IMG/VR virus record: IMGVR_UViG_3300005282_000001
Location: 12,576 to 76,575 of that record
Reading direction: 5' to 3' (one strand)
Source: a virus
Taxonomy: Duplodnaviria > Caudoviricetes
DNA: 64,000 nucleotides
Part shown: positions 1 through 64,000 of the stretch, one piece after another
Position numbering within the stretch: position 1 is the first letter of the stretch
How the letters are laid out: every line of letters begins with the position of its first letter
Notes under the pieces: model-generated
Seen by the model: the letters and a program-made list of their open reading frames with translations, nothing else
The model's database searches: none
What the model was told of the DNA's origin: nothing
Position numbers and translations under genes: made by a program

Positions 1-2
1 GT

Positions 3-3000
3 CTCCACTGCCATACCGACCAGAGCCTCCTAGACGGGTACGAAACGATCCAAGAGCTCGTAGGGCGTGCAAAGGAACTTGGGTATCCAGCAGTAGGCTT
101 ATCGGACCATGGGACAATGCGAGGGGTTGTCAAGTTTTACAAGGAGTGCCAAGCAGCCGGAGTGAAACCTATTGTTGGTTGCGAGTTTTACTTTTGCCCC
201 GATGTGACAATCAAGAGTAAGAACTATCACTTACTTTTGTTCGCTATGGATAACACAGGATACATGAACTTGAAACTGCTGGATTCCTTTGCATATCGTG
301 AGGAGAACTTCCACAATCGCCCAAGGATTGACGAGGATATCCTGCGGGAACATAGCGAAGGCATTGTATGCCTAACAGCTTGTATGGCGTCTATTGTGAA
401 TACTGAAGTTGGTGAAGAGTGGCTGCTGAAATTTAAGGATATCTTTGGCGACCGCCTATTCGCTGAGATTCAACCGTTGAACCTTGAGAAACAGCAGGTA
501 TACAATGGTAAAGTCGTGGAACTCGCAAGGAAACATGGGGTTCCATTAGTAGTTACCACAGATGCTCATTACGCTCGCAAGGAAGATGAAAAGTATCACC
601 AGGCGTGGACTATGATTCATGGGTTCCGCTATGATGACTATGAGAATTACTTATGGAGCGAAGAGGAAATCAGAAGTACCTCATGGATTCCTAAAGACAC
701 CATAGAGGAAGCAATAGGAAATACGCAACGAATCGCTGATATGTGTAATGTTACCATAGAAGTTGAAGGGAATCACTTTCCTAAGTATCCTGTAGAGAAT
801 GCGGTGGAAAAAGTTAAGGAAATCTGTAGAGAAAACTTTAGAGAACTAGTGCCACAAGGGAAATACAAGGAATATGGTGAGAGGTTCCATGATGAACTTA
901 GGGTACTCGAAAAGTTAGACTACTTGAATTACATGTTAATCGTATGGGACCTTATGGAATGGTGCAAGAACAATAGTATACCCACTGGTTATGGCAGAGG
1001 AAGTGCCAGTGGTTCACTTGTTGGATATCTTATGAGATTACACAAGATTGACCCTATAAAGTACGGAGTTGAGTTCTTTAGATTTGCTAATGAGTTCAGA
1101 AAAACCACGGCCGACATAGATTCAGATGTTTCCCGTAGACATCGCGGGGAAATTATAGAGTACGTTAAGAAACGCTATGGAACAGTTACCAAGGTTCAAA
1201 CTTTAGGGTATACTAAAAATCCCGAGAAGAATGATGTAGGTAAAGCAGCGGTACTTAAGGCTGTTCAGAGTCTTGGTGAGTTTGAGAAGGAATCCACAGG
1301 AGAAAAAGAAGCATTCATATGGACTCGTAAGAAAGCTATGGTAATTACAAAGAATCTACAAGAATCTCTTGAGGAAATCCTTACGATCCCATCAGAGTTT
1401 ACGCAAGAGCAACGTGAGGAACTGCTAGATATCGCAACACATTTCTTAGGGCGTGTGGTTATGACAGGTTGCCATGCAAGTGCTGTAGTTGTTACTCCAG
1501 ATGCCATAGAAAACTATTGTCCTGTTGAGGGAGCAAAAGTTCGTGATGCATCTACTGGAGAAACAACTTATACTTCTATGGCTGGCTATGAATACCACAC
1601 AGTTGAAGAAATGGGACTTATGAAACTTGATATACTTGGGTTGAATACTTTGGATATCATTGATGATGCCGTAAAGTACATTAAGGAGTTCCAAGGGATT
1701 GATGTGGATATTGACAAGATTATATTTGATGATCCAAAGGTGTTCGCAGAGTACGCAGCGGGAGAAACTACAGGGTTCTTCCAGATGGAATCATCAGGTA
1801 TGCGTAAGTTAGCTAAGGATATGAATGTATCAAGCTTTAAGGATACTTCTGCACTCGTGGCGTTGTTCCGTCCAGGCCCACTTGGTTCTGGTATGGCTCA
1901 ACAGTATGTCGATGGTAAAAATGGGGTAGAAATAAAGTATCCCAATGAAGCTATGAAGAAACACACGGAAGAAACATTTGGGGTTCTTGTGTATCAAGAG
2001 CAGATCATGAAGGTTGCTATGGATATGTGCGGATGGGACTTAGGGCAAGCAGATACTCTTAGGAAAATCATAGGACGCAAGGAAGTCACTAAGATAAATG
2101 AGATAACAGAACAATTCATTGTGGATTCTGTGAAGAATGGCGAAGATGAATCAGTTGCAAAAAAAGTAGCGGAACAAATAAAATCTGCTGGTAACTATGT
2201 TTTTAATAGATGTTTAAGCGGCAGAGAAACTATAAAACGCCAGACAATGAATGGTAGGTTCATGTCAATTGGTGAAATTTATAAAACTATGTATGATAAG
2301 CAGTGGGCTAAAGAGAATGGACATGCTGACTTACATTCCAAATACAAGAGGAACGGTTATGGCGGCGGATTATCAATGATTGATGGGAAGATACTTCCGA
2401 ATAAAATAGTTGACATAAGGTACACAGGAGAAATGGAAGTATACTTAGTGACTACAGAAACTGGTAAGAAACTAAGATGCACTATGAATCATAAGATACC
2501 AACGCCAAATGGTATAAAACAACTGTCAGAAATATCAGTTGGAGAACTTTTGTATGTCGATGGTGGCTATGATGCTTCTAAGAATAACTATAATTTGTAT
2601 TCTGAGTTAATGCCAGTGAACGCCGAAGTTGGACATGCCGGATTCACAAATAGACCAAATGGTAACTCAGTTAAGTTTGCAGACGCTAGATATTTTATGA
2701 AGAACATGATGGCTCCATGTGAACGCTGCGGTAAAATCTCTGGTTACAAAGCTGGATTTGAGTTACATCATATTGACAAGGATCGCGAGAATAATTCCAA
2801 TGAAAACCTCATGTGGTTATGCAATGGTTGTCACAAGAAGGAACATTACGCAAACGGTAGAACCAAAAGAGGCGAAAAGGGGCATTTGCTAGCAACAGAA
2901 TCAATAGTATCTATAGAGTACGAATGTACTGAAGATTGCTATGATGTTGAAATGGAAGCTCCTAATCACAACTTTGTTACAGGCGGAGGAATTATAGTAT

Positions 3001-3851
3001 GTAATTGTCACGCTGTAAGTTACTCAGCAGTTTCCTACATTACTGCTTATCTCAAGACATATTACCCAAGAGAGTACCTGTGTGCTACCTTGAACTCCAA
3101 GGATGACCAAAAGAAAATCATACCATACGTCAATGAACTCAAGCGTCTTAAGATTCCCTTGTATCCACCAGACTTATCCATAGGAAACCGCAGATGGACA
3201 TTAGAATCTGATGGTATCCGCGTGGGACTTGAGTATATCAGCGGAGTTGGCAAGAATCTCAAGACAGAGCATGTGGATACATTTGAATCCGTAGTGGAAT
3301 CCAACACGAAAACTTGTGTAATCCCATGTATCAAAGCAGGTGCCTTAGATTACCTTGGGTTATCACGTGCGGTTATGCTTGCGAAGTTCGCTGGTACACA
3401 AGAGAGTCTCAAGAGGGTACAGCAGTGCCAAGAGAAGATACAGCAGTACACAGGTGACCCTAAGAAGCTTAAGAACCTTCAGCAGTGGCAAGAGAAACTT
3501 AAGGATGCTCAAGAGATTCAGCAGGTCACTCCTGAGAAATACGATGTGACTGCTGGTGAGTGCGAAGTGTTATCCTTTAGTTTTCATGAGATTCCAAAGG
3601 TAAAAACTGGTGTAGTTACAAATGTGTTCACAAAGAATGATAAGAATTCACGAGAAATGGGATGGATTACCTTCAGTACAAACTATGGGGAATTCAGATG
3701 TACTGTATTTGCAGACGGATGGGAGCGTGTGGGTGCTCATGTAAAGCAAGGGGAATCATATAAGTTTGTCGTGAATGACAAGGGGATTCTTGAGGAATTA
3801 CAAGTGGATGGTAAGGTAATCAAAGTAAACGAAAGAAGGTACAAGAGATGA
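3..3851 (+). CDS. dnaE: DNA polymerase III alpha subunit (PHP + Pol III catalytic + short OB fold), 5'-truncated by the window edge, intein-containing
   Basis: The frame is open upstream of the listed ATG 117 and reads LHCHTDQSLLDG...SDHG (PHP start). It also has GYGRGSASGSLVGY, DIDSD, KLDILGL, GFFQMES, LVALFRPGP, GVLVYQEQIM and FNR-[intein]-CHAVSYS. Confidence 0.97.
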   Translation, partial: LHCHTDQSLLDGYETIQELVGRAKELGYPAVGLSDHGTMRGVVKFYKECQAAGVKPIVGCEFYFCPDVTIKSKNYHLLLFAMDNTGYMNLKLLDSFAYREENFHNRPRIDEDILREHSEGIVCLTACMASIVNTEVGEEWLLKFKDIFGDRLFAEIQPLNLEKQQVYNGKVVELARKHGVPLVVTTDAHYARKEDEKYHQAWTMIHGFRYDDYENYLWSEEEIRSTSWIPKDTIEEAIGNTQRIADMCNVTIEVEGNHFPKYPVENAVEKVKEICRENFRELVPQGKYKEYGERFHDELRVLEKLDYLNYMLIVWDLMEWCKNNSIPTGYGRGSASGSLVGYLMRLHKIDPIKYGVEFFRFANEFRKTTADIDSDVSRRHRGEIIEYVKKRYGTVTKVQTLGYTKNPEKNDVGKAAVLKAVQSLGEFEKESTGEKEAFIWTRKKAMVITKNLQESLEEILTIPSEFTQEQREELLDIATHFLGRVVMTGCHASAVVVTPDAIENYCPVEGAKVRDASTGETTYTSMAGYEYHTVEEMGLMKLDILGLNTLDIIDDAVKYIKEFQGIDVDIDKIIFDDPKVFAEYAAGETTGFFQMESSGMRKLAKDMNVSSFKDTSALVALFRPGPLGSGMAQQYVDGKNGVEIKYPNEAMKKHTEETFGVLVYQEQIMKVAMDMCGWDLGQADTLRKIIGRKEVTKINEITEQFIVDSVKNGEDESVAKKVAEQIKSAGNYVFNRCLSGRETIKRQTMNGRFMSIGEIYKTMYDKQWAKENGHADLHSKYKRNGYGGGLSMIDGKILPNKIVDIRYTGEMEVYLVTTETGKKLRCTMNHKIPTPNGIKQLSEISVGELLYVDGGYDASKNNYNLYSELMPVNAEVGHAGFTNRPNGNSVKFADARYFMKNMMAPCERCGKISGYKAGFELHHIDKDRENNSNENLMWLCNGCHKKEHYANGRTKRGEKGHLLATESIVSIEYECTEDCYDVEMEAPNHNFVTGGGIIVCNCHAVSYSAVSYITAYLKTYYPREYLCATLNSKDDQKKIIPYVNELKRLKIPLYPPDLSIGNRRWTLESDGIRVGLEYISGVGKNLKTEHVDTFESVVESNTKTCVIPCIKAGALDYLGLSRAVMLAKFAGTQESLKRVQQCQEKIQQYTGDPKKLKNLQQWQEKLKDAQEIQQVTPEKYDVTAGECEVLSFSFHEIPKVKTGVVTNVFTKNDKNSREMGWITFSTNYGEFRCTVFADGWERVGAHVKQGESYKFVVNDKGILEELQVDGKVIKVNERRYKR
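2211..3005 (+). mobile_element. Intein (265 aa) with HNH endonuclease in DnaE
   Basis: Starts CLSGRE after YVFNR, has TMNH block B, HNH motif CERCG...ELHHIDKDRENNSNENLMWLCNGCHKKEH, and ends HNFVTGGGIIVCN followed by Cys. Removal restores FNRCHA, equivalent to the FNKSHS motif of DnaE. Confidence 0.93.
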
Positions 3852-4525
3852 AATTTAAGGTTGGCGATGGAATTCGTATGGTAGAAAAGTACTGCGCAGC
3901 AGACAAAGGGATGATTGGAGAGATTAGAGGTGAATATGATGGATACAATGAGTATTGTGTATTCTTTCCACAGATGCTTAAGAAAAGCTATGGACACGAT
4001 TGCGATGGAGTGACTCCCGAGGGCGGCGGATACTACATTCCAGAGGATTGCATGGAGTTACTAGAGGAAACGCAAGAACAACCTTTAATACCAGTTGTTT
4101 CACTAGTGTCCCAGTTATCCCCTATTATACGCTTTGAATCACAGCAGCAACTTGAGGAATCACTTGCGGAATGGCAGAGCAGACTGTTGTTATCTGACTG
4201 GCTTATCATGGTAAAACTAGTTAATCCAGAGGAACTTGAGAAAGATGGAAAACTTATGGCTGGATTCAACAATTCTGAAGAAGTTCTTATGTCATCTGAG
4301 ATATCAATTGCGGACGGCGAGTTTCCCAATAGTGTAACCAAGGCGTGTGCAGAGGAAACTTTGATACATGAGTTGTTACATTTGAAATTACCAATGTTTA
4401 TCGTTGATGGATCTATTGAATCCTGCATGTATAATGATGGAGTTCATGCGACCATTGAGCAGCTCGCAAAGAGTCTATTGATGGCTAAGTATAACTTAAG
4501 TCTCTCATGGTTCAAAAACTTTTAA
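3848..4525 (+). CDS. Hypothetical protein: N-terminal module shared with 5337 ORF plus C-terminal HEXXH metallopeptidase-like domain
   Basis: EETLIHELLHL motif; first ~72 aa clearly similar to the N-terminus of 5337..6425. Confidence 0.7.
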   Translation: MKFKVGDGIRMVEKYCAADKGMIGEIRGEYDGYNEYCVFFPQMLKKSYGHDCDGVTPEGGGYYIPEDCMELLEETQEQPLIPVVSLVSQLSPIIRFESQQQLEESLAEWQSRLLLSDWLIMVKLVNPEELEKDGKLMAGFNNSEEVLMSSEISIADGEFPNSVTKACAEETLIHELLHLKLPMFIVDGSIESCMYNDGVHATIEQLAKSLLMAKYNLSLSWFKNF

Positions 4526-4533
4526 GAAATCGC

Positions 4534-4563
4534 TTGACAGTCGCAAGAAACCTGTGGTACACT
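4534..4563 (+). promoter_or_regulatory. Sigma-A-type promoter upstream of SSB
   Basis: TTGACA (4534-4539), 18-nt spacer, TG-extended TACACT (4558-4563). Confidence 0.75.
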
Positions 4564-4668
4564 AAGGAAGTCGAAAGGATGTGTTGTGGATGTCACGAGC
4601 GAGTCCGTGAGTGTTCATAGGATAAACTAAAGAAAACTAAAAAATACAAAAGATGGAGTGATGTATAC

Positions 4669-5241
4669 ATGGCAAATATCAAAGGTGTAGCAAAATGGCC
4701 AAAACTTGGAATTCCTAAGGACAACTATGATGAGTACAACAACAATGGCAAGAAAAACTATACAGTAGACTTGTATGTTACTGACGATGAACTTACGAAA
4801 TTCGAGAGTCAGTACCAAGCAGCATACGATACTATTGAAACGAATCCTAAGTATCAAAAGAATGGCAATCCACAAGAGTATCCTAAAGAAATGCTGTACA
4901 CACCTACAAGAGTTGATAAGGACGGTAAGAAGTTCATTAAATTCACCACTAAAGCATTCACAGACGATGGCGAACAGAAAACATTTCCATTGTTCGACTC
5001 TAAACTCGTGCCACTTGATAAACAAATGGCTAACGGGAGTGTCGTACAGGTAAACTATTCGCTCGCTGGTGTCCGTAACAATGTTAAAAATGCTGGGGTA
5101 TGCGCATATATGAACGCGATTTGCGTAGACAAACTTGTGGAATTCGGTAGCAAAGGTACACCAGATTCCTTTGGATTCGATGTGGAAGCCCCAGCGGATT
5201 CCTATGGATTCAGTGGTACTGAAGAAGAGAACCCAATCTGA
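4669..5241 (+). CDS. ssb: Single-stranded DNA-binding protein, T7 gp2.5-like
   Basis: AKWPKL, YTVDLYV, NGSVVQV...GVCAYMNAICV pattern, acidic C-terminal tail; replication context. Confidence 0.75.
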   Translation: MANIKGVAKWPKLGIPKDNYDEYNNNGKKNYTVDLYVTDDELTKFESQYQAAYDTIETNPKYQKNGNPQEYPKEMLYTPTRVDKDGKKFIKFTTKAFTDDGEQKTFPLFDSKLVPLDKQMANGSVVQVNYSLAGVRNNVKNAGVCAYMNAICVDKLVEFGSKGTPDSFGFDVEAPADSYGFSGTEEENPI

Positions 5242-5336
5242 TACATGGGAGTACATTTGTATTCCCATTGGGTGACAAAAGAAAACAAGCGGTTACGCAA
5301 GACGTAACGGACGACTGAAAGGAGTAGGGTAAACAA

Positions 5337-6425
5337 ATGAAATTCAAGAAAAATGATAATATTTGCATGGTAAAAACATATGATGCAGCAGATGAAGGAA
5401 TGATAGGAGAAATTAGAGGATACAAAAACAGTACTAAAGAGTATTGCGTGTTCTTCTCAGAAATGCTTAGGGGTGGCTATGGTCACAGATGTGGCGGGGT
5501 GATTCCTGAAGGTGGTGGACATTACATCCCAGAGGATTACATGGAGTTACCCATGACATTCCCACAGAAACTTGAGAAGTTCAAAAGAGAACGTGTGGGA
5601 TTCCATGTGGATACCAAAGAGATTGCTGATGAGTTACAAAAGGTATTCGATAAGGGAAAACTTAAGATGCATAAAGATGTAACAAAAAGAGCATGGGAAA
5701 CATTTGGGAACACAGGGAAACTATACGTTTCTTATAACTACTTCAATTATCCTAGGGTTGGCTTTGGATTATGTAATAGGACTGGAGTGAACCTCGACGA
5801 AATACTGCCGATTACCCTAGAGGAACTCAAGGAATACAATGGCCACCAGCAGACTACCATCACAATTACTTCCGATGGATACCATAGAGTTACCGCAGAA
5901 TCCAATGGTAAAACAGCAGAAGCCTTATGTAATCCAACGGATACATTTGATTTGGCTGAAGGAGCTAAGTTGGCAACCCAGCGGTTAACTGAGGAAGAAC
6001 CTAAGAAAGCAGATAAATTACCTAAGTTTTCCGTTGGAGACACTGTAGAGGTTATCAATGGTGGGCCAAATAATACTCCCGTGGAATCCAAAGGGATGCG
6101 AGGAAAAGTTACTTTGGCAGACAGTGAATATATCAGAGTTAGATTTGATAAACCAATGAGCAACTCATATGTGACGATAACTGATTTCTCATATTATCCT
6201 CAGGACCTCAAGTTAGTTCCCAAGGATGAACCTATGTTTCACAAAGGTGATCTTGTGGAAGTCATCGGAGAAAGTTCTCATACGAAGGGTTCAATCGGAC
6301 TACAAGGGGTTGTTATGGAAGACGATGCCTTTCCATTTGTTACATTAGTGACCAAGGTAAACGGGAGTAATTGTTGGTCATATCGTCAGGGAAATCTTAA
6401 GCTTATCCGTAGAGCTAACGACTGA
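5337..6425 (+). CDS. Modular hypothetical protein (modules A-B-C-D-D; D is KOW/SH3-like)
   Basis: Shares blocks with 3848, 7439 and 14224 ORFs; repeated KFxxGDxVEV motifs. Confidence 0.7.
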   Translation: MKFKKNDNICMVKTYDAADEGMIGEIRGYKNSTKEYCVFFSEMLRGGYGHRCGGVIPEGGGHYIPEDYMELPMTFPQKLEKFKRERVGFHVDTKEIADELQKVFDKGKLKMHKDVTKRAWETFGNTGKLYVSYNYFNYPRVGFGLCNRTGVNLDEILPITLEELKEYNGHQQTTITITSDGYHRVTAESNGKTAEALCNPTDTFDLAEGAKLATQRLTEEEPKKADKLPKFSVGDTVEVINGGPNNTPVESKGMRGKVTLADSEYIRVRFDKPMSNSYVTITDFSYYPQDLKLVPKDEPMFHKGDLVEVIGESSHTKGSIGLQGVVMEDDAFPFVTLVTKVNGSNCWSYRQGNLKLIRRAND

Positions 6426-6463
6426 GGTTCACTGGAAAACTTCTGATATCTTTTCTGCTTCCC

Positions 6464-6874
6464 ATGAGTACTCTGGGGCACACGTATTATGACTTAGGAC
6501 CAATCATAAGCTACCCTACTGAAATACGCTCAGAGACGCTTGTAGGAACTGTAGAAGAAACTGATGCTGCACAAGATAAGTACCATAAATATAGAGAAGT
6601 AGCTATGGAGGTTTCTTATTATACAAATAACGATGAAGGAATGGATGGACGTGGGATAACAGCGATGGGAACAATGACAACTCAGGGACGAACTATAGCT
6701 ATGTCTACTCAGTATGAACTAGGGACACGAATAATTATTGATGGACACGAATATGTTAATGAAGATACAGGCTCCTATATTGTAGGCAACAGAGTAGATA
6801 TATATGTGGAAGATAAAGAGACCGCTTATAGACTTGGGAGAGTTACAAAAATAGTTAAAGTGGAGAGCGATTAA
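6464..6874 (+). CDS. 3D (Asp-Asp-Asp) domain cell-wall-active protein
   Basis: EVSYYT, GITAMG, TIAMS, LGTRIIIDG, EDTGSYIVGNRVDIYV. The frame is open back to CTG 6422, which would add a signal-peptide-like RFTGKLLISFLLP. Confidence 0.85.
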   Translation: MSTLGHTYYDLGPIISYPTEIRSETLVGTVEETDAAQDKYHKYREVAMEVSYYTNNDEGMDGRGITAMGTMTTQGRTIAMSTQYELGTRIIIDGHEYVNEDTGSYIVGNRVDIYVEDKETAYRLGRVTKIVKVESD

Positions 6875-6875
6875 C

Positions 6876-7367
6876 ATGGGAAAGTTAAAAGATTTAACTG
6901 GAATCAAGATTAACAGACTAACAGTATTAAAAAGAGTGGAAAACGATATAAATAATAATACAAGATGGCTATGTAAATGTGACTGTGGAAATGAAGTAGT
7001 TGTAATCGGCGATAACCTTAGAAGGGGTACTACAAAGTCGTGCGGATGTTACAATAGAGAAGTTGTGTCAAAAGCTAGGTATAAACATGGGCACAGTGAC
7101 CCTAGTAATAAAACATATAATAGCTGGAGAGCAATGATCCAAAGGTGTGACAATCCGAAGAACAATAGGTTTTTTGCATATGGCGGAAGAGGAATAAGAG
7201 TTTGCCAAGAATGGTATGAGTTTGAGAACTTCTTGGCAGATATGGGAGAAAGGTCTGACGGTAAGTCTATTGATCGTATTAATGTTGATTTGAATTATTG
7301 CAAAAGCAACTGTAAATGGTCAACTCCTAAGGAACAAGCTAATAATAGAAGAAATTCAAAAAGATAA
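6876..7367 (+). CDS. Free-standing HNH homing endonuclease
   Basis: WLCKCDCG...KSCGC, YNSWRAMIQRC, YGGRGI, SIDRINVDLNYCKSNCKW. Confidence 0.9.
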   Translation: MGKLKDLTGIKINRLTVLKRVENDINNNTRWLCKCDCGNEVVVIGDNLRRGTTKSCGCYNREVVSKARYKHGHSDPSNKTYNSWRAMIQRCDNPKNNRFFAYGGRGIRVCQEWYEFENFLADMGERSDGKSIDRINVDLNYCKSNCKWSTPKEQANNRRNSKR

Positions 7368-7452
7368 TCGCATAGATATTTATATGGAAAACAAAAGAGA
7401 TGCTGATGAATTCGGCAGAAAATATATGGAGGTGTCTTATGACATTCGCTGA
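7366..7452 (+). pseudogene. Orphaned second copy of the 3D gene 3' end
   Basis: Reads NRIDIYMENKRDADEFGRKYMEVSYDIR* versus NRVDIYVEDKETAYRLGR at 6788-6841. Confidence 0.8.
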
Positions 7453-8365
7453 TAAACTAAAGAAATTCAAAAGTGAACGTGTGGGGTTCAAGGTAGAAAC
7501 TGAGGAAATCGCTAAGGGGTTGGCTGAGGTATTTCAGATGGAGGGATTATTATCATCCATCGGTCTTTCTCCAGTCGAACTAATGAATGTTGCGTGGGAA
7601 GAATACAGTAATGATGACCTATGGGTAGCTGCTAATTATCCTGGAGATACTGTGGAATTGTCTTATGGTACCTGTAAAAAATCTGGAAAGTATCTCGACA
7701 GTATCCTATCTGTTACTTCTCAAGAACTCCAGCGATATCTTAAGATTCGCAAGGGAATCCAAGAGAATCCAGAAGTATACTTCCCAACGCCCACAAAAGA
7801 AATTTATGATGAGCTAATGAATACGCTGGATAGCCTGGGGTGCCTGTGGATGTGCGGAGAAAAACCTATGGAGTACAATGGGTTCACTAGTGATCATAAG
7901 ATTTGCGTAAGGTACTCAACAGATATCATGATAGATGGTTATGATGCTGGCAAAGACAATATCATCAGTCTTACCTCAGAACCCCCTACGCCATCCCAAA
8001 CGATTACAATTGTATCTGATGGATATCACAAGGTAACAGCAGAATCCAATGGAATTACCGCAGAAGCTACATGCTGCCCAACAGATACGTTTAGTATCAC
8101 TAAGGGAACTCATATGGCATTGCAGAGATTACTTGAGAAACAGAAGAAAGCTGAAGAGAAGCCTAAGTTTAACAGAGGGGATATTGTAGAGGTAATCGTT
8201 GGGGGATTAGATGGGACTCCTAGTGCTACCACAGGGTTACAGGGGAAAGTTATGCAGACATCTATATTTCCAGAAGTGTTGTTCCCGATTACCATTGGAG
8301 CTAGAAACTTCTGGGCTTTCCGTCAAGATGTTCTCAAGCTTATCCGTAGAAAACCATGCAAGTAA
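7439..8365 (+). CDS. Modular hypothetical protein (modules B-B-C-D)
   Basis: GGAGGTG RBS before ATG 7439 (MTFADK); blocks similar to 5337 ORF. Confidence 0.7.
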   Translation: MTFADKLKKFKSERVGFKVETEEIAKGLAEVFQMEGLLSSIGLSPVELMNVAWEEYSNDDLWVAANYPGDTVELSYGTCKKSGKYLDSILSVTSQELQRYLKIRKGIQENPEVYFPTPTKEIYDELMNTLDSLGCLWMCGEKPMEYNGFTSDHKICVRYSTDIMIDGYDAGKDNIISLTSEPPTPSQTITIVSDGYHKVTAESNGITAEATCCPTDTFSITKGTHMALQRLLEKQKKAEEKPKFNRGDIVEVIVGGLDGTPSATTGLQGKVMQTSIFPEVLFPITIGARNFWAFRQDVLKLIRRKPCK

Positions 8366-8694
8366 CCCCAGAATCCTTAAGAACTCTAAAGCAATCACAG
8401 CAGGTGCAAAAGACTACATTGTTATTCTTTGAGAAAGCAGCGGAAAAACCAGCGTTTATACATGGGAAACCTACGAGCGGATTCTTTGCAGTTCGCTCGT
8501 TTTTCTCAAAGCAAACACTGGAATCTCTGCACCTTATCTTTGATTATCTATGGGAACTTAAGGAAAAACAAACGATGACCATGAGTGATTGCTTTGAGAA
8601 CGCAAGGAAATACCAAGAGGAACTACGGTGGGATAACAAGAGTGGAATAACAGTAGCTTATGAAGACTATAGAAAATTACTGGAGGATATGTGA
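8356..8694 (+). CDS. Hypothetical protein
   Basis: ORF overlapping both neighbours in operon style. Confidence 0.5.
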   Translation: MQVTPESLRTLKQSQQVQKTTLLFFEKAAEKPAFIHGKPTSGFFAVRSFFSKQTLESLHLIFDYLWELKEKQTMTMSDCFENARKYQEELRWDNKSGITVAYEDYRKLLEDM

Positions 8695-9560
8695 TGGAAT
8701 TTGAAAAGTATATGCATGTGGAACGCTTAGGGAAAGAAGATGTCGAAGGGATTACCAGTGGAACATGTTATGTATTTCCTAAGATTGACGGGACTAATGG
8801 GCAGATTTACATGGATAACGGTGAGTTACACTTTGGATCACGCAAGAGAGAATTAAGTATTACAAGTGATAACGCTGGATTCATGAATACTCTTAAGGAT
8901 GACAGCAGATATGTAGAGTATTTTAATAAGTATCCAGAGAGACGCTTGTATGGCGAGTGGTTAGTACCACATACTATCAAAGGTTATTCCGATAATGCAT
9001 GGAGAAAATTCTATGTATTCGATGTGGAATCAGAAGGGAAACTATTGGCATACAATGAGTATGTAGAGTCACTTAAGGAACTTGAGATAGACTATGTTCC
9101 TGTGCAGGTCATCCTAGAAAACCCTACAGATGAACAATTGAAAAAGCAAATGGAATCTAATGAGTTCCTTATGGACACTGGAATTGGCGAAGGAATTGTT
9201 GTGAAAAATTATGAATTCCATAACAAGTATGGGAATCAAGTATGGGGCAAAATGATTTCTGCTGAATTTAAGGTTAAACATAAGTTACCAAGCAATTCTG
9301 AGGTAGTACCTATTGAATTTACATTTGTTGAACAGCTGTGTACTGAAGCGTTTGTTCAAAAGGAATTCGCTAAGGTTTGCATTGATGAACCATGGGAACA
9401 GAAGAAAATCCCTATGTTAATTTCTAAGGTATTTCATGAGTTAATCAATGAGGAACTATGGGATTTCTTAAAGAAGCATAAGAATCCAACGATTAACTTT
9501 AGAGTTCTGCAAGGTGCTGTGGTCGATAAGATTAAACTTAGTTTACCACAAGTATTCTAA
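8691..9560 (+). CDS. RNA ligase (Rnl2-like nucleotidyltransferase)
   Basis: Motif I KIDGTN, III LYGEW, IIIa FYVFDV, IV EGIVVK, V GKMIS. Confidence 0.8.
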   Translation: MMEFEKYMHVERLGKEDVEGITSGTCYVFPKIDGTNGQIYMDNGELHFGSRKRELSITSDNAGFMNTLKDDSRYVEYFNKYPERRLYGEWLVPHTIKGYSDNAWRKFYVFDVESEGKLLAYNEYVESLKELEIDYVPVQVILENPTDEQLKKQMESNEFLMDTGIGEGIVVKNYEFHNKYGNQVWGKMISAEFKVKHKLPSNSEVVPIEFTFVEQLCTEAFVQKEFAKVCIDEPWEQKKIPMLISKVFHELINEELWDFLKKHKNPTINFRVLQGAVVDKIKLSLPQVF

Positions 9561-9573
9561 GGGAGGTGATTAG

Positions 9574-11586
9574 GTGTCAGTAGTAAGTACATTGAAATCC
9601 CGTGATTTATATGAATTCATCCAAGGGAAATATCCACAGGATGAATTCGTGAGATTCTCAGATGGAACATATAGATCCTCATGTGCAATCCACGGGGGAA
9701 CCAATGAGAGTTCATTTGCAATATTCCCAGATAACTCATGGTATTGCTTTAGTTGTAACGCTGGTGGAAACATCATAGATTACCTTATGGAACGTGAGAA
9801 TCTATCATATTCTGGTGCAATACAGCAGTTGTGCCAAGAGTATTCCATTGATTTATCACAAGATTCAACATTTGCACAACAACAGAGCATCGCACAGAAG
9901 TACGAAGGATGGTGCAGGACCTATGAGAAGGATGTAGCGAAATGCGAAGAATATCTCATGAAGAAACGTGGGTTAACTAAAGAGACAATTCAGCAGTTTC
10001 GCCTAGGTTGGTCCGATAGAAGTCATGCGATAACCATACCAATGTTCGATGTAAATTCAAGAGAAATCTGTGCATATGGCTATAGATTCTTTGAGGGCAA
10101 AGCGAAATACAAGAATACTAATAATATTCCTGGTGTATTTACCAAAGGTGAATATCTGTATAACCTTGATAAATGCTTAGGACTTATGAGGAAACAAAAG
10201 AAGCTCTATGTATGCGAAGGACACTTTGATTCAATCGCAGGAATACAGATGGGATATCCAACGGTTGCATACTGCGGTATTTCCTTAAGTAAGAATCATA
10301 TAGAGTCCATAAGAATGCATACGAACAGAGTTGATGGATTCCAAGTGATTATCATACCAGATAACGATGGGAAAGCCTCAAAATTTGTCACAAGAGCTCG
10401 TGAGTTATTTCAGAAGCATTATCCACAGGCATCTGTAAAGGTGCTTGAGATTAACGACGGTGAACTGAAGGATACTAATGATATTCTATTGGCTGGCAAG
10501 ACATTCGCTGATTTCCCTGTATATGACATTGACATCTATTGTGCTCGTGAGATTATCAAGGATCATCCAGATGATATCCAAGCGCAACAAAAGAAAATCG
10601 AAAGTTATGCCAAGACAATTACCAATCCACTTACTAAGGCTGACCTTGCGGAATTACTTTCGGAAACATGGGGAAAATCAGCAGATGTCGTCAAGGAGTT
10701 TTTAAGAGTTTCTGATGTGAATACCGAAGATGAACTCATGAGCGACTTGAGTGATATTAATGAGTGCTTCAGGGCTTTTGATGAATCATTAGATGAAGAA
10801 GAGATTACCTTTGGATATCCTACGCTTGACGCTAATGTTACCATGAGGAGATCATGGGTTACTGTGCTGGGAGCCTATAGCTTCTCAGGAAAAAGTCATA
10901 TGTTAGTCGATTGGGTGCTCCATTGGACTATCCGGTTACACAAGAGGGTTCTGCTGTTTTCTCTTGAGATGACCAAAAGTGATATCCTTGAGGTTATCAT
11001 AGCGAAAGTTATGAAGATTCCTCAGTATACCGTGAAGGACTTCTGTAAGACTAAGGATGGCTCTAAGGTATTTTCTGATGTATCCGATAAGATTGGCAAG
11101 TACCTCTATGTAGTCGATAAGAACTCCTTAAGTATCACAGATATCGACAAGTATGTACAGATATTCAACTTGAGGAATCCAGATGAACCTCTTGACATTG
11201 TTGCGGTGGATTACTTTGGATACCTAGCGCACTGTGATACTTTTGAGGAACAGTCGAGTACCGCAAGGAAAATGAAGGAGATTGCTAAGAAGAACAACAT
11301 TGCATTTGTCATGTTATCGCAGTTCAACAAGGAGTCTCAAAAGGGTAACATGGAACCTACACAGAATGCACTCAAGGGCGCAGGTGACATTGGGGCATCT
11401 GCGGATATCATAATACTCATATGGAGACCTGTGATATCCAATCCACCCGAAAGTGAAATCGATAGAGAAGCCATAAAGTATCTTACGAAACTAAAGGTTG
11501 TTAAGGCTCGCAAGGGACTCAAGAATAACCAAGATAGACTAGAGTTGACATATGATCCACAAACGAGTAGACTAGAGGAGAGATAG
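9574..11586 (+). CDS. Primase-helicase (Zn finger + TOPRIM + DnaB-type SF4 helicase)
   Basis: CAIH...WYCFSC, CEGHFD, PDND, GAYSFSGKS Walker A, VAVDY Walker B, MLSQ, GAGDIGASADII. Confidence 0.93.
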   Translation: MSVVSTLKSRDLYEFIQGKYPQDEFVRFSDGTYRSSCAIHGGTNESSFAIFPDNSWYCFSCNAGGNIIDYLMERENLSYSGAIQQLCQEYSIDLSQDSTFAQQQSIAQKYEGWCRTYEKDVAKCEEYLMKKRGLTKETIQQFRLGWSDRSHAITIPMFDVNSREICAYGYRFFEGKAKYKNTNNIPGVFTKGEYLYNLDKCLGLMRKQKKLYVCEGHFDSIAGIQMGYPTVAYCGISLSKNHIESIRMHTNRVDGFQVIIIPDNDGKASKFVTRARELFQKHYPQASVKVLEINDGELKDTNDILLAGKTFADFPVYDIDIYCAREIIKDHPDDIQAQQKKIESYAKTITNPLTKADLAELLSETWGKSADVVKEFLRVSDVNTEDELMSDLSDINECFRAFDESLDEEEITFGYPTLDANVTMRRSWVTVLGAYSFSGKSHMLVDWVLHWTIRLHKRVLLFSLEMTKSDILEVIIAKVMKIPQYTVKDFCKTKDGSKVFSDVSDKIGKYLYVVDKNSLSITDIDKYVQIFNLRNPDEPLDIVAVDYFGYLAHCDTFEEQSSTARKMKEIAKKNNIAFVMLSQFNKESQKGNMEPTQNALKGAGDIGASADIIILIWRPVISNPPESEIDREAIKYLTKLKVVKARKGLKNNQDRLELTYDPQTSRLEER

Positions 11587-11588
11587 AG

Positions 11589-11774
11589 ATGAGTTATTTT
11601 ATATCATTTAGATATGACAAAGGTAAAGCAGATGGATTCGGTAGGGTTATTTTAGATAACTGCACTGACCCCAATGAAAACACTAGTAAATTCTTAGGTG
11701 AGGCAGAAAGATATATCGAAGATACCGGTGGATATACAAATGTAATCATTATCAACTACAAAAGAGCATACTAA
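11589..11774 (+). CDS. Hypothetical protein
   Basis: Small ORF tightly spaced in operon. Confidence 0.55.
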   Translation: MSYFISFRYDKGKADGFGRVILDNCTDPNENTSKFLGEAERYIEDTGGYTNVIIINYKRAY

Positions 11775-11794
11775 AGAATACTGGAGGTTATATA

Positions 11795-11986
11795 ATGGGA
11801 CATAAGGAAATCTTAGAAACACTCAAGTTAATCCAGCAGGGTTCAACGGTATTCACAAGAAATCAAAATAAAGCCATAGAAGCCATGTGGCGCAGAGGGT
11901 TACTATGGAAAGATGTGGGTACTGGGGAGTTACATGTGAGTGACAAAGGGAAAGAAGTTATGAGAGAACTGGAGGGAATGATGTAA
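11795..11986 (+). CDS. Hypothetical protein
   Basis: GGAGGT RBS, small ORF. Confidence 0.6.
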   Translation: MGHKEILETLKLIQQGSTVFTRNQNKAIEAMWRRGLLWKDVGTGELHVSDKGKEVMRELEGMM

Positions 11987-12651
11987 TGGAAGAACAGGAT
12001 ATAACTGGTCAGAGATTTGGTAGATGGCTGGTAATCAAAAATGATATTTCTAAAAGACTGTATTGGATTTGTAGGTGTGATTGTGGAACTGTAAAGTCAG
12101 TATATGGAGGAAATCTAAGATTAGGTAAGACAAATTCATGTGGGTGTTTATTCAAAGAAATTAACAGTATGGTCCATAAAACTCATGGGAAACGGCACGA
12201 TCCTATATATAGCGTATGGGCTGGTATTCTTAGAAGATGTAGAAATAAAAACGATAGTCATTATAGTTTCTATGGAGGAAGAGGAATAAAAGTATGCGAT
12301 AGATGGAATGACTTTATCAACTTCTATGAAGATATGAATAATGGATACAAGAAAGGTTTGCAAATAGATAGGATAAATACAAATGGCGATTATACACCAT
12401 GTAATTGCAGATGGGTAACCCCTAAGCAAAACTCGCAAAATAGGAATAGTAATGTTTTTATTACAATGAATGGTAAAAGAATGGTCCAAATAGAATGGGC
12501 TCGACATTTAAAAGAACACCAGTCAACAATTAGTTTATTCTGTAAAAAACACAGAGAAGATAGTGACATTTTAATAGAAGGGGGCTCATTTGATAATACA
12601 GACACACATAAAGAGCTAATAAAAGAAATAGCGAGGGTTACAAATGGTTGA
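11986..12651 (+). CDS. Free-standing HNH homing endonuclease
   Basis: WICRCDCG...SCGC, YGGRGIKVC, QIDRINTNGDYTPCNCRW; same family as 6876 and 54685. Confidence 0.9.
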   Translation: MEEQDITGQRFGRWLVIKNDISKRLYWICRCDCGTVKSVYGGNLRLGKTNSCGCLFKEINSMVHKTHGKRHDPIYSVWAGILRRCRNKNDSHYSFYGGRGIKVCDRWNDFINFYEDMNNGYKKGLQIDRINTNGDYTPCNCRWVTPKQNSQNRNSNVFITMNGKRMVQIEWARHLKEHQSTISLFCKKHREDSDILIEGGSFDNTDTHKELIKEIARVTNG

Positions 12652-13483
12652 CATTATTTGTGACGCTGACACCGTGATCTACAGAGCAGCGTCCTCATGT
12701 GAACACAAGGTAGAATGGGGAGGTTTCTACACAATCTACAGTGACCACAAGGAATGTCAGCAGAGATTCATAGCAATCTTTGAGGAAATCATAAGCAACC
12801 TTAGGAAACACAAGAAACTCACGACCTACAGCGTTATCATGTGTGTGTCTGATAAGAAAAACTTTAGAAAACTATTGCTCCCCACGTACAAGGCTAACAG
12901 AAATCCCAAGGACGAACAACTGGAAGCAATAGAGACCGACAGTATTTCTTATGTATCCTACAATAATCCACTAGCAAAGCTAAGAAAACCATCGGGGTAC
13001 ACAAGACTACTCCAATGGGTACGCGAGAATTATCATGTGGTCTGCTATCCGTATCTTGAGGCTGATGACACCTGTTCGCTCCTCAGTAGCCCCACAAGTA
13101 TTCTTGTGAGCATTGATAAGGACTTCTGTACGATACCGAACACATGGTTCTATGACTACCACAAGGACACCTTGAGTTTTAACAATGAGAAATCAGCGGA
13201 TTACTTTTGGTTAACCCAGTGTCTCAAGGGTGATCCTGTCGATGGGTATTACGGAATCGCGAGGTGTGGACAAAAGACTGCTGAAAAACTCTTGGATACC
13301 AACGGTGCTACATGGGAAACTGTACTGGCTGCATATGAGTCCAAAGGTTACACTAAAGAAAACGCTCTTGTGCAATCTCAAGTAGCTCGTATACTTCGCA
13401 AGGGTGAATATAAGGATGGCAAAGTTTTTCTGTGGAATTCAAAAGAAACTATTGACAGCAATGGAGTACGTGAGGTATACTAA
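12644..13483 (+). CDS. 5'-3' exonuclease / RNase H (T7 gp6 / Pol I N-terminal type)
   Basis: DADTVIYR, YKANR, EADD, SIDKD, GDPVDGYYGI..GQKTAEKLL. Confidence 0.9.
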   Translation: MVDIICDADTVIYRAASSCEHKVEWGGFYTIYSDHKECQQRFIAIFEEIISNLRKHKKLTTYSVIMCVSDKKNFRKLLLPTYKANRNPKDEQLEAIETDSISYVSYNNPLAKLRKPSGYTRLLQWVRENYHVVCYPYLEADDTCSLLSSPTSILVSIDKDFCTIPNTWFYDYHKDTLSFNNEKSADYFWLTQCLKGDPVDGYYGIARCGQKTAEKLLDTNGATWETVLAAYESKGYTKENALVQSQVARILRKGEYKDGKVFLWNSKETIDSNGVREVY

Positions 13484-13523
13484 AGGAGTCGAAAAGATAA
13501 CAAGTAAAACTGGAGGAATTCAA

Positions 13524-13742
13524 ATGATTAACAAAACAAAACTTATGAATCTTAAGAATCGCTTGGAAGGACACAACGCAGCATGTGAATCCGTAGGAAC
13601 GCCTTATGTAACCGCAAAGGGTTCATTAGCACTCGCTAAGAAAGCTAGAGAAGACTGGGCGGTTGCTACAGAACAATCATGGACGAAAACACGGTTGCAC
13701 AAGGGGCAACGGGCGAACGAAGAGAGTAGGGAGCGTAAGTGA
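13524..13742 (+). CDS. Hypothetical protein
   Basis: GGAGG RBS before ATG 13524 (MINKTK). Confidence 0.6.
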   Translation: MINKTKLMNLKNRLEGHNAACESVGTPYVTAKGSLALAKKAREDWAVATEQSWTKTRLHKGQRANEESRERK

Positions 13743-14245
13743 TTACCTTATGTATCTCTGGTAAGGCTACCAGCGGTAAATCTACAGCTGCTCAAGTAAT
13801 CCTTGAGAATTTCACATCAAATTCCTTTGCGTTTGGCGATGATGTCAAGAGGATTGCCTATGAATACAGATGGGATGGCAAGAAAGACGCAAGAGGTCGC
13901 AGGTTACTACAGAGAGTCAGTGATATCGGAAGGGAATACGATAGTAACTTATGGGTCGATATAGCCATCAAGAGTGCCAAAGACTTCGCACCATACCCAA
14001 GAGATGCCATATGTATCTTTAGTGACTGTAGATATCCTAATGAGCTTGACAGAGTAAAACAAGAGATGTACAACGTAATTACCATGAGAATCGAAAGAGA
14101 TGGCGTGGAGAAACTTGAGCACTCAAGTGAGACTGCATTGGATTCATACGGTTCATGGGATATTGTGATAGAAAACAATGGAACTCTTGAGGAGTTCAAA
14201 AGTAAAATTATGGAGGCGGTCAAATGTTATCTAAAGAGTTGCTAG
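13739..14245 (+). CDS. Deoxynucleoside monophosphate kinase
   Basis: SGKATSGKST P-loop, RRLLQ, SDCRYPNE, HSSET. Confidence 0.85.
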   Translation: MITLCISGKATSGKSTAAQVILENFTSNSFAFGDDVKRIAYEYRWDGKKDARGRRLLQRVSDIGREYDSNLWVDIAIKSAKDFAPYPRDAICIFSDCRYPNELDRVKQEMYNVITMRIERDGVEKLEHSSETALDSYGSWDIVIENNGTLEEFKSKIMEAVKCYLKSC

Positions 14246-14679
14246 AGAGATTCAAAAGAGGTGAGGTGGTATTCCATACGCCTACACAGGAGATCTTTGA
14301 TAGAGCTGTGGAGGCTGTACAGTCTATTGGACTACCTACTGTTCCCAAATGGATATACGGTAGGAGTGGTGAGCAAACTGGCATAGATTTCACAACAGGT
14401 GAATGCATTGGATATGCATTTGTAGATTATTATAGGGACAATTTTACAGAACTTGAGATTATCACATTGAAGCTTAGCGACTTCAATAGTGAAACAAAAG
14501 AAGTTACACAAGTTATTCCATTGGATATCCAGGAGAAACTTATGAGAATTACGTATTCTATTGCTTACTGCACAAAACTTGAGAGAACTTACGGAATTGA
14601 TTTGGACTTCGGAGGACTGTATGATAAACGCAATGATATTCTAAAGGAACTAGAGGACTCACTTGAAATACACATTTGA
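14224..14679 (+). CDS. Hypothetical protein with module B
   Basis: LERFKRGEVVFHTPTQEIFD resembles LEKFKRERVGFHVDTKEIAD of 5337 ORF. Confidence 0.6.
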   Translation: MLSKELLERFKRGEVVFHTPTQEIFDRAVEAVQSIGLPTVPKWIYGRSGEQTGIDFTTGECIGYAFVDYYRDNFTELEIITLKLSDFNSETKEVTQVIPLDIQEKLMRITYSIAYCTKLERTYGIDLDFGGLYDKRNDILKELEDSLEIHI

Positions 14680-15124
14680 TATAACTCCAGTACCTCAAGG
14701 GCGCCCAAGGTTTGTCAAGAGAGGTAGCTTTGTACAGGCGTATGACCCTAAGACATCTAAGGAGTTCAAAGAGAAACTTAAGAAACTAGCGTTACAGCAG
14801 TCTCCTACGCTGTCTGAGAGAGCCTTAGAGGTATCTATTGTGTTCTACATGGGTATTCCTAAGAGTAAGCCTAAGAAGTGGCGTGAGGATGCTGCCGGAG
14901 GAGAAGAAAAATGTACAGTGCATAAAGACCTGGATAATCTAGGGAAATCAACAATGGATGCCCTAACGGGGATTTTATGGAAGGATGATAGTCAAATTAT
15001 AATGCTTAAGATGCATAAGGTGTACTCAGATAATCCTAGGATAGAAATGGTAGTTGAGGAGGTAAATGGCAAAATTATGGATAATGATAGATGGGACATA
15101 GGTAGCTTAGAGTGGAAACAGTAA
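14663..15124 (+). CDS. rusA: RusA-family Holliday junction resolvase
   Basis: PVPQGRPR, DLDNLGK..MDALTG..WKDDSQI. Confidence 0.92.
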   Translation: MKYTFDITPVPQGRPRFVKRGSFVQAYDPKTSKEFKEKLKKLALQQSPTLSERALEVSIVFYMGIPKSKPKKWREDAAGGEEKCTVHKDLDNLGKSTMDALTGILWKDDSQIIMLKMHKVYSDNPRIEMVVEEVNGKIMDNDRWDIGSLEWKQ

Positions 15125-15828
15125 ATTCCCCTAGACTTTGTTCAGTATGTGGCGATAAATTCTCTTGCTCTTTTAAAGGTATCGATTACTGTAATAAGCA
15201 TTACTTAAGAATGTATTTTAAAGGAACAACAGAGTTAAACCAATATAAAACAAAGAATTCTTATGACATAGATGGTGACGTAGCGTACGGTAAAACAACT
15301 AAGGGAATACCATTTATAATTGACATTGAAGATCTTGAACGATGTAAAGAGCACACATGGTGTAGGGACCCTAGGGGATATTTTGTAGCTAATATAAATA
15401 AAAAGGTAGTAACTATTCATAGGTATATACTTAAAATAGATACATGCGGATTTTCTAATGTGCACGTAGACCATATCAACGGAGACCGTAGTGACAATAG
15501 AAGAGTTAATTTAAGAAAATGCTCTCCTGTTGAAAACTCAAGAAACATTAGGGTAAAGTCAAATAATACATCTGGTTATCCTGGTGTAAAAATTACACCA
15601 AACGGAAGGTTTGTAGCTAAAATAATGGTTAATCGCAAGGAAGTACATGTAGGGACATATAACACTATAGAAGAAGCTATAGATGCTAGAGTATTAGCTG
15701 AAAAAGAGTATTTCGGTGAGTTTTCTCCAACGGTCAGTAGAAATAGAAAATATAACGCTAGTATCCATAAGGAATACTCAGATAACCCAAGAATTGAAAT
15801 GGAGGTACATGAGGTTGACCTCTTATGA
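15112..15828 (+). CDS. HNH-AP2 homing endonuclease whose C-terminus is fused to a second copy of the rusA 3' end
   Basis: VDHINGDRSDNRRVNLR; AP2 NTSGYPGV...GTYNTIEEAIDAR..AE; ends HKEYSDNPRIEMEVHEV. Confidence 0.9.
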   Translation: METVNSPRLCSVCGDKFSCSFKGIDYCNKHYLRMYFKGTTELNQYKTKNSYDIDGDVAYGKTTKGIPFIIDIEDLERCKEHTWCRDPRGYFVANINKKVVTIHRYILKIDTCGFSNVHVDHINGDRSDNRRVNLRKCSPVENSRNIRVKSNNTSGYPGVKITPNGRFVAKIMVNRKEVHVGTYNTIEEAIDARVLAEKEYFGEFSPTVSRNRKYNASIHKEYSDNPRIEMEVHEVDLL

Positions 15829-16021
15829 TACCGAGAATATCCAATTAATTACTAGCGAGGGACATAAGTTATATACCCATGGAAACTCGCTAGAATCTTG
15901 GGTAGGACAGAAGTTGTACATGGGAGACAATTGGTATACTGAGGAAGTTATAGAGGCTCATTGGGTAAACGATAGAATACGAAAGGAGCGTGCATATGAT
16001 AGAGCTAGAGAAACCATGTGA
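15809..16021 (+). CDS. Hypothetical protein
   Basis: GGAGGT RBS inside the duplicated rusA end, ATG 15809. Confidence 0.6.
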   Translation: MRLTSYDTENIQLITSEGHKLYTHGNSLESWVGQKLYMGDNWYTEEVIEAHWVNDRIRKERAYDRARETM

Positions 16022-16286
16022 CTCCATAGATATTCTCAAGGGGTATCTTATGAGAGCTGAAGGGAAACAATGGACACTATACAAGAGAATCTTGGTGACC
16101 CCAAAGGACCCTAAGGAACAGCAGTATTACGAATGGAAGCCTATTGGGTTCTACAGTTTTCTCTCACAGTTGTTCACAAGGGTTACTGATGAAGAACTCA
16201 AGAACTGCAAGAGTATGGAAGAGATACTAGGGAGACTAAAGGAATTACAAAAGTATTTCGAAAAGAAGCTGGAGGTTGACTTATGA
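15996..16286 (+). CDS. Hypothetical protein
   Basis: AAGGAG RBS, ORF in operon. Confidence 0.6.
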   Translation: MIELEKPCDSIDILKGYLMRAEGKQWTLYKRILVTPKDPKEQQYYEWKPIGFYSFLSQLFTRVTDEELKNCKSMEEILGRLKELQKYFEKKLEVDL

Positions 16287-16354
16287 AAGAACAATTGAAG
16301 AAACTATGGGATTGGCTATGGGGAAACAAAAGTGAACCATGCGGTAACATATGA
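16283..16354 (+). pseudogene. 23-aa truncated ORF, duplicate of the start of gene 19745
   Basis: MKEQLKKLWDWLWGNKSEPCGNI* versus MSWFWKAKEEPCGSI; 17 of the last 18 nt identical. Confidence 0.7.
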
Positions 16355-19300
16355 AATCGGGAGGGAACGTATTGGAATCTAATACAAACTTAGGTGGCAA
16401 ATGGTATGACAAGGAAATTGGCAAGGGTATCTTTAGTAAGAAGTACATGCATGAGGATGACAAGGGAGTCGCGGATGTATTCAAAAGGGTTGCTAAGACA
16501 TCCCAAGTAGAAGCAATGGAAGAGCATATGGAGCGTGGGGATATCCTACCAGCAGGACGCTCGATATACGGTGCGGAATCCAAGGGGAAGTTTAAGGTAA
16601 CTTTGTCAAACTGTTACATTCTTAGGAGTCCTACTGACACCATTGAGGATATATATGACACCAATAAGGAAATGGCTAGGGTATTCTCATATGGAGGAGG
16701 ATGCGGAATCTCCATCAGTAACCTGCGACCTAAGGGGGCTAAGGTTAACAACAGTGCCAAGACATCATCAGGAGCCGTAAGTTTCCTTGAGTTATTCAAC
16801 AGTACAGGTGATGTCATCGGGCAGAATGGTAGACGTGCAGCAATCATGGTAATGCTTGATTGTTCTCATCCGGATCTCTATGAGTTCCTCAAGATTAAAC
16901 AGACGAATCACAAGTTGGAATCCATGAATATTTCCATTAAATTTACAGATGAGTTCATGGTTGCTGTTAGGGATAACACAGAGTATACCTTACGATTTGA
17001 TGTAGAGTCCACAGGGGAACATATAGAACGAACTATTGATGCTCGTAAGTTCTTTGAGGAGTTCTGTGAGACGAACTGGGATTTTGGAGACCCTGGAGCT
17101 TGTTATATAACCCCTGTGAGAGACTATAACTTGCTAAGTAGATATCCGGAGTACCAAATAGACTGTAGTAACCCATGCGTAACTGGTGATACTATTGTAA
17201 TGACAAGAAATGGTTATGAACCAATAGTAAAACTAATTGATAAACCTTGTGACATTTGGAATGGATATGAGTGGAGCACTGTTATCCCTAAGGTAACTGG
17301 TCGCAATCAAAAAATGCTGAAGGTATCGCTGTCAAATGGGATGTCATTGGATTGCACAAGATATCATAAGTTTATTCTTAAGGATGACAGCAGGGTAAAA
17401 GCAGAAGAACTAACTGTTGGCGATAAGTTGTCCAAGTGGGATTACCCAGTAATCACCGGTGATAATAGTAGCTTGTATGAGGGTAAAGTAAATCCCTACA
17501 TGAACGGATTTTATAGCGGCGACGGAACAAAAAATAGAAGCGAAATAGTGGTTTACGCTGACAAGAGAAAACTAATAGATAAACTTGAACCATTAAGAGT
17601 TCTACCGTATGATGGGTTTTCTAAAGTTATTCTATCGGAAGTGCCGATTGGAAAATCATTCGTACCTACTGTTTCTGAATCCATCTCTTTTAGATTGAAA
17701 TGGCTAGCTGGGCTTATCGACTCAGACGGATGTAAAAATGATGAGACTGGCAGCATAGCTATATCAAGTATAGATAGAGAATTTATTGGAAATGTTCAGC
17801 TAATGTTGTCTACAATGGGTTGCCATTCATCTATAGCAAAAATGAGAGCTGCTGGAAAAAAACTTCTGCCTAAGAATGATGGATCTGGTGAATACGGAGA
17901 ATACTATTGTCAAGATTGCTATAGGATAGTTATAAGTTGCTTTTATGTTAAGAAATTATTAGACATTGGTTTAGAATTGTTTAGAGTAGAGGTTAATCCT
18001 CATCCAAACAGAGACGCTGGCAGATTTGTTTATGTAACAAAAATAGAGAAGATTGAAGATGAATCAATTGTCTATTGTTTTGACGAACCAATCAATCACT
18101 CAGGTATATTTAATGGAATTATGACAGCACAGTGCTCAGAATTTTTTGGAAATGCTGGCAACAGCTGTAACTTGACAAGTATCAACTTGTACAACATTGT
18201 ATCACATCCGTTTACTAAGGAAGCTAAAGTAGACTATGGGAAACTTAAACAACTCGTAACAACTTCAGTTGTAGCTCTTAACAATATCTTAGATTACGGA
18301 TATGAACTACAGCCACTTGAGATTAACCGTGAGTGTATCAAGGATTGGCGTTCAATTGGCTTGGGAGTTATGGGTATCTCAGATATGTATGTGGCTCTTG
18401 GGTTGCGCTACGGTTCAGAAGAAGCTAATGGGTTGACAGAGGATGTATTCCATGTTATACTCAAGGAGTCGATAAGAGCTTCTGCAATGCTCGCGAGTAA
18501 ACATGGGACATTCGGGAAGTACAACTGGAAGAAAACTAAAGAGTCTCCAATGATGAAACTACTGGAAGGAACTGAAGAATACCGACTGGTACAGAAGTAT
18601 GGCTTACGTAACGGTACATTGCTTTCCATTGCACCAACAGGCTCCATTGCAACAGCCATTGGAGTATCAACAGGCATCGAGCCATTCTTTAGAGTATCTT
18701 ATGAACGTACAACACATTCCATGGAGGGTGAAGGGAAAACTTTTGTGGTCCACTCGAAATCTGTAGAAGACCTATTGAGATTCCATGGATTGCCACAAGA
18801 TATGCCAGTGGAATCCATTAAGGAACGCTTCCCGTTTGTTGTGGATACTGATGATATCGCACCATCGGACCGTGTGAGGACTCAATCGGTAATCCAACAG
18901 TACGTTGACAATGCCATCAGTTCTACAGTGAACCTTAAGGAATCTGCGACACCTCAAGATATCTTTGAGATTTACATGGCAGCATGGAAGGGTAAACTCA
19001 AGGGTATTACAGTGTTTCGCGATGGATGTGCCAGAGGTAATATCTTGGGAGTCAAGAAGGATAAACCGAAGTTACGCCGCAGAGATATCCATAAGATTAA
19101 CGGTAGCACATTCAAGAAGAGTTCCTCATGTGCTCAATCGATGTACGTAACAGTCAACAGCATTGACCAAGGGACTCCATTTGAAATCTTCACAAACTCC
19201 TCTGGTGGTTGTGCAAGTAACATTGGTACCATAACGAGACTTACGTCACTTGCGTTACGCCATGGGGTATCAGCAGAGTCAGTCATAAGGGAACTCAAGG

Positions 19301-19545
19301 AAAACAAATGTCCTGCATGTCAACTCTTGAGACGCCAAGGTAATGCAGATGTATCCTTATCATGCGGCAGTGCAATCGCAGAAGCTCTTGAGGAAAGCTG
19401 CGGAAGTACGCAAGGGGTAACTAAGGGAATCACAAAAGAATTACAAGAGACTAAACTGGAGTGTCCAGAATGTCATGAGAAAACACTGGTATCCACTGGT
19501 AAATGTTTCTCATGTTCAAACTGCGGATATTCCAAATGTGACTGA
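16351..19545 (+). CDS. nrdJ: Class II (adenosylcobalamin-dependent) ribonucleotide reductase, intein-containing
   Basis: PAGR, LSNCY, GGGCG, GRRAA, NP-[intein]-CSE, CNLTSIN, IAPTGS, STGIEP, VDNAISSTVN, KGITVFRDG, C-terminal TSCPD-like region and Zn ribbon; no small R2 subunit nearby. Confidence 0.93.
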   Translation: MKSGGNVLESNTNLGGKWYDKEIGKGIFSKKYMHEDDKGVADVFKRVAKTSQVEAMEEHMERGDILPAGRSIYGAESKGKFKVTLSNCYILRSPTDTIEDIYDTNKEMARVFSYGGGCGISISNLRPKGAKVNNSAKTSSGAVSFLELFNSTGDVIGQNGRRAAIMVMLDCSHPDLYEFLKIKQTNHKLESMNISIKFTDEFMVAVRDNTEYTLRFDVESTGEHIERTIDARKFFEEFCETNWDFGDPGACYITPVRDYNLLSRYPEYQIDCSNPCVTGDTIVMTRNGYEPIVKLIDKPCDIWNGYEWSTVIPKVTGRNQKMLKVSLSNGMSLDCTRYHKFILKDDSRVKAEELTVGDKLSKWDYPVITGDNSSLYEGKVNPYMNGFYSGDGTKNRSEIVVYADKRKLIDKLEPLRVLPYDGFSKVILSEVPIGKSFVPTVSESISFRLKWLAGLIDSDGCKNDETGSIAISSIDREFIGNVQLMLSTMGCHSSIAKMRAAGKKLLPKNDGSGEYGEYYCQDCYRIVISCFYVKKLLDIGLELFRVEVNPHPNRDAGRFVYVTKIEKIEDESIVYCFDEPINHSGIFNGIMTAQCSEFFGNAGNSCNLTSINLYNIVSHPFTKEAKVDYGKLKQLVTTSVVALNNILDYGYELQPLEINRECIKDWRSIGLGVMGISDMYVALGLRYGSEEANGLTEDVFHVILKESIRASAMLASKHGTFGKYNWKKTKESPMMKLLEGTEEYRLVQKYGLRNGTLLSIAPTGSIATAIGVSTGIEPFFRVSYERTTHSMEGEGKTFVVHSKSVEDLLRFHGLPQDMPVESIKERFPFVVDTDDIAPSDRVRTQSVIQQYVDNAISSTVNLKESATPQDIFEIYMAAWKGKLKGITVFRDGCARGNILGVKKDKPKLRRRDIHKINGSTFKKSSSCAQSMYVTVNSIDQGTPFEIFTNSSGGCASNIGTITRLTSLALRHGVSAESVIRELKENKCPACQLLRRQGNADVSLSCGSAIAEALEESCGSTQGVTKGITKELQETKLECPECHEKTLVSTGKCFSCSNCGYSKCD
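17176..18132 (+). mobile_element. Intein (319 aa) with LAGLIDADG endonuclease, C-terminal Gln
   Basis: Starts CVTGDT after SNP, TRYH block B, NGFYSGDG and WLAGLIDSDG blocks, ends HSGIFNGIMTAQ before CSE. Confidence 0.93.
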
Positions 19546-19562
19546 CGGGGGGGTGATAACAT

Positions 19563-19748
19563 ATGAAATCAATGACAACCTTACGATACCAAGTAGATAT
19601 CTCAGCTACCTTTGAGACACCTGCTGATTACACACTTGATGGTGCAAGGGAAATTCTTGAGGATGCTTTTAGTGAGCTTCTCAAGGCTATCCCAGGATTC
19701 CAAGTGAGTGTCAAGACAATACGAGAGGAAACGGTGGTGTACAAATGA
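19563..19748 (+). CDS. Hypothetical protein
   Basis: Small ORF in operon. Confidence 0.55.
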   Translation: MKSMTTLRYQVDISATFETPADYTLDGAREILEDAFSELLKAIPGFQVSVKTIREETVVYK

Positions 19749-20080
19749 GTTGGTTTTGGAAAGCAAAAGAGGAACCATGCGGTAGCATAGCAAATGCATT
19801 AGGTAACTTTAAGAAACAACAGGATATCGATGGATTACAAAAGGAACTCGATAGTATCAAAGGAGAACAAAAGAGACTTCATGAAAAAGTTTATGGTGAC
19901 CGTAAGTTTTTAATCCATGGAACGGTATGGAGTGGGTTAGGCGCCTATCATGCAACTGAAGAGTTTGCCAGATACGACGGTGAATACAATGGTATAACAA
20001 TTGATAATCGGCAGTTGTCCAATGAAGATGCCATAAGGCTTGCTGAGTTTATCTTAGATAATCTTAAGGAGGACAAATGA
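19745..20080 (+). CDS. Hypothetical protein
   Basis: ATGA overlap with both neighbours. Confidence 0.6.
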   Translation: MSWFWKAKEEPCGSIANALGNFKKQQDIDGLQKELDSIKGEQKRLHEKVYGDRKFLIHGTVWSGLGAYHATEEFARYDGEYNGITIDNRQLSNEDAIRLAEFILDNLKEDK

Positions 20081-20694
20081 ACAACTATCAGTTACTACAG
20101 AACTTACATGAGAGAAACATAAGAGTTACCAACGCTTACTGCTACGATCTTGCGAATTCCCTTGTCAGCAGCGGCTACCCTATGTTAACCAAAGTAGTTC
20201 CACGGGATGCCAATGAATCCGATGTGAAACGTGCGGTTAAACTTGCGAATACACCAGTAGGCAGTGGACACAACAATTTCCTCTGTGGGATTCGCGTGAG
20301 CTTTGACTTGACGGTTCCACGGTACATCTGGCAGGAAGCACAACGGTACCATTGGTTTGACATTGTGAGTTCCCAAAGCACCATGCATAAGATAACTGAG
20401 ATGGACTTGTGGGCTGATGATTTTACTGATGATACTCCATCTGCTTCTGTAGATATCCTCAAGAAGAAACAAAAGGAATATGTTAAAGATAATACAGAAA
20501 GAAACTTTAGAAAGCTCAAGAGTTCAATCCCAGAGGGACTTCTGTTGACCGCAAGGATTTCCACGAACTATCAGCAGTTACGCACTATTTTTACCCAGAG
20601 AGTAGTTTGTAAGCATAGACTTAAAGAATGGGAATATTTTGGAGAATGGATAAGGGGGCTGCCTATGTCTAGGGAGTTAATCACTAATGAATGA
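20077..20694 (+). CDS. thyX: ThyX-like flavin-dependent thymidylate synthase (divergent motif)
   Basis: VSFDLTVPRYIWQEAQRYH...SSQSTMH, NYQQL..IFTQR...HRLKEW; located among nucleotide-metabolism genes. Confidence 0.7.
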   Translation: MNNYQLLQNLHERNIRVTNAYCYDLANSLVSSGYPMLTKVVPRDANESDVKRAVKLANTPVGSGHNNFLCGIRVSFDLTVPRYIWQEAQRYHWFDIVSSQSTMHKITEMDLWADDFTDDTPSASVDILKKKQKEYVKDNTERNFRKLKSSIPEGLLLTARISTNYQQLRTIFTQRVVCKHRLKEWEYFGEWIRGLPMSRELITNE

Positions 20695-20797
20695 TCCAAG
20701 CGGCATTGTAGGTAATAAGTATAGGAAATGGAGTATTGAAGATGCTATCAATATCCCTATTGGCAAAGTACGTCACTACCATATGGAAAGGAATTGA
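20687..20797 (+). pseudogene. Possible C-terminal remnant of an HNH endonuclease
   Basis: 36-aa ORF containing YRKWSIEDAINIP, like the R..GWS.E.A...P tail of this HNH family. Confidence 0.4.
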
Positions 20798-20803
20798 TAA
20801 CTG

Positions 20804-20980
20804 GTGAAACCGTATGTAGCAAAAGTCACATTTGACGTAAGTTTCCATAGCAATTCAGATGATCCACTAGCGGACTTTATGGAACACAATAGTGAACTAG
20901 CGGAAATGGTATATGAACACTTCGGTAACATAGAAATTCAAGAGGATGACATGGAGGTAGACGAATGTACCCACAAGTGA
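20804..20980 (+). CDS. Small acidic hypothetical protein (58 aa, not in ORF track)
   Basis: GTG start after AAAGGA; MKPYVAKVTFDVSF...VDECTHK. Confidence 0.5.
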   Translation: MKPYVAKVTFDVSFHSNSDDPLADFMEHNSELAEMVYEHFGNIEIQEDDMEVDECTHK

Positions 20981-21031
20981 ATTACTTATGAAGATTCACG
21001 TGAGAATCAATCAAATTTAGGAGGAATATAG

Positions 21032-21304
21032 ATGAAGTTTGAAAAAAATACATTAGTCTCATTGCTAGACAGCGGCAAAGCAGCAGTTTTAGAAGAGAAA
21101 CTTATAGATTCCGACAGATGGTCTCTATACTATTCTTTAGTTTTCGCATATGACGGCAAGACATATCAAACAAAATATTCTAAAGGAGCAACCGAATACC
21201 AGATGGAAGAACTGTGGGAATACGAGGACGAGGTAGAATGTACACTAGTAGAACAAAAGGAAGTGTTGGTAAAACAATGGGTTCCTGTGGAGGTAGACGA
21301 ATGA
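21032..21304 (+). CDS. Hypothetical protein
   Basis: AGGAGG RBS. Confidence 0.65.
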   Translation: MKFEKNTLVSLLDSGKAAVLEEKLIDSDRWSLYYSLVFAYDGKTYQTKYSKGATEYQMEELWEYEDEVECTLVEQKEVLVKQWVPVEVDE

Positions 21305-21579
21305 AAACAACAGTAGACGCATTTGGTACAGAGGTAGTCATAGATGATATTGTGGTATTTAAGGGACAGCATAAGTATCTTGAGAAAGGCTTAGTTATCA
21401 AGTGTACTCCTCATGGTGCTACAGTGATTTGCGGCATCCATAAGGCAAATGTGAGAAGCGAAAGAATCTACAAGGTATTCAGCGACCAGCAACGGTTAAA
21501 CCTAGAGGCATCTCTTGAGTACTCTAAAGAATATATAGATGTACTTCGGGTAGATGACGGACAGCAGGTGATCCAATGA
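21301..21579 (+). CDS. Hypothetical protein
   Basis: GGAGGT RBS, ATGA overlap (MKTTVDAFG). Confidence 0.6.
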   Translation: MKTTVDAFGTEVVIDDIVVFKGQHKYLEKGLVIKCTPHGATVICGIHKANVRSERIYKVFSDQQRLNLEASLEYSKEYIDVLRVDDGQQVIQ

Positions 21580-21986
21580 GATACTTTAGTAAACTAAACG
21601 ATTCAGTAGAACTACCAGCGAGAGCCACAAAAGGCTCCGCTGGTTATGACATAAGAGTTACAGAGGGTGGCATAGTACCTCCTGGTAAAACTGTAGTATT
21701 CAGCACGGGACTTACGGTAACTATGGAACCAGATGAAGTACTGCTGATTTACCCTAGGAGTTCCATTGGCATCAAGAGACACCTTATGTTATCCAACACA
21801 ACTGGTGTGATTGACTCAGATTATACAGAAGAAATCCATATGGCTCTTACAAACTTCGGGGAAAGAACACAGATAATCAATAGTAGTGAAAGGGTAGCAC
21901 AGGGAATCTTCACAAAGTATCTAGTGGCTACAGATGATAACACAACAGATGAACGCACGGGCGGCATCGGAAGTACAGGGAGATGA
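21576..21986 (+). CDS. dut: Trimeric dUTPase
   Basis: AGYDI, PRSS, GVIDSDY, ERVAQGIF, RTGGIGSTG. Confidence 0.96.
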   Translation: MRYFSKLNDSVELPARATKGSAGYDIRVTEGGIVPPGKTVVFSTGLTVTMEPDEVLLIYPRSSIGIKRHLMLSNTTGVIDSDYTEEIHMALTNFGERTQIINSSERVAQGIFTKYLVATDDNTTDERTGGIGSTGR

Positions 21987-21990
21987 ACAT

Positions 21991-22155
21991 ATGATTACTG
22001 ATGAGAAAGCAATGAAATATGTAAGGAAACTTAACAAGTTCTGTGGGGAACGCAGTTGTAGCAAATGTATCTTTCAGTATATTGATACGCATACCGCTTG
22101 TCCCATAGCTGTTCTAACGTCTAACTTTGAAGTTTGCATTGGTAAACCATTATGA
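21991..22155 (+). CDS. Small Cys-rich paralog 1
   Basis: MITDEKAMKYVRKLNKFCGERSCSKCIF. Confidence 0.6.
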   Translation: MITDEKAMKYVRKLNKFCGERSCSKCIFQYIDTHTACPIAVLTSNFEVCIGKPL

Positions 22156-22481
22156 TCCATCAGATTCTTATAGACTACAGAGACTCTGGAGATTACTTCA
22201 GATTCTCTATTGACTCCACAGAAAGACTAGAAGACATCCTTACGTATTTCCAACAGTATTCCAAAGACGTACGCTACTGGCGTTCACAAGAAGAGCCTAG
22301 GAGAAACGAGAAGGGAACTAGGGTTACACCAGTAGGCACATTGATATCATGCGGATACTTTGGTACTAAGATAGGGTATCAAATGAGATTCGAAAAGAGT
22401 GACTATAGACTTAAAGGAGTACTCGATAGTATACCTGATGAAAGGCATGTGATTGCATATGACTACACAACTGATTACTGA
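22152..22481 (+). CDS. Hypothetical protein
   Basis: ORF in operon. Confidence 0.6.
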   Translation: MIHQILIDYRDSGDYFRFSIDSTERLEDILTYFQQYSKDVRYWRSQEEPRRNEKGTRVTPVGTLISCGYFGTKIGYQMRFEKSDYRLKGVLDSIPDERHVIAYDYTTDY

Positions 22482-22656
22482 TGAACAAGCAATAGAATAC
22501 GCAAGAGAACTAGAGAAATACTGTAATAATAGAAGAAACTGTTCTGAATGCCCATTTGAAACAGACAAATCTCTTGACGCATGGGGAGAAACTACCGACT
22601 GCATAGGAAATTCTCTAAAGGATCTTAAGAAACCATTAGGTGATGCCATTGGATAA
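22459..22656 (+). CDS. Small Cys-rich paralog 2
   Basis: LITDEQAIEYARELEKYCNNRRNCSECPF. Confidence 0.6.
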   Translation: MTTQLITDEQAIEYARELEKYCNNRRNCSECPFETDKSLDAWGETTDCIGNSLKDLKKPLGDAIG

Positions 22657-23263
22657 ACTAGAGCAACTACTGGTAGACAATAGTCCTCAAGTGTTACTCC
22701 GCAAGCTCGAAGGAGATACCATAAGAGAGGACAGAAGGTACTATAGGGATACCGAAAGAATCCGTGGGAAACTTACAGATTATATAAAAGTCCCACGGGA
22801 CCCCTTGGATTACCTTGTGGAACAAGAGGAGAAGCAAGAGATTCTCGCAGTAGTACAAAAGATATACCGTGAGTTACCACAAGAGCTATCTGAGGTATTC
22901 CAACTGATGGTAATCAAGGGATATACCAAGCAAGCCGCCTCAGACTTCCTAGGAGTGTCTCTAGCGACAGTTTACCGTAGACTCGATAGATTACAAGAGG
23001 AACTCAAGAAGTACCGCTCAGAACTCACCATAGAGACTCATGAAAGTACATTAGAAGCAAAAGCACCACGGGATTTCATTAGATACGCTTGTGAGTTCTA
23101 TAAGGATTACTATGAAGGTAAAGTGAATCGCCAAGGGAACTACATTACACACTGTAGAATCCAAAGGTACTTCGATGAATCCTTTGGTGACGACAAGACT
23201 ACCTGCGGAATGTGTGATAAGTGTTCAAATGGATTCATGAGGAAACGGAGGGATTGCAAATGA
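22640..23263 (+). CDS. Sigma-70 region-4-like HTH regulator with C-terminal Cys4 motif
   Basis: LPQELSEVFQLMVIKGYTKQAASDFLGVSLATVYRRL; CRIQRYF...CGMCDKC. Confidence 0.7.
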   Translation: MMPLDKLEQLLVDNSPQVLLRKLEGDTIREDRRYYRDTERIRGKLTDYIKVPRDPLDYLVEQEEKQEILAVVQKIYRELPQELSEVFQLMVIKGYTKQAASDFLGVSLATVYRRLDRLQEELKKYRSELTIETHESTLEAKAPRDFIRYACEFYKDYYEGKVNRQGNYITHCRIQRYFDESFGDDKTTCGMCDKCSNGFMRKRRDCK

Positions 23264-23613
23264 TAGCAAAGGTAAGGGTAGGAACCTATAAACATGACGA
23301 TGGAGAACAAGAGTATACAATGGGATGCTACGCGGTAATCAATGGAATCTTATGTGATAATGTAACAAAAATTGAGACATCATCTGAACATGCTAAGTTA
23401 ACATCAGCAACGATAACGTTCACAAGCGATGTTGGGTTTACAAATGAACCAAAGGATACTACTGTTATTACTGATAATCCAATGGAACTTGCTAAGAAAT
23501 TACAGCAGTATTGCAAGGGAAGAGAATGTATCGGATGTGTACTTTCTAATGGATCATGTAAATTATCAACACCATATAATCCAACCCAATGGGAACTAGG
23601 TGATGACAAATGA
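23260..23613 (+). CDS. Hypothetical protein with C-terminal Cys-rich paralog 3
   Basis: ITDNPMELAKKLQQYCKGRECIGCVL. Confidence 0.6.
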   Translation: MIAKVRVGTYKHDDGEQEYTMGCYAVINGILCDNVTKIETSSEHAKLTSATITFTSDVGFTNEPKDTTVITDNPMELAKKLQQYCKGRECIGCVLSNGSCKLSTPYNPTQWELGDDK

Positions 23614-23771
23614 TTACTGAAGAGCAAGCAATAGAATATGCAAAGAAACTTAAGGAATTCTGTAGTGAACAAGATAGTCATTGCAAAGGGTGCCCATTTA
23701 AACTCAGTAGTAATTGTTCTGTAGGAAGTCTAGGTTACGTATCGCCTTGCGATTGGGTACTAGATGACTGA
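23610..23771 (+). CDS. Small Cys-rich paralog 4 (53 aa, not in ORF track)
   Basis: MITEEQAIEYAKKLKEFCSEQDSHCKGCPF; ATGA overlap. Confidence 0.65.
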   Translation: MITEEQAIEYAKKLKEFCSEQDSHCKGCPFKLSSNCSVGSLGYVSPCDWVLDD

Positions 23772-24072
23772 TATACGGACGCAACTTATAACTCCACTGA
23801 CTCCACGGGATGAACGTCCGTTGCCATCGCCTCCTATAAATCCAAAAGAAACTCATATAAGTACTAATGTAATCTCAGAAGTCCTCAGAGTAAAACAGCA
23901 GTATCCCAATATGAGCTTCTATAGATTCATATGTTTCGCTGCGGGTCGTGTGGGGCACTGTGAGGATGACCATCAGTTACTCTTGGGATTACAGATGTTA
24001 GACAAGCAAGGTAACCGTGCGGATGTACAGGGTACATCGGGTGAACGCAGTGAACAGGAGGTGAATAGGTGA
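23764..24072 (+). CDS. Hypothetical protein
   Basis: ORF in operon. Confidence 0.55.
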   Translation: MTDIRTQLITPLTPRDERPLPSPPINPKETHISTNVISEVLRVKQQYPNMSFYRFICFAAGRVGHCEDDHQLLLGLQMLDKQGNRADVQGTSGERSEQEVNR

Positions 24073-24179
24073 ATACAAAAGAAACGATAGGGAATATCCT
24101 TGGCACACTCACTGGTAAATTCATAAAATCCTTTGTGTATACTGCTGGAATCATTGCAGCCATTAAACTACTAGTGTAA
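24069..24179 (+). CDS. Small hydrophobic peptide (36 aa)
   Basis: GGAGGTG RBS, GTG start, hydrophobic C-terminus. Confidence 0.45.
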   Translation: MNTKETIGNILGTLTGKFIKSFVYTAGIIAAIKLLV

Positions 24180-24190
24180 TAGGAGGAAAA

Positions 24191-24538
24191 ATGATAGAGA
24201 TATTCATTAGTTCGCTCATGTCAATAATCCTGGGATATATTCTTGGAGTATGTGTAGCGTATAACATAAGGAAGACAGGAGGAACACAAATGAAAATACT
24301 ATTGAGTACATGTAGGGGAAGGGGTATCCAGAAGTTATATCCTATTGTTTGTCACAAGTGGCATGTGTCAGATGAGTCAATTGTAACGATAGCATCTATA
24401 GAATGCCTACAGAAGTTCTTAGATGACTTAAGAGAAGAAGCCAATGTATCTGTAGATGGGTTGGTAATCTGGAGCAACACTAGTTCTTCTGCTGAATACC
24501 AAATGAGAATAACAATTTACGATGGATATCTTGAGTAA
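24191..24538 (+). CDS. Hypothetical protein, N-terminal TM helix; internal RBS/ATG at 24290
   Basis: AGGAGG RBS; second GGAGG before MKILLST. Confidence 0.55.
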   Translation: MIEIFISSLMSIILGYILGVCVAYNIRKTGGTQMKILLSTCRGRGIQKLYPIVCHKWHVSDESIVTIASIECLQKFLDDLREEANVSVDGLVIWSNTSSSAEYQMRITIYDGYLE

Positions 24539-24674
24539 ATACCAATAAAATACCTTAAACTCTACCACAGTGCGTACAACAGCGTTCTGTGGTTTTTCTT
24601 ATGTAGTTATATAGGTAGTACTCTAAAAACCTCTCAGAAGTCCTCACAGGAAGTCACTTTTGTAACTGGGCAAT

Positions 24675-24714
24675 AAAAAATGGGGATACACAAGATTTCT
24701 CCCATGTATCCCCA
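24675..24714 (-). terminator. Intrinsic terminator ending the late (- strand) transcript
   Basis: TGGGGATACA/TGTATCCCCA 10-bp stem followed by T6 on - strand, between convergent blocks. Confidence 0.8.
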
Positions 24715-24720
24715 AGATTG

Positions 24721-25335
24721 TTAAGATATTTTCAGTTGACTCTTAAGTTTCGCTTGTAGTGTTGAGATTCTGCTGGATAGCCAAAGTTGAAATGCAGTAA
24801 TCCCTATGATTTTCGCATCAATCAAAAGGCACCCAAAGAAATCTGTAGTATGTCTGCTGATCATAAGTTTACCTTTGTAATCCTCTACAGACTTCACAGC
24901 GTTTTGGATGACTGTAGTAACCTGCGAGTATACAGAAGTAAGTACTGTGGTATCCGTAAGGTCGCTAGTGGTTACTGTAGAACTCAATTGTGCTACTGCT
25001 GCTTCTGCTGCGGACTTCACAGTCTTCCAGTCAACTGTAGTAGCACTTATAAGCACAGTATTCGCTGCGGTCTCTGCGGCTGCTGTAGCACTCACTGGTA
25101 ATTTAATGGTTACTGCTGTATCTTCTGTTCCTACTGTTACAGTGGTAGTCTGTGCAGTATACCCTTGGATACTACCAGTTACTGTATAGTCACCAGCAGA
25201 TAAACCAGAGACACTTGCGACCCCATTAGAATCCGTAGTGGTTGTCCCGTTGATTTCACCATATGCATATGTTACGTTTGCAGAAGTTAAAAGTGCTCCT
25301 GCTGTACTTTCAATAGTTACTGTTAATTTTGCCAT
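24721..25335 (-). CDS. Protein with N-terminal CnaB/carboxypeptidase-regulatory-like beta domain and helical hydrophobic C-terminus
   Basis: TTDSNGVASVSGLSAGDYTVTGSIQGY pattern. Confidence 0.55.
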   Translation of the reverse strand: MAKLTVTIESTAGALLTSANVTYAYGEINGTTTTDSNGVASVSGLSAGDYTVTGSIQGYTAQTTTVTVGTEDTAVTIKLPVSATAAAETAANTVLISATTVDWKTVKSAAEAAVAQLSSTVTTSDLTDTTVLTSVYSQVTTVIQNAVKSVEDYKGKLMISRHTTDFFGCLLIDAKIIGITAFQLWLSSRISTLQAKLKSQLKIS

Positions 25336-25345
25336 TGTATCACTC

Positions 25346-25462
25346 TCATTTCTTTAGTTTATCATAAGTATCTTTGGCTGCACTTGTAATTGCTACGGAG
25401 TACAATGCGTCTCTAAACTTACATCACGCAGCCTTAAGGAATCCCTTAGTTTTCTCCGACAC
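25346..25462 (-). pseudogene. 38-codon ORF with one internal TGA
   Basis: GGAGGT + 8 nt + GTG; MSEKTKGFLKAA*CKFRDALYSVAITSAAKDTYDKLKK*; TGA at 25424-25426. Confidence 0.5.
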
Positions 25463-25982
25463 TCGCAAGTACCTCCTCAAAAGCTACTTCTTGGGCAAAC
25501 TTAGCAACGATACCAATGAGTATATTAGGAGTTATACTTGAGGATTCTACGGTACCATCGATAGGAAAACCATAGGCTCTCAAGATATCTGTAACGTCCT
25601 CTGAGCAATCCCCTTCGTTCTCTGGGTTATCCAATACAACCCCAAAGAGACTGTAGGCGGCACCACAGAGTAACGCACGAGGACTGTAGTCACGCCCAAG
25701 GATACTTGTGAACGCTTGGTCTCCTGCGGATACAAGAGATTCATCGGATACCTCAAGTTTGTACACACGTACATTCTCAGGTTGATATCGTGATAACTTT
25801 TGTCCCACAAAGCCACTTGCCAGAGCCTCTTGGAATTTCCCTTGTTCCGCAAGTCCCGTGTGAGTTGGCAGGAATTCCACTCCATTGTCCCCTTGGATAA
25901 ACTCTCCAGCTTCTTCAAAGACTTCTATAGCTTTACTAAAGAGACTTGTGCCATGCGTAAATATTACATATAGTGTTCTCAT
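25446..25982 (-). CDS. Permuted papain-like (NlpC/P60, YaeF/YiiX-type) hydrolase
   Basis: His motif PTHTG precedes Cys motif DCSE; terminal TPxxL. Confidence 0.7.
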   Translation of the reverse strand: MRTLYVIFTHGTSLFSKAIEVFEEAGEFIQGDNGVEFLPTHTGLAEQGKFQEALASGFVGQKLSRYQPENVRVYKLEVSDESLVSAGDQAFTSILGRDYSPRALLCGAAYSLFGVVLDNPENEGDCSEDVTDILRAYGFPIDGTVESSSITPNILIGIVAKFAQEVAFEEVLASVGEN

Positions 25983-26569
25983 GATTTCATCAGCTCCTCA
26001 ATGTACCAATTGCCTTTCCCACGTAACACATCACCACCACGAGAACCATCAGTTGCGTATGGATTCCATGATGGACTCTCAGATGTCCCAAGGAACTCTA
26101 GGTCCCAACGCTCTACTGTACTCTTGGGACCATATGGATCGTGAAGGTTTGTTATGCCATCTTCATTATCCGCTGCTTCCCCATGAGTAAGTACATGAGT
26201 TTTATCACATGGAATACCAAGTGCTATACATAGGGTTGCTATAAGTTTACTCATGAACTCTATCTGAGCTTCTGTGGGAGCTTCTGAGCCTAGGTTGTTA
26301 CTCGTGGCTCCTGCACAACATGCAAGAGAAATTCCTATGGCTCCAGAGTTCCTGTGGTACGTGTGTGAGATTACTTCTGATAAATCATTTGTAGTCACAT
26401 GGTAACTGCCGTTACTGTCGATATTCACATGATAATCATCAAAGAATTGCCCATAGTGTCCAGCGGACCAGTGTAGATAAATCTTAACATCTCTACCGTA
26501 ATTACTTGCGAGTTGCTCAAGTGATTCTTTTGAGTTCTCTGCGATACTTTTGATTTCCTCTAGTGTCAT
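25979..26569 (-). CDS. Endolysin, N-acetylmuramoyl-L-alanine amidase (Amidase_2)
   Basis: IYLHWSAG, YHVNID, HTYHRNSGAIGISL, PTEAQIE, LTHGE. Confidence 0.88.
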   Translation of the reverse strand: MTLEEIKSIAENSKESLEQLASNYGRDVKIYLHWSAGHYGQFFDDYHVNIDSNGSYHVTTNDLSEVISHTYHRNSGAIGISLACCAGATSNNLGSEAPTEAQIEFMSKLIATLCIALGIPCDKTHVLTHGEAADNEDGITNLHDPYGPKSTVERWDLEFLGTSESPSWNPYATDGSRGGDVLRGKGNWYIEELMKS

Positions 26570-26772
26570 TTGTTATCACCTGCTTTGTATGGTTGTCCTA
26601 TTGGACTGTTGAATTTACTGTTGAAATAGTGTTGAAATACCTCAATTACTGCTGCGGAACCAATGGAGAATATTGTGAAGATATCATAGAGTTCCCACAC
26701 TTGGTTCCTATAGACTAGCCAGGCGGTCACAAGTATCCATGTGATCCACCCTAGTCTTGCATTAGTGTTCAT
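26566..26772 (-). CDS. Putative holin
   Basis: Two hydrophobic segments, directly upstream of endolysin. Confidence 0.55.
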   Translation of the reverse strand: MNTNARLGWITWILVTAWLVYRNQVWELYDIFTIFSIGSAAVIEVFQHYFNSKFNSPIGQPYKAGDNK

Positions 26773-26980
26773 CTTTGATACTCCTATACATATCCTCAAG
26801 TTGTTCATTGGTAATGTCTACATGCGCCTTGTGGAGAGCCCTCTCGATACTTTTGTGGTCACTAGTATACACGCGGTTATACACAGGTCTCTTCTGGCTT
26901 CCTATGGTATATCCAACGCAATACGCAAGTATTAACAGAAGGATTCCCACAAGAGCAAACATGCCATACCTATAGTTCAT
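26762..26980 (-). CDS. Small membrane-anchored lysis-module protein
   Basis: N-terminal TM helix GMFALVGILLLILAYCVGY. Confidence 0.55.
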   Translation of the reverse strand: MNYRYGMFALVGILLLILAYCVGYTIGSQKRPVYNRVYTSDHKSIERALHKAHVDITNEQLEDMYRSIKDEH

Positions 26981-26989
26981 CTAATCACC

Positions 26990-27283
26990 TCAGTGTTTCA
27001 TTAGTGTAATCACAGCACATACAGCAGCAATTACAGCAGGAAGAAACGCAAGGACTGCCCAGAGAACTGATATTTTATCTCGTGATTTCTTCAGTTCCTC
27101 TAGAACCTCATGGTCACGCTCTTGAGCAATCTTAAGTTGCTGTAAGGCTTTCTCTTGGGATTCCTTACGTTCCTCCTGTTGTACCTTTAGTACCGCTACG
27201 TCCTGTTGGGTCTTATGGACAGCTTCGGACATATCTGAAACCATCGCTAGTAATCTTGCGGTTAATTCGTCACTCATCAGCAT
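26990..27283 (-). CDS. Coiled-coil protein with C-terminal TM helix (XhlA/holin-accessory-like)
   Basis: Heptad-rich middle, hydrophobic C-terminus. Confidence 0.55.
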   Translation of the reverse strand: MLMSDELTARLLAMVSDMSEAVHKTQQDVAVLKVQQEERKESQEKALQQLKIAQERDHEVLEELKKSRDKISVLWAVLAFLPAVIAAVCAVITLMKH

Positions 27284-27319
27284 CCTCTCGTTTCTTGTGG
27301 AATCCTATTGGCTCAAATT

Positions 27320-27655
27320 TTAAGACAATTGACCCGACTCTAACACATTAGATGCACTACTAAAGTCAGATAATGTTTTTAAATACTCATAGCCTTGTTT
27401 TATAAAATTGGTTGCAGAATCCGTCACCGTAGGCACAAACGAATAATTTTTTGTCTCCAAAACCGTCTGTGTAGTATAACTTTTGTATAAGGTAACTACC
27501 ATGTTTATTGCATTTTTATCACCGCTGATGTAGGTTATTTTTGCATAACAACCACTAATAGTGACGTTTTGGTCAATCGTAGAACTTTGACCAAAGGTCG
27601 TTGCATCAATACAAGTATATTCCAAGGTTTTTGCGTAGCTTAATTGTAATCCCAT
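27320..27655 (-). CDS. Probable tail fibre chaperone/assembly protein
   Basis: Directly downstream of RBP; ends NFIKQGYEYLKTL. Confidence 0.5.
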   Translation of the reverse strand: MGLQLSYAKTLEYTCIDATTFGQSSTIDQNVTISGCYAKITYISGDKNAINMVVTLYKSYTTQTVLETKNYSFVPTVTDSATNFIKQGYEYLKTLSDFSSASNVLESGQLS

Positions 27656-27670
27656 ATATAATCCCCCTTT

Positions 27671-29902
27671 TTAAATTAAAGTATAAACAGTTCCCAGCGA
27701 TGCTAAACTACTAACCACCGTTCCCGGTGTAGCTGGTTGAATGTACGCTACATTACCCATCTGGTGTGCAGACATAAAGCATATAGACAAACCTTGTGAC
27801 GCGTAATCAATGTTTGTATAAATTCCATAAACGCCGCTGCCTTTATTGACCATAAATATGTTCCTTGTCGTAGCTAGTAGGTTGTTTATCAGTTTGGCAC
27901 TGTAGGAATACAGTGTTGACGTAACCCTTACTTTCGCTTCATACACAGCATCATAACCGTCATTTAAAGGGTCTATCAGGTGGAAGATAGTAGATACCGT
28001 TTTGTATGATCCCGTGATAACAATATCAAAAAGCCATGCATAACCAGTGCTCATGTTGTCGTTTCCTAATAAAAGATTCTCACGCATTATATTATTATTT
28101 GTAGGGAAAAGCGCGCCATCGTCTCTTCCTTCAAACACATAAACTTTGTTCCGAATCGGTGTAGCTATAAAGTTAATTGCATTTCCTCCGCTTGCAACTA
28201 TTTTTAAGTATTTAGAGTAATCATTGGTAAATCGGAAGGCCGTTTTTTTTACCCCATAGGTATTTACAATATTATCTATTTCTAATCCTGCTGTTTCTGA
28301 TACTAAAAACTGTGAATTGGGTTCAACATTCAAAACTTCCAATACGTTACCAGTTGACCCAACTGTTGGAGTTACAGAGTTAGCAAAAGGTAAATAGTTA
28401 TAGGTTCCACCAGCATCGCGTGGCGCCCCTTCTTGGTACGTTATGGCAAAATCACTTACTTTTGATATAGTGTTTTTCATTTTATCGTCATCGCACCATA
28501 ATATCGTTCCATGGCGTATTTGTCCGAAATTTGTTACATTGTCGTGCTTTAACATTTTATAATTTGTAAAGGTTATCAAATCATTTGACTCACAATATGC
28601 GTAGTTACCTCTTCCATAATTAGAGGCACTTGCGTATCTATCTGCCCATAACTTCCATCGCCCGTTTACGTACTCAATGCAAGGTCCTTCTGCGTGATCA
28701 TTAAATACTGTAGACGTTATTTTTTTCCAACCCGATAATATGTTTGTAGATGTGAATATTTCAATAGTCATCGCTGGTTCATTTTTTACAGCCATATAAT
28801 ACGTATTATCAACCTTACGAATTGTGGCATCGATATGGCTTCTATTTGTGCTTAAATTAGTTGTATCTGTTCCATCCCATAGTGTTAACTTTGTTGGTTC
28901 GCCGAAAGTCAATGTATTTAAATCAGTGCATTTGCATAAGTAAATATCAAATGCACCTAAAGCATCACTGTCAGCAGCGATAACACAATATAAGGTTCCA
29001 TCATCGTCAAAAAATAAATCTGGTGCCCATCTGTTGCAATAACCCCAGGTAGTAGAAGTATACACCCCTAGCGACGGATAATAGTCAACCCAATTAATTA
29101 AATCGTCAGATATAAACATACGACAGTCATACGCCGAACTATCTTGGTTTGACGTAGCAAGGTAAAATTTACCATTGTAGTAAGCTATTGATGGGTCTCC
29201 AACATTATAATTATCCCCTATTTTTACAGACTTATTGAACTGCGTAAAATTAATCCCATCCCGACTTAAATAGAATTTCACTATCCTTGTTGATGTATTA
29301 TCTCCCGAGGTCAAGTTATCGAAGAATACAGATAGATAAAAACTGTCAACATATTTATTTGCTGACTTAGATTCCTTTTTATCTACTATGGATATTTCTG
29401 AACTATTTACTGGAACTTTTATATAATAAAGGTGAATACCATTTGTAGTCACGGGAGGAATAGGATGATTTGCGGCAACCCCAGCTACATAAGTAACTAC
29501 CCCAGCGTTCGAAAGATACACCACATCAATCCTTGGGTTTGTTGCATCTGCTTGATCTATAGTTACTAAAGTTTCCCCAACATTATATCTGACCCCATTA
29601 GGCATATGTGCGATTCCAGCAGCAACCGTAAAGTTATACCCAATATTACTTGCGTTAAATCCGCTGATTACCCCGTACCCTGTAGATTCCTCTAGAGATA
29701 ACTGTGCAATGTCTGTAGTATACGTTTTGTCACTTTGGAGAATCTCTTGTACCCCTGCGGCACTTGTAGCTGCATTAGTTGCACTTGTAGCTGCGCTCGC
29801 GGCACTTGTAGCTGCATTAGTTGCACTTGTAACTGCCGCTGCCGCTGATGCTTCTGCTGATGCCTGTGCATCTCCATCTACAATTATATCGAAATCTGCC
29901 AT
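27671..29902 (-). CDS. Receptor-binding/tail fibre protein with GH43/GH32-like five-bladed propeller domain
   Basis: Ala/Ser/Thr stalk; GDPSIAYYNGKFYLA, WAPDLF, IDATI, EGP motifs; RBS before MADFDI at 29902. Confidence 0.8.
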   Translation of the reverse strand: MADFDIIVDGDAQASAEASAAAAVTSATNAATSAASAATSATNAATSAAGVQEILQSDKTYTTDIAQLSLEESTGYGVISGFNASNIGYNFTVAAGIAHMPNGVRYNVGETLVTIDQADATNPRIDVVYLSNAGVVTYVAGVAANHPIPPVTTNGIHLYYIKVPVNSSEISIVDKKESKSANKYVDSFYLSVFFDNLTSGDNTSTRIVKFYLSRDGINFTQFNKSVKIGDNYNVGDPSIAYYNGKFYLATSNQDSSAYDCRMFISDDLINWVDYYPSLGVYTSTTWGYCNRWAPDLFFDDDGTLYCVIAADSDALGAFDIYLCKCTDLNTLTFGEPTKLTLWDGTDTTNLSTNRSHIDATIRKVDNTYYMAVKNEPAMTIEIFTSTNILSGWKKITSTVFNDHAEGPCIEYVNGRWKLWADRYASASNYGRGNYAYCESNDLITFTNYKMLKHDNVTNFGQIRHGTILWCDDDKMKNTISKVSDFAITYQEGAPRDAGGTYNYLPFANSVTPTVGSTGNVLEVLNVEPNSQFLVSETAGLEIDNIVNTYGVKKTAFRFTNDYSKYLKIVASGGNAINFIATPIRNKVYVFEGRDDGALFPTNNNIMRENLLLGNDNMSTGYAWLFDIVITGSYKTVSTIFHLIDPLNDGYDAVYEAKVRVTSTLYSYSAKLINNLLATTRNIFMVNKGSGVYGIYTNIDYASQGLSICFMSAHQMGNVAYIQPATPGTVVSSLASLGTVYTLI
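29757..29836 (-). repeat. 42-nt period coding repeat (AATSATNAATSAAS stalk)
   Basis: gcggcacttgtagctgcattagttgcacttgtarctgc occurs twice. Confidence 0.85.
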
Positions 29903-29915
29903 GTAATCACTCCTT

Positions 29916-30290
29916 CTATTTTGTGGTCGCCGGTGATACAAAAGCATACCCTTGTAACACGCGATACCTTACTCCACTTGTGTCTATCATAAGCAAATCA
30001 TATGGGTACTGTGATTTATCTCCCCAAGAACTACCTGTGATTATTAGTGATGCTGTTAAGCTGTACCCTATGGATAACTTAAATATCCCATTGATAGCAT
30101 CTGTAATCGTAACGGTAACTGGAATAGTTACTGTTGAACTTGTGGGCTTCTCACGAATCTGACAGGTCGCTGTGTATCCTGTTAAATCTCTAGTTGCACC
30201 AGTATCCGTGTATTTCCATTGGAAACTTTTAGAATAGTCAGCTCCCTGTTGAATCTGTAGATCGTACCCTTGTAGCCTTTTGATTTTCAT
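29916..30290 (-). CDS. Baseplate/fibre anchor protein (BppU-N/LtfC-like)
   Basis: DLQIQQGADY...DLTGYTATCQIR...YDLLMID...RVLQG. Confidence 0.6.
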   Translation of the reverse strand: MKIKRLQGYDLQIQQGADYSKSFQWKYTDTGATRDLTGYTATCQIREKPTSSTVTIPVTVTITDAINGIFKLSIGYSLTASLIITGSSWGDKSQYPYDLLMIDTSGVRYRVLQGYAFVSPATTK

Positions 30291-30302
30291 AAGATTCCTC
30301 CT

Positions 30303-32561
30303 TTACGCTAGAACTGTCACAGAGAATTCATTGGCAACCGTAGGGGCTTCTGTGAATGTTATAGATATACTATTGGTATCAATAATAGATACCGTGGGGT
30401 ACACTACGTCATATGGTGTGGTAGCTCTGCGGACACTATTGATTATGTTAGTTGTCCCTAGGTTATGCGTTACAGTATATGTCAAGTCTGTAGTATTACC
30501 GATGGTTGTTGTGTACTTTCTAGTGGTCGCCGCGATTCCATTAACATACACGGATTCTACACTAGATGCATCTGAATAAACTCCTGCGGTATTTTCTGCA
30601 ATTACCTTGTATTCATAAGTTTTATTACTAAGAACCCCTCTGTGAACAAAAGTATTCGTTACAGAATACCCTGCGATTTGCCATGTAACTCCACTGTCAA
30701 TACTGTAGTATACGATGTACTGTTTGAGGAAATAACTATTGAGATTATCCCAAGAAGTTGTTATACTATACACATATGATCCATCGGTTTGCTGATAGTA
30801 GCTATCGTCTCCTGTGACGTTCTGCACTTGTCCCATAGAACTCGTGAGGGCACTCCCAGTTGCTATATAGTTACCTATGGATATCTGTGCTCCAAAAGCA
30901 TCATCATAGATACTCGAGTTATACTGCTGAGCCTGTAGTTTCCACTTGCCATTCTCTTCAGATGTACTTAAGATTCTAAAAGGCATTCCAGATAGAGCTC
31001 TGTAGTTAATCGTAACAATGTCACCAGGTTGCAAGTGCATAGCAAATGTCCCTGTAGTAAATCCTAAGATAGCTCCATTGAGTCTATTGATTGCCTTGTA
31101 AATTCTGCCGAGCCTTAGAGCTTGCCCTTGGTTCGTACAGCCTTGTAAGGGTACTTCTTTGGGTATTATAGCTCCTCTAGACTCTTGGTCAGCATTATCA
31201 TTCACTTGTACAGATATCTGTGCCCAGTTCTGAGCAGGATCATAGTATTTTATAGAGTACTGGTTAGGACAATTTGTGAGCCCATCATAGTCAAACTTAA
31301 CTTCTGACATGTTATTCTCATTGAATACATATGAAGATGTCTCTTGTTTTTCCATGCGACAGTATATCTTATCACCTGAGATACTTAAGAACCCACCGAA
31401 TATCGCAAGGATATCTTGGATATTCTCTATGTGTTTTCTCTTTTGAGCCAATATGAGGTTCAATGTATACCTTGGTTCTGACACAGTAATTCCATAGGCA
31501 TCCGTGTATGTTATGGTAGCATCACAGTAATCCGCACATTCCTCAAATGAATCCGTATCGAGATTACTTGAGTCCAACCAGCGACCCATGCCATACCTTT
31601 TGTTCAGCAGATAGTCTCTTAAGCACATCGCAGGATTCTCTGAGTAAGCCGTTGTGGAAGTTCTAGTGTCATACACAAGTTTCCCTTTGATTATACATGC
31701 GATGTTAGGATTACTATAGGACAATGTTGATGTAGCCACTAGGTTCGCACGAATCCATGAGGTATTCTTATAGGACCCTGTGGTTGTGTAGTTACTCGGA
31801 GGAGTCTGTGAAGAATTCCCTGTGTACACCGTATAGGTCGATGAGGTTTCCTGTGTCCCCTTGATAGCTGTAGGGTTCTTATAGCAATTCGTTGTGGTAA
31901 TACTAGAGATATTCTCAGGAGCTATTGAACTCCCGCAGTAGTTTAAGACTCTCCAACCATTCCCAAGTTTCTCTATGTGTTGCACAAATAGTCCTATGTT
32001 ACAACAGAAGTCATTCGAGGAGTCACTTGCGATATCTACAGCACCCTGCATGTTAATCGTGGTGGTAGCTCCATTAGCAACCAATGTCATTCTCTTGTCA
32101 TTGCCTGTTGGACTATTGGTCTGATGAATTTCTACAGTAGCATCAGAGTACGCTATGTTTTCTATCTCGAATACCGTTTGATTTCCTCCGATGAGCAAGC
32201 AGTTCGCAGTGACCCCTTGGACACCTTTGATTTCTCCTTCGGCTATCACAACATCTTTCTTCATGGTACTTGCGGATGAACCAGAGGCTTGCCATGTAAT
32301 CAATGGTCCATTGTACTGTCTTGTTCCGTATACTATTGGAATCATCTGGTCATTTGCTATGGAGTTCGTTGAGGTACTAAAGGAATACGATTGACTAGCT
32401 CCAGTATGCGTAGCAGTCCATATGGAACTCATAAGAGATGCTCCGTATAACCCTGCGCCAAAAGAGTTCCCGACCATCCCAAACACCTTTTGCCCCCATC
32501 CGCCAGCTCCTATGAAAAAGCCACCGATGGTGAATAGCGTCTTTCCTGTAGATTTTCCCAT
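30303..32561 (-). CDS. Central tail hub / host specificity protein (lambda J-like) with FN3 domain
   Basis: IPIVYG, SENPAMCLRDYL, RYTLN, PNQYSIKYYDP, FN3-like YEYKVIAEN. Confidence 0.85.
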   Translation of the reverse strand: MGKSTGKTLFTIGGFFIGAGGWGQKVFGMVGNSFGAGLYGASLMSSIWTATHTGASQSYSFSTSTNSIANDQMIPIVYGTRQYNGPLITWQASGSSASTMKKDVVIAEGEIKGVQGVTANCLLIGGNQTVFEIENIAYSDATVEIHQTNSPTGNDKRMTLVANGATTTINMQGAVDIASDSSNDFCCNIGLFVQHIEKLGNGWRVLNYCGSSIAPENISSITTTNCYKNPTAIKGTQETSSTYTVYTGNSSQTPPSNYTTTGSYKNTSWIRANLVATSTLSYSNPNIACIIKGKLVYDTRTSTTAYSENPAMCLRDYLLNKRYGMGRWLDSSNLDTDSFEECADYCDATITYTDAYGITVSEPRYTLNLILAQKRKHIENIQDILAIFGGFLSISGDKIYCRMEKQETSSYVFNENNMSEVKFDYDGLTNCPNQYSIKYYDPAQNWAQISVQVNDNADQESRGAIIPKEVPLQGCTNQGQALRLGRIYKAINRLNGAILGFTTGTFAMHLQPGDIVTINYRALSGMPFRILSTSEENGKWKLQAQQYNSSIYDDAFGAQISIGNYIATGSALTSSMGQVQNVTGDDSYYQQTDGSYVYSITTSWDNLNSYFLKQYIVYYSIDSGVTWQIAGYSVTNTFVHRGVLSNKTYEYKVIAENTAGVYSDASSVESVYVNGIAATTRKYTTTIGNTTDLTYTVTHNLGTTNIINSVRRATTPYDVVYPTVSIIDTNSISITFTEAPTVANEFSVTVLA

Positions 32562-32580
32562 ATATTACCATCCTCCTTTC

Positions 32581-33411
32581 TTAAGTTTTAATCATGTAAT
32601 CCAAAGCAACCGCTGGGAATCCCCCAAAGTTACTTGTGTTATTGTGTCGAGTACAATCGGTGTACGTGTGGTCACATCCAGTGCTCATGGTATAAGAGGT
32701 TCCTACAGTTGGCGTGGAGTAAAATGGGAACTCTACAGTAACACTTCCAACAGCTGAACTAAGGATTTTCTTAGTCTCATAGGAAATTGTTATAGTCCCA
32801 TTCTTCCAGTACCCAGCAGTTTCCGTTATGGAATTATCATAGATAACATATTGGGTACTAGAGGATTTCACAGTACTCGTTTTGATTCCCTTGGTAGCCC
32901 CACATTCATCAGAATCACCAAACCATGCATTACAGTTCACTCCAACTATCCTACCAGCTTCTGTGTTAACCATACGTTGCGTAAGAGTTGTTGAGAATGT
33001 TGCCTTGTCCATATCAAGCGATGGAGCATCAATGTAGCCACTGAAGACATACTTATAGGCATCTTTGTTACTTAAGGAATCCGGATAGGCAATCTGATAG
33101 ATATCCACTTGTGAGCCACGGAAATCAAATGACTGCAATAGAGCGTTCATGAAGGCGTTGGATGCATCGGATATCGTAAGTGTTAAGTTGTCTATCTTGT
33201 TATCTAGAGTCTGCTTAAGTGATCCCCTTTGGATTGGTATGGGCTCATATGTCATTGGAGTGGAAGTCCCAGGTACATACCATTCCACTGGAACATCCAA
33301 ATTAGTGTAATGAAGTACTCCAGTTGCCAATGTAATTACATACACATCAACAAAGAATACCTCATATTTGTCCTTCATGTTCGCTAGAGTTACTGGAAGA
33401 ACCACACTCAT
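32581..33411 (-). CDS. Tail tip protein (lambda L-like)
   Basis: Cys cluster NCNAWFGDSDECG ... GCDHTYTDC ... NFGGFP. Confidence 0.85.
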   Translation of the reverse strand: MSVVLPVTLANMKDKYEVFFVDVYVITLATGVLHYTNLDVPVEWYVPGTSTPMTYEPIPIQRGSLKQTLDNKIDNLTLTISDASNAFMNALLQSFDFRGSQVDIYQIAYPDSLSNKDAYKYVFSGYIDAPSLDMDKATFSTTLTQRMVNTEAGRIVGVNCNAWFGDSDECGATKGIKTSTVKSSSTQYVIYDNSITETAGYWKNGTITISYETKKILSSAVGSVTVEFPFYSTPTVGTSYTMSTGCDHTYTDCTRHNNTSNFGGFPAVALDYMIKT

Positions 33412-33788
33412 GTATCATAGCATATCTTTAGTTTTACCTTGAGTGTGAACCCAACGATACCAAAGACATCTCCTGTTTCGTTAAGGGAATAATAGGTAAC
33501 TGGTGAGCAACCGTCTTCAGAGAATCTACAGGTATACTGAGTTGTGTTTGGGTATGGAGGAGTGTAATAGAACTGTATTCCACCAGGAGCATGAGATTCC
33601 CAGAAACTCATTACAGCCGTGTAGATATCTGCTGTTCCTCCTACAGTAAACTCATAAACCTTCTCAGTGTTCACAGATTTCCTTTGGACTTGCTCATAGG
33701 CTGAATCAAATTTAATCCTTACGTTCTGTGCAGTAAACGTAGGATTGAACCCTTGGCTTGCTATTGGTTTCCAAGTAAACGTATCCAT
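33408..33788 (-). CDS. Distal tail protein (lambda M-like)
   Basis: FTWKP, RIKFDSAYEQ, FWESH, FYYTPP; position. Confidence 0.75.
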   Translation of the reverse strand: MDTFTWKPIASQGFNPTFTAQNVRIKFDSAYEQVQRKSVNTEKVYEFTVGGTADIYTAVMSFWESHAPGGIQFYYTPPYPNTTQYTCRFSEDGCSPVTYYSLNETGDVFGIVGFTLKVKLKICYDT

Positions 33789-33794
33789 ATGCTA

Positions 33795-34220
33795 TCACCT
33801 CCTTCTGAATCCTATTTTGAACCCATGTCCCCAGAAGTCTCTATGGGACACAAAAGAACTTGAGGGATACTCCGATGTATCCCATTGTTCTCCATTTGGA
33901 AATGTCATGAGAACCTTACCATACTCTAGGTATATCCCGCAGTGCCCTTCGCCATTCAAGTGAAAGTACACTACGTCACCATAGGTGAGATTATGAACAT
34001 CCTTAACTTTTCTCATGTTCCTCATAAACCATTTGACCATCCTTAGGGGTTCCTTCTTGTACCAGTCATGTTCAAATGATCCATCGTATATCTCGGGTTT
34101 CCATTTGTTATCACTGTAGAATAACCTTACGAGTCCAATGCAATCTGCACCGTTCTTTGTGTGACCAGCGAACTCATAAGGTATCCCAATGTAATCACTT
34201 AGAGCTAAAGTCGTATCCAT
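33795..34220 (-). CDS. NlpC/P60 tail assembly protein (lambda K-like)
   Basis: YIGIPY, GADCIGLV, GDVVYF, HCGIYL. Confidence 0.85.
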   Translation of the reverse strand: MDTTLALSDYIGIPYEFAGHTKNGADCIGLVRLFYSDNKWKPEIYDGSFEHDWYKKEPLRMVKWFMRNMRKVKDVHNLTYGDVVYFHLNGEGHCGIYLEYGKVLMTFPNGEQWDTSEYPSSSFVSHRDFWGHGFKIGFRRR

Positions 34221-37200
34221 GTGCTGTCATCCTTTGTATCTGAGAATATAGAGAGTCATCAGTCTGCTGGTTATTCAATATAACTGCTTGTGGACTCTGC
34301 TGTTGTCCCTGTGTATTACCCATGTTCCCTAGCATCGTGAAGAGTATCTTGTTCTGTGCCCCTAGGAGCCCGTTAGTTTCCTTCATGGATAAGGTAGACT
34401 GCTGAGCTACCGATGTAGCCTGTTGAGCAATATTCTTGTTACTAAAGTTCGCCGTTAGCTCTCCCGATGTTACCCCAAGTTTACCAGCGGCGTAGTTCAA
34501 TAGGTTCCTTGAGTTACCTAAGTTTTTCTCGACAGGAATGATAACTTCCTTGCCATCCTCACCAGCGATACTTGGGGAATCTACAACACCACCATTGGCA
34601 TGGAAGAGTCCCGATAAGGAACCTAGGATTCCACTCCAGTTTGTCCCACTAGATTTCTGCTGGGTTACAGGGGTTGTGCTCTTGTTATTATTCGCAAGGA
34701 CATCAAGTAAATTCTTAGAGGTAAAATCGAAACCTGAGGAGCTCTTGGATTTATCTAAGTTTCCTAGCTTGCCTACAGCTGTCCCTAAGAGGTCTATACC
34801 AGTACTCACTAGAGTTGTATTGGAACTCTTTTTGCTACCCTGTAAGCCTCCTATAGCTTGTGCTAGGATACCTGGTGAATCATTCTTGACACCCATGAGA
34901 GCCTTGAGAGCATCATTAGCTAATTGTTTCCACAAGTTACCCCAGATATCTTGGATTTTCTTACCCTGCAAAAGTAACTCATTAGTTACATCATATACCC
35001 CTTGTTTCATCTTGGTACTGTAGGTGTCTGCAAGTTCCTTAGCGTTCTTAGTAGCTTCTTGGAGTTCCAAGTTATACTTTTTGAACTCTTCAGTTTGACT
35101 AGCGAATGACGATGCTTTTGTCATGTCATCCAATAGTTGCTTGAGAGCCTTAACTTTCTCTTGTGCGGCTTCAAGGTTTGTCGTAGATATCAATTGAGCG
35201 TTGTAAGGGCTTGTAGTGTTCCCTTGGACACCATATTGTGACATCTTTTGGTTATACTCAACTTCACTCATGCGTTGCTTGTAGCGAGCCTCAGGAGTTG
35301 CAAATGTATTCATCTGCTGTACCTGCTGTTGTAACTCAAGGTTCTTCACGCGCTCCTCTGACATCGTAGGGTCCGTGAAGACATCCACACCTTTACTCTT
35401 GGCATACGCTAGGGCTGCATTAGATGCCGCAAGCTTCTGCTGAGTTAACTGCTGAGCGTTTACAGCTTTGTCAGAGTCTGTTGCGTAATACCCAAGGGAT
35501 GCAAGAGATGTTCTGCTGGATAACTCAGCACGTTTCACTTGGTAACTTTCGATATCTTGGATACCTTTAATGAGCGTCTCATATTCCTTCTTGCGTTCCT
35601 CAGTAATTTGCTTTTGATACTCAGCAATTTTCTTCTGTTCCCCAGCGACTTGCTCGAGATACCCAATGAGCAACTGAGAATCCTTAATTTGTTCCTTATT
35701 GGCACTTATGAATTGCTTCTTGGATTCTGCTGACATCTTAGCCCATGCATCAGTAGATACACCAGCAGAATCAAGCACTTCTTGCGGGATACTTACGGAT
35801 ATCTGCTGTGTTGACATATCAGGTTGGCTATTGTATTCCTCCATAACCTTTCTGACATAGTCTTGAGTTTCAGCGTAAGGAGGAATCCCGCCGTACTTCT
35901 TTACAGCTCCACCACCTGCGTTATACCCAGCAACTGCTTTCTCAATGTCTCCGTTAAAGTCCTGTAGCAACTGAGCGATATAACTTACGCCACCCTCGAT
36001 ATTACCAGATAGATCATATGGATTAACCCCAAGTCCTTTAGCTGTATCTGGCATCAGTTGCATAACACCAATAGCACCTGCGCTGCTTACAGCTTCTTGG
36101 TTCTTACCAGACTCAACCTGCGCAATCGCTTGGGCTAACTTAGGGTCTACACCGTATTTTGCTGCCATATCATTTATAATCTGCTCAGTTTCTGTACTAG
36201 CAGATGGACCTGACATACTGATGGTTGCTCCAGTGCTACTTGCGAACTCATTAACTTTCTGTAGGTCACTCGTAAGTTGGTCGTTAAGAGCTGCTGTGGT
36301 AGTCTGTAGTTCAGTCACGCGTTTATTCATAGTGTCTGTGGTATCATTAAGGAACGCATATGATTTACCATAGCGATCCGTAGCCGCTGTAATGGAATCC
36401 AAACGAGCCTTGTAGTTATTCTGAGCGATTGCCGCTTGGTCTTCTATGGATTTCACATTGTAATTGTCAAGTTTCTTTTGTATTTCATCTGATTTATCCT
36501 GAGGAGCATTCTTGGGACCTTGGTTCTTCGGAGGCTTATTTTCAGCTATCTTGAGTCCACTAGGAACCTCTGAGAGCTTAAGTGATTGTCCTTTCAAATC
36601 TATGAGTTGCTTATCGAGTTCTGATTTCTTGTCTTGTAAATCTGCGGTTTCACCAGCGATATCCTTTTGGTAAGCCTCCTGTTGTGACTTAAGGCTCGCT
36701 TGTTCTTGCTCAAGTTGTCCCTGTAGTATTTCTCTACGGCGGCTAAGGATATCTGTGCTACCACCTTCGGACATCTGTTGGTCAATCTCATTGATTTGCT
36801 TCTGAAGGTCACTCACACCAGACTCAGCGTTTCCTATTTTCCACTCAGAATATTCCATTTGAATAGCTTTCCACCATCCAAGGTATTTCGCTTTGAGTTC
36901 AATAGAATTCTTGAAGTTATCCGCATCTTTCCAATAGTTCTCAATAGAAGTTGCAATAACATCTCTTTCAGATTCCAGTTCAGTTATCCTAGCGTCTACC
37001 ATTTGTTGCAACGCTTTTTTCTTAGCAGCAACTCCATCTTCAAATGCTTGTTTTTCTGTGTTATACGCATCAATTGACCAATTGGCATCCTTAATACGTT
37101 CTACAGCATCTTCCCCAAGAATTCTTGTGAGTTGCTTTTCAGTTTCCTGTTGATTCTCTACAGCTTTATTGTATTTTTCAGTTCCCTCAGCAGATCCACT

Positions 37201-39900
37201 AATTTGCTCTTGTAATTTCTGATGAGCACCCATGAGAGCATCTGTAAATTCCGATTGCTTCTCAAGTTGCTGCTGTTGTTGCTGAGCTACCGCTATAGCA
37301 TCTGTAGCTTGTCTATTGGCTTCCCTTTGAGCATTCGCATGAGAACCAATAGCTTCCGTAGCAATAATCGTAACAGCCGCTAGAGCAGTTAATGTAGCTC
37401 CTAGTGGAGTTGCACGGGATGCCAAAGAAGCAATATTGGTAGCTGTGATGGCGTTCTTGAGTACTATGAATCCCTTTGCAGCAATAGCAAGCCCACCAGC
37501 GGCTTCTACAGACCACGCTGGTATTTCCTTGAGTCCTGTTACGAAATTGTCGACACCACTTATGGTATCCTTTAGGACACCTGTGATACCTGCATTACCT
37601 CCAGCAACACTCAAGGACAACATATCAGTCTTAAGAGTTTGCAAGCGGCGACTGATGGTATCCAGTTGCATCCCCACCTGTTTATCTGTGAAACCTATGG
37701 AGTTCACTGCTTCTCCCCACGTTCTGATGAATTCCTTATAGTCACCCAAGGTTGCCCCAGCTTTAGACCACTGGAGCTTACCTCCTGCGAGTTGCTTATA
37801 GGTTTCCTCAAGTGATTGATTAGTCCCTTGCGTGGCTACTGCTAAATCCAACATTACATCTTGAGCCTTACGGAATTGTTTGGAGCCATCCTCGCCAATT
37901 TTGTAGACGGATACCCCAAGTTTGTCAAGTTCCGCAATGGCTTTATCGCTATGGAATGAACCATAGAGTGTTTTGAGCATATTCATATTGTTACTCCTCA
38001 TGTTTCCATGAGTGGCACAGTCATTTCTGCTGTACTCTTGCGCTTCTCTTAAGTTATACGCAAGATCGGACTGTATATTTATCCCGTAGGGATAAGGGGT
38101 TTCAGTCTCTCGGAGGTACTATAGTTTCCCATAGTATTTCTCACGGTCTTGCCCACTGCTGGCTTTTAACCGTTATCGTCCCTAGTTTCATAACACATTG
38201 CTGTGCTAAGCGGCAAGTTTAAGTCTACCGATTTCTGCCCCCGAGCGGCCTGTAGCACGTACACCAGTAGCCACCTGAGCACTTAAGAACTCAAAGTCTG
38301 TACCAGTCTGATGCGCTGCGGACCCTGCTCGTTCAACACCTTGTGATAAATCTTGTGCTGATGCACCACCGTTATGCGCTAGTTTTGTCCACACGTCTAT
38401 GATAGTTCCCGAGTATGCTAATGCTTCCGTTACGTTTTTCGCAGTCATTCCAAACTGGAACATTGCGGATTCTGCGGCTTTGTTCGCATCGACCATACTA
38501 AAGTTATCCGCAACAGCTAACTTAGCGGATTGTGCAGTTAGTGCATTGACAATATTGATATCCTTGTAAGTTCTCAAAATTGTTACTCTCATATTTCTAT
38601 GGGAGGTACAGTCATTTCTGCTGTACTCTACCGCTTAACTAGAGGGAACATACGGTAGTTCGGACTGTATATTCTTCCCATAAGGAAGGACCTATGTCAG
38701 TCTCTCGGGGTTCTATAGGATACTATAGATTTCCCACGGTCTTGGCGATCCCCATCGCTTTTAACCGTTATAAAGGTCTTTTTATGCCACAAGTTTCCAT
38801 GTGGAGGGGCAGTTTTGTTTACCCCATAACTTACCAGATTCAATAATGTTATCAATAGATTCTCCGTACTGCGCAGATATCGTTAAGAATTTCTGTGATT
38901 CCGCATTGAGCATGTTCTGCTGTTCCGCCTGTTCACTTATACCTTTACTTGCGGCATTTGCAGCGGTATTCGTATGGTCCATCACCTGGTTCACGCCAGC
39001 CATTGCAGTATCCATTCTCTTGAGGTCATCGAAGACTTTCACAGGTAAAGCAAAAGCTGCACCAAGTAATCCACCTGCTACTATCCATGAAGCATGTGAA
39101 GCCACGCGAGCTCTCATGTTATCCCATGCACTTGTATAGGTCCCTATAGATTTACTAAAGGACTCTTGTTCAGCCTTAGCAACTGACATACCCTTAGTGT
39201 ACTTATCGAGTGCTGTGGCGTACTCTGTAGAACCAATAGCACCTCTTTGGAATGCTCTATATTGTTCCTCAATATTACTCGACAGTGTACTCATTTGTTT
39301 CGCATAAGTTGCTTGAGAACCAACTGTACCAATAGAGCTTGCTATAGCTTGCTTGGCAGCTTGAGATTCTTGTTCCTTAGCTAACTTCTGTCTTACTGTA
39401 GATTCAAAGTCTAGTACCTTCTGTCTCGCAAGCATCTCTTGCTCAGCATTAGTATTTATCCGAGAAACTTGAGAAGTGTTCATCTGTGCTTCTCTAGAAG
39501 CTGCTTGCGTCATCGCACGCTCTCTACCGGAAGCCATTTGTTCTATGAGTTTCTGCTGGTCCGCAAGTTCCTTCGCTTGTGTTGCTGATGTCTGACTAGA
39601 CATTTTCTGACGTATCTTTAGTTCTTCGTTAAGTGCTTTCTCACGGGTTCCGTAGTCACCTTGAGATATTTCAGTATTCATCTTGCGGATTTGCAACTGA
39701 ATATCATTGACTAGACGCTTGAGATCATCAGCACTCTTTATGTCACCCTGGAACATTCCACGTTGGTCTGTAGAACGCCTAGCCTGTTCATATGCTGTCT
39801 TAGTTTCGCTCAGCAGTTGCTTAAGAGATTGTACTTGAACTTTCGCTTCGTCTATCCCTTGGACAACTATTCGGTTTACTATTTGAGATTCTTCAGCCAT
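34195..39900 (-). CDS. Tape measure protein with lytic transglycosylase domain; three exons: 39900-38821, 38574-38227, 37983-34195 (1738 aa spliced)
   Basis: Splicing gives in-frame SGKLWG|RTYKD and SGAEIG|NMLKTL (360+116+1262 codons); SLT motifs VESG, GAIGVMQLMP, AGYNAG; follows tail chaperone. Confidence 0.92.
37984..38226 (-). ncRNA. Group I self-splicing intron 2 in tape measure gene (243 nt, no ORF)
   Basis: P1 cggU/Gccg with U-G at the 5' splice site, P3 aggg/ccct, P4 acggt/accgt, P7 gactg/cagtc, P8 ttatccc/gggataa, terminal G. Confidence 0.9.
38575..38820 (-). ncRNA. Group I self-splicing intron 1 in tape measure gene (246 nt, no ORF)
   Basis: P1 ggggU/Gcccc, P3 gacct/aggtc, P4 acggt/accgt, P7 gactg/cagtc, terminal G. 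Confidence 0.9.
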
Positions 39901-39901
39901 T

Positions 39902-40497
39902 TTACACCTTCCCTTGATTACTCAACAGATATCTTAGAGCATCCTCGTCTTCCAAGTGTTCTCCATTGTTACTACCGCCGTCATCCTTATGGTTCGCGTT
40001 GATGGCATCTAAGAGTCCTTCTAGCTGTCCGATAGTATATCTTCCGATGGATTCTCTTGTTTCGCTAGTGTTTTCTGTGACAGCTGCGATAACATTGTTG
40101 AGGTTTCCATCAGACTCTGTTGAGCTATCTTTTTTTTTACATCTGAGATACCTCGGTATAAATCAAGTATTTCTATGATATTACTTATGTTAACCCACTG
40201 GTTAAACTCTTGTTCTTCCTCATGAGTTGCCATGGACACCAATTGCATCATCGCATTGTATGCTGTGGAGTCCAATATAGGTTCTTGAGTTTTTCTATCG
40301 ATCTTCATTTGTCCCTTTTGCTTCCCTCTGTCGTGATATGTAGGGCTCGGTAGATTTAACCCAGCGTACATATCAGAGTTTAACTTAGTAAACAAGCGGG
40401 ACGCTTTGGGGATATCATTGATAATCATAGGGAATATTTGATGTTCATTCCCATCGGTATCAATGAAGTACGTAGGATTTTCTACGATATCTGCCAT
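39902..40497 (-). CDS. Tail assembly chaperone gpG (40497-40021) and -1 frameshift product gpGT (to 39902)
   Basis: A9G slippery run at 40129-40138; -1 frame is open for 75 codons to TAA 39904-39902, one base before the TMP start. Confidence 0.85.
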
Positions 40498-40557
40498 TGT
40501 ATCACCTCATAATTTATGTTATAACCTTTGTTATGTTAAAGTTGAATTTTCAAAGTT

Positions 40558-40579
40558 AAAAGGGGAACCGAAGTCCCCC
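40558..40579 (-). terminator. Intrinsic terminator after tail tube gene
   Basis: GGGGGAC-TTCG-GTTCCCC-TTTT. Confidence 0.8.
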
Positions 40580-40584
40580 AATAG

Positions 40585-41343
40585 TTAACCTACTTTGGAC
40601 ACTACAATTTTCATGAAATCGTCAGTACCATCACCAGGATCAAGGATATTTAAGACTAACTGCGGAACACTTGCGGTAGCTTTTGCTACATCAATTTTAA
40701 AGGAACCATCTGCACGTACACGAGGAGCATAGATATCCACTTGGTACGTATCGCCATCCAATTCAGCACCTTCGATTTTCCATGCGAAAGAACTAACTTC
40801 TGGCATTGCATTTTTGAGCATACCCATTTCTACGGATTCCGATGGAGCTGTAGATTTGAACCAGAAGGTATATTCACCTGCTGTAATCCCAGTACCCCAT
40901 AAGATAGCCCCTGTTGCACTCACGTCAATCTGACTAGCGGCAGCGGCTGTTCCAGTTTGCGTAACAGTTACTGTAGCCCCATTAGGATCAATAGCAATTA
41001 CGTCTGTGATACCAGTGTATGTTCCCAAAGACGTAGCCGTAGAAGCCACAAGAGCTCTATTGAGTTTCAACACAGATGTCGTAGTGATACTTGTCATGTT
41101 TACTGCTGAAGCTTGGCTAAGGCTAAATGTAGCGGAATCAATAGTAACCTTACCCTCTTTCTTGCTGATAAATGTGTATATTGGGAATAACGAATCCCCA
41201 CCTTCGACATCCACTAGGGTTGCTGTGATATCAAAAGCCGCCTTCTGTCCATAAGTAATTTCATTGAACATCCCAGATTTTGTCATGAGATACCCATTGC
41301 CAACCTTATGGAGGACTAAGTTTTTGCTTAAATCGAATGCCAT
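40585..41343 (-). CDS. Major tail tube protein
   Basis: Position, size, followed by terminator and chaperone. Confidence 0.75.
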   Translation of the reverse strand: MAFDLSKNLVLHKVGNGYLMTKSGMFNEITYGQKAAFDITATLVDVEGGDSLFPIYTFISKKEGKVTIDSATFSLSQASAVNMTSITTTSVLKLNRALVASTATSLGTYTGITDVIAIDPNGATVTVTQTGTAAAASQIDVSATGAILWGTGITAGEYTFWFKSTAPSESVEMGMLKNAMPEVSSFAWKIEGAELDGDTYQVDIYAPRVRADGSFKIDVAKATASVPQLVLNILDPGDGTDDFMKIVVSKVG

Positions 41344-41361
41344 TTATACATTCCCCATTTC

Positions 41362-41784
41362 TTATGATTTTGTTAGTTGGTGCACACGGAATACATATCG
41401 CATTGCACCAGTTATACCAGAGGAACCTTGCCCACTGTAGTAAATCTGAGCGTCCTCATAGGTATTCTGTAGTATGTCATGAAGCACCTTATAGATTGAA
41501 CTAATGGAACTCCATGTGGATGAATATATGTTGAACTCAAGGGTACTTTTTGATACTAAAAAGTTATTCACTTGACCTCTCATGGGTACAAATGTATAAT
41601 CAAAGAATGGCATGGTGCTCACGTCATCCTGTGTCATAACTGTAGTATCTGCCATTACCCTACGAATCTTATTGTTCAATATGTCCTCATCAGTCTCACC
41701 AGGTATCTCGAGAGCCTCTAGTAATTCACTAGAAACACTGAAGATATCATATAGTTCTACTTGGATATCGAACTGGTCTTTCAT
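41362..41784 (-). CDS. Tail terminator/completion protein
   Basis: Position; LEFNIYS...YVFRV pattern. Confidence 0.6.
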   Translation of the reverse strand: MKDQFDIQVELYDIFSVSSELLEALEIPGETDEDILNNKIRRVMADTTVMTQDDVSTMPFFDYTFVPMRGQVNNFLVSKSTLEFNIYSSTWSSISSIYKVLHDILQNTYEDAQIYYSGQGSSGITGAMRYVFRVHQLTKS

Positions 41785-42323
41785 ATTACCACATCCAGTG
41801 TTATAGATAGTTCTCTTGCGATTAGTTCAGTAGTTAACTCAGCAATCCTTGAGCGTAGCGTTGGGATTTCTGCCTCGATATACTCATGAACTATGTGCAG
41901 TGGTACTTTTGATTCATATGGTTCCTTATTTCCCATCTGATGTTCCAATCGCATTCCCTCAGCTCTACCAGTGGATTCATAAGTAGTACCATCTGGAACA
42001 TATACGGTTTCACCAGCGGTTCTACCGATGAACTCATTGCCATCACTTGCTCTTGCTGGGTTCCACCTGTCGGTACTCTTGTAATCCTCAAGATATGGAT
42101 TGGATTCATCAAGTGTATGCCCACTACCATACTCAAGTATCCACGCCTTATCTCCCCAAGCTCTAATGTATTCCACAACGTTACCAGAGGATATATATGG
42201 AACATCCACTGAACACTCTGCGAGTCCATCGACTCCTTGGGAACCTTCCCATTTGTTCTGTATGGTCCACGATACCTCTGTAGCCCACTGATGAACCAAA
42301 GCGGATAACTCTAGGTCAAACAC
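41781..42323 (-). CDS. Tail completion/neck protein
   Basis: AWILEYGSG (HK97 gp10-like EYG motif); position. Confidence 0.55.
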   Translation of the reverse strand: MFDLELSALVHQWATEVSWTIQNKWEGSQGVDGLAECSVDVPYISSGNVVEYIRAWGDKAWILEYGSGHTLDESNPYLEDYKSTDRWNPARASDGNEFIGRTAGETVYVPDGTTYESTGRAEGMRLEHQMGNKEPYESKVPLHIVHEYIEAEIPTLRSRIAELTTELIARELSITLDVVI

Positions 42324-42846
42324 TTTCGATCCATCCCATCTTCACGTTAATTGTGTTGGAAGCAGTAGATCCATTAGTGAACCTTAAGATATACTGTATG
42401 TTTGGTTTGAGAACCATTTTATACCCACCGCTTGCTATGCCACCCTGTCGAGTCTGAGGATTACCAGAGACCCCACCAATGTAGCTCTTTGACACAAGTG
42501 TCCCCACTGTAGTTACTGTGGTAGCTGTCTTCAGTATCGTATCAGAAGTAAAGGAAGAGTTCCTTTGATGGTTATAGGATGTTAAAGTGGTACCAGATGT
42601 AATAACTGAAGACTCATATAGTCCAATAGTAACACTATCGGCAGATGTAACAATTGCTGCTGGGATATATATCATTGTACTATCACCTGTTAGTATTCCT
42701 AGGTCATAGTTGGCACCAGAGGCAATTGCAGCGGTTGTAAAGAACGCTTCAAAGAGCCTACCTTCGTATACTGCGACATCCTCAACGGTATGCTTACAAC
42801 CCATGAACCTTGCTTTGGTTCTCACGGGATCATCAGTATAACTCAT
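42316..42846 (-). CDS. Virion structural protein, unknown function
   Basis: Beta-rich ORF in head-tail cluster. Confidence 0.55.
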   Translation of the reverse strand: MSYTDDPVRTKARFMGCKHTVEDVAVYEGRLFEAFFTTAAIASGANYDLGILTGDSTMIYIPAAIVTSADSVTIGLYESSVITSGTTLTSYNHQRNSSFTSDTILKTATTVTTVGTLVSKSYIGGVSGNPQTRQGGIASGGYKMVLKPNIQYILRFTNGSTASNTINVKMGWIESV

Positions 42847-43409
42847 GTAATCACCACTTTTCTCTTGTCATCCGCAACTTGGACATCAATCAATCCAATG
42901 TATTTCCCATCGTCTATCGCAGATACCGTATAGAATTTACCATCGAATACTATGCGGTCATTCAAGGAAACCTTTATGGTATTCTGTAGCATAAACTTGC
43001 GAACTGTAGTATCCAATAGTCCTGCATCATACTGCCTCATGTTACTTGTGACAATTCTTTGGAAGCTATCATAGGCATTCACCAGTGTTCCCTTGTAACC
43101 TAGTGTAGCATTCCCTGAGACACTGTAGAGACTTATGGATGCGTTGACTTTCTTAAGTTGCCCTATCGTTGCTTCTACAGAGCTCTCTTGAGACACAATG
43201 AAGAATTTCTCTAGCGTACTCAAGTTAGTTACAAGATCTCCTTCGGAAAACTTGGTGTTATCTTGGAATGTTGCAGCTTTATCATAGGACTGAACCGATG
43301 AGCTTTCAGATTTTCCCCTGCGTGTCACAAGAATGCTTTCGTTATCCTTGCCAACACAAGAGAACTCTTTGACTTGCTCTCGGAAATATTTAAATACACT
43401 GGGCATCAC
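42843..43409 (-). CDS. Head closure/head-tail adaptor
   Basis: DRIVFDGKFYTV pattern; position. Confidence 0.6.
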   Translation of the reverse strand: MMPSVFKYFREQVKEFSCVGKDNESILVTRRGKSESSSVQSYDKAATFQDNTKFSEGDLVTNLSTLEKFFIVSQESSVEATIGQLKKVNASISLYSVSGNATLGYKGTLVNAYDSFQRIVTSNMRQYDAGLLDTTVRKFMLQNTIKVSLNDRIVFDGKFYTVSAIDDGKYIGLIDVQVADDKRKVVIT

Positions 43410-44008
43410 TTGAGCCTCAGAGTATCAAGTATCTTACAGATTCCTTGCGACATTATTGGGTCATCCTTATCGGAAAGTACAACAGTAATATCAAAGTTTG
43501 TCTTGGACTTCCATGTGGTTATTCCACCGTTTGTTGCAATAGCATCCGCAACCATCCCTGTAGCAATCTTAAGCTCCTCTGGAATAACTTCGTATCCACT
43601 GGTATATTTAACAATAATACTTGAGGGACTAGGAGAATGCCAAAGTTCATATGGAGCTGTCATAGCAAACGCTGGAGTTATTGCGGATTCTTGTGGAACA
43701 AATGTAAAGTATTCGAACTCTTCATCATCAAAGTAAATACTTGACGGATCATAGGATACTAAGGTAACTCCTGTAGGCTTTAGCACTCTTGCGGTAACTT
43801 CTTCAACTGTTACTCTTGGGTAATGCCTAAGTTTACCTTTAGCAAATCCCTTGCGTTTTGTTAGTGATACCTGTTCAGTGTACGTAAGGACACCATAAGA
43901 ACGTCCTGCGTATGAATCTATGGTAGCTGATGCGTCCCTTATGTCCTTTGCTGTAAGTCCGCTAGTTGAACAATAGGTTGCTATTTCAGCATCTGTTAAG
44001 TAGTTCAT
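43406..44008 (-). CDS. Head-tail connector protein
   Basis: ASATIDSY, IIVKYTSGYEVIPEELK. Confidence 0.7.
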   Translation of the reverse strand: MNYLTDAEIATYCSTSGLTAKDIRDASATIDSYAGRSYGVLTYTEQVSLTKRKGFAKGKLRHYPRVTVEEVTARVLKPTGVTLVSYDPSSIYFDDEEFEYFTFVPQESAITPAFAMTAPYELWHSPSPSSIIVKYTSGYEVIPEELKIATGMVADAIATNGGITTWKSKTNFDITVVLSDKDDPIMSQGICKILDTLRLK

Positions 44009-44205
44009 TTGACAAACCCCTGTTCCTTAAGTTTCTGTGCAGTCTCTTGTGATACTTTAGCTTTACCATTGGTGAAATTAACCATCTGATGTTTCATCAT
44101 GATTGCTGAAGAATTACTATAGTTGTCCGTAAGTTCTACCTCGATATACTTAGGAGTTTCTACTGGTTCTTCTACTGGAACTTCTTTAGCTTTTCCTCTT
44201 GCCAT
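44005..44205 (-). CDS. Small virion-associated protein
   Basis: ORF between capsid and connector. Confidence 0.55.
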   Translation of the reverse strand: MARGKAKEVPVEEPVETPKYIEVELTDNYSNSSAIMMKHQMVNFTNGKAKVSQETAQKLKEQGFVK

Positions 44206-44209
44206 CTTT

Positions 44210-45085
44210 TCACCACCTTAATTTCAATAGATTACTTATGATACTTTCTAAGTTATTCTTTTGAGTATACTTAATTGCTACTAAAGGAATACCATGAGAT
44301 TTACAGTAAAGCCTCTTAAGTCTGTCTAGTCTTTTACAGTTTTTTAAACTTTCTTTTGACCATTCTTCACCTTTACCTGCAAAATCTGCTGGTCTATAAT
44401 GTTGTTCCCCTTGGTATTCTAATAGTAATTTTATAGTTTTACCATCATCATTAAAAATACAGAAGTCAAATCTTAGTAAGCGCGTAGTTTTTAAATCTGG
44501 AAAACTATATTGAGTTGCGTATATTACATTATTTTTCTTAAGAATATCATCAATTAGTGCTTCAGATTTAGATGATCTACACTTACTACACCTGCATCCA
44601 TGAGTTATCGATCTAAATGTAATAACTTGTTCCCCATGAACTGGACAAATATATCTGAGTTTTTGATTACAATTATTGTATTCTTTTGTCAGTAATATAT
44701 ACCCTAGTTTATCAAACTCAGATTTAACATATTCATACGAATTCCTATGTTTTTCCAAACAATTCTTTCTATTATTACCAATAGACAAGATATCTGTTGT
44801 CCCGTAGTTCTTCATTAAAGTTTTATTGCCTTTTATTCGCTTACAATGCTTACAATAGTCTTTACCATCAACATATCTTTTGTTATTATAGTAACCATAA
44901 CATGTATCTACTATTTCTCCACAAATATCACAAGAAACCTTAATTCTAGCGAGACTAGTTGGCTTTAAATCCTTAGTTTTTACAGTAACTGGGGTACCAA
45001 TACCAGTGAATATATACCCCTTACTAAGAAACAATTTTTTAGTTGATGGGTTCCACTTAGTTTCAACAGTTTCAGTTAATAGCAA
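44210..45085 (-). CDS. Free-standing Vsr/EDxHD-like homing endonuclease with Zn-finger repeats
   Basis: CxxC pairs; SKSEALI...RFDF...LLEYQGEQHY...DRLKRLYC; AT-rich. Confidence 0.8.
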   Translation of the reverse strand: MLLTETVETKWNPSTKKLFLSKGYIFTGIGTPVTVKTKDLKPTSLARIKVSCDICGEIVDTCYGYYNNKRYVDGKDYCKHCKRIKGNKTLMKNYGTTDILSIGNNRKNCLEKHRNSYEYVKSEFDKLGYILLTKEYNNCNQKLRYICPVHGEQVITFRSITHGCRCSKCRSSKSEALIDDILKKNNVIYATQYSFPDLKTTRLLRFDFCIFNDDGKTIKLLLEYQGEQHYRPADFAGKGEEWSKESLKNCKRLDRLKRLYCKSHGIPLVAIKYTQKNNLESIISNLLKLRW

Positions 45086-45108
45086 TTAATTTCCCCCAAT
45101 ACAAAGTA

Positions 45109-45124
45109 GAGGGGTTTCCCCCTC
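45109..45124 (-). terminator. Hairpin after major capsid gene
   Basis: GAGGGG-GAAA-CCCCTC then TACTTTG. Confidence 0.6.
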
Positions 45125-45128
45125 CTAT

Positions 45129-46199
45129 TTATGCAGTAATTGCTTTTGTAAGACGAAAGTGCATACCAGTGTACGGGAATCTCAACACATAACTCATGTA
45201 TTCAAGCATTTGTTTATCCGTGAGTAGTCTCTGGTTAGCAAGTGGCTGACTAGCGTTCGCAAATTCGAAGAACTGCGGACCATTGTTAATCCACCACACC
45301 TTATCAATATACTTACGATTCAAGGCTACAATAGTATGTGTAGTGGTACCGCCGGATACCGTAGGTTTAATAAATGGTGTAATCATGATTGGTAATGTAC
45401 CAGCATAAGTATTAATTGCTCTAACATTCCAGCCTGGTACGATATCAGCAGTAATTTCTTGCATGTAGTTCGCACGACCTCTTTCTTCTTGAACCATAGC
45501 ATCATACGTTGCAGCATTCATGCAGATAACATCAGGCATACCTGTGTAATCTAAACGAGCCTGCAAAGAAGCAATTTTGGTATTGATGGCATCCGCAATA
45601 TAAACACCATCAGCGATTGGAGTGCTATCCGTAATCTGCGAAAGAATACCAGTCGTTTCGAACTTGTACGTACTAGCGACATCATCAAGAGCAGTCGAAC
45701 GACCATTGAAGAAATCATTAGCTTTCGTTTTGTTAAACGCAACAATCATATCGTTGTAATCTTTGACTGTCAAGTCTTCAAACGATCCATAACGTTGTTC
45801 CATTTTCATCGTAAAGTAATCATACTGAATACGACCGCCATACAAACGAGCTACAACATTCTGGAAGTTGTTACGACCATAATCCGTATCGGAAACTGTG
45901 CTACCGAAGTCAGCAGTAGTTGTACCTACACCAAGTTTCGGATCCATTGCCATTGTATTGTTAGGCATTTTCTTTTGTTCGTTGAATACATGAACTGTAC
46001 CAGACGATTCGATAGTGTTAAACCCAACTTCAATTGGGAAGTCTCTCAAAAGAGAATCATAGAGTTTTTCCTCATATCCAGCAACTTCTAACGAGTGATT
46101 TTCATTGATTGTTACGCCAGGGTATGCAGCGAAAACTTTAGCACCTTTTACGTTATCTACTGCACCCATGACTAATTGACGATTATAATCCATATTCAC
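45129..46199 (-). CDS. Major capsid protein
   Basis: 356 aa after protease/scaffold, followed by hairpin; ETTGILSQI, PDVICMN, GTLPIMITPF. Confidence 0.85.
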   Translation of the reverse strand: MNMDYNRQLVMGAVDNVKGAKVFAAYPGVTINENHSLEVAGYEEKLYDSLLRDFPIEVGFNTIESSGTVHVFNEQKKMPNNTMAMDPKLGVGTTTADFGSTVSDTDYGRNNFQNVVARLYGGRIQYDYFTMKMEQRYGSFEDLTVKDYNDMIVAFNKTKANDFFNGRSTALDDVASTYKFETTGILSQITDSTPIADGVYIADAINTKIASLQARLDYTGMPDVICMNAATYDAMVQEERGRANYMQEITADIVPGWNVRAINTYAGTLPIMITPFIKPTVSGGTTTHTIVALNRKYIDKVWWINNGPQFFEFANASQPLANQRLLTDKQMLEYMSYVLRFPYTGMHFRLTKAITA

Positions 46200-46208
46200 A
46201 TCTCTCCC

Positions 46209-47225
46209 TTATTCTGCAATTCCAGCGTTAATTTTTACAACTTTGTGCATGTATTCATCCATGTTAATCTTACCAGCTCTTAAGTCTTCCTTGGCAGCCT
46301 TAACTAACTCAGGTTTCCCTTTGACTGGTTTACTAGCTTCATCAGCTACTACCTGCTGTCCTGCTGCAAGTACTGTAGGAACTGGAATGTCTCCTGCGGC
46401 TTTCACAGGTTCAACAACTGGTTCTACCGCAGGAACAACTGTGGATGCTTCAATTTTTTCTTTAGCTTCTGCAAGGTTAACCGCAAGAGCTTCCATGTCT
46501 TCTTTAGATTTCAATGCACTTGCTTTGATTTCCTCAACATCTTTGGAAACACCTTCGATACCCTCTTTGATTTTCTGGTCAATGCTTGCGGAAATCTTTT
46601 CAAACTTCGCATCGAATCCTGCATTGATACCATCGATAATACCTTTGATTTCTTCTGCTGTCATTTTATCATTCTCCTTCGCTTGTGCGGCAATCAATTG
46701 AGTTTCATCTCCATAGGCTGCCTTTGTTTTGTATAGTATTGTACCGCCGATGAACGTGAAATCGTCGATTAACATTTCATCACCATTGGTTCTATATGAT
46801 TTCGCAAGAATTTCATAAGAGAATCCTAAGTCGTTTTTCTCTTGTTTGATACTTGCGCAAATCTTCGGGAACGTTTCATTGAATAGATACCCAGAAACCC
46901 ATAGGTCTCCATCTTGTACCCATCCTTTACTAAAGATACCTACGACTGTCTTATCATGTCCTGAGAATTTACCATCAGGATTATTCCATGCGACATTCAC
47001 TGGTTGCCCTATGATACTTGGGATAGCTTTCTCTGCGGCCGCTTGTGTTATCACAGCTTTCTTTCCAACATTACTCATTGGAGCTTTTACAGATGCTTCA
47101 TCAAGGTTGCATAGGATACCAGTGAATGGCTGGCGGTTCTCAAGTGGCTCAGATACTGATAGAGCACCGCAGGATATCTTGAGTTTATCGAATGGCAATC
47201 CCAAAGCCCCCAGCGAGCTGTGCAT
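46209..47225 (-). CDS. Prohead protease with C-terminal scaffold
   Basis: SGHD...VG, GFSYE catalytic-like motifs; helical low-complexity C-terminus. Confidence 0.75.
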   Translation of the reverse strand: MHSSLGALGLPFDKLKISCGALSVSEPLENRQPFTGILCNLDEASVKAPMSNVGKKAVITQAAAEKAIPSIIGQPVNVAWNNPDGKFSGHDKTVVGIFSKGWVQDGDLWVSGYLFNETFPKICASIKQEKNDLGFSYEILAKSYRTNGDEMLIDDFTFIGGTILYKTKAAYGDETQLIAAQAKENDKMTAEEIKGIIDGINAGFDAKFEKISASIDQKIKEGIEGVSKDVEEIKASALKSKEDMEALAVNLAEAKEKIEASTVVPAVEPVVEPVKAAGDIPVPTVLAAGQQVVADEASKPVKGKPELVKAAKEDLRAGKINMDEYMHKVVKINAGIAE

Positions 47226-47766
47226 TACCTGTGATTACAACTTTGAACACAAGTGATGTTCCCGTAGGTTTCGCACCAATGAATACTCCAGAACCACCAT
47301 AGATTTGCGTGAACGTTGTGCCAGCATCGCGAGAAACGAAGTAGGAAATTGTTCCAGTTCCAAGAGTTTCTGTGCCTAACTTAAGTACCGCATAGTTATC
47401 CGTAGAACTCACAGTGTAAGCATTGGATACTACAGTGGCTGTAGCAGTCGTTAAGGTAGCCTTGAGAATCTTACCCGTAGTATCAAGTGTATAATTTGTG
47501 GAACTTCCTGCGTTTACAAATGTATTCGCATCGAAGGCCTCTACGATTTTCGTAGTGGTTGCTGCGGTAGTCCCAAGGGTAATCGCTGCGAGTGCTGTGT
47601 TATCTAATGATTTCTGCATTGGTTTATCACCAAATACATAAGCTCCAGCAGTTAACACATTGTCACCTAAGTATTTAAAAGCTTTCTTAAGAGAACCCTT
47701 CTCGCCTACTTTAGTACACTTATGGTACCCTAAAGTTACCACATTAGTTAATCCAGTTTCATACAA
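47185..47766 (-). CDS. Virion structural protein (Thr-rich beta)
   Basis: ORF between portal and protease. Confidence 0.55.
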   Translation of the reverse strand: MYETGLTNVVTLGYHKCTKVGEKGSLKKAFKYLGDNVLTAGAYVFGDKPMQKSLDNTALAAITLGTTAATTTKIVEAFDANTFVNAGSSTNYTLDTTGKILKATLTTATATVVSNAYTVSSTDNYAVLKLGTETLGTGTISYFVSRDAGTTFTQIYGGSGVFIGAKPTGTSLVFKVVITGNAQLAGGFGIAIR

Positions 47767-47772
47767 TAGTTA

Positions 47773-48066
47773 TCACTTCTTTCCTTTACATGCTGCCTTC
47801 ATAGGACTACTAGCGGATGCTTTAGTTTTACATGCGCATTTTACTTTAGTATCCGCTGCACACATCTTTGATTTATCCATTGAACCCTTAACATTCTTAA
47901 GTTTTGGATTGGCTTTCTTCGCGGCTGGTGAAGCATTTCTTGCGACTTTTGCAGCAGTTGCATCACCAATCTCTTGAGCTTTCTTAGGACTCATGCCTTT
48001 ATCAATGTACCCCTGTGCAATACTGTTGGATACCTTATCAAACCCCAGATGTTTCTTTGTTGCCAA
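47773..48066 (-). CDS. Small very basic Lys/Ala-rich protein
   Basis: KHLGF...ASPAAKKANPKLKNVKG. Confidence 0.65.
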   Translation of the reverse strand: MATKKHLGFDKVSNSIAQGYIDKGMSPKKAQEIGDATAAKVARNASPAAKKANPKLKNVKGSMDKSKMCAADTKVKCACKTKASASSPMKAACKGKK

Positions 48067-49408
48067 TCATATCCCCTCCTTCATTAGGTTTCTTACCAAC
48101 TCCATTGAATCCACCAGTATCTTTTGCTTTACCAGATTCCTTAAGTATCTTCAGTTGATTATCTGTGTTGATAGCTCCTGAGGCTTCCTGTGAGGTCATC
48201 TGAGCATAGTTTGTGTCCTGTATAGGATAACCTAAGGCTTCTCTTCCATCGTTCCTTGTGATAAGTCCTGTGGTGTACTGAGCACATACGCGAGAATTCA
48301 ATGAATTCAATTGAGCGTCCGTTAGTTCATACTTGAATTTAAACTTAAGTATACCTTCATAACCCAACTGAGCAATCACATGTTGATTCCACATGTCCTC
48401 TATAACATTTGCCCATGGTTTTATAACGTTTTCCAAGATGTAGTTGTCAAGGTCAGCTTCAGTAGATCTATCGGTACTTGTCATAACACCCATGCGTCTC
48501 GGTGGCATCTTGAAAGCCATCCCCACGATTACCCTTAGGAACTCTTGGTATTCCGTCATGAGTGCATCTTTAGATATTGCCTTGATTTGCTTGGACTCAA
48601 ATGCGTCCCCACCAGATATCACAGGAATCTTACCAGTACCTTCAATTTCCTCTGCCATATACTTACGGAATTCGTTAAGGGTTGTTTCGCCCATTCCTTT
48701 GAAATACAATAGGAATTCTGAAGTTGAGTTTGCAGCTACCTCATCAGCTCTCTCGCCAGCCGTAAGCATTGCCCTAACGTATTGATAGGCTGTCATAAGG
48801 GGGCTTACAGGATACGGTTCATGCGTAAAGTATTCCTTCTGGATATACGCAAGTTGTTGTGCAGAGAAATATTTAGTTCCCTCTGGTTGCTGTTGTGCAT
48901 ATCTTGCGGCATCCTCATGTTGATAATCATAAGGGACCACATGTTGTATTGTGGTTGCATCAGTTGGGTAAAGATACAATGGATGACTAGTGTCACCACA
49001 CGGAACCTTTTCAAATGCACCAGCACCCCTAGCAACCAACATATCCTCAAGGATTAGCTTGGTAAATGCTACTCTTGAGTTCACCAAATTAGGACATTCG
49101 ATAATATTAGTAATCTGCTTGCGTTGCTTAGAATACTTACGAGTATCATTAGGATCAACATTTTCGATTACATATGGAAGTCTACTTATGGTATCCTCAA
49201 TTTGTGTTACAGGAATTCTACAGATTGCATTGCGACCAAAGTTCCTCAGTTCAACATGTGATGGATTCTTAGGAAGCATAGTGTGTTGCCCTGGAGTTTT
49301 CGCAGAAACCCAATTGTAAAACATGTTAGGCAACACAGCGAATGCTGGAGGTGATATTTTGGTTGCTGCGAGTACCCTAAGTTTTTCTATGATATTGATG
49401 TAAATCAC
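48038..49408 (-). CDS. Portal protein
   Basis: VSPL, AFKMPPRRMG, VIKPW, GLITRNDGREALG. Confidence 0.9.
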   Translation of the reverse strand: MIYINIIEKLRVLAATKISPPAFAVLPNMFYNWVSAKTPGQHTMLPKNPSHVELRNFGRNAICRIPVTQIEDTISRLPYVIENVDPNDTRKYSKQRKQITNIIECPNLVNSRVAFTKLILEDMLVARGAGAFEKVPCGDTSHPLYLYPTDATTIQHVVPYDYQHEDAARYAQQQPEGTKYFSAQQLAYIQKEYFTHEPYPVSPLMTAYQYVRAMLTAGERADEVAANSTSEFLLYFKGMGETTLNEFRKYMAEEIEGTGKIPVISGGDAFESKQIKAISKDALMTEYQEFLRVIVGMAFKMPPRRMGVMTSTDRSTEADLDNYILENVIKPWANVIEDMWNQHVIAQLGYEGILKFKFKYELTDAQLNSLNSRVCAQYTTGLITRNDGREALGYPIQDTNYAQMTSQEASGAINTDNQLKILKESGKAKDTGGFNGVGKKPNEGGDMIGNKETSGV

Positions 49409-49431
49409 CTCCTCTCTCCTTTAGATATTTG

Positions 49432-49677
49432 TTATTTTACAGTAAAGTTTTCCCATTTCTTATAAACGTCAACATATGTTTCATTCTTGTCACCATTATG
49501 TGTAATCTCATAGTACATACCATCAGATACATTGGTACTCGCTAGTACTTTCCAATTCTGTAGAGTCTTTGCAAACCAGACGATATAAATGTCATCGATT
49601 GCAACCTGTTTTCTATCTGTTTTATCCACACGACTATTAAAGTATTCCATAACAATTTTCTTTGCTTTTTCTTGCAT
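49432..49677 (-). CDS. DUF6275-like hypothetical protein
   Basis: VWFAKTLQNWK..ST...DGMYYEITHNGDK (family recognised from memory). Confidence 0.65.
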   Translation of the reverse strand: MQEKAKKIVMEYFNSRVDKTDRKQVAIDDIYIVWFAKTLQNWKVLASTNVSDGMYYEITHNGDKNETYVDVYKKWENFTVK

Positions 49678-49693
49678 TTACTATCGCTCTCCT

Positions 49694-51364
49694 TTAGATT
49701 CCGAATTGTTTGTACGCTTGTTTAGCTTTAGTTATCCATGATGCTTCAGTCTTCTTTGAGCCATTGGTATCAATAGAAGCAAATGAGAATTTCTTGAGTG
49801 CTGTGTCGGAAACCCCTTGCATAGCCATCCATAAGCTATCGAATAGATTATCAGATGCAGCCTTAGGGAACCTTCGCATTTCGTTCATGAGTTTCTTTTG
49901 TTCTGGCTCATTGAATTTTATCCAGCCATTCCTTATGGGAATTATGAGTGACCTAAGTTTCATGGATTTATCGCGGTTAGTCGGTGGCTTAATTCCATTG
50001 GTCGGGATGATTATTCCTGCTGATTTCGCACGGTTATCTATGAGGTCCTTAAGCAACACTTGGAATACTGTTGTTTCTACATTGACTGACCTAAGAATAT
50101 CAAAGTATTGTGAGGCGAATAGGAATATCTGGTCAATCACCTGGTCTATAGGTTTTTTACCAGACCACGTCTCTAGTACATAGTATTGGTTATTGCTATC
50201 TTTCCCTACAACTGTTATAGCTGAATCATCAGATTTCCTCTTGGCAGTTGCAGCAGCATCTATCCCGATGTACGCATCAACAATCTCAGGTAATTCCGCA
50301 GGATTGTATTGTGCTCTCTCAAGCCATTCCTCTTTGATCTCACGGTTTTCCTCAAGGACTCCATCGTTCTGATACTCAGTAGCAAATGCATCCTCACCAA
50401 TTCCTATACGTTCCTTAATTAGTTCATAATAGGCATCATCAGAACGGTTCCAAAGTACTTCTGTACCCTTTAGCATTTCTTCCCTATGTTCATGATAAAA
50501 CTTATCAGAGTTATCTATTCTATTAGGGTCCTCAAGATTAACTCTAACATCAAACCATTCATCCCACAACGGCGATTCAGAAAAACTTATGACTGCTTGA
50601 TATTTTCTAGTGAAGAATGCTGAATACTGTGGATCTGTCAGCATTCTAAAGAGCAAACATGCGTCATTCAATATAGTACCCACAACAAATATGTTGCAGT
50701 TTTTCTCACCAGCTGGCATAACTACTTTATTAACCCAGTCCTCAATTTTATGCCTTTGTTCAGACGTACTTGAGTTAGCTTCTGAAAGTATTTCATCACA
50801 AATTATCATAGTAGGTCTATAACCATCCATTTTGGTTCCACGTACGTCCATTCCAGAACCTTTGACGCTCATTGTTATCCCGTTATAACATTTTATTTGA
50901 CTTGAATTCCATGGCTTTTCACCTACAAGATTTCCAAAATCGGCAATAAATTTATCATCTGTTTCTATAAATGCTATAATATCTCTCAAGAAAGCCTTTC
51001 CAAGGGGACCCGTGGATGTTACCAATAGGATATTTTTGGTATGCTTGTACGCTATACACCACAAAGGGAAAGCATATGATGCCCAAAAGGACTTAGCGGA
51101 ACCACGGTTACTCACGTAGCATGTGTGAGTCTTCTCTTCTTTATGCTCAAGAACTAACGATTGTAGTCTGTTGGCAATATTATAGTGAAACTCTGAGAGT
51201 CTATCCCATTCCTCTTGCGCTTCATTCCAGAGGTACGTGTGAACGAACAGCATGAAATCATAGCGACACTTATCTTTGTCACTTTGGGATACTGGAGTTT
51301 TACTTTTGGCTTCTTCAGCGTGTTCCGCAAATAACTCATCAAGAACATTAGCCACTGATAACAC
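49694..51364 (-). CDS. terL: Terminase large subunit
   Basis: RGSAKS Walker A, IICDE Walker B, VGT, YIGIDAA...DDSAI, DNLFDS nuclease motifs. Confidence 0.93.
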   Translation of the reverse strand: MLSVANVLDELFAEHAEEAKSKTPVSQSDKDKCRYDFMLFVHTYLWNEAQEEWDRLSEFHYNIANRLQSLVLEHKEEKTHTCYVSNRGSAKSFWASYAFPLWCIAYKHTKNILLVTSTGPLGKAFLRDIIAFIETDDKFIADFGNLVGEKPWNSSQIKCYNGITMSVKGSGMDVRGTKMDGYRPTMIICDEILSEANSSTSEQRHKIEDWVNKVVMPAGEKNCNIFVVGTILNDACLLFRMLTDPQYSAFFTRKYQAVISFSESPLWDEWFDVRVNLEDPNRIDNSDKFYHEHREEMLKGTEVLWNRSDDAYYELIKERIGIGEDAFATEYQNDGVLEENREIKEEWLERAQYNPAELPEIVDAYIGIDAAATAKRKSDDSAITVVGKDSNNQYYVLETWSGKKPIDQVIDQIFLFASQYFDILRSVNVETTVFQVLLKDLIDNRAKSAGIIIPTNGIKPPTNRDKSMKLRSLIIPIRNGWIKFNEPEQKKLMNEMRRFPKAASDNLFDSLWMAMQGVSDTALKKFSFASIDTNGSKKTEASWITKAKQAYKQFGI

Positions 51365-52352
51365 CTTCCTTAGTATTCAACAGATATCTGCTTTGATGTT
51401 GCTGTATTCTCCAGTACCTTTTATCAGAATACGTAGGTTGTTTTTTGAACCATGTGGGCATAAAAGATGTCCTTTTGCTTTGGTTGCAAATTTTGCAGGT
51501 TGGAACAATATTGAACACGGCATCGCACAGGTCAGGGTGTTCACGACTCATAACAGACTGAGGTATTATATGTTCAGCCATAAGAGTTTCATGCGACTCT
51601 CCACAGTAAGCACACTTGTGGTCAAATTCCTCAAGCGTTCTATTCCACTCAACCGAATTACCAAAGCAACCATTAAGCGACACAGGATATCCATCTGTGC
51701 TCCTTGTCATCGTATGTGTTTCAAAGCCAACCACAAGTTCCTGCACGTGTTCCAATGATAAATTAACAACAATCCAGTCTCTCACAGGTATTCTTATGGA
51801 ATTAGCATAAGGAACCTTAACTCCACACCATTTGCCTATGTCATCATAAAAAGTTCTCACACGGTCAATTCCTGTGGCTTGCTTATAACGTGTCAACAGG
51901 TTTTCCATAGTATATCTAGGTGCCACAAATGGTCTTAAGATGCCAGCGGCAGACAATTGTTCTTCAAGGCGAATAACTCTTTTGAGCACCTCTGGTTGAC
52001 TATCACTACTTGACGATTCGATAATGTCCCACACAAAATCCATAAGCTGATTAGCTTTTCTTTGACGACTCCATCTGCATATCTCAAGTACACCTCTCAA
52101 AGAATAAACAACTGTTTCTCTCGTTATTTCTCTGGTTCCCTCAACTGTGGTTACTTTAGTCACAGTTGAAAGTCCGTCAAGTCTATCGCTATGCGCCCTG
52201 TGTATCTTCTCGATTGCCCTGTTAGGATCAGCATACTCTAATGAGTCACCTATTTGCTTGCGTGATATAAATTTGTCACCGCTATTATCGGAATATATTT
52301 CACACAAGTTACCATTGAAAGAAGATACCTTTGAAATAACTAAGTTATTCAA
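51348..52352 (-). CDS. Bro-N domain + C-terminal HNH endonuclease
   Basis: ISRKQIGDSLEYADP...ANQLMDFVWDII; CAYCG...EHIIP...NIVPTCKICNQSK. Confidence 0.8.
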   Translation of the reverse strand: MNNLVISKVSSFNGNLCEIYSDNSGDKFISRKQIGDSLEYADPNRAIEKIHRAHSDRLDGLSTVTKVTTVEGTREITRETVVYSLRGVLEICRWSRQRKANQLMDFVWDIIESSSSDSQPEVLKRVIRLEEQLSAAGILRPFVAPRYTMENLLTRYKQATGIDRVRTFYDDIGKWCGVKVPYANSIRIPVRDWIVVNLSLEHVQELVVGFETHTMTRSTDGYPVSLNGCFGNSVEWNRTLEEFDHKCAYCGESHETLMAEHIIPQSVMSREHPDLCDAVFNIVPTCKICNQSKRTSFMPTWFKKQPTYSDKRYWRIQQHQSRYLLNTKEGVISG

Positions 52353-52967
52353 TAGACTTGTAATCCTCTATAATCTCTTCTCTTGCTAGGATGATACAGT
52401 CCTCATTATATTGAGGTAATTTTGGAAACTTAATCTGCACCCCTTGTTCCTGAAGGTAGATAAGTTTCGACTGGAGCACATCTATTTGGTCATAAAGATT
52501 ACTGATATACTCTTTAATAATAAAGTTTTTCTTATGAATTACACTAGATAATGAATCAACTCTATTTTCTATATCCTTTTTAGTTACATCGAACTTATTG
52601 TTATTTTCTTTTATTTCTTCAACACGCTTATCATAGTATAATTGCCTAACTATCTCTTCCATGCCAGAACCTATTTCTTTAATTTCCGGCTCTATATTCC
52701 ACCTAGATAACTCTAGTGTAGACGCATATTTAACTACCTCATCGTAGCTTATATCAACCACTCTCCAATGGATCTGTTTTCATTAAAGTGATTATGAAAA
52801 AATGTCTCTAACTTACTATATTGATGCAATTCTGGAGTAATATACTTTCTTACTACCTTATAACCAGAGATCATTTGAATACTCATTATTCTCTTTTCTG
52901 GATCTACACTTTTACCTATTTTTACTCTACCATTCTCATTTTCTATTACATACACATATCCAGCCAT
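52345..52967 (-). pseudogene. T5orf172/GIY-YIG-like gene split by a 1-nt frameshift
   Basis: YVYVI...KIGKS...GEW continues as DISYDEVV in the adjacent frame at ~52758. Confidence 0.65.
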
Positions 52968-53030
52968 TTAATCTCTCCTTAGTTATATTTTAGGTTCCAA
53001 CTGTCCCTAAAGTAGTCACAGTTGCATAAC

Positions 53031-53062
53031 AAAAGAGCACCCAAGATTTCTCTCAAGTGCTC
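53031..53062 (-). terminator. Intrinsic terminator closing the large non-coding region
   Basis: GAGCAC...GTGCTC-TTTT. Confidence 0.75.
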
Positions 53063-53675
53063 ACTTCACTTCTATTGGGTAGTCGTGAATTACGACACCC
53101 ATACATAGTTTCCTATGTCTTCATATCTATCATGCAGTATCAGTTGGTTATCCAAGGCACACCACGTGGAGGTTCTGCTGCCGTGCCTCATTTGGGTGAG
53201 AGTTTATTTTAGTGTGCCCCACCCATCACACCTGTGCCGTAGCCCCTACCGCGCTTATCGGCTATCCTTAGCTTCCCCAATGCGTCCATTGAATACTGCC
53301 GTGTACTTTGGCATCCTAAGGTCTGCATTAAATCCCTTGTCACAGTCAAGGCAACTGTTAGTCCTGCCCCACGCCATCGCATGAACTCGTGAGAACCATT
53401 AACAGCGTTTTATGTGTGCTCTCCACATCATCGAGCAATCCCTAAGACTGCTCTTGTTCTCCCCGTGTTACTTATGGATACCTACGAGCACCCATCGTAA
53501 CCTGTGGATTTTTATAGTGCGCTATTACAACATGGGCGACCCTGAGGTTTTCCACGGATTACCACCACAAGCACTACAGACGCCATCCTGCGTTTCTATG
53601 GATGTTCGTAGACATTCCATACGGCTCCTTAACGTTCATCCCTTTGATATTACATATCGGGTTAATGGAGACCCT
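53035..53675 (-). ncRNA. Candidate large structured non-coding RNA (~640 nt), family not identified
   Basis: No credible gene; many nested helices (53103-53118, 53076-53101, 53134-40/53293-99, 53155-60/53183-88, 53266-71/53316-21, 53433-53453, 53515-20/53571-76); terminator at 3' end. Confidence 0.7.
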
Positions 53676-53679
53676 TATG

Positions 53680-53898
53680 TTACTTTTGTTTATCTACAGC
53701 TTTACCATAGATTTTCTCTTCAAGTCCCTCATATCTACTCAAGTCTTTCTCTTGTCTTGCTATGAGCTTCTGTTGAGTTTCCAATAGGCTTGCCATGTAA
53801 TAATCCAACATTTCACTCATGTTGCCTATCTGTTCAACCAACTGTTCAACACTGGCTTCGTCCATAGTATCCTCCGCGAATCTCTTGTAGATCCTCAC
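53680..53898 (-). CDS. Hypothetical coiled-coil protein (likely start MDEASV)
   Basis: GGAGG RBS. Confidence 0.55.
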   Translation of the reverse strand: MRIYKRFAEDTMDEASVEQLVEQIGNMSEMLDYYMASLLETQQKLIARQEKDLSRYEGLEEKIYGKAVDKQK

Positions 53899-53986
53899 GC
53901 TTCTTATGATATTCCTTGAGTTCTTTTTTGAGATTCTTATGTTTTTCTTTAGGTTTCTTATGTTTCTCGCGTTCTTCTAAGCTCAC
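53846..53986 (-). CDS. Small Lys/Glu-rich peptide (46 aa, not in ORF track)
   Basis: GGGAGGT RBS, GTGA overlap with phoH. Confidence 0.5.
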   Translation of the reverse strand: MSLEEREKHKKPKEKHKNLKKELKEYHKKREDLQEIRGGYYGRSQC

Positions 53987-54666
53987 ACTTGTACCTCCCG
54001 TGGCATACTTTCGGCTCTCCGTGACATCTTACCACGGTAATCAGTTTCCAACGTTACTTTAGAACCCCATGAAGGTTCACTCATGTATTCCCCAAAGCGT
54101 TCAAATGAACTATCTTGGCGTTTATTGTCAAGTTGCTTAGAATCCCCACAGTACACACATGTACAATTGTCATGTAATCTCGTTAGGACTAACTTAATGT
54201 CATCATATGTTCCATTCTGTGCTTCATCAATGATAACTCCACAGTTCTCTAGGTTAACCCCACGCAACCCAATGTCACTTGTGAGACGTAAGGTATCATC
54301 AGCTCTCATGATATCAATGTGTTCCGGTTGTATTCCAAGTGTAATCAGTGCGTCATACACTGGTGTCCACATGGTTCTACACTTGTCTTCAAGAGTACCA
54401 GGAAGGAACCCTTGTTTTCTATCGCGGTCACTTGGGAATCTCACATAAATTATTCTTTGGATTTTCTCTTCAGATAACATGTTGATTAACGCATGAAATC
54501 CAATGAGCGTCTTTCCAGTACCGCAGATTGCATTACAGTACACAAATGACTTGTCAAGAATACTTTGGTAATACACGCGTTGGTACTGGTCATATCTATT
54601 GAATATCTTATCGCGTTCTTTTGTGTCCTTAAGTAATACCATAAGGTCTAGCTCACGTTTGAACAT
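53983..54666 (-). CDS. phoH: PhoH-family ATPase
   Basis: GTGKT, GFLPG, RGVNL, IIDEAQN, GDSKQLD. Confidence 0.93.
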   Translation of the reverse strand: MFKRELDLMVLLKDTKERDKIFNRYDQYQRVYYQSILDKSFVYCNAICGTGKTLIGFHALINMLSEEKIQRIIYVRFPSDRDRKQGFLPGTLEDKCRTMWTPVYDALITLGIQPEHIDIMRADDTLRLTSDIGLRGVNLENCGVIIDEAQNGTYDDIKLVLTRLHDNCTCVYCGDSKQLDNKRQDSSFERFGEYMSEPSWGSKVTLETDYRGKMSRRAESMPREVQV

Positions 54667-54684
54667 AAGAATCCTCCTAGAATT

Positions 54685-55515
54685 TTATTTACTTATACAA
54701 GACTTACTACGGAATTTCTTTTGTACAGGTAAAAATAGTTCTTCTACTGTTTTCCCTGCATAATATCTATACTGAAGAGTTTGATACTGGATTCCAATAG
54801 CTTCTGCCCATTGTTTCAATGTCCTAGTTTCTCCCATGTATTTTATTTTAATATTTCTAGTAGTGTTGTTTGCTTGTTGTTTTGGAGTTGCCCACCGGCA
54901 ATTATCTTTACTATAGTTATCATTGACATCTATCCTATCTATTGAATGCAAGTGTGTAGGGCTTTTCCCCATATCTCTATAAAAATTCATAAAAGAATTT
55001 TTCCATTCATCAGACATCGTTATACCTCTTCCTCCATAGTATTTATACGAATCTTTATTACTATTATAGCAACGGTCCTTAATACATCTCCATATACTAA
55101 ATTCCCTTGTTTTATACATTCCATGTTTTGTTATTCTATCTAGGTTATAACATCCACAACTTTTTGTCTTTCCGCTTTTTAGTGCATCTGTTTTCACCTC
55201 TACAATGTTTCCACAGTCACATATACATTTCCACTTTAACCAATTATTTCTACCAGTATACACTTTACCTATAACTGTTAGCCTTGCAAACTTACTACCA
55301 ATTAAATCTAAAGAGGTTTCGTGCATAACTTCATCATGATAGCATCCGCAAGACAAAGTTACCCCTCTTATAAGACTAGCTCCTAATACCGTTACATAGT
55401 TTCCACATTCGCACTGACAGTTCCATCTGGACTTACCAGCTTTACTATTGTCTGCCCTACTTATAATACTAAGTCTTCCGAACTTCTTTCCAGTTAAATC
55501 TACTACATTACTCAC
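54685..55515 (-). CDS. Free-standing HNH homing endonuclease with duplicated N-terminal Zn module
   Basis: Two W.C.CDCG...SCGC units, YGGRGI, SIDRIDVNDNYSKDNCRW. Confidence 0.9.
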   Translation of the reverse strand: MSNVVDLTGKKFGRLSIISRADNSKAGKSRWNCQCECGNYVTVLGASLIRGVTLSCGCYHDEVMHETSLDLIGSKFARLTVIGKVYTGRNNWLKWKCICDCGNIVEVKTDALKSGKTKSCGCYNLDRITKHGMYKTREFSIWRCIKDRCYNSNKDSYKYYGGRGITMSDEWKNSFMNFYRDMGKSPTHLHSIDRIDVNDNYSKDNCRWATPKQQANNTTRNIKIKYMGETRTLKQWAEAIGIQYQTLQYRYYAGKTVEELFLPVQKKFRSKSCISK

Positions 55516-55587
55516 GATAATTTACTTGATGCTGAACTTGCGGCTATCTTTTCATCACTTGTGAGTACCACAGCATTACCAGCAGCG

Positions 55588-55854
55588 TCATATTCCAAGA
55601 AAGAGTCTCCAAACAGCGATTCTTCCAGCATCGATTTCTTCAGATGTACTAAGTGCTGTCGTTGAGTACTCTGTAGCTGCGACTGTGATATCCTTTGGTG
55701 TTACAAATGTTACATATGAAGTTCCTACGAGCATCTCATCACATTCTACTGTAACACTAGTATCACTAGATGCTGAGATTTTTCCATGGATTTCAATTGC
55801 TGTTCCTACGTTATATGCCATTGTCATTCCTCCGTTTTCATTTTGCGATAACAT
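55588..55854 (-). CDS. Hypothetical protein (likely start MAYNVG)
   Basis: GGAGG RBS. Confidence 0.55.
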   Translation of the reverse strand: MLSQNENGGMTMAYNVGTAIEIHGKISASSDTSVTVECDEMLVGTSYVTFVTPKDITVAATEYSTTALSTSEEIDAGRIAVWRLFLGI

Positions 55855-56450
55855 TCGTTTAATATTGGGTCTTTCTTGATTTCCGCACGTATTTCATTAG
55901 CAAGCTCATTGTCTCTTTCTTTAAGTATATCAAAGGTTCTCTGTACAATCTGAGATACTATAGAAAAGCTATAGACTTTCTCTTGCATCCTACAGATACT
56001 TGCGACCAATGAGGATTGCTTAGTGGTAATCTCACGGTAACTCTTAGATAACTCTATAAGGAGCTTGCTATCGTACCTTTCGTCATCTTGGTCAATCTCA
56101 GTACATGCCTCTATTCTGTTGAATAGTGCTTCAGCAATGAACTGTATCTTCTCAAGAGCATCACATTCGACTCTATAGACGTTTATGGCTTCTTTAGCAT
56201 CTTCCTTACGAGTATCATTGAGCCCTCTGTCCTTAAGATACCTATTGAGAGATGGTACAGTCACTTGGCTTCCATCGTCTGGTAAGTATTTTTTGGGGTT
56301 GCCATTAATATACTTAGCAATCTTCATGGCTCCCCAGCCTTTTTTCGAGCGTAACTCTTGAACAATATCCTCAAGTCCTAGAGCTACTATAGAACTTTGC
56401 CTTGAACCATTCTTTGCTATCTTACGCTTAGTCTTTACAACTTCACCCAT
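55824..56450 (-). CDS. Putative terminase small subunit (HTH + helical)
   Basis: N-terminal HTH-like GWGAMKIAKYIN; first gene of the late operon; positional inference. Confidence 0.5.
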   Translation of the reverse strand: MGEVVKTKRKIAKNGSRQSSIVALGLEDIVQELRSKKGWGAMKIAKYINGNPKKYLPDDGSQVTVPSLNRYLKDRGLNDTRKEDAKEAINVYRVECDALEKIQFIAEALFNRIEACTEIDQDDERYDSKLLIELSKSYREITTKQSSLVASICRMQEKVYSFSIVSQIVQRTFDILKERDNELANEIRAEIKKDPILNECYRKMKTEE

Positions 56451-56468
56451 GAATACCCTCCTTTGTTT

Positions 56469-56561
56469 TTCTATGAATATCTATAAGCAACCTTGGTCAG
56501 CCTTTGGGAACCAAACGGAACATATGCTAACTTCTCTGATTGCTTATAGATATCCATAGAA
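56469..56561. other. Long stem-loop (22-bp arms, one mismatch) in leader of putative terS
   Basis: ttctatgaatatctataagcaa (56469-90) / ttgcttatagatatccatagaa (56540-61). Confidence 0.85.
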
Positions 56562-56571
56562 CTTACATAGG

Positions 56572-56580
56572 AGTATATCA
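56572..56580 (-). promoter_or_regulatory. Extended -10 element, candidate late promoter
   Basis: TG-A-TATACT with no canonical -35. Confidence 0.45.
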
Positions 56581-56584
56581 TGGT

Positions 56585-56725
56585 TGTTGTGAAGCGTTAG
56601 CTGAACAACAGGTGCGTAAGCACCAAGACAGAGTTGCCCCCTACCCCCACAAGTGTATCCTAAGTATTACTTAAGTACCCTATGGTTTCTGCTAACGCAG
56701 ATATTGTTTCGCTTCGCTCACAATA
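56585..56725. other. Symmetric array of four GNA/GNNA mini-hairpins
   Basis: + strand: 56585-610 and 56611-624; - strand: 56702-725 and 56688-701. Confidence 0.75.
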
Positions 56726-56844
56726 GACTTGGTCATATAATCTCTGTTGTCCCTATGTCCCCCTAAGATATCCTCTTAGATTACTTAGTAACTCTTCATT
56801 GCCTCTTACATTACCCTTGAATTCTTAAGTATTACTTAAGTACC
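56661..56844. repeat. 19-bp exact direct repeat containing palindrome TAAGTA-T-TACTTA
   Basis: taagtattacttaagtacc at 56661-79 and 56826-44. Confidence 0.85.
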
Positions 56845-57018
56845 TATCGTCCCTAATGTACCCCTACATAATATGTCCAGAAACTGGGGATATTTTCGCA
56901 CGTTTTACAAAAGTTTTTTCAAGTATTTTCTAGTGATACCCCATGAACCCAATAGAATCAATAGTTTACACTTGAAAATATTTTTGTATTCGTCAGAAAT
57001 ACTATAGATTATTTGTGA

Positions 57019-57744
57019 CTAACCTTTGATTTCACAAATTTTCTTGAGTAACATCTCTCGTCCCTTTACAGTCACTAGTGATTGTTTACCAGAGAAATCC
57101 CCTGTAGCATACTCTTTCATCTCAAAGTAATTCCCATTGTATTTCGCGTATGGCAATAGAATACTATGTTTTCCTTTGGTTCTATAGAGGTACCCATTGG
57201 TTACAAGAAAGTCTATGAGTTGCTTCTGCTTAACCCCAATGAGTTTTGCGGTATCTCTAAAATTAACAGCGTTCCCATGGTCCACTAGGGTATCAAAGTA
57301 GTTTACCTTAGGTTTACTTTGCTCAATCTGCTGAGCCTGCTGCTGTCTAATAGTTTCCTCTTGAATCCACCGCTGAGCTCTTGCAATGGGATCCTCAAGT
57401 TGATACGATGGTAGTGCTAAGGATTTTATTTGTGATTCCATATCGTTGAACGCTTGGATATACTTGAGTTTCCATTCTAATACATCACGGGTATTATTGA
57501 AACTCATTGCCAGCAAAGCAAATCCATCGCGGTTCATAAGGTATTCCTTGCATGATTTTCCTGATGAATCTTTGTAGGATGACTCAAAGAACCACTGAAC
57601 GGACTTTTCCGTTGAGCTTAAGTCATCTATATGCTTCTCTACACTCTTAATAACGTCACTATGTCTTTTTCCAAAGTTTTCCGCTACATTTCTACTGGAT
57701 ACCAAAATTGTTCCATTGATTACTTTTACTAATTCATTTGTCAT
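57019..57744 (-). CDS. Rha-family regulator with ANT/KilA-C domain
   Basis: SSRNVAENFGKRHSDV, YLMNRDGF..LAMSF, KPKVNYFD. Confidence 0.9.
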   Translation of the reverse strand: MTNELVKVINGTILVSSRNVAENFGKRHSDVIKSVEKHIDDLSSTEKSVQWFFESSYKDSSGKSCKEYLMNRDGFALLAMSFNNTRDVLEWKLKYIQAFNDMESQIKSLALPSYQLEDPIARAQRWIQEETIRQQQAQQIEQSKPKVNYFDTLVDHGNAVNFRDTAKLIGVKQKQLIDFLVTNGYLYRTKGKHSILLPYAKYNGNYFEMKEYATGDFSGKQSLVTVKGREMLLKKICEIKG

Positions 57745-57750
57745 TTCTTT

Positions 57751-57856
57751 CTCTCCTTTTGTTCTACCATAGATTCTCTTCATATGACTGTCCTACGCTT
57801 TCTGTGAGGACTTATGAGCGTACTTTAGTATATTACCCATACACTTACATAGGTTA
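57751..57856 (-). promoter_or_regulatory. Repeated promoter/leader cassette, copy A
   Basis: Shares ttacataggtt, gagcgtactttagtatatt, tgtgaggac and RBS with 58739-58842. Confidence 0.7.
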
Positions 57857-57890
57857 ATCATTTGAACTCGTCATAAGTCCCTACAGACAC

Positions 57891-58088
57891 TCAAGTATAA
57901 CCAGATATCTTCTTATACATTTTACAGTTACTCGTTTGGTATCCAATGAGCTCATGTAAACATTCGAAGAACTTGAAACAATTGCCTTCACATGTTTTAC
58001 ATAAGCATCCATTGCAATTATGAGAGTATTCATACAGCTTCTTAGTTCCTTCTGCGGTAAGCTTTATGGGTCCAAATGGATCTCTCAT
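57891..58088 (-). CDS. Small Cys-rich hypothetical protein
   Basis: CNGCLCKTCEGNC. Confidence 0.6.
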   Translation of the reverse strand: MRDPFGPIKLTAEGTKKLYEYSHNCNGCLCKTCEGNCFKFFECLHELIGYQTSNCKMYKKISGYT

Positions 58089-58336
58089 TTGTTCACCACT
58101 AGAATTTCACATGAATCCACTTGTCCAACCAATGCATCCATAGAATCACTTGTGACAAACAGCAGATTTCCATGTCTTTCCCATGTAGTTCCATTGGCAC
58201 ACTCGTCTGTATTCATGTTAAGTACCATTGCATCACCAAGGTACTTAAGGTTTCTACTGTTAATTGCACTAGGGATAATCTCAAGGACTCGTTTGGCGTT
58301 TCCGTAGTATTCTTTAGTTTTCAGCTGATATACCAT
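58085..58336 (-). CDS. Hypothetical protein
   Basis: ORF in operon. Confidence 0.6.
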   Translation of the reverse strand: MVYQLKTKEYYGNAKRVLEIIPSAINSRNLKYLGDAMVLNMNTDECANGTTWERHGNLLFVTSDSMDALVGQVDSCEILVVNK

Positions 58337-58725
58337 TATATTTTACCTTCTTTCCAATGAGGATACTTAGATTCTACAGTTTCTCTTGCGAGTTTCTCAA
58401 TGTCTTCACGTGAATTACATGAGGTGATATCGAGAGATAGCTCAATAGAAGACCAGTTGTCTTCAGTAGTTAACTCAGTTTTCTCTAGATTATCTGCTGG
58501 GTCTATAACAATCGTATAGTCATCATATAGTGTTACCCTGGAATATTTAGGAGGAATAAAAGTTTCATCAGAACTATCATCCCACTCTTCAACTGAACAT
58601 CTATCGTCATAATCATAGAACTTCTCTTGGTATCTACAATAGCTTTCCGCTGCTTCTTTGCTTAAGAACACCTTGTCGATTCCATAGTCTTCCCATGATC
58701 CACTTGTTACCACATAAATTTTCAT
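58336..58725 (-). CDS. Hypothetical protein (KIYVVTSGSWEDY phage family)
   Basis: Follows cassette B. Confidence 0.65.
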   Translation of the reverse strand: MKIYVVTSGSWEDYGIDKVFLSKEAAESYCRYQEKFYDYDDRCSVEEWDDSSDETFIPPKYSRVTLYDDYTIVIDPADNLEKTELTTEDNWSSIELSLDITSCNSREDIEKLARETVESKYPHWKEGKI

Positions 58726-58738
58726 TAGATTTCATATC

Positions 58739-58842
58739 CTCTCTTTTGTTTACTATAGATTTGATCCATACGAGTACCGTATGCTTCTTGTGAGGACCGT
58801 GGAGCGTACTTTAGTATATTGCCTATAGGATTACATAGGTTC
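58739..58842 (-). promoter_or_regulatory. Repeated promoter/leader cassette, copy B
   Basis: See copy A. Confidence 0.7.
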
Positions 58843-58910
58843 ATACTAAGGTATTGTCACAGACACTTACAAGAACTGCAAAGTAGTTCGGTTGCGTTAG
58901 CAGAAACTCC

Positions 58911-59078
58911 TCAGTATTCCTCTCTCTTCACAATGTATCTATCGCTGCACCTTAGGTCACTACGGGACCATATAAATACACAATCGATTCCAACGTTTAT
59001 TCTGATGAAATACCATGTGCCTCCGATGATTCTTCTGTATAATCTGTAGTTACCTAACAAGTAGTCAAGTTTACTCAT
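58911..59078 (-). CDS. Small basic hypothetical protein (55 aa, not in ORF track)
   Basis: GGAGGT RBS; MSKLDYLLGNYRLYRR. Confidence 0.55.
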   Translation of the reverse strand: MSKLDYLLGNYRLYRRIIGGTWYFIRINVGIDCVFIWSRSDLRCSDRYIVKREEY

Positions 59079-59116
59079 GTCATACCTCCGAATTCATTTG
59101 TTATCCCCATAATACA

Positions 59117-59818
59117 TCAGAATTCACTGGTTGTCAATAGTTTTCTAATGTAATCCACACCTTTCTGGCGTACATAAGTTGTCGTAGCGACCACTTGGTT
59201 ATCTCCAGCTACATAAGTAGACTCAACAAGCTTAAAGTATCCAGTATCCACAAAGCGTTGGTATGGTACATTGGTATCCTGAAGGATTCCTCTGTCTCTC
59301 AAGAGTTTGTATAGTTTATTTCTGCCGATTCCCATGTCGAGTACCTTAGCTACATCTGCCATACTCAATAGACTTTCAGATGACGCTACGGTATCATAGA
59401 AGTCAGCCTTTGGTTGCATAAGTTCAATAGTTTTCGCTTGTTCCGCGGCGAGCATAAGAGCATCTGCATAAGTCTGAGGGATTACATATGACCCACTCTT
59501 GCGAATACTTGGGAGTACTTCTGATGTTACCCAACGCTTAAACTCTTTAGCTGTCGGAAGTTTACTGCTGAGTACAAGTGAGTACAATCCAGACTCATTG
59601 ATCACTGTCATTTCTCTAGATTGACCTGAGGTAGCGAAACGCGACCCCTGCTTATCATCAGAATCAACATGCTTAGCCAAGGCATCTTTTGTATTCTTGT
59701 ACCCCAACGCATCCGCAATGTCCTTACCAACGAACCATGGTTCACCTTTTATTTCTACAGTTCTTACGCTACCAAACTTCTCACTTGTGAATACTTTTGT
59801 CATTTCATTCATTTTCAT
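59117..59818 (-). CDS. Bro-N + ANT antirepressor
   Basis: GEPWFVGKDIADALGY, INESGLYSLVLSS, FKRWVTSEVLPSIRK, QPKADFYD. Confidence 0.93.
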   Translation of the reverse strand: MKMNEMTKVFTSEKFGSVRTVEIKGEPWFVGKDIADALGYKNTKDALAKHVDSDDKQGSRFATSGQSREMTVINESGLYSLVLSSKLPTAKEFKRWVTSEVLPSIRKSGSYVIPQTYADALMLAAEQAKTIELMQPKADFYDTVASSESLLSMADVAKVLDMGIGRNKLYKLLRDRGILQDTNVPYQRFVDTGYFKLVESTYVAGDNQVVATTTYVRQKGVDYIRKLLTTSEF

Positions 59819-59839
59819 TTGTCTCCTTTAGTTTTATTG

Positions 59840-59930
59840 TGTACAATTGTACATTACGTGAGGTATACCTTTAGATTATTAGGACGCCCTGTTTTAGGGC
59901 ACCCTTTGTAAACTGTAGAATCTACAGTTT
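59840..59930. promoter_or_regulatory. Operator-like palindromes upstream of the antirepressor
   Basis: TGTACAATTGTACA (59840-53) and AAACTGTAGA-A-TCTACAGTTT (59910-30), the latter abutting TATACTAAAGT. Confidence 0.6.
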
Positions 59931-60084
59931 ACTTTAGTATACAAAAGGGTTTTAGTGAAATACTATGGGTACCTAATGTCGTGTTTTGCGACCACAGGTA
60001 TAGCCTACGGTATTTTGGCGTACCCTTAGCTCACCCGTCTACCTTACGGGTCAGAGGTAATCCCAAAGTAGGACTACAGAAATC

Positions 60085-60273
60085 TCAACGACGTTTTGCC
60101 TCTGAGTCACCCTCCATTATTCTTGTGAATTCTTTTGATAAATCTCTGATATTCTTGAGTTCCCTTAGTCCCTTAAGGATATCTTTGGTAAGTACCGAGT
60201 CTTCCTTTAGGATTACTGATGACTCCATAGAATCTATGAGGGACTTTAGTTCATCATCTGTTAACTCTTGCAT
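60085..60273 (-). CDS. Hypothetical protein
   Basis: GAAGGTG RBS. Confidence 0.55.
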   Translation of the reverse strand: MQELTDDELKSLIDSMESSVILKEDSVLTKDILKGLRELKNIRDLSKEFTRIMEGDSEAKRR

Positions 60274-60324
60274 TCTATCACCTTCTTTTGTTTTCTCTTA
60301 TGATACATCTGAATCCACTAGTTG

Positions 60325-60750
60325 TCAATAGTATTCATTAAGAATCATTCTATAGACTCTCATGTTAGGGCAATGAGTTTTAAAGAAATCTTTATCATTC
60401 CCTAGATATATCTTAGATAATGCAGCAGCTACACCAGCACTTCTGGACACTCCAGCTTCACAGTTAACAACTATAGATGTCTCATGGAAGTCCTCTACGA
60501 ACGCTAAGATAAGCTTAGCCATCACTGTTGTAAATAACCTAGGTTTCCTATCGGATATCAATAGAGTACTGAAGTCCTCCCCTGGGTACTTATCGGTATC
60601 TAGGTCGTCAAATAGTAACTTTAGTGTGCCCTTACGCTTTTCATTAGGCGGCAATTGTATATTCTTATCAGTTCCAATGGATATTGCAATATGTTCTGTA
60701 GTAAACCTAGCTACTTCTGCTTCTCTTGCGGATATTGCTATTATTTTCAT
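60325..60750 (-). CDS. CX5R (tyrosine/dual-specificity-type) phosphatase
   Basis: VVNCEAGVSRSAG active-site motif; FDD general-acid loop. Confidence 0.85.
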   Translation of the reverse strand: MKIIAISAREAEVARFTTEHIAISIGTDKNIQLPPNEKRKGTLKLLFDDLDTDKYPGEDFSTLLISDRKPRLFTTVMAKLILAFVEDFHETSIVVNCEAGVSRSAGVAAALSKIYLGNDKDFFKTHCPNMRVYRMILNEYY

Positions 60751-60866
60751 TTGTATTCCTCACTTCCTCATGCTTGTTTCTAGCGTATTTCTTTTGTAGT
60801 CCATTGTTTATACCTATGGGTGCTAAAATATTGCTGTAGGTCCCTACAGGTATGTCTATGGTCGTG

Positions 60867-60974
60867 TTATGAATTTAATGTGACCAATAGTAACTTCCAT
60901 ATAAGTGCTATAGCACTTATTAAAAATATCCAAATAAAACCTGTGAATATAACTCTAAATCTTAATGAGTACAT
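60867..60974 (-). CDS. 35-aa single-pass membrane peptide (not in ORF track)
   Basis: GAGGA RBS; MYSLRFRVIFTGFIWIFLISAIALIWKLLLVTLNS. Confidence 0.6.
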   Translation of the reverse strand: MYSLRFRVIFTGFIWIFLISAIALIWKLLLVTLNS

Positions 60975-60997
60975 TAGTTTATCCTCACATTCTATTG

Positions 60998-61153
60998 TTA
61001 TCTTTTGAAGTACATAAGTACCAAATGGACACCTATGAGTGCTATTGGCATTCCTAAGATCAATAGCAGTAACTTAAGTCCACCTTGGATAGCTACTAGT
61101 AACAGTTGTACACCTAAGTATACCAGTAGAATTCCTATGATTAACTCTAGCAT
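60998..61153 (-). CDS. 51-aa two-pass membrane peptide (not in ORF track)
   Basis: TAAGGAGGTG RBS; MLELIIGILLVYLGVQLLLVAIQGGLKLLLLILGMPIALIGVHLVLMYFKR. Confidence 0.75.
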   Translation of the reverse strand: MLELIIGILLVYLGVQLLLVAIQGGLKLLLLILGMPIALIGVHLVLMYFKR

Positions 61154-61178
61154 TTCTTAACACCTCCTTATTGATTCT

Positions 61179-61207
61179 ATAGTACCACTAAGTTTATCAT
61201 GAGTCAA
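61179..61207 (-). promoter_or_regulatory. Strong sigma-A-type promoter
   Basis: TTGACT-17 nt-TG-extended TACTAT. Confidence 0.8.
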
Positions 61208-61255
61208 TAGGTATTTTAACAAGCTTTAGCTTGTGCGTAAGCAACATAGGATACA

Positions 61256-61360
61256 TATGTACTCTATAGAGTTCTAATGATTCATCAGTGGTCATTAGTT
61301 CGCTGCTACACTGTACTGCAATGTATTCTGATGGTTCATTAGGTAACTATAGAGTACATA
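61256..61360. other. Long imperfect hairpin
   Basis: Perfect 14-bp tatgtactctatag/ctatagagtacata plus inner ctaatga/tcattag and catcag/ctgatg. Confidence 0.8.
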
Positions 61361-61727
61361 TGGGAGAACGTAGTGGCCTAGCGGTCACTTGCTACACTTC
61401 GTTCCGCATAAGGGCTTAGTCATATAAAATATTCTATTGTGATGTGTTATAGGGTTTATTTGAATACTTAAATATACTTAGAGTCTTATGTTACTAAAGT
61501 GCAACTTAGGTATCATATGGTTATTTATGGTGATTACTGTTGGTTTACACAATTGAATAACTTTAGGTCTAATAGTGTAACTTTGGGGTGATAAGAAGAG
61601 AGGAGCGACATCCTAAAAAAATGCCAATAACACCATACGCCACAAGGGTTTGCAGGTGTTTTGATGAGTTGTCCATATTGGTAACAAATCACACCCATTC
61701 GTATCCTTTTTCGACAACGTTTTGAAC

Positions 61728-62201
61728 CTATTTGTATCCTCTAAACAGGTCGCAGGTACTCTTGTTAACCTTATCGCCTATAAGAAATAAGAATGGATTA
61801 CCATAGTATTCATAAGAAGTTCCCATGATTACCTTTGCTAGTATTTGGTTATCCACAAGTTCTCTCATGGCTTCTGAAACAAACCTTTTGGTATGTCCAG
61901 TCAACTTAACGATATGATGATTTTTGATGACTGTTCCATTGTTAAACTCAAGTCGATTGGTATCATAAGAAACAAATGTAACTAAGGCTATTGCTAAGAG
62001 TGCTGTAGATGACTTAACGTTATCTAACATATTGTAAAGGTGTAATGGGTATACTTTGTAAAACTGTCGACCATCTGATGTATCCAATTGAGCTGCTTTC
62101 TTCTTAGCAAACTCAAGTTGTCCTTCTGTTACTATTTTATAACTCTTAGGTAATTCGTCAAGTACTTCCCCTGTTTCTAAGTCTACTATCGCATGTGACA
62201 T
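61728..62201 (-). CDS. RepL-like winged-helix protein
   Basis: FYKVY, TKRFVSEAMRELVDNQIL, YYGNPFLF.IG. Confidence 0.6.
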   Translation of the reverse strand: MSHAIVDLETGEVLDELPKSYKIVTEGQLEFAKKKAAQLDTSDGRQFYKVYPLHLYNMLDNVKSSTALLAIALVTFVSYDTNRLEFNNGTVIKNHHIVKLTGHTKRFVSEAMRELVDNQILAKVIMGTSYEYYGNPFLFLIGDKVNKSTCDLFRGYK

Positions 62202-62621
62202 TAGTTTTCCTCCCGTTTACCAAGAGACTCAATGAACTCTTCATCAGTTATTAACTTAGTGGTTATCACATAGACCTCATCTTTCCTTATGGAAAACTTA
62301 TCAACACAATCGTAAATAACCAGGTCGTCCAACTGATTTCTAATGGTATCTTTTGGTGTCTCTAGTTTATCCGCGGCTTGACCTAATGAAAAAACTGTTG
62401 GTTCCAAAGGTGTCATATAGTTTCATAAGTATAAAATTGAGTTCTGATGGAGAACTAAGCATCTTAAATAACTTGCAGCCAGTCTTGTGATGTCCAAGCC
62501 CATTACACTCGAAGCACCTGTGAGTCTCATATGGGTTTCCATGTTTATCAAATCTTACCGTAGTCTTCCCAAACTCTGTCTCTTGTAACATTCGTATTGC
62601 CTCACGCTTCCATTGGTCCAT
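62201..62621 (-). CDS. Paralog of 62621..63091, split into two overlapping frames (62367-62621 and 62201-62416)
   Basis: MDQWK..AI..L...EFGKT and CxxC..H...C shared; second half aligns to the next frame. Confidence 0.55.
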
Positions 62622-63091
62622 TATTGTTCCTCCTTCTCATTCTGTTCGACTGATGTACCTTGTGCGTCTTCTGTATTCTCAAGTAACTCATCGATGTGCT
62701 GTTGGCTACATGTGACTCTGTAGAACCAGTCGCCATACTCTTCGGCACTCTCTATTAGCCCATAAGTTAGCATATCGCTAATGAACTCTTCTGTAGCTTC
62801 CTTAGTAATCTTTAAATCTACCTCAGCATCGGTAGTAACAAACCATAGATTCTCTTCTTTGCCACATAGCTCCTTAAGTAACATTAGTTGTTCCCTAGGT
62901 GGCGTAAGTAACTGTTGTAACTCACAGTAATCCGCATGGTATCCTTCGCATTCACATATAGGACACACATGATCCTCCCATGGTTCCTCATAAGCATCAT
63001 CTGAATCCCCATAGTCTAGTATAGTTTTCCCAAACTCCATCTGACGTAACACTCCAATTGCCTTCTGTTTCCATTGGTCCATTTGTTCCAC
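62621..63091 (-). CDS. Hypothetical early protein with CxxC-H-C Zn motif
   Basis: CPICECEGYHADYC. Confidence 0.65.
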   Translation of the reverse strand: MEQMDQWKQKAIGVLRQMEFGKTILDYGDSDDAYEEPWEDHVCPICECEGYHADYCELQQLLTPPREQLMLLKELCGKEENLWFVTTDAEVDLKITKEATEEFISDMLTYGLIESAEEYGDWFYRVTCSQQHIDELLENTEDAQGTSVEQNEKEEQ

Positions 63092-63125
63092 TCTCCCATT
63101 CCTTTAGTTTTTCTTATCAACTCTC

Positions 63126-63154
63126 ATGATACCACTTTTGTATCGCCGTGTAAA
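63126..63154 (-). promoter_or_regulatory. Sigma-A-type early promoter
   Basis: TTTACA-17 nt-TG-extended TATCAT. Confidence 0.7.
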
Positions 63155-63901
63155 GCTTTTGTTTCACCTATGATAAAATATTGGTAAACATTAGTAATAT
63201 CAATGGGTTACAGCAGTTTTACGCTGTGATTCATATGCGATACACATGTTTTCTATGGTATTTCTAGGGAATACAAGGGTTTCCAGCAGTTTTACATGTG
63301 ATATTGTTATGTGTTTCATATCGAATACCTATGAAGCCACGTGGTTCCTAGTGTTATGGCTACTGGTACCGTATGACCGTCTCACGTTACGCTGGTGAAT
63401 ATTTTGGTACGTACGTATGTACTTGTATTGGTTACATGATAAATACTTGTGAGCACTCTTGTACGCAGCGTATAACATGTGAAAACAGTAGTAACCATCA
63501 GTGTTCATGGGGATTGTAGAGTAAAATTGTGTAGTCTATAGATTTCACAGGTACCCACGAGAATTGCAGGGGAGTAATACCGCCCCCATGAGCTCATAAG
63601 AAAGCCCCTTTGGAATCTCAAATGTTGCCCCTAGGGTACCTGTGAGACCATAAGAAGTCCCGCTGATCGTTCATCTGTGTGCATGAGCAGTGCCCGTAAA
63701 CCCGCGTAGTTCCTAGTGTAGTAGCAATTGTGTTCATATAATTATCATTATGCGAACATATGAAATACTAAACATATACAACTGGTATGCTTTAGAATCT
63801 GCTGCTATCGCATGAATACATAGCAAATTCATATGTTTACTTTTGTGCACACGTGGAACTTTTGTGAAAATCAAAGGTAGGATAGGCGTTCGGTTGCATT
63901 A

Positions 63902-64000
63902 CATCTCAGCAACACCAGAGTACATTAGAGGCATCTCAGCAACACCAGAGTACATTAGAGGCATCTCAGCAACACCAGAGTACATTAGAGGCACCACAGC
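63902..64000. repeat. 30-bp tandem repeat, three perfect copies plus partial, running off the window edge
   Basis: catctcagcaacaccagagtacattagagg x3. Confidence 0.95.

Follow-up and report, generated by a model that had tools for sequence, protein, structure and literature searches.

Two sister inserts with the anatomy of compact group I introns divide a phage tape measure gene

How can a tape measure gene that reads as three separate open reading frames encode a single protein? In the stretch of DNA analysed here (64,000 nucleotides, denoted the window), gene finding sees three ORFs on the minus strand, 38782..39900, 38206..38592 and 34195..38001; a standard annotation would call these three and miss the full-length tape measure protein. 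Gene finding together with direct reading showed one gene split by two inserts, for brevity denoted intron 1 and intron 2 (Table 1). Removal of both inserts joins the exons into one frame of 1,738 codons with no internal stop, as the first-pass annotation had proposed, and the junctions of the joined frame read ...IESGKLWG/RTYKDINI... and ...GRSGAEIG/NMLKTLYG... (the slash marks the join). Stop codons in the exon frame are present in both inserts. Exon 2 matches positions 38-135 only of the 201-position Pfam profile PhageMin_Tail, indicating that this domain is cut on both sides by the inserts. Exon 3 matches Pfam SLT (E=1e-23) and the PHROG tape measure and lytic tail protein families, and the genes downstream of the tape measure gene encode minor tail and tail assembly proteins.

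Table 1. Features of the tape measure locus. Positions are those of the window; slashes mark splice junctions or insertion points in the exon, site and P1 rows and separate the two strands in the other helix rows.
Feature	Position	Strand	Details
Exon 1, tape measure gene	38821..39900	-	360 codons, ending in ...LWG with last codon GGT; open frame
Probable intron 1, compact group I, ORF-less	38575..38820	-	246 nt; R2 match over the full model; fold z = -3.9
Intron 1 internal guide sequence UGCCCC	38806..38811	-	Pairs with exon GGGGU and the first intron A; U-1.G wobble; from direct reading, MFE fold and P1 table
Intron 1 P7, GAGACUG/CAGUCC with bulged A, around P3' and P8	38662..38704	-	Presumed guanosine-binding helix
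Exon 2, tape measure gene	38227..38574	-	348 nt, 116 codons, RTYKD...AEIG
Probable intron 2, compact group I, ORF-less, sister of intron 1	37984..38226	-	243 nt; R2 match; fold z = -5.0
Intron 2 internal guide sequence UUGCCG	38211..38216	-	Pairs with exon CGGU and intron AG; U.G wobble at the splice site
Exon 3, tape measure gene	34195..37983	-	1,262 codons plus stop; SLT lytic transglycosylase domain
Potential site 3, empty	37780..37782	-	GGT of ...LAGG/KLQ (GGT/AAG); homologous to the L031 site
P1			Intron 1 GGGGU/A with UGCCCC; intron 2 CGGU/AG with UUGCCG; U.G at the splice site in both
P2			Intron 1 CCACAUG/CUUGUGG, GAAA loop; intron 2 UAGCACA/UGUGUUA, GCAA loop
P3			Intron 1 GACCU/AGGUC; intron 2 AGGG/CCCU
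P4			ACGGUU/GACCGU in introns 1 and 2
P5			Intron 1 GCGAU/AUCGC; intron 2 GCCA/UGGGC (one bulged G)
P6			Intron 1 GGG/CCC plus P6a; intron 2 GAG/CUC plus P6a
P7			GAGACUG/CAGUCC, bulged A, in introns 1 and 2
P8			Intron 1 CUUCC/GGAAG; intron 2 UAUCCC/GGGAUA
P9			Intron 1 CUACCG/CGGUAG; intron 2 UCUUGCG/CGCAAGA

Comparison with intron-less homologs led to the same joins. The tape measure protein of Alicyclobacillus phage KKP_3916 (2,609 aa, uninterrupted) aligns without gaps across both of them, with LWS RQYKD at the first and IIG NMYK at the second, and seven IMG/VR tape measure genes (L160-L166, 40-55% identity) are continuous at both positions, where WG/R.Y and EIG followed by N or T are conserved. 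In all, eight uninterrupted homologs read through both joins and are collinear across LWG/RTY and EIG/NML.

The source record is a metagenome-derived virus contig, which would leave room for an assembly or chimera artefact as the origin of the inserts. Independent contigs from three runs extend across each insert and into the exon on either side, contigs of freshwater and wastewater runs do so at 90-98% identity, and two sister copies that sit at two sites with their own matching guides are not producible by misassembly. We therefore regard the probability of an artefact as negligible. Empty sites were found as well. One metagenome contig joins 37983 to 38228, leaving site 2 empty, and a separate loose end reads ...CATGTT/ACCGATTTC.... 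At site 1 a contig skips from 38568 to 38858 with 43 letters in between, which are exactly the 6 + 37 nt of diverged exon flank. In the sampling of runs, at most 0.24 of the sampled words occurred in any run, and the runs labelled 'RNA-Seq' were kept as contigs only. As these runs were flagged as probably DNA, the joined contigs are not callable as spliced RNA; they may be intron-less DNA alleles.

Direct reading of both inserts revealed the ordered helices P1 to P9 listed in Table 1. Beyond them lie P9.1, P9.2 and a UAACAA...G tail, of which omega G is the last letter. In both, P3 and P7 cross to form the group I pseudoknot. Unconstrained MFE folds of the two inserts give P1, P2, P4-P6a, P7 around P8, P9, P9.1 and P9.2. 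The GGT codon before each insert, the U.G pair in P1 and the terminal G (38575 in intron 1, 37984 in intron 2), all noted previously, were recovered by direct reading, and the P1 pairing by the folds as well. P1 of intron 2 consists of only three exon-side pairs, the wobble and two intron-side pairs, and P10 is weak, with about 2 bp at most in either intron by direct reading. The P7 pair that spans the bulge we take to be the G-binding site, following general group I structure.

The two inserts are 84% identical by alignment column, and the core motifs that the first-pass annotation had listed as shared are present in both. Their differences in P3, P5, P6, P8 and P9 leave the helices paired in each copy, in agreement with the compensatory changes claimed for these five helices. 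We found no ORF of at least 40 aa with a start codon wholly within either insert, the longest stop-free stretches being 59 and 78 aa, and the earlier statement that neither intron encodes a nuclease accords with this. The virus record of 76.6 kb (CheckV: 100% complete) contains these two copies only.

Rfam RF00028 (Intron_gpI) gave no match in the window, the region or related loci, at the gathering score or at E<=10, a silence that is formally one of the outcomes named by the first-pass annotation as refuting its reading, whereas R2, a model of the family described below, matched both inserts. In controls, RF00028 gave about 100 bits for introns of T4 and Twort (Twort 64-101) and 59 bits for the JCL1032 intron. 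The verified introns of SPO1 (25.6 bits) and LL-H (22.5 bits) fell short of the cut-off, 50 bits, indicating that the silence of RF00028 is a sensitivity gap. The RF00028 seed comprises 12 sequences, of which 0 are bacterial (Williams 2020, bioRxiv 10.1101/2020.01.27.920355). R2 is a covariance model of 42 tRNA-embedded introns with an RNAalifold structure, from which the window and phage sequences were excluded. It matched intron 1 with 70.5 bits (E=7e-23) and intron 2 with 59.3 bits (E=6e-19), and each match spans model positions 1-190 and begins at the exon GGU. The best matches of a second family model, R1, in Twort, T4 and JCL1032 all fell on introns called by RF00028; its top outside match was Twort 16980-17218 (29.4 bits, E=5e-5), and its scores on textbook introns were modest. 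In a blastn search, the 1.4-kb region matched none of 50,697 phage records.

Core-motif scans found relatives of the inserts in 17 IMG/VR loci (L005-L021). Of 120 matches in bacterial genomes, 85 likewise proved to be relatives, and the non-redundant family members number 95. None of the family members is called by Rfam. The bacterial relatives lie predominantly in the anticodon loop of tRNA genes (76/81), mostly in tRNA-Thr(GGU) right after the anticodon. RNAalifold applied to the tRNA-embedded members alone recovers P2, P4, P5, P6, P7, P8 and P9. For the covariation counts, 38 members were aligned by plain MAFFT with no structure imposed. In this alignment 93.4% of the cells were pairing, compared with 71.0% after shuffling and 24-41% with slid partners. 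Both sides changed in 34 of 46 pairs, and 0 of 500 shuffles reached any of the observed measures. Across the bulge, P7 is extended by a pair that 30 of the 38 sequences form as AU and 8 as GC; it is unpaired in none. P9.1, which occurs in long-form members only, is paired in 5/5 through four different stems that carry an invariant CAGAAAUGA loop. The guide co-varies with the exon end over the family (GCC with GGU, GGC with GCU, GUCCG with CGGAU). In one locus, L079, the 3' splice site could not be placed from the reading frame. RF00028 is thus blind to a whole intron family that extends over phages, prophages and CPR tRNA genes, and a family-specific model, R2, recovers its members.

The lack of any match among the curated Rfam families would suit a different kind of element that only resembles a group I intron, such as a MITE-like repeat, a translational bypass element or another ribozyme. 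Against it stand the ordered P1 to P9, the P3/P7 crossing, the bulged P7, the U.G pair at -1 and the terminal G, all present in the inserts, as well as the tRNA anticodon loops occupied by most bacterial relatives, the classical bacterial place of group I introns. In addition, the family model cross-matches verified introns, and P6 of a sibling contains the gene of a homing endonuclease. We consider such an element extremely improbable.

The inserts might also be decayed remnants that no longer splice, with tape measure function provided by three separately translated polypeptides. Gene callers do give three ORFs, the 3' end of each intron coincides with, or lies close to, an in-frame TTG or ATG that has a purine-rich stretch (GAGAG or GAGGAG) 7 nt upstream, and the RNA-labelled runs are probably DNA. 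This explanation would leave PhageMin_Tail in three pieces, and it is opposed by the 8/8 uninterrupted homologs, which are single chains. It is opposed likewise by the family core kept in both copies, at 59-70 bits against a model built without them, and by the compensatory nature of the differences between the copies. The TAACA...UG tail is found family-wide, including copies, in tRNA genes and elsewhere, for which restarting translation is of no relevance. Separate translation of three polypeptides from a gene with dead inserts therefore appears quite improbable.

Together these data make it very probable that the tape measure gene is interrupted by two self-splicing group I introns, one per insert. 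The central claim of the first-pass annotation, two related ORF-less group I introns 348 nt apart in this gene, finds support in structure, covariation, R2 matches and intron-less homologs alike. Catalysis and splicing in vivo, which we infer from this anatomy, may proceed as follows. Both introns would be transcribed within the late tail-gene mRNA, and each would fold as a compact ribozyme built of P1-P2, P4-P6, P3-P8-P7 with the pseudoknot and P9, with P9.1 and P9.2 as extras. An external guanosine would dock in P7 and attack after the terminal U of the exon, which the guide (UGCCCC in intron 1, UUGCCG in intron 2) is predicted to hold as a U.G wobble. The terminal G would next replace the guanosine, and the exons would be ligated. 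The 1,738-aa protein with an intact PhageMin_Tail would then be encoded by the doubly spliced mRNA only. Introns 1 and 2 are sister copies of one lineage, and their guides have probably adapted to two separate sites, each ending in GGU, with 348 nt between them.

Subgroup IA2, the class typical of phages (T4 td and Twort among them), is reportedly defined by extra helices, P7.1 and P7.2, between P7 and P3'. We rejected it for these introns, in which only 4 nt (intron 1, ACAU) or 3 nt (intron 2, AAA) separate the P7 5' strand from P3'. The absence of P7.1/P7.2, the silence of RF00028 and the strong match to tRNA-type introns point instead to a compact tRNA-type (IC3-like) class.

To learn about the spread of these introns, we turned to related tape measure genes. 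The closest relative (L159, 75% identity) has an empty site 2 and carries a sibling intron of 1,008 nt (L159:1481-2488) located 9 nt upstream of site 1, at ...DSG/KLWARTYKDI. The sibling shares its P9.1 loop and its tail with the introns of the window and contains, in its P6 loop, a gene for a 257-aa GIY-YIG/NUMOD3 endonuclease. In a Phascolarctobacterium MAG (L031) a long-form intron interrupts the tape measure gene at ...MSGG/KYQ, homologous to a site that is empty in the window (site 3 in Table 1). A contig of a wastewater relative holds an intron-1-like element in the 37770-37799 gap. Related tape measure genes thus have four sites in about 190 codons (DSG/K, LWG/R, EIG/N and AGG/K), all of them after GGT.

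We found no GIY-YIG domain and no homolog of the L159 enzyme in the genome of the window. Three HNH-domain ORFs are present there, and a search for a link between them and the intron sites found none. Nothing in these data favours the suggestions of the first-pass annotation that free-standing endonucleases spread the introns in trans or that splicing meters tape measure output. Two phage systems provide documented cases of collaborative homing by endonucleases of the free-standing kind, and reverse splicing has been proposed, without direct experimental evidence (PMC3984707). A tentative and on balance doubtful reading is that one compact lineage moves between very different hosts and genes, namely CPR tRNA-Thr(GGU) and the capsid and tape measure genes of phages. 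Any exposed ...GGU would be a target for the conserved GCC guide of this lineage, as expected of transposition of the reverse-splicing type, which would make do without an endonuclease that recognises a long site. The locus offers a compact set of natural variants: besides vacant sites and introns that lack an ORF, there are the sibling with its endonuclease gene, 9 nt away, and a further site that is occupied. Such a set could serve to study the spread of ORF-less group I introns in phage structural genes.

Several known systems resemble parts of this arrangement. Twort orf142 also holds several ORF-less group I introns (three) in one late structural gene, and Twort 16980-17218 has the ...GGAGUAAC... 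3' tail in common with the introns of the window; the Twort introns differ in scoring 64-101 bits with RF00028, which gives nothing in the window. Lactobacillus phage JCL1032 likewise has a group I intron in a siphovirus tape measure gene (ORF17). The gene is a two-piece join in its record, and RF00028 scores 59 bits at 12055-12349. Unlike the pair described here, this is a single, Rfam-recognised intron, and the R1 match to it is weak (E about 0.1).

The introns of CPR/Patescibacteria tRNA-Thr(GGU) genes belong to the same RNA family by R2 and share with the window's the GCC guide facing GGU, the GNRA L2, the P3-P9 core and the TAA...G tail. They too are ORF-less, at about 190-250 nt. They reside in tRNA genes, whereas the copies in the window interrupt a phage gene that codes for protein and possess P6a, P9.1 and P9.2 in addition. 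Introns in bacterial tRNA genes are known in large numbers, the classical type being IC3 (Williams 2020, bioRxiv 10.1101/2020.01.27.920355).

The closest precedent for the arrangement as such is found in prophages of the B. cereus group, in which group I introns occupy three sites of the tape measure gene (Tourasse & Kolsto 2008, PMC2504315). TMP-IVS1 and TMP-IVS2 share 80% identity, and while their P3-P7 core is conserved, P1, P2, P8 and P9 have diverged and P1 is adapted to the site; the introns of these phages are mostly without an endonuclease gene, and the E33L and KBAB4 prophages have two introns per tape measure gene (PMC2504315). IVS1/2 were classed as IA2 and IVS3 as IA1, and they resemble introns of Twort, SPbeta and T4 (PMC2504315). 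Like the introns of the window, TMP-IVS1/2 are two related, mostly ORF-less introns at different tape measure sites with site-adapted P1 guides. The introns of the window differ from them, as known here by published description, in being invisible to RF00028, in leaving no room for P7.1/P7.2 and in their compact tRNA type. With one intron in JCL1032 and three sites in the B. cereus-group prophages (PMC2504315), the view of the first-pass annotation that group I introns are rare in late genes does not hold for tape measure genes. The B. cereus prophages already show a tape measure gene with two related introns (PMC2504315), so that a pair of related ORF-less introns in such a gene is a further example of a published pattern. 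What goes beyond the literature consulted is the presence in a tape measure gene of a compact tRNA-type family missed by Rfam, together with GGU-anchored alternative sites and an endonuclease-bearing sibling.

The closest relative of the window's tape measure protein (TMP) gene, L159, carries a sibling intron inserted 9 nt upstream of site 1, the insertion point of intron 1. Its P6 loop houses an open reading frame for a homing endonuclease, and site 2 of this phage's TMP gene holds no intron. In exon 3 of the window gene, a further GGT site is unoccupied; at the corresponding place an intron is present in the TMP genes of a wastewater relative and of a Phascolarctobacterium prophage (L031). 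The coordinates of these and the other features are collected in the table.

The very 3' end of each window intron is a start codon in frame, TTG or ATG, preceded at a distance of 7 nt by a purine-rich GAGAG or GAGGAG, and each intron carries an additional in-frame ATG 18 nt upstream (38575-38592 and 37984-38001). Because of these in-frame start codons at the intron 3' ends, gene callers report the TMP as three ORFs. They could also let the downstream TMP exons be translated from unspliced RNA.

On one IMG/VR contig, a capsid-like putative structural gene contains three introns of the family as well as a fourth, different group-I-like element, and manual joining of its reading frames was clean. 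On another IMG/VR contig, three consecutive matches to the family covariance model R1 (L016:4523-5317; 163, 31 and 22 bits) look like a further multiply interrupted gene.

Among the non-redundant bacterial relatives (genome contig matches L023-L140), 76 of 81 lie in tRNA anticodon loops, chiefly at position 36/37 of tRNA-Thr(GGU). These tRNA-embedded introns are ORF-less, ~158-221 nt long and mostly from Patescibacteria/CPR MAGs, and they were detected neither by Rfam nor by ARAGORN at default settings. For some of them, the His and Arg calls made by ARAGORN probably reflect mis-placed splice sites. A Yanofskybacteria MAG (L055) also carries a different, Rfam-recognised group I intron ~120 nt from the family intron, and therefore one intron in each of two adjacent genes.

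Elsewhere in the window, one of three HNH or HNH_3 domain matches sits within a 1,294-aa open frame. The SLT lytic transglycosylase domain of the TMP shares 55% identity with its counterpart in the uninterrupted TMP of Alicyclobacillus phage KKP_3916.

Coordinates of introns, insertion sites and domains in the window and in related loci
Feature	Location	Details
Capsid-like gene	L007:7371-9405 (= L006)	three family introns; IMG/VR contig
Family introns	L007: 7464-7653; 7930-8131; 8753-8936	122-145 bits (R2, model from tRNA-embedded members only)
Fourth element	L007: ~9180-9395	3' end ...GAGTAACAAAATG
Unoccupied site GGT|AAG (...LAGG|KLQ...)	window: GGT 37782..37780, within 37770-37799	TMP exon 3
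Rfam-recognised intron	L055:4707-4931	61.9 bits; upstream of family intron
HNH or HNH_3 matches	window: 2718-2846; 15457-15543; 51471-51614	
SLT domain	window: ~36200-35900	exon 3 residues 603-700; Pfam E=1e-23
Sibling intron	L159:1481-2488	1,008 nt
Homing endonuclease ORF	L159:1604-2377	257 aa; GIY-YIG + NUMOD3

Follow-up and report, generated by a model that had tools for sequence, protein, structure and literature searches.

A conserved structured RNA followed by a minimal theta-type ribozyme: a candidate stable-RNA cassette in a clade of uncultured phages

The window analysed here comprises 64,000 nucleotides (12576-76575) of a linear phage record of 76.6 kb in IMG/VR and contains a gene-free interval on the minus strand between phoH and the terminase gene terL. 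An ORF of 208 aa, which the initial annotation had called terS and for which we found no family match, opens the local gene order and is followed by an HNH endonuclease gene, phoH and two small overlapping ORFs. Downstream of the interval lie a homing endonuclease gene, a second endonuclease gene and terL, the latter being intact with both Walker A and Walker B motifs (Table 1). The homing endonuclease gene is a neighbour located outside the RNA. In the window it is split by a frameshift into ORFs of 72 aa and 138 aa, and in four relatives (L011, L014, L041 and L043) it is intact with a length of 203-209 aa. The leader preceding it is 91-95% identical among relatives and carries a promoter-like site (CTGACT-17-TAAAAT) in L043; a promoter scan gave none at the same place in the window.

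Table 1. Features of the locus in window coordinates, listed 5' to 3' on the minus strand
Feature	Position	Strand	Remarks
208-aa ORF		-	First in the local gene order; no family match
HNH endonuclease gene		-	After the 208-aa ORF, before phoH
phoH	53983-54666	-	
Two small overlapping ORFs, 46 aa and 61 aa	end at 53680	-	Between phoH and the non-coding interval; the 46-aa ORF is basic and lies at 53846-53986
61-aa ORF	53680-53865	-	Directly upstream of the RNA; conserved anchor for fetching relatives
Non-coding RNA cassette	53679-53030	-	Several separate elements
5' rod hairpin	53477-53679	-	Long, imperfect, about 47 predicted pairs (alignments A1, A9)
Core RNA	53190-53464	-	About 275 nt, multi-helix; RNAalifold on alignment A4, model R1, realigned as A6
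P-a	53461-53456 with 53396-53391	-	Encloses the variable 5' domain
P-b	53386-53361	-	Hairpin, G-rich loop
Hairpin insert, 28 nt	53357-53326	-	Window only
P-c	53321-53316 with 53271-53266	-	Three-way junction, encloses P-d and P-e
P-d	53315-53295	-	9-nt loop AAAGUACAC
P-e	53291-53278	-	CAAUG-GACG-CAUUG
P-f	53264-53240	-	Hairpin, 15-nt G-rich loop ending GGU(R)GG
Terminal hairpin/pseudoknot	53231-53212 with 53202-53194	-	3'-most element of the core
Predicted cut	between U53190 and G53189	-	Parsed as in the published domain format
Predicted minimal HDV-like (theta-type) self-cleaving ribozyme	53132-53189	-	58 nt, adjoins the 3' end of the core
Ribozyme P1	53189-53183 with 53160-53154	-	7 bp, G1-U wobble (G53189, U53154)
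Ribozyme P2	5' strand within 53182-53174; 3' strand 53138-53132	-	
Ribozyme P3	53173-53171 with 53163-53161	-	3 bp
Ribozyme L3	53170-53164	-	UCCACGU
Ribozyme P1.1	C53169 and C53168 with G53152 and G53153	-	
Ribozyme L4	53151-53144	-	AUAACCAA, 8 nt, replaces P4
Predicted catalytic C	C53143	-	First position of J4/2 (CUGAU)
Two post-ribozyme hairpins	53077-53118	-	ACAUAG-GAAA-CUAUGU and GGGUGUCGU-AAUUC-ACGACUACCC; variable cargo slot
Intrinsic terminator	53030-53062	-	12-bp stem, GAAA loop, U tract; ends the cassette
Leader of the next gene	52968-53029	-	Conserved; carries a ribosome-binding site
T5orf172/GIY-YIG-like homing endonuclease gene	52345-52967	-	Pfam and PHROG matches; outside the RNA
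HNH/Bro-N endonuclease gene		-	Between the homing endonuclease gene and terL

The interval had been annotated at 53035-53675 as a GC-rich stretch that lacks any credible gene and ends in a terminator. This description holds, its limits being shifted slightly to 53679-53030. The longest stop-to-stop frame on the minus strand inside 53030-53680 spans 66 aa, and a 120-aa frame on the plus strand, which reaches into the upstream gene, is not conserved, the relatives differing by indels of 1, 2, 28 and 207 nt. The GC content is 0.475 as compared to 0.401 for the genome, with sliding-window values of 0.47-0.51 inside the interval and 0.31-0.43 in its flanks. The predicted minimum free energy of the interval is -209 kcal/mol, corresponding to z = -3.2 relative to dinucleotide shuffles.

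Relatives were gathered by protein searches with PhoH and the 61-aa ORF, of which 50 variants were returned, followed by contig look-ups, yielding about 20 contigs from Logan, ENA and JGI (L004, L007, L008, L011-L023, L030 and L041-L044). The order 61-aa ORF, core, ribozyme, cargo and terminator recurs in about 20 contigs from independent samples. In every contig with enough sequence a AAAGTACAC motif and then the ribozyme motif lie 3' of the 61-aa ORF, the distance being 128-391 nt from the ORF to the AAAGTACAC motif and 153-377 nt from there to the ribozyme. The phages form an uncultured clade that apparently originates from sewage or gut samples, and several records (HEND19, MUNK22), judged by their names, appear to belong to global sewage surveys. 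Neither a blastn search of the 651 nt against phage GenBank entries nor a search of IMG/VR with the exact 20-mer of the ribozyme gave a match, and the PhoH-based search of IMG/VR returned nothing. The closest TerL relatives in IMG/VR, L002 and L003 (58% and 50% identity), lack core and ribozyme within 8 kb of TerL.

The initial annotation had proposed to collect homologues and to check them for covariation, and this comparison revealed a conserved fold upstream of the ribozyme. From P-b to P-f, 90.6% of 479 pair cells hold standard pairs after realignment to model R1 and 15 of the 33 pairs have changed on both sides; none of 500 shuffles was as good, and slid controls were paired to 28-46%. 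P-a, a helix of 6 bp with three covarying pairs, changes from GAGAAC/GUUCUC to GAUAAC/GUUAUC and to GAGAGU/ACUCUC. P-c, which is the annotated CCTTAG/CTAAGG helix, also covaries, reading CCUUAG/CUAAGG in the window and CCCUAC/GUA-C-GGG in the type-B relatives, and in P-e A-U is exchanged for G-C and C-G for U-A. The terminal element is built from GUGUG...CACAC plus GGGUG/CACCC in the window and from GCGA...UCGC plus CAUGGG/CCCAUG in L004, both of type A, and is a long hairpin in type B. The P-d loop is identical in all relatives except L042, and G-rich loops (GGUGG, GGUAGG) recur across several core hairpins; P-f is missing in three relatives (L016, L020 and L044). The G-U pairs as well as the gene orientation fit the minus strand only. 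With a sequence identity of 74-81% among relatives, as compared to 81-90% for phoH, the core is less conserved than the neighbouring gene and nevertheless keeps its pairs, as would be expected if selection acted on the structure of the RNA, the number of independent compensatory events being small as the sequences represent about four to five lineages of one phage clade. Judged by these alignments the core is a genuine structured non-coding RNA that seems to belong to no catalogued family.

Several further features were considered for the core and dismissed. Pairing of the AAAGUACAC loop with a GUGUAC in the type-B module shows no covariation, L042 changing the loop only, and matches of the loop to phage mRNAs occur in the genome at chance level. 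A small ORF behind an SD-like GAGGAG at the start of the RNA is not conserved, and no tRNA-like 3' end was seen in the core.

The initial annotation had regarded the interval as one ornate RNA of about 640 nt and had not recognised the ribozyme. The alignments do not bear this out, as the first ~200 nt are an insertion confined to one lineage, only the core of about 275 nt is conserved, with the ribozyme following it at 53189-53132, and the hairpins beyond the ribozyme are variable cargo or, in relatives, give way to gene remnants. Only L011 and L012 share the 5' rod insertion with the window; neither L004 nor any type-B relative has it. The apical stem of the rod changes from CGUGG/CCAUG to CGUAAG/CUUACG, and its four G-U pairs fit an RNA of the minus strand. 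The annotated TAGTGC/GCACTA helix is located within this predicted hairpin and is conserved in L011, with an invariant sequence that provides no covariation support. The proposed long-range helix GCAGTAT/ATACTGC has to be given up, since ATACTGC is part of the ribozyme (J4/2 and P2) and most relatives have unrelated sequence in place of its proposed partner. In place of a single GAAA-capped stem there are two, the terminator and the hairpin at 53118-53103. In type-B relatives additional structured modules (one or two, of 100-250 nt) are inserted between P-f and the ribozyme. The cargo slot holds small hairpins in the window and L015, tRNA-Met in L008 and L018, remnants of Rha-family genes in L008, L011, L016 and others, and an intact Rha-like gene in L030. 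The terminator, being 91-95% identical among relatives, is together with the leader of the next gene the best-conserved DNA of the region. As modules are freely gained and lost, parts of the interval may be dispensable.

Such a mosaic, in which the 5' rod, the 28-nt hairpin and the type-B modules differ among relatives, Rha-gene remnants lie 3' of the ribozyme and homing endonuclease genes flank the interval, might also arise if the region between phoH and terL were an insertion hot spot that has turned into a graveyard of mobile-element and gene remnants, with only ribozyme and terminator being functional and the fold being incidental. We consider this very unlikely, as five core helices have retained their pairing in every lineage through compensatory changes, the 9-nt loop and the junction nucleotides stay constant while the stems vary, and the core is present in every relative with enough sequence.

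The 58 nt adjoining the 3' end of the core resemble a self-cleaving ribozyme of the HDV type. In E-value mode the best Rfam match is HDV-F-prausnitzii (RF02682; 53189-53130, 22.6 bits, E 0.14), which stays below the gathering score of 44 bits, 12 of the 15 P4 positions being missing. In comparison with drz-Fpra-1/RF02682, P1, P3, L3 and the J4/2 cytosine align, whereas the 15-nt P4 is replaced by an L4 of 8 nt. We aligned 14 ribozyme sequences (A3, then A8 after realignment to model R2) and found the nested double pseudoknot of P1, P1.1, P2 and P3 in the shared columns of A8, with 99% of the pair cells being standard pairs as compared to 22-50% in slid controls. P1, P2 and P3 each contain a pair that has changed on both sides. 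The versions of P1 compensate one another (GAGGCAC/GUGCCUU in the window, GAAGUGU/ACACUUU in L004, GAGGGA/UCCCUU in type B), P2 changes from AUGCAG/CUGCAU to GUACAG/CUGUAC in L030, and P3 changes from ACC/GGU to GCC/GGC among relatives. The G1-U wobble closing P1 is found in all 14 sequences, as is the J4/2 cytosine, C53143, which aligns with the cytosine of the family in Rfam and is followed by a base that varies. L4 is constant as well, and so are L3, UCC(A/C)CGU, and the GG that pairs with it in P1.1, in the form U-CC-NCGU known from published entries. These comparisons establish, on the level of sequence, that the element is a minimal HDV-like ribozyme of the theta type. The genome of the window phage contains one copy, and its P2 has four of seven pairs as compared to six to seven in the relatives, so that its activity may be lower than theirs. 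A hammerhead ribozyme, considered because of CUGAUGA-like strings in relatives, was rejected as there is neither a GAAA nor a stem III and the motif varies to CUGAUGG.

The ribozyme is of a kind that has already been published. Kienbeck et al. 2024 (PMC10879173) listed 7,704 theta ribozyme sequences that are not associated with tRNAs and have no known role; these stem from metagenomic reads, where they occupy non-coding regions and are mostly separated from any ORF by more than 200 nt, and 'likely serve unknown biological functions'. Our element shares its domains with such isolated theta ribozymes of Caudoviricetes, namely P1, J1/2, P2, (A/G)CC, U, CC, NCGU, GG(U/C), P1', GG, AUAACCAA, CUGAU and P2'. 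In the accessible part of Supplementary Data File 2 of PMC10879173, entries 1954 and 2224 are a few bases off the ribozymes of L030 and of L004/L011, respectively, and in the accessible parts of two published theta lists AUAACCAA occurs as L4 field at least 173 and at least 78 times; the exact variant of the window is not among the published theta entries listed there. While PMC10879173 assigns no function to isolated theta ribozymes, the one described here has an upstream partner, a conserved structured RNA of 245-460 nt within a cassette. As far as the searchable literature shows, such a pairing of a theta ribozyme with a large RNA has not been described. The proposed mechanism is that put forward for tRNAs of gut phages and their tRNA-associated theta ribozymes, four of which self-cleave in vitro (PMC10879173): a ribozyme adjoining a stable RNA on its 3' side would cleave at the 5' boundary of the ribozyme and thereby generate the mature 3' end of that RNA. 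The tRNA-associated members cut within 5 nt of a tRNA 3' end, whereas ARAGORN and Rfam detected no tRNA at the cut site in our case, and the tRNA-Met of L008 and L018 lies downstream of the ribozyme, unlike in tRNA-associated thetas. An RNA ligase of the DRB0094 family is 140-fold enriched in phages with theta ribozymes (PMC10879173), and the window phage encodes an RNA ligase (PF09414/phrog_548) at 8691-9560, so that a connection between the two is conceivable, which we mention as a lead only. A PDB sequence search with the latter ligase gave no usable match, and the genome contains neither RtcB nor reverse transcriptase genes.

ROOL and GOLLD are phage-borne, highly structured RNAs of several hundred nt with unassigned function that often adjoin tRNA genes. 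The initial annotation had suggested that the interval is either an RNA of this kind or a new large RNA class. A divergent member of ROOL, GOLLD, OLE, raiA or HEARO would agree with the comparable size, the phage origin and the tRNA genes nearby in some relatives, and the abundance of homing endonucleases in the genome would fit such a family or a group I/II intron; we nevertheless regard either as exceedingly unlikely. For the window, L007 and L008 none of the five families and no group I/II intron was matched in Rfam, be it at gathering scores or at E <= 10, and at gathering scores the whole window was devoid of any match. No host gene is split and group I/II core motifs are lacking. A split terminase interrupted by an intron was dismissed, as TerL is complete and the relatives have whole, separate ORFs on either side of the interval. 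ARAGORN detected no tRNA or tmRNA gene in the window, in agreement with the annotation, which had noted that tRNA, tmRNA and group I/II hallmarks are missing. Thus, the suggestion of ROOL or GOLLD falls, and that of a new class fits the core, which has no catalogued family, and not the interval as a whole. Apart from showing no detectable homology to ROOL and GOLLD, the core differs from them in being smaller, modular and confined to a single phage clade, and in having a 3' end that is proposed to be set by a ribozyme.

GC-rich non-coding DNA of packaging modules can hold pac sites, and the interval lies between the putative terS and terL. It might therefore be a signal on the level of DNA, i.e. 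a pac site or an origin in the packaging module, or it might hide a protein-coding gene, as gene callers place ORFs of 51-84 aa inside it in L013, L018 and L019. We find both hardly credible. The G-U pairs, which are strand-specific, and the compensation seen helix by helix speak for RNA, and an HDV-like ribozyme makes sense only as RNA. Regarding a gene, all three frames of the minus strand contain stops, the called ORFs are not conserved, and indels by which the relatives differ, among them those of 1, 2 and 28 nt, are not multiples of three.

The distribution of core and ribozyme differs. Model R1 identified the core once in the window and in every relative. It gave no match in the more distant L002 and L003, in the chance pattern matches from JGI and GTDB or in 44 IMG/VR contigs whose ribozymes are of the same subfamily. 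A search for the core pattern AAAGTACAC...TGGANGCANTGG gave only two chance matches in IMG/VR, both in coding DNA, and one true match (L030) next to 16 chance matches in JGI metagenomes; L028/L038, a JGI match considered as a mini-homologue, was rejected as it lies in a HEAT-repeat ORF. In GTDB, with one genome per species, the pattern gave nine chance matches, none of which passed model R1, and the ribozyme pattern gave no match and hence no clue to a prophage or host, the absence of core and ribozyme from these genomes fitting a phage clade that does not integrate. In our searches the core thus appears to be restricted to one clade of uncultured phages. For the ribozyme, a pattern scan for the ATAACCAA subfamily yielded 52 copies in the 44 IMG/VR contigs, all with perfect P1 pairing and none detected by Rfam at gathering scores. 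Four of the 52 are located at the 3' end of a tRNA-Met and about 14 follow ORF-poor stretches of at least 300 nt, many of them GC-rich or part of tRNA islands. Most of the others follow sequence with long open frames, L087 having eight copies within 8 kb, a pattern suggesting that mRNA punctuation is a common use.

In 14 of 19 relatives a sigma-70 promoter that matches the consensus at 11 of 12 positions (TTGACA-17-TATCAT or TTTACA-17-TATAAT) overlaps the end of the 61-aa ORF, its -35 box being located within the last codons. The -10 box ends 0-7 nt before P-a, so that P-a would form the 5' end of the RNA, and the distance from RNA start to cut site, estimated from coordinates, is about 245-460 nt. 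This promoter is missing in L004, L011, L013 and L044 as well as in the window; the best candidates match at 7-8 of 12 positions, that of the window at 7. In the window phage the 5' rod has been inserted between the former -35 box and the -10 box. Since most relatives have their own promoter and all have a terminator, the RNA would be an independent gene there, whereas in the window phage its synthesis probably depends on transcription continuing from the phoH operon. Hence co-expression with terS, phoH and terL, as suggested in the initial annotation, would apply at most to the window phage and not to most relatives with their near-consensus promoter and their terminator.

The main competing explanation is a module for processing or insulation in cis, where the ribozyme severs the early phoH-ORF46-ORF61 message from what lies behind it and the core serves as protective 3' UTR, structure and cyclic phosphate blocking 3' exonucleases, and where a downstream mRNA like that of L030 gains a structured 5'-OH end. 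In agreement with this the RNA of the window, having no promoter of its own, would be the tail of the phoH operon transcript, the ribozyme of L030 lies directly before the Rha-like gene with its ribosome-binding site and without a terminator in between, and the ATAACCAA ribozymes behind long open frames point in the same direction. A 3' UTR, however, makes no sense in combination with a dedicated promoter and a terminator, as found in most relatives. Moreover, a fold of 250-460 nt that includes a three-way junction, loops that hardly vary and 15 covarying pairs exceeds by far what is needed to block an exonuclease, and the core is kept where the downstream gene is reduced to remnants. We therefore judge both the severing of the message and the protection and 5'-OH effects attached to it to be improbable.

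Based on the conserved, covarying fold and the cassette layout, which the alignments demonstrate, we consider it likely that the locus is a stable-RNA cassette, in which a theta ribozyme makes the 3' end of a new trans-acting phage RNA. Transcription would enter by read-through from the phoH operon in the window and from the dedicated sigma-70 promoter in most relatives, giving a multi-helix RNA that is composed, in the window, of the 5' rod hairpin and the ~275-nt core. As the polymerase advances, the 58-nt ribozyme would fold into its double pseudoknot and cut at its own 5' edge, U53190/G53189. The core RNA would thereby be set free, its 3' end being sharply defined and bearing a 2',3'-cyclic phosphate, with no need for a host nuclease, and ribozyme, cargo and terminator would remain on a separate fragment with a 5'-OH. 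That the RNA is cut in this way in vivo and that the product is stable and acts in trans are our inferences. The released RNA would act through its fold, most likely as a protein-binding scaffold or decoy during infection. A role in trans is favoured by the dedicated promoter and terminator of most relatives, by the persistence of the core RNA where neighbouring genes decay, and by the repeated G-rich loops together with the near-invariant loop and junction bases. A more far-reaching view, which we put forward tentatively and with somewhat more doubt than conviction, is that the core represents, as its first described member, a class of large phage RNAs that owe their 3' ends to minimal HDV-like ribozymes, and that the RNA acts in trans during infection as scaffold, decoy or ROOL/GOLLD-like multimer.

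The locus offers a concrete candidate role for orphan theta ribozymes, which would form the 3' terminus of a large structured RNA in a compact cassette of promoter, RNA, ribozyme and terminator. Its core adds a new family of structured RNAs, 245-460 nt long and backed by covariation, to the short list of large non-coding RNAs of phages. If the core does represent a class of ribozyme-ended RNAs, the thousands of isolated theta ribozymes would be beacons for undiscovered structured RNA genes. Inspection of the sequence upstream of orphan HDV-like ribozymes may be a cheap route to further cases.

Downstream of the HDV-like ribozyme that lies in the RNA cassette, related metagenomic phage contigs with the same cassette differ in what they carry. 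In L008 and L018 a tRNA-Met follows 7-50 nt 3' of the ribozyme, within the promoter-to-terminator unit of the cassette. This order, ribozyme and then tRNA, is the opposite of that in published tRNA-associated theta ribozymes, where the tRNA precedes the ribozyme. A third relative, L030, has an intact gene for a Rha-family regulator at this place, and remnants of such a gene, only 30-60 nt long, are found in L008, L011, L016, L019 and L043. The remnants follow the pattern GATGT.TCCAATTTTGG...GATGTTTTAT and are occasionally repeated as mini-hairpins.

Endonuclease genes flank the cassette in the window. The frameshift splitting the T5orf172/GIY-YIG-like gene was placed near 52749-52779, with ...SIGEWLI* in one frame and ...DISYDEVVKY in the next; the gene is unbroken in relatives (203-209 aa), and the window copy has either become a pseudogene or been broken by an error of assembly. 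The HNH gene between the putative terS and phoH has the appearance of a homing endonuclease gene acquired recently, since its position is held by a 94-aa ORF in the relatives.

Features of the window and of three relatives
Feature	Location	Strand	Remarks
RNA ligase, 289 aa	window 8691-9560	+	PF09414, 65.9 bits; phrog_548
T5orf172/GIY-YIG-like homing endonuclease gene	window 52345-52967	-	split by frameshift
Lys-rich ORF, 46 aa, very basic	window 53846-53986	-	overlaps phoH stop and start of 61-aa ORF
HNH endonuclease gene	window 54685-55515	-	phrog_374; between putative terS and phoH
141-aa ORF	window 60325-60750	-	phrog_5614, function unknown
tRNA-Met (CAU)	L008:1644-1715; L018:1417-1488		downstream of ribozyme
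Rha-family regulator gene, intact	L030, about 4490-4700		directly after ribozyme

A counterpart of the Lys-rich ORF is kept in all relatives (43-46 aa), and a family search with the window ORF gave no match; the product could be a nucleic-acid binder. The 141-aa ORF showed a weak, sub-threshold match to the catalytic loop of dual-specificity phosphatases (19.5 bits, cut-off 33.5). At gathering scores, Rfam matched no group I intron in any part of the window, the stretch 37984-38820 in the tape measure gene included. The RNA ligase gene adjoins the primase-helicase gene. One RNA ligase family is reported to be enriched 140-fold in ribozyme-bearing phages (Kienbeck et al. 2024, PMC10879173); the window ligase had no match in NCBIfam or among PDB sequences.

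The same ribozyme subfamily also occurs without the core RNA in other IMG/VR contigs. In seven of these (L056, L057, L065, L070, L075, L085 and L093) the 300 nt upstream of the ribozyme exceed the rest of the locus in GC content, with values of 0.55 versus 0.38 in L075, and in L056 and L070 this stretch is also ORF-poor, the longest frame being 55-61 aa. The loci of L056, L065 and L093 are set in tRNA islands. All seven upstream stretches are candidates for further ribozyme-ended RNAs. L087 (IMGVR_UViG_3300043442_000931) carries eight HDV-like ribozymes of the ATAACCAA type within 8 kb (1724-9216), mostly preceded by sequence with long open frames, an arrangement that suggests a role of the array in operon punctuation.
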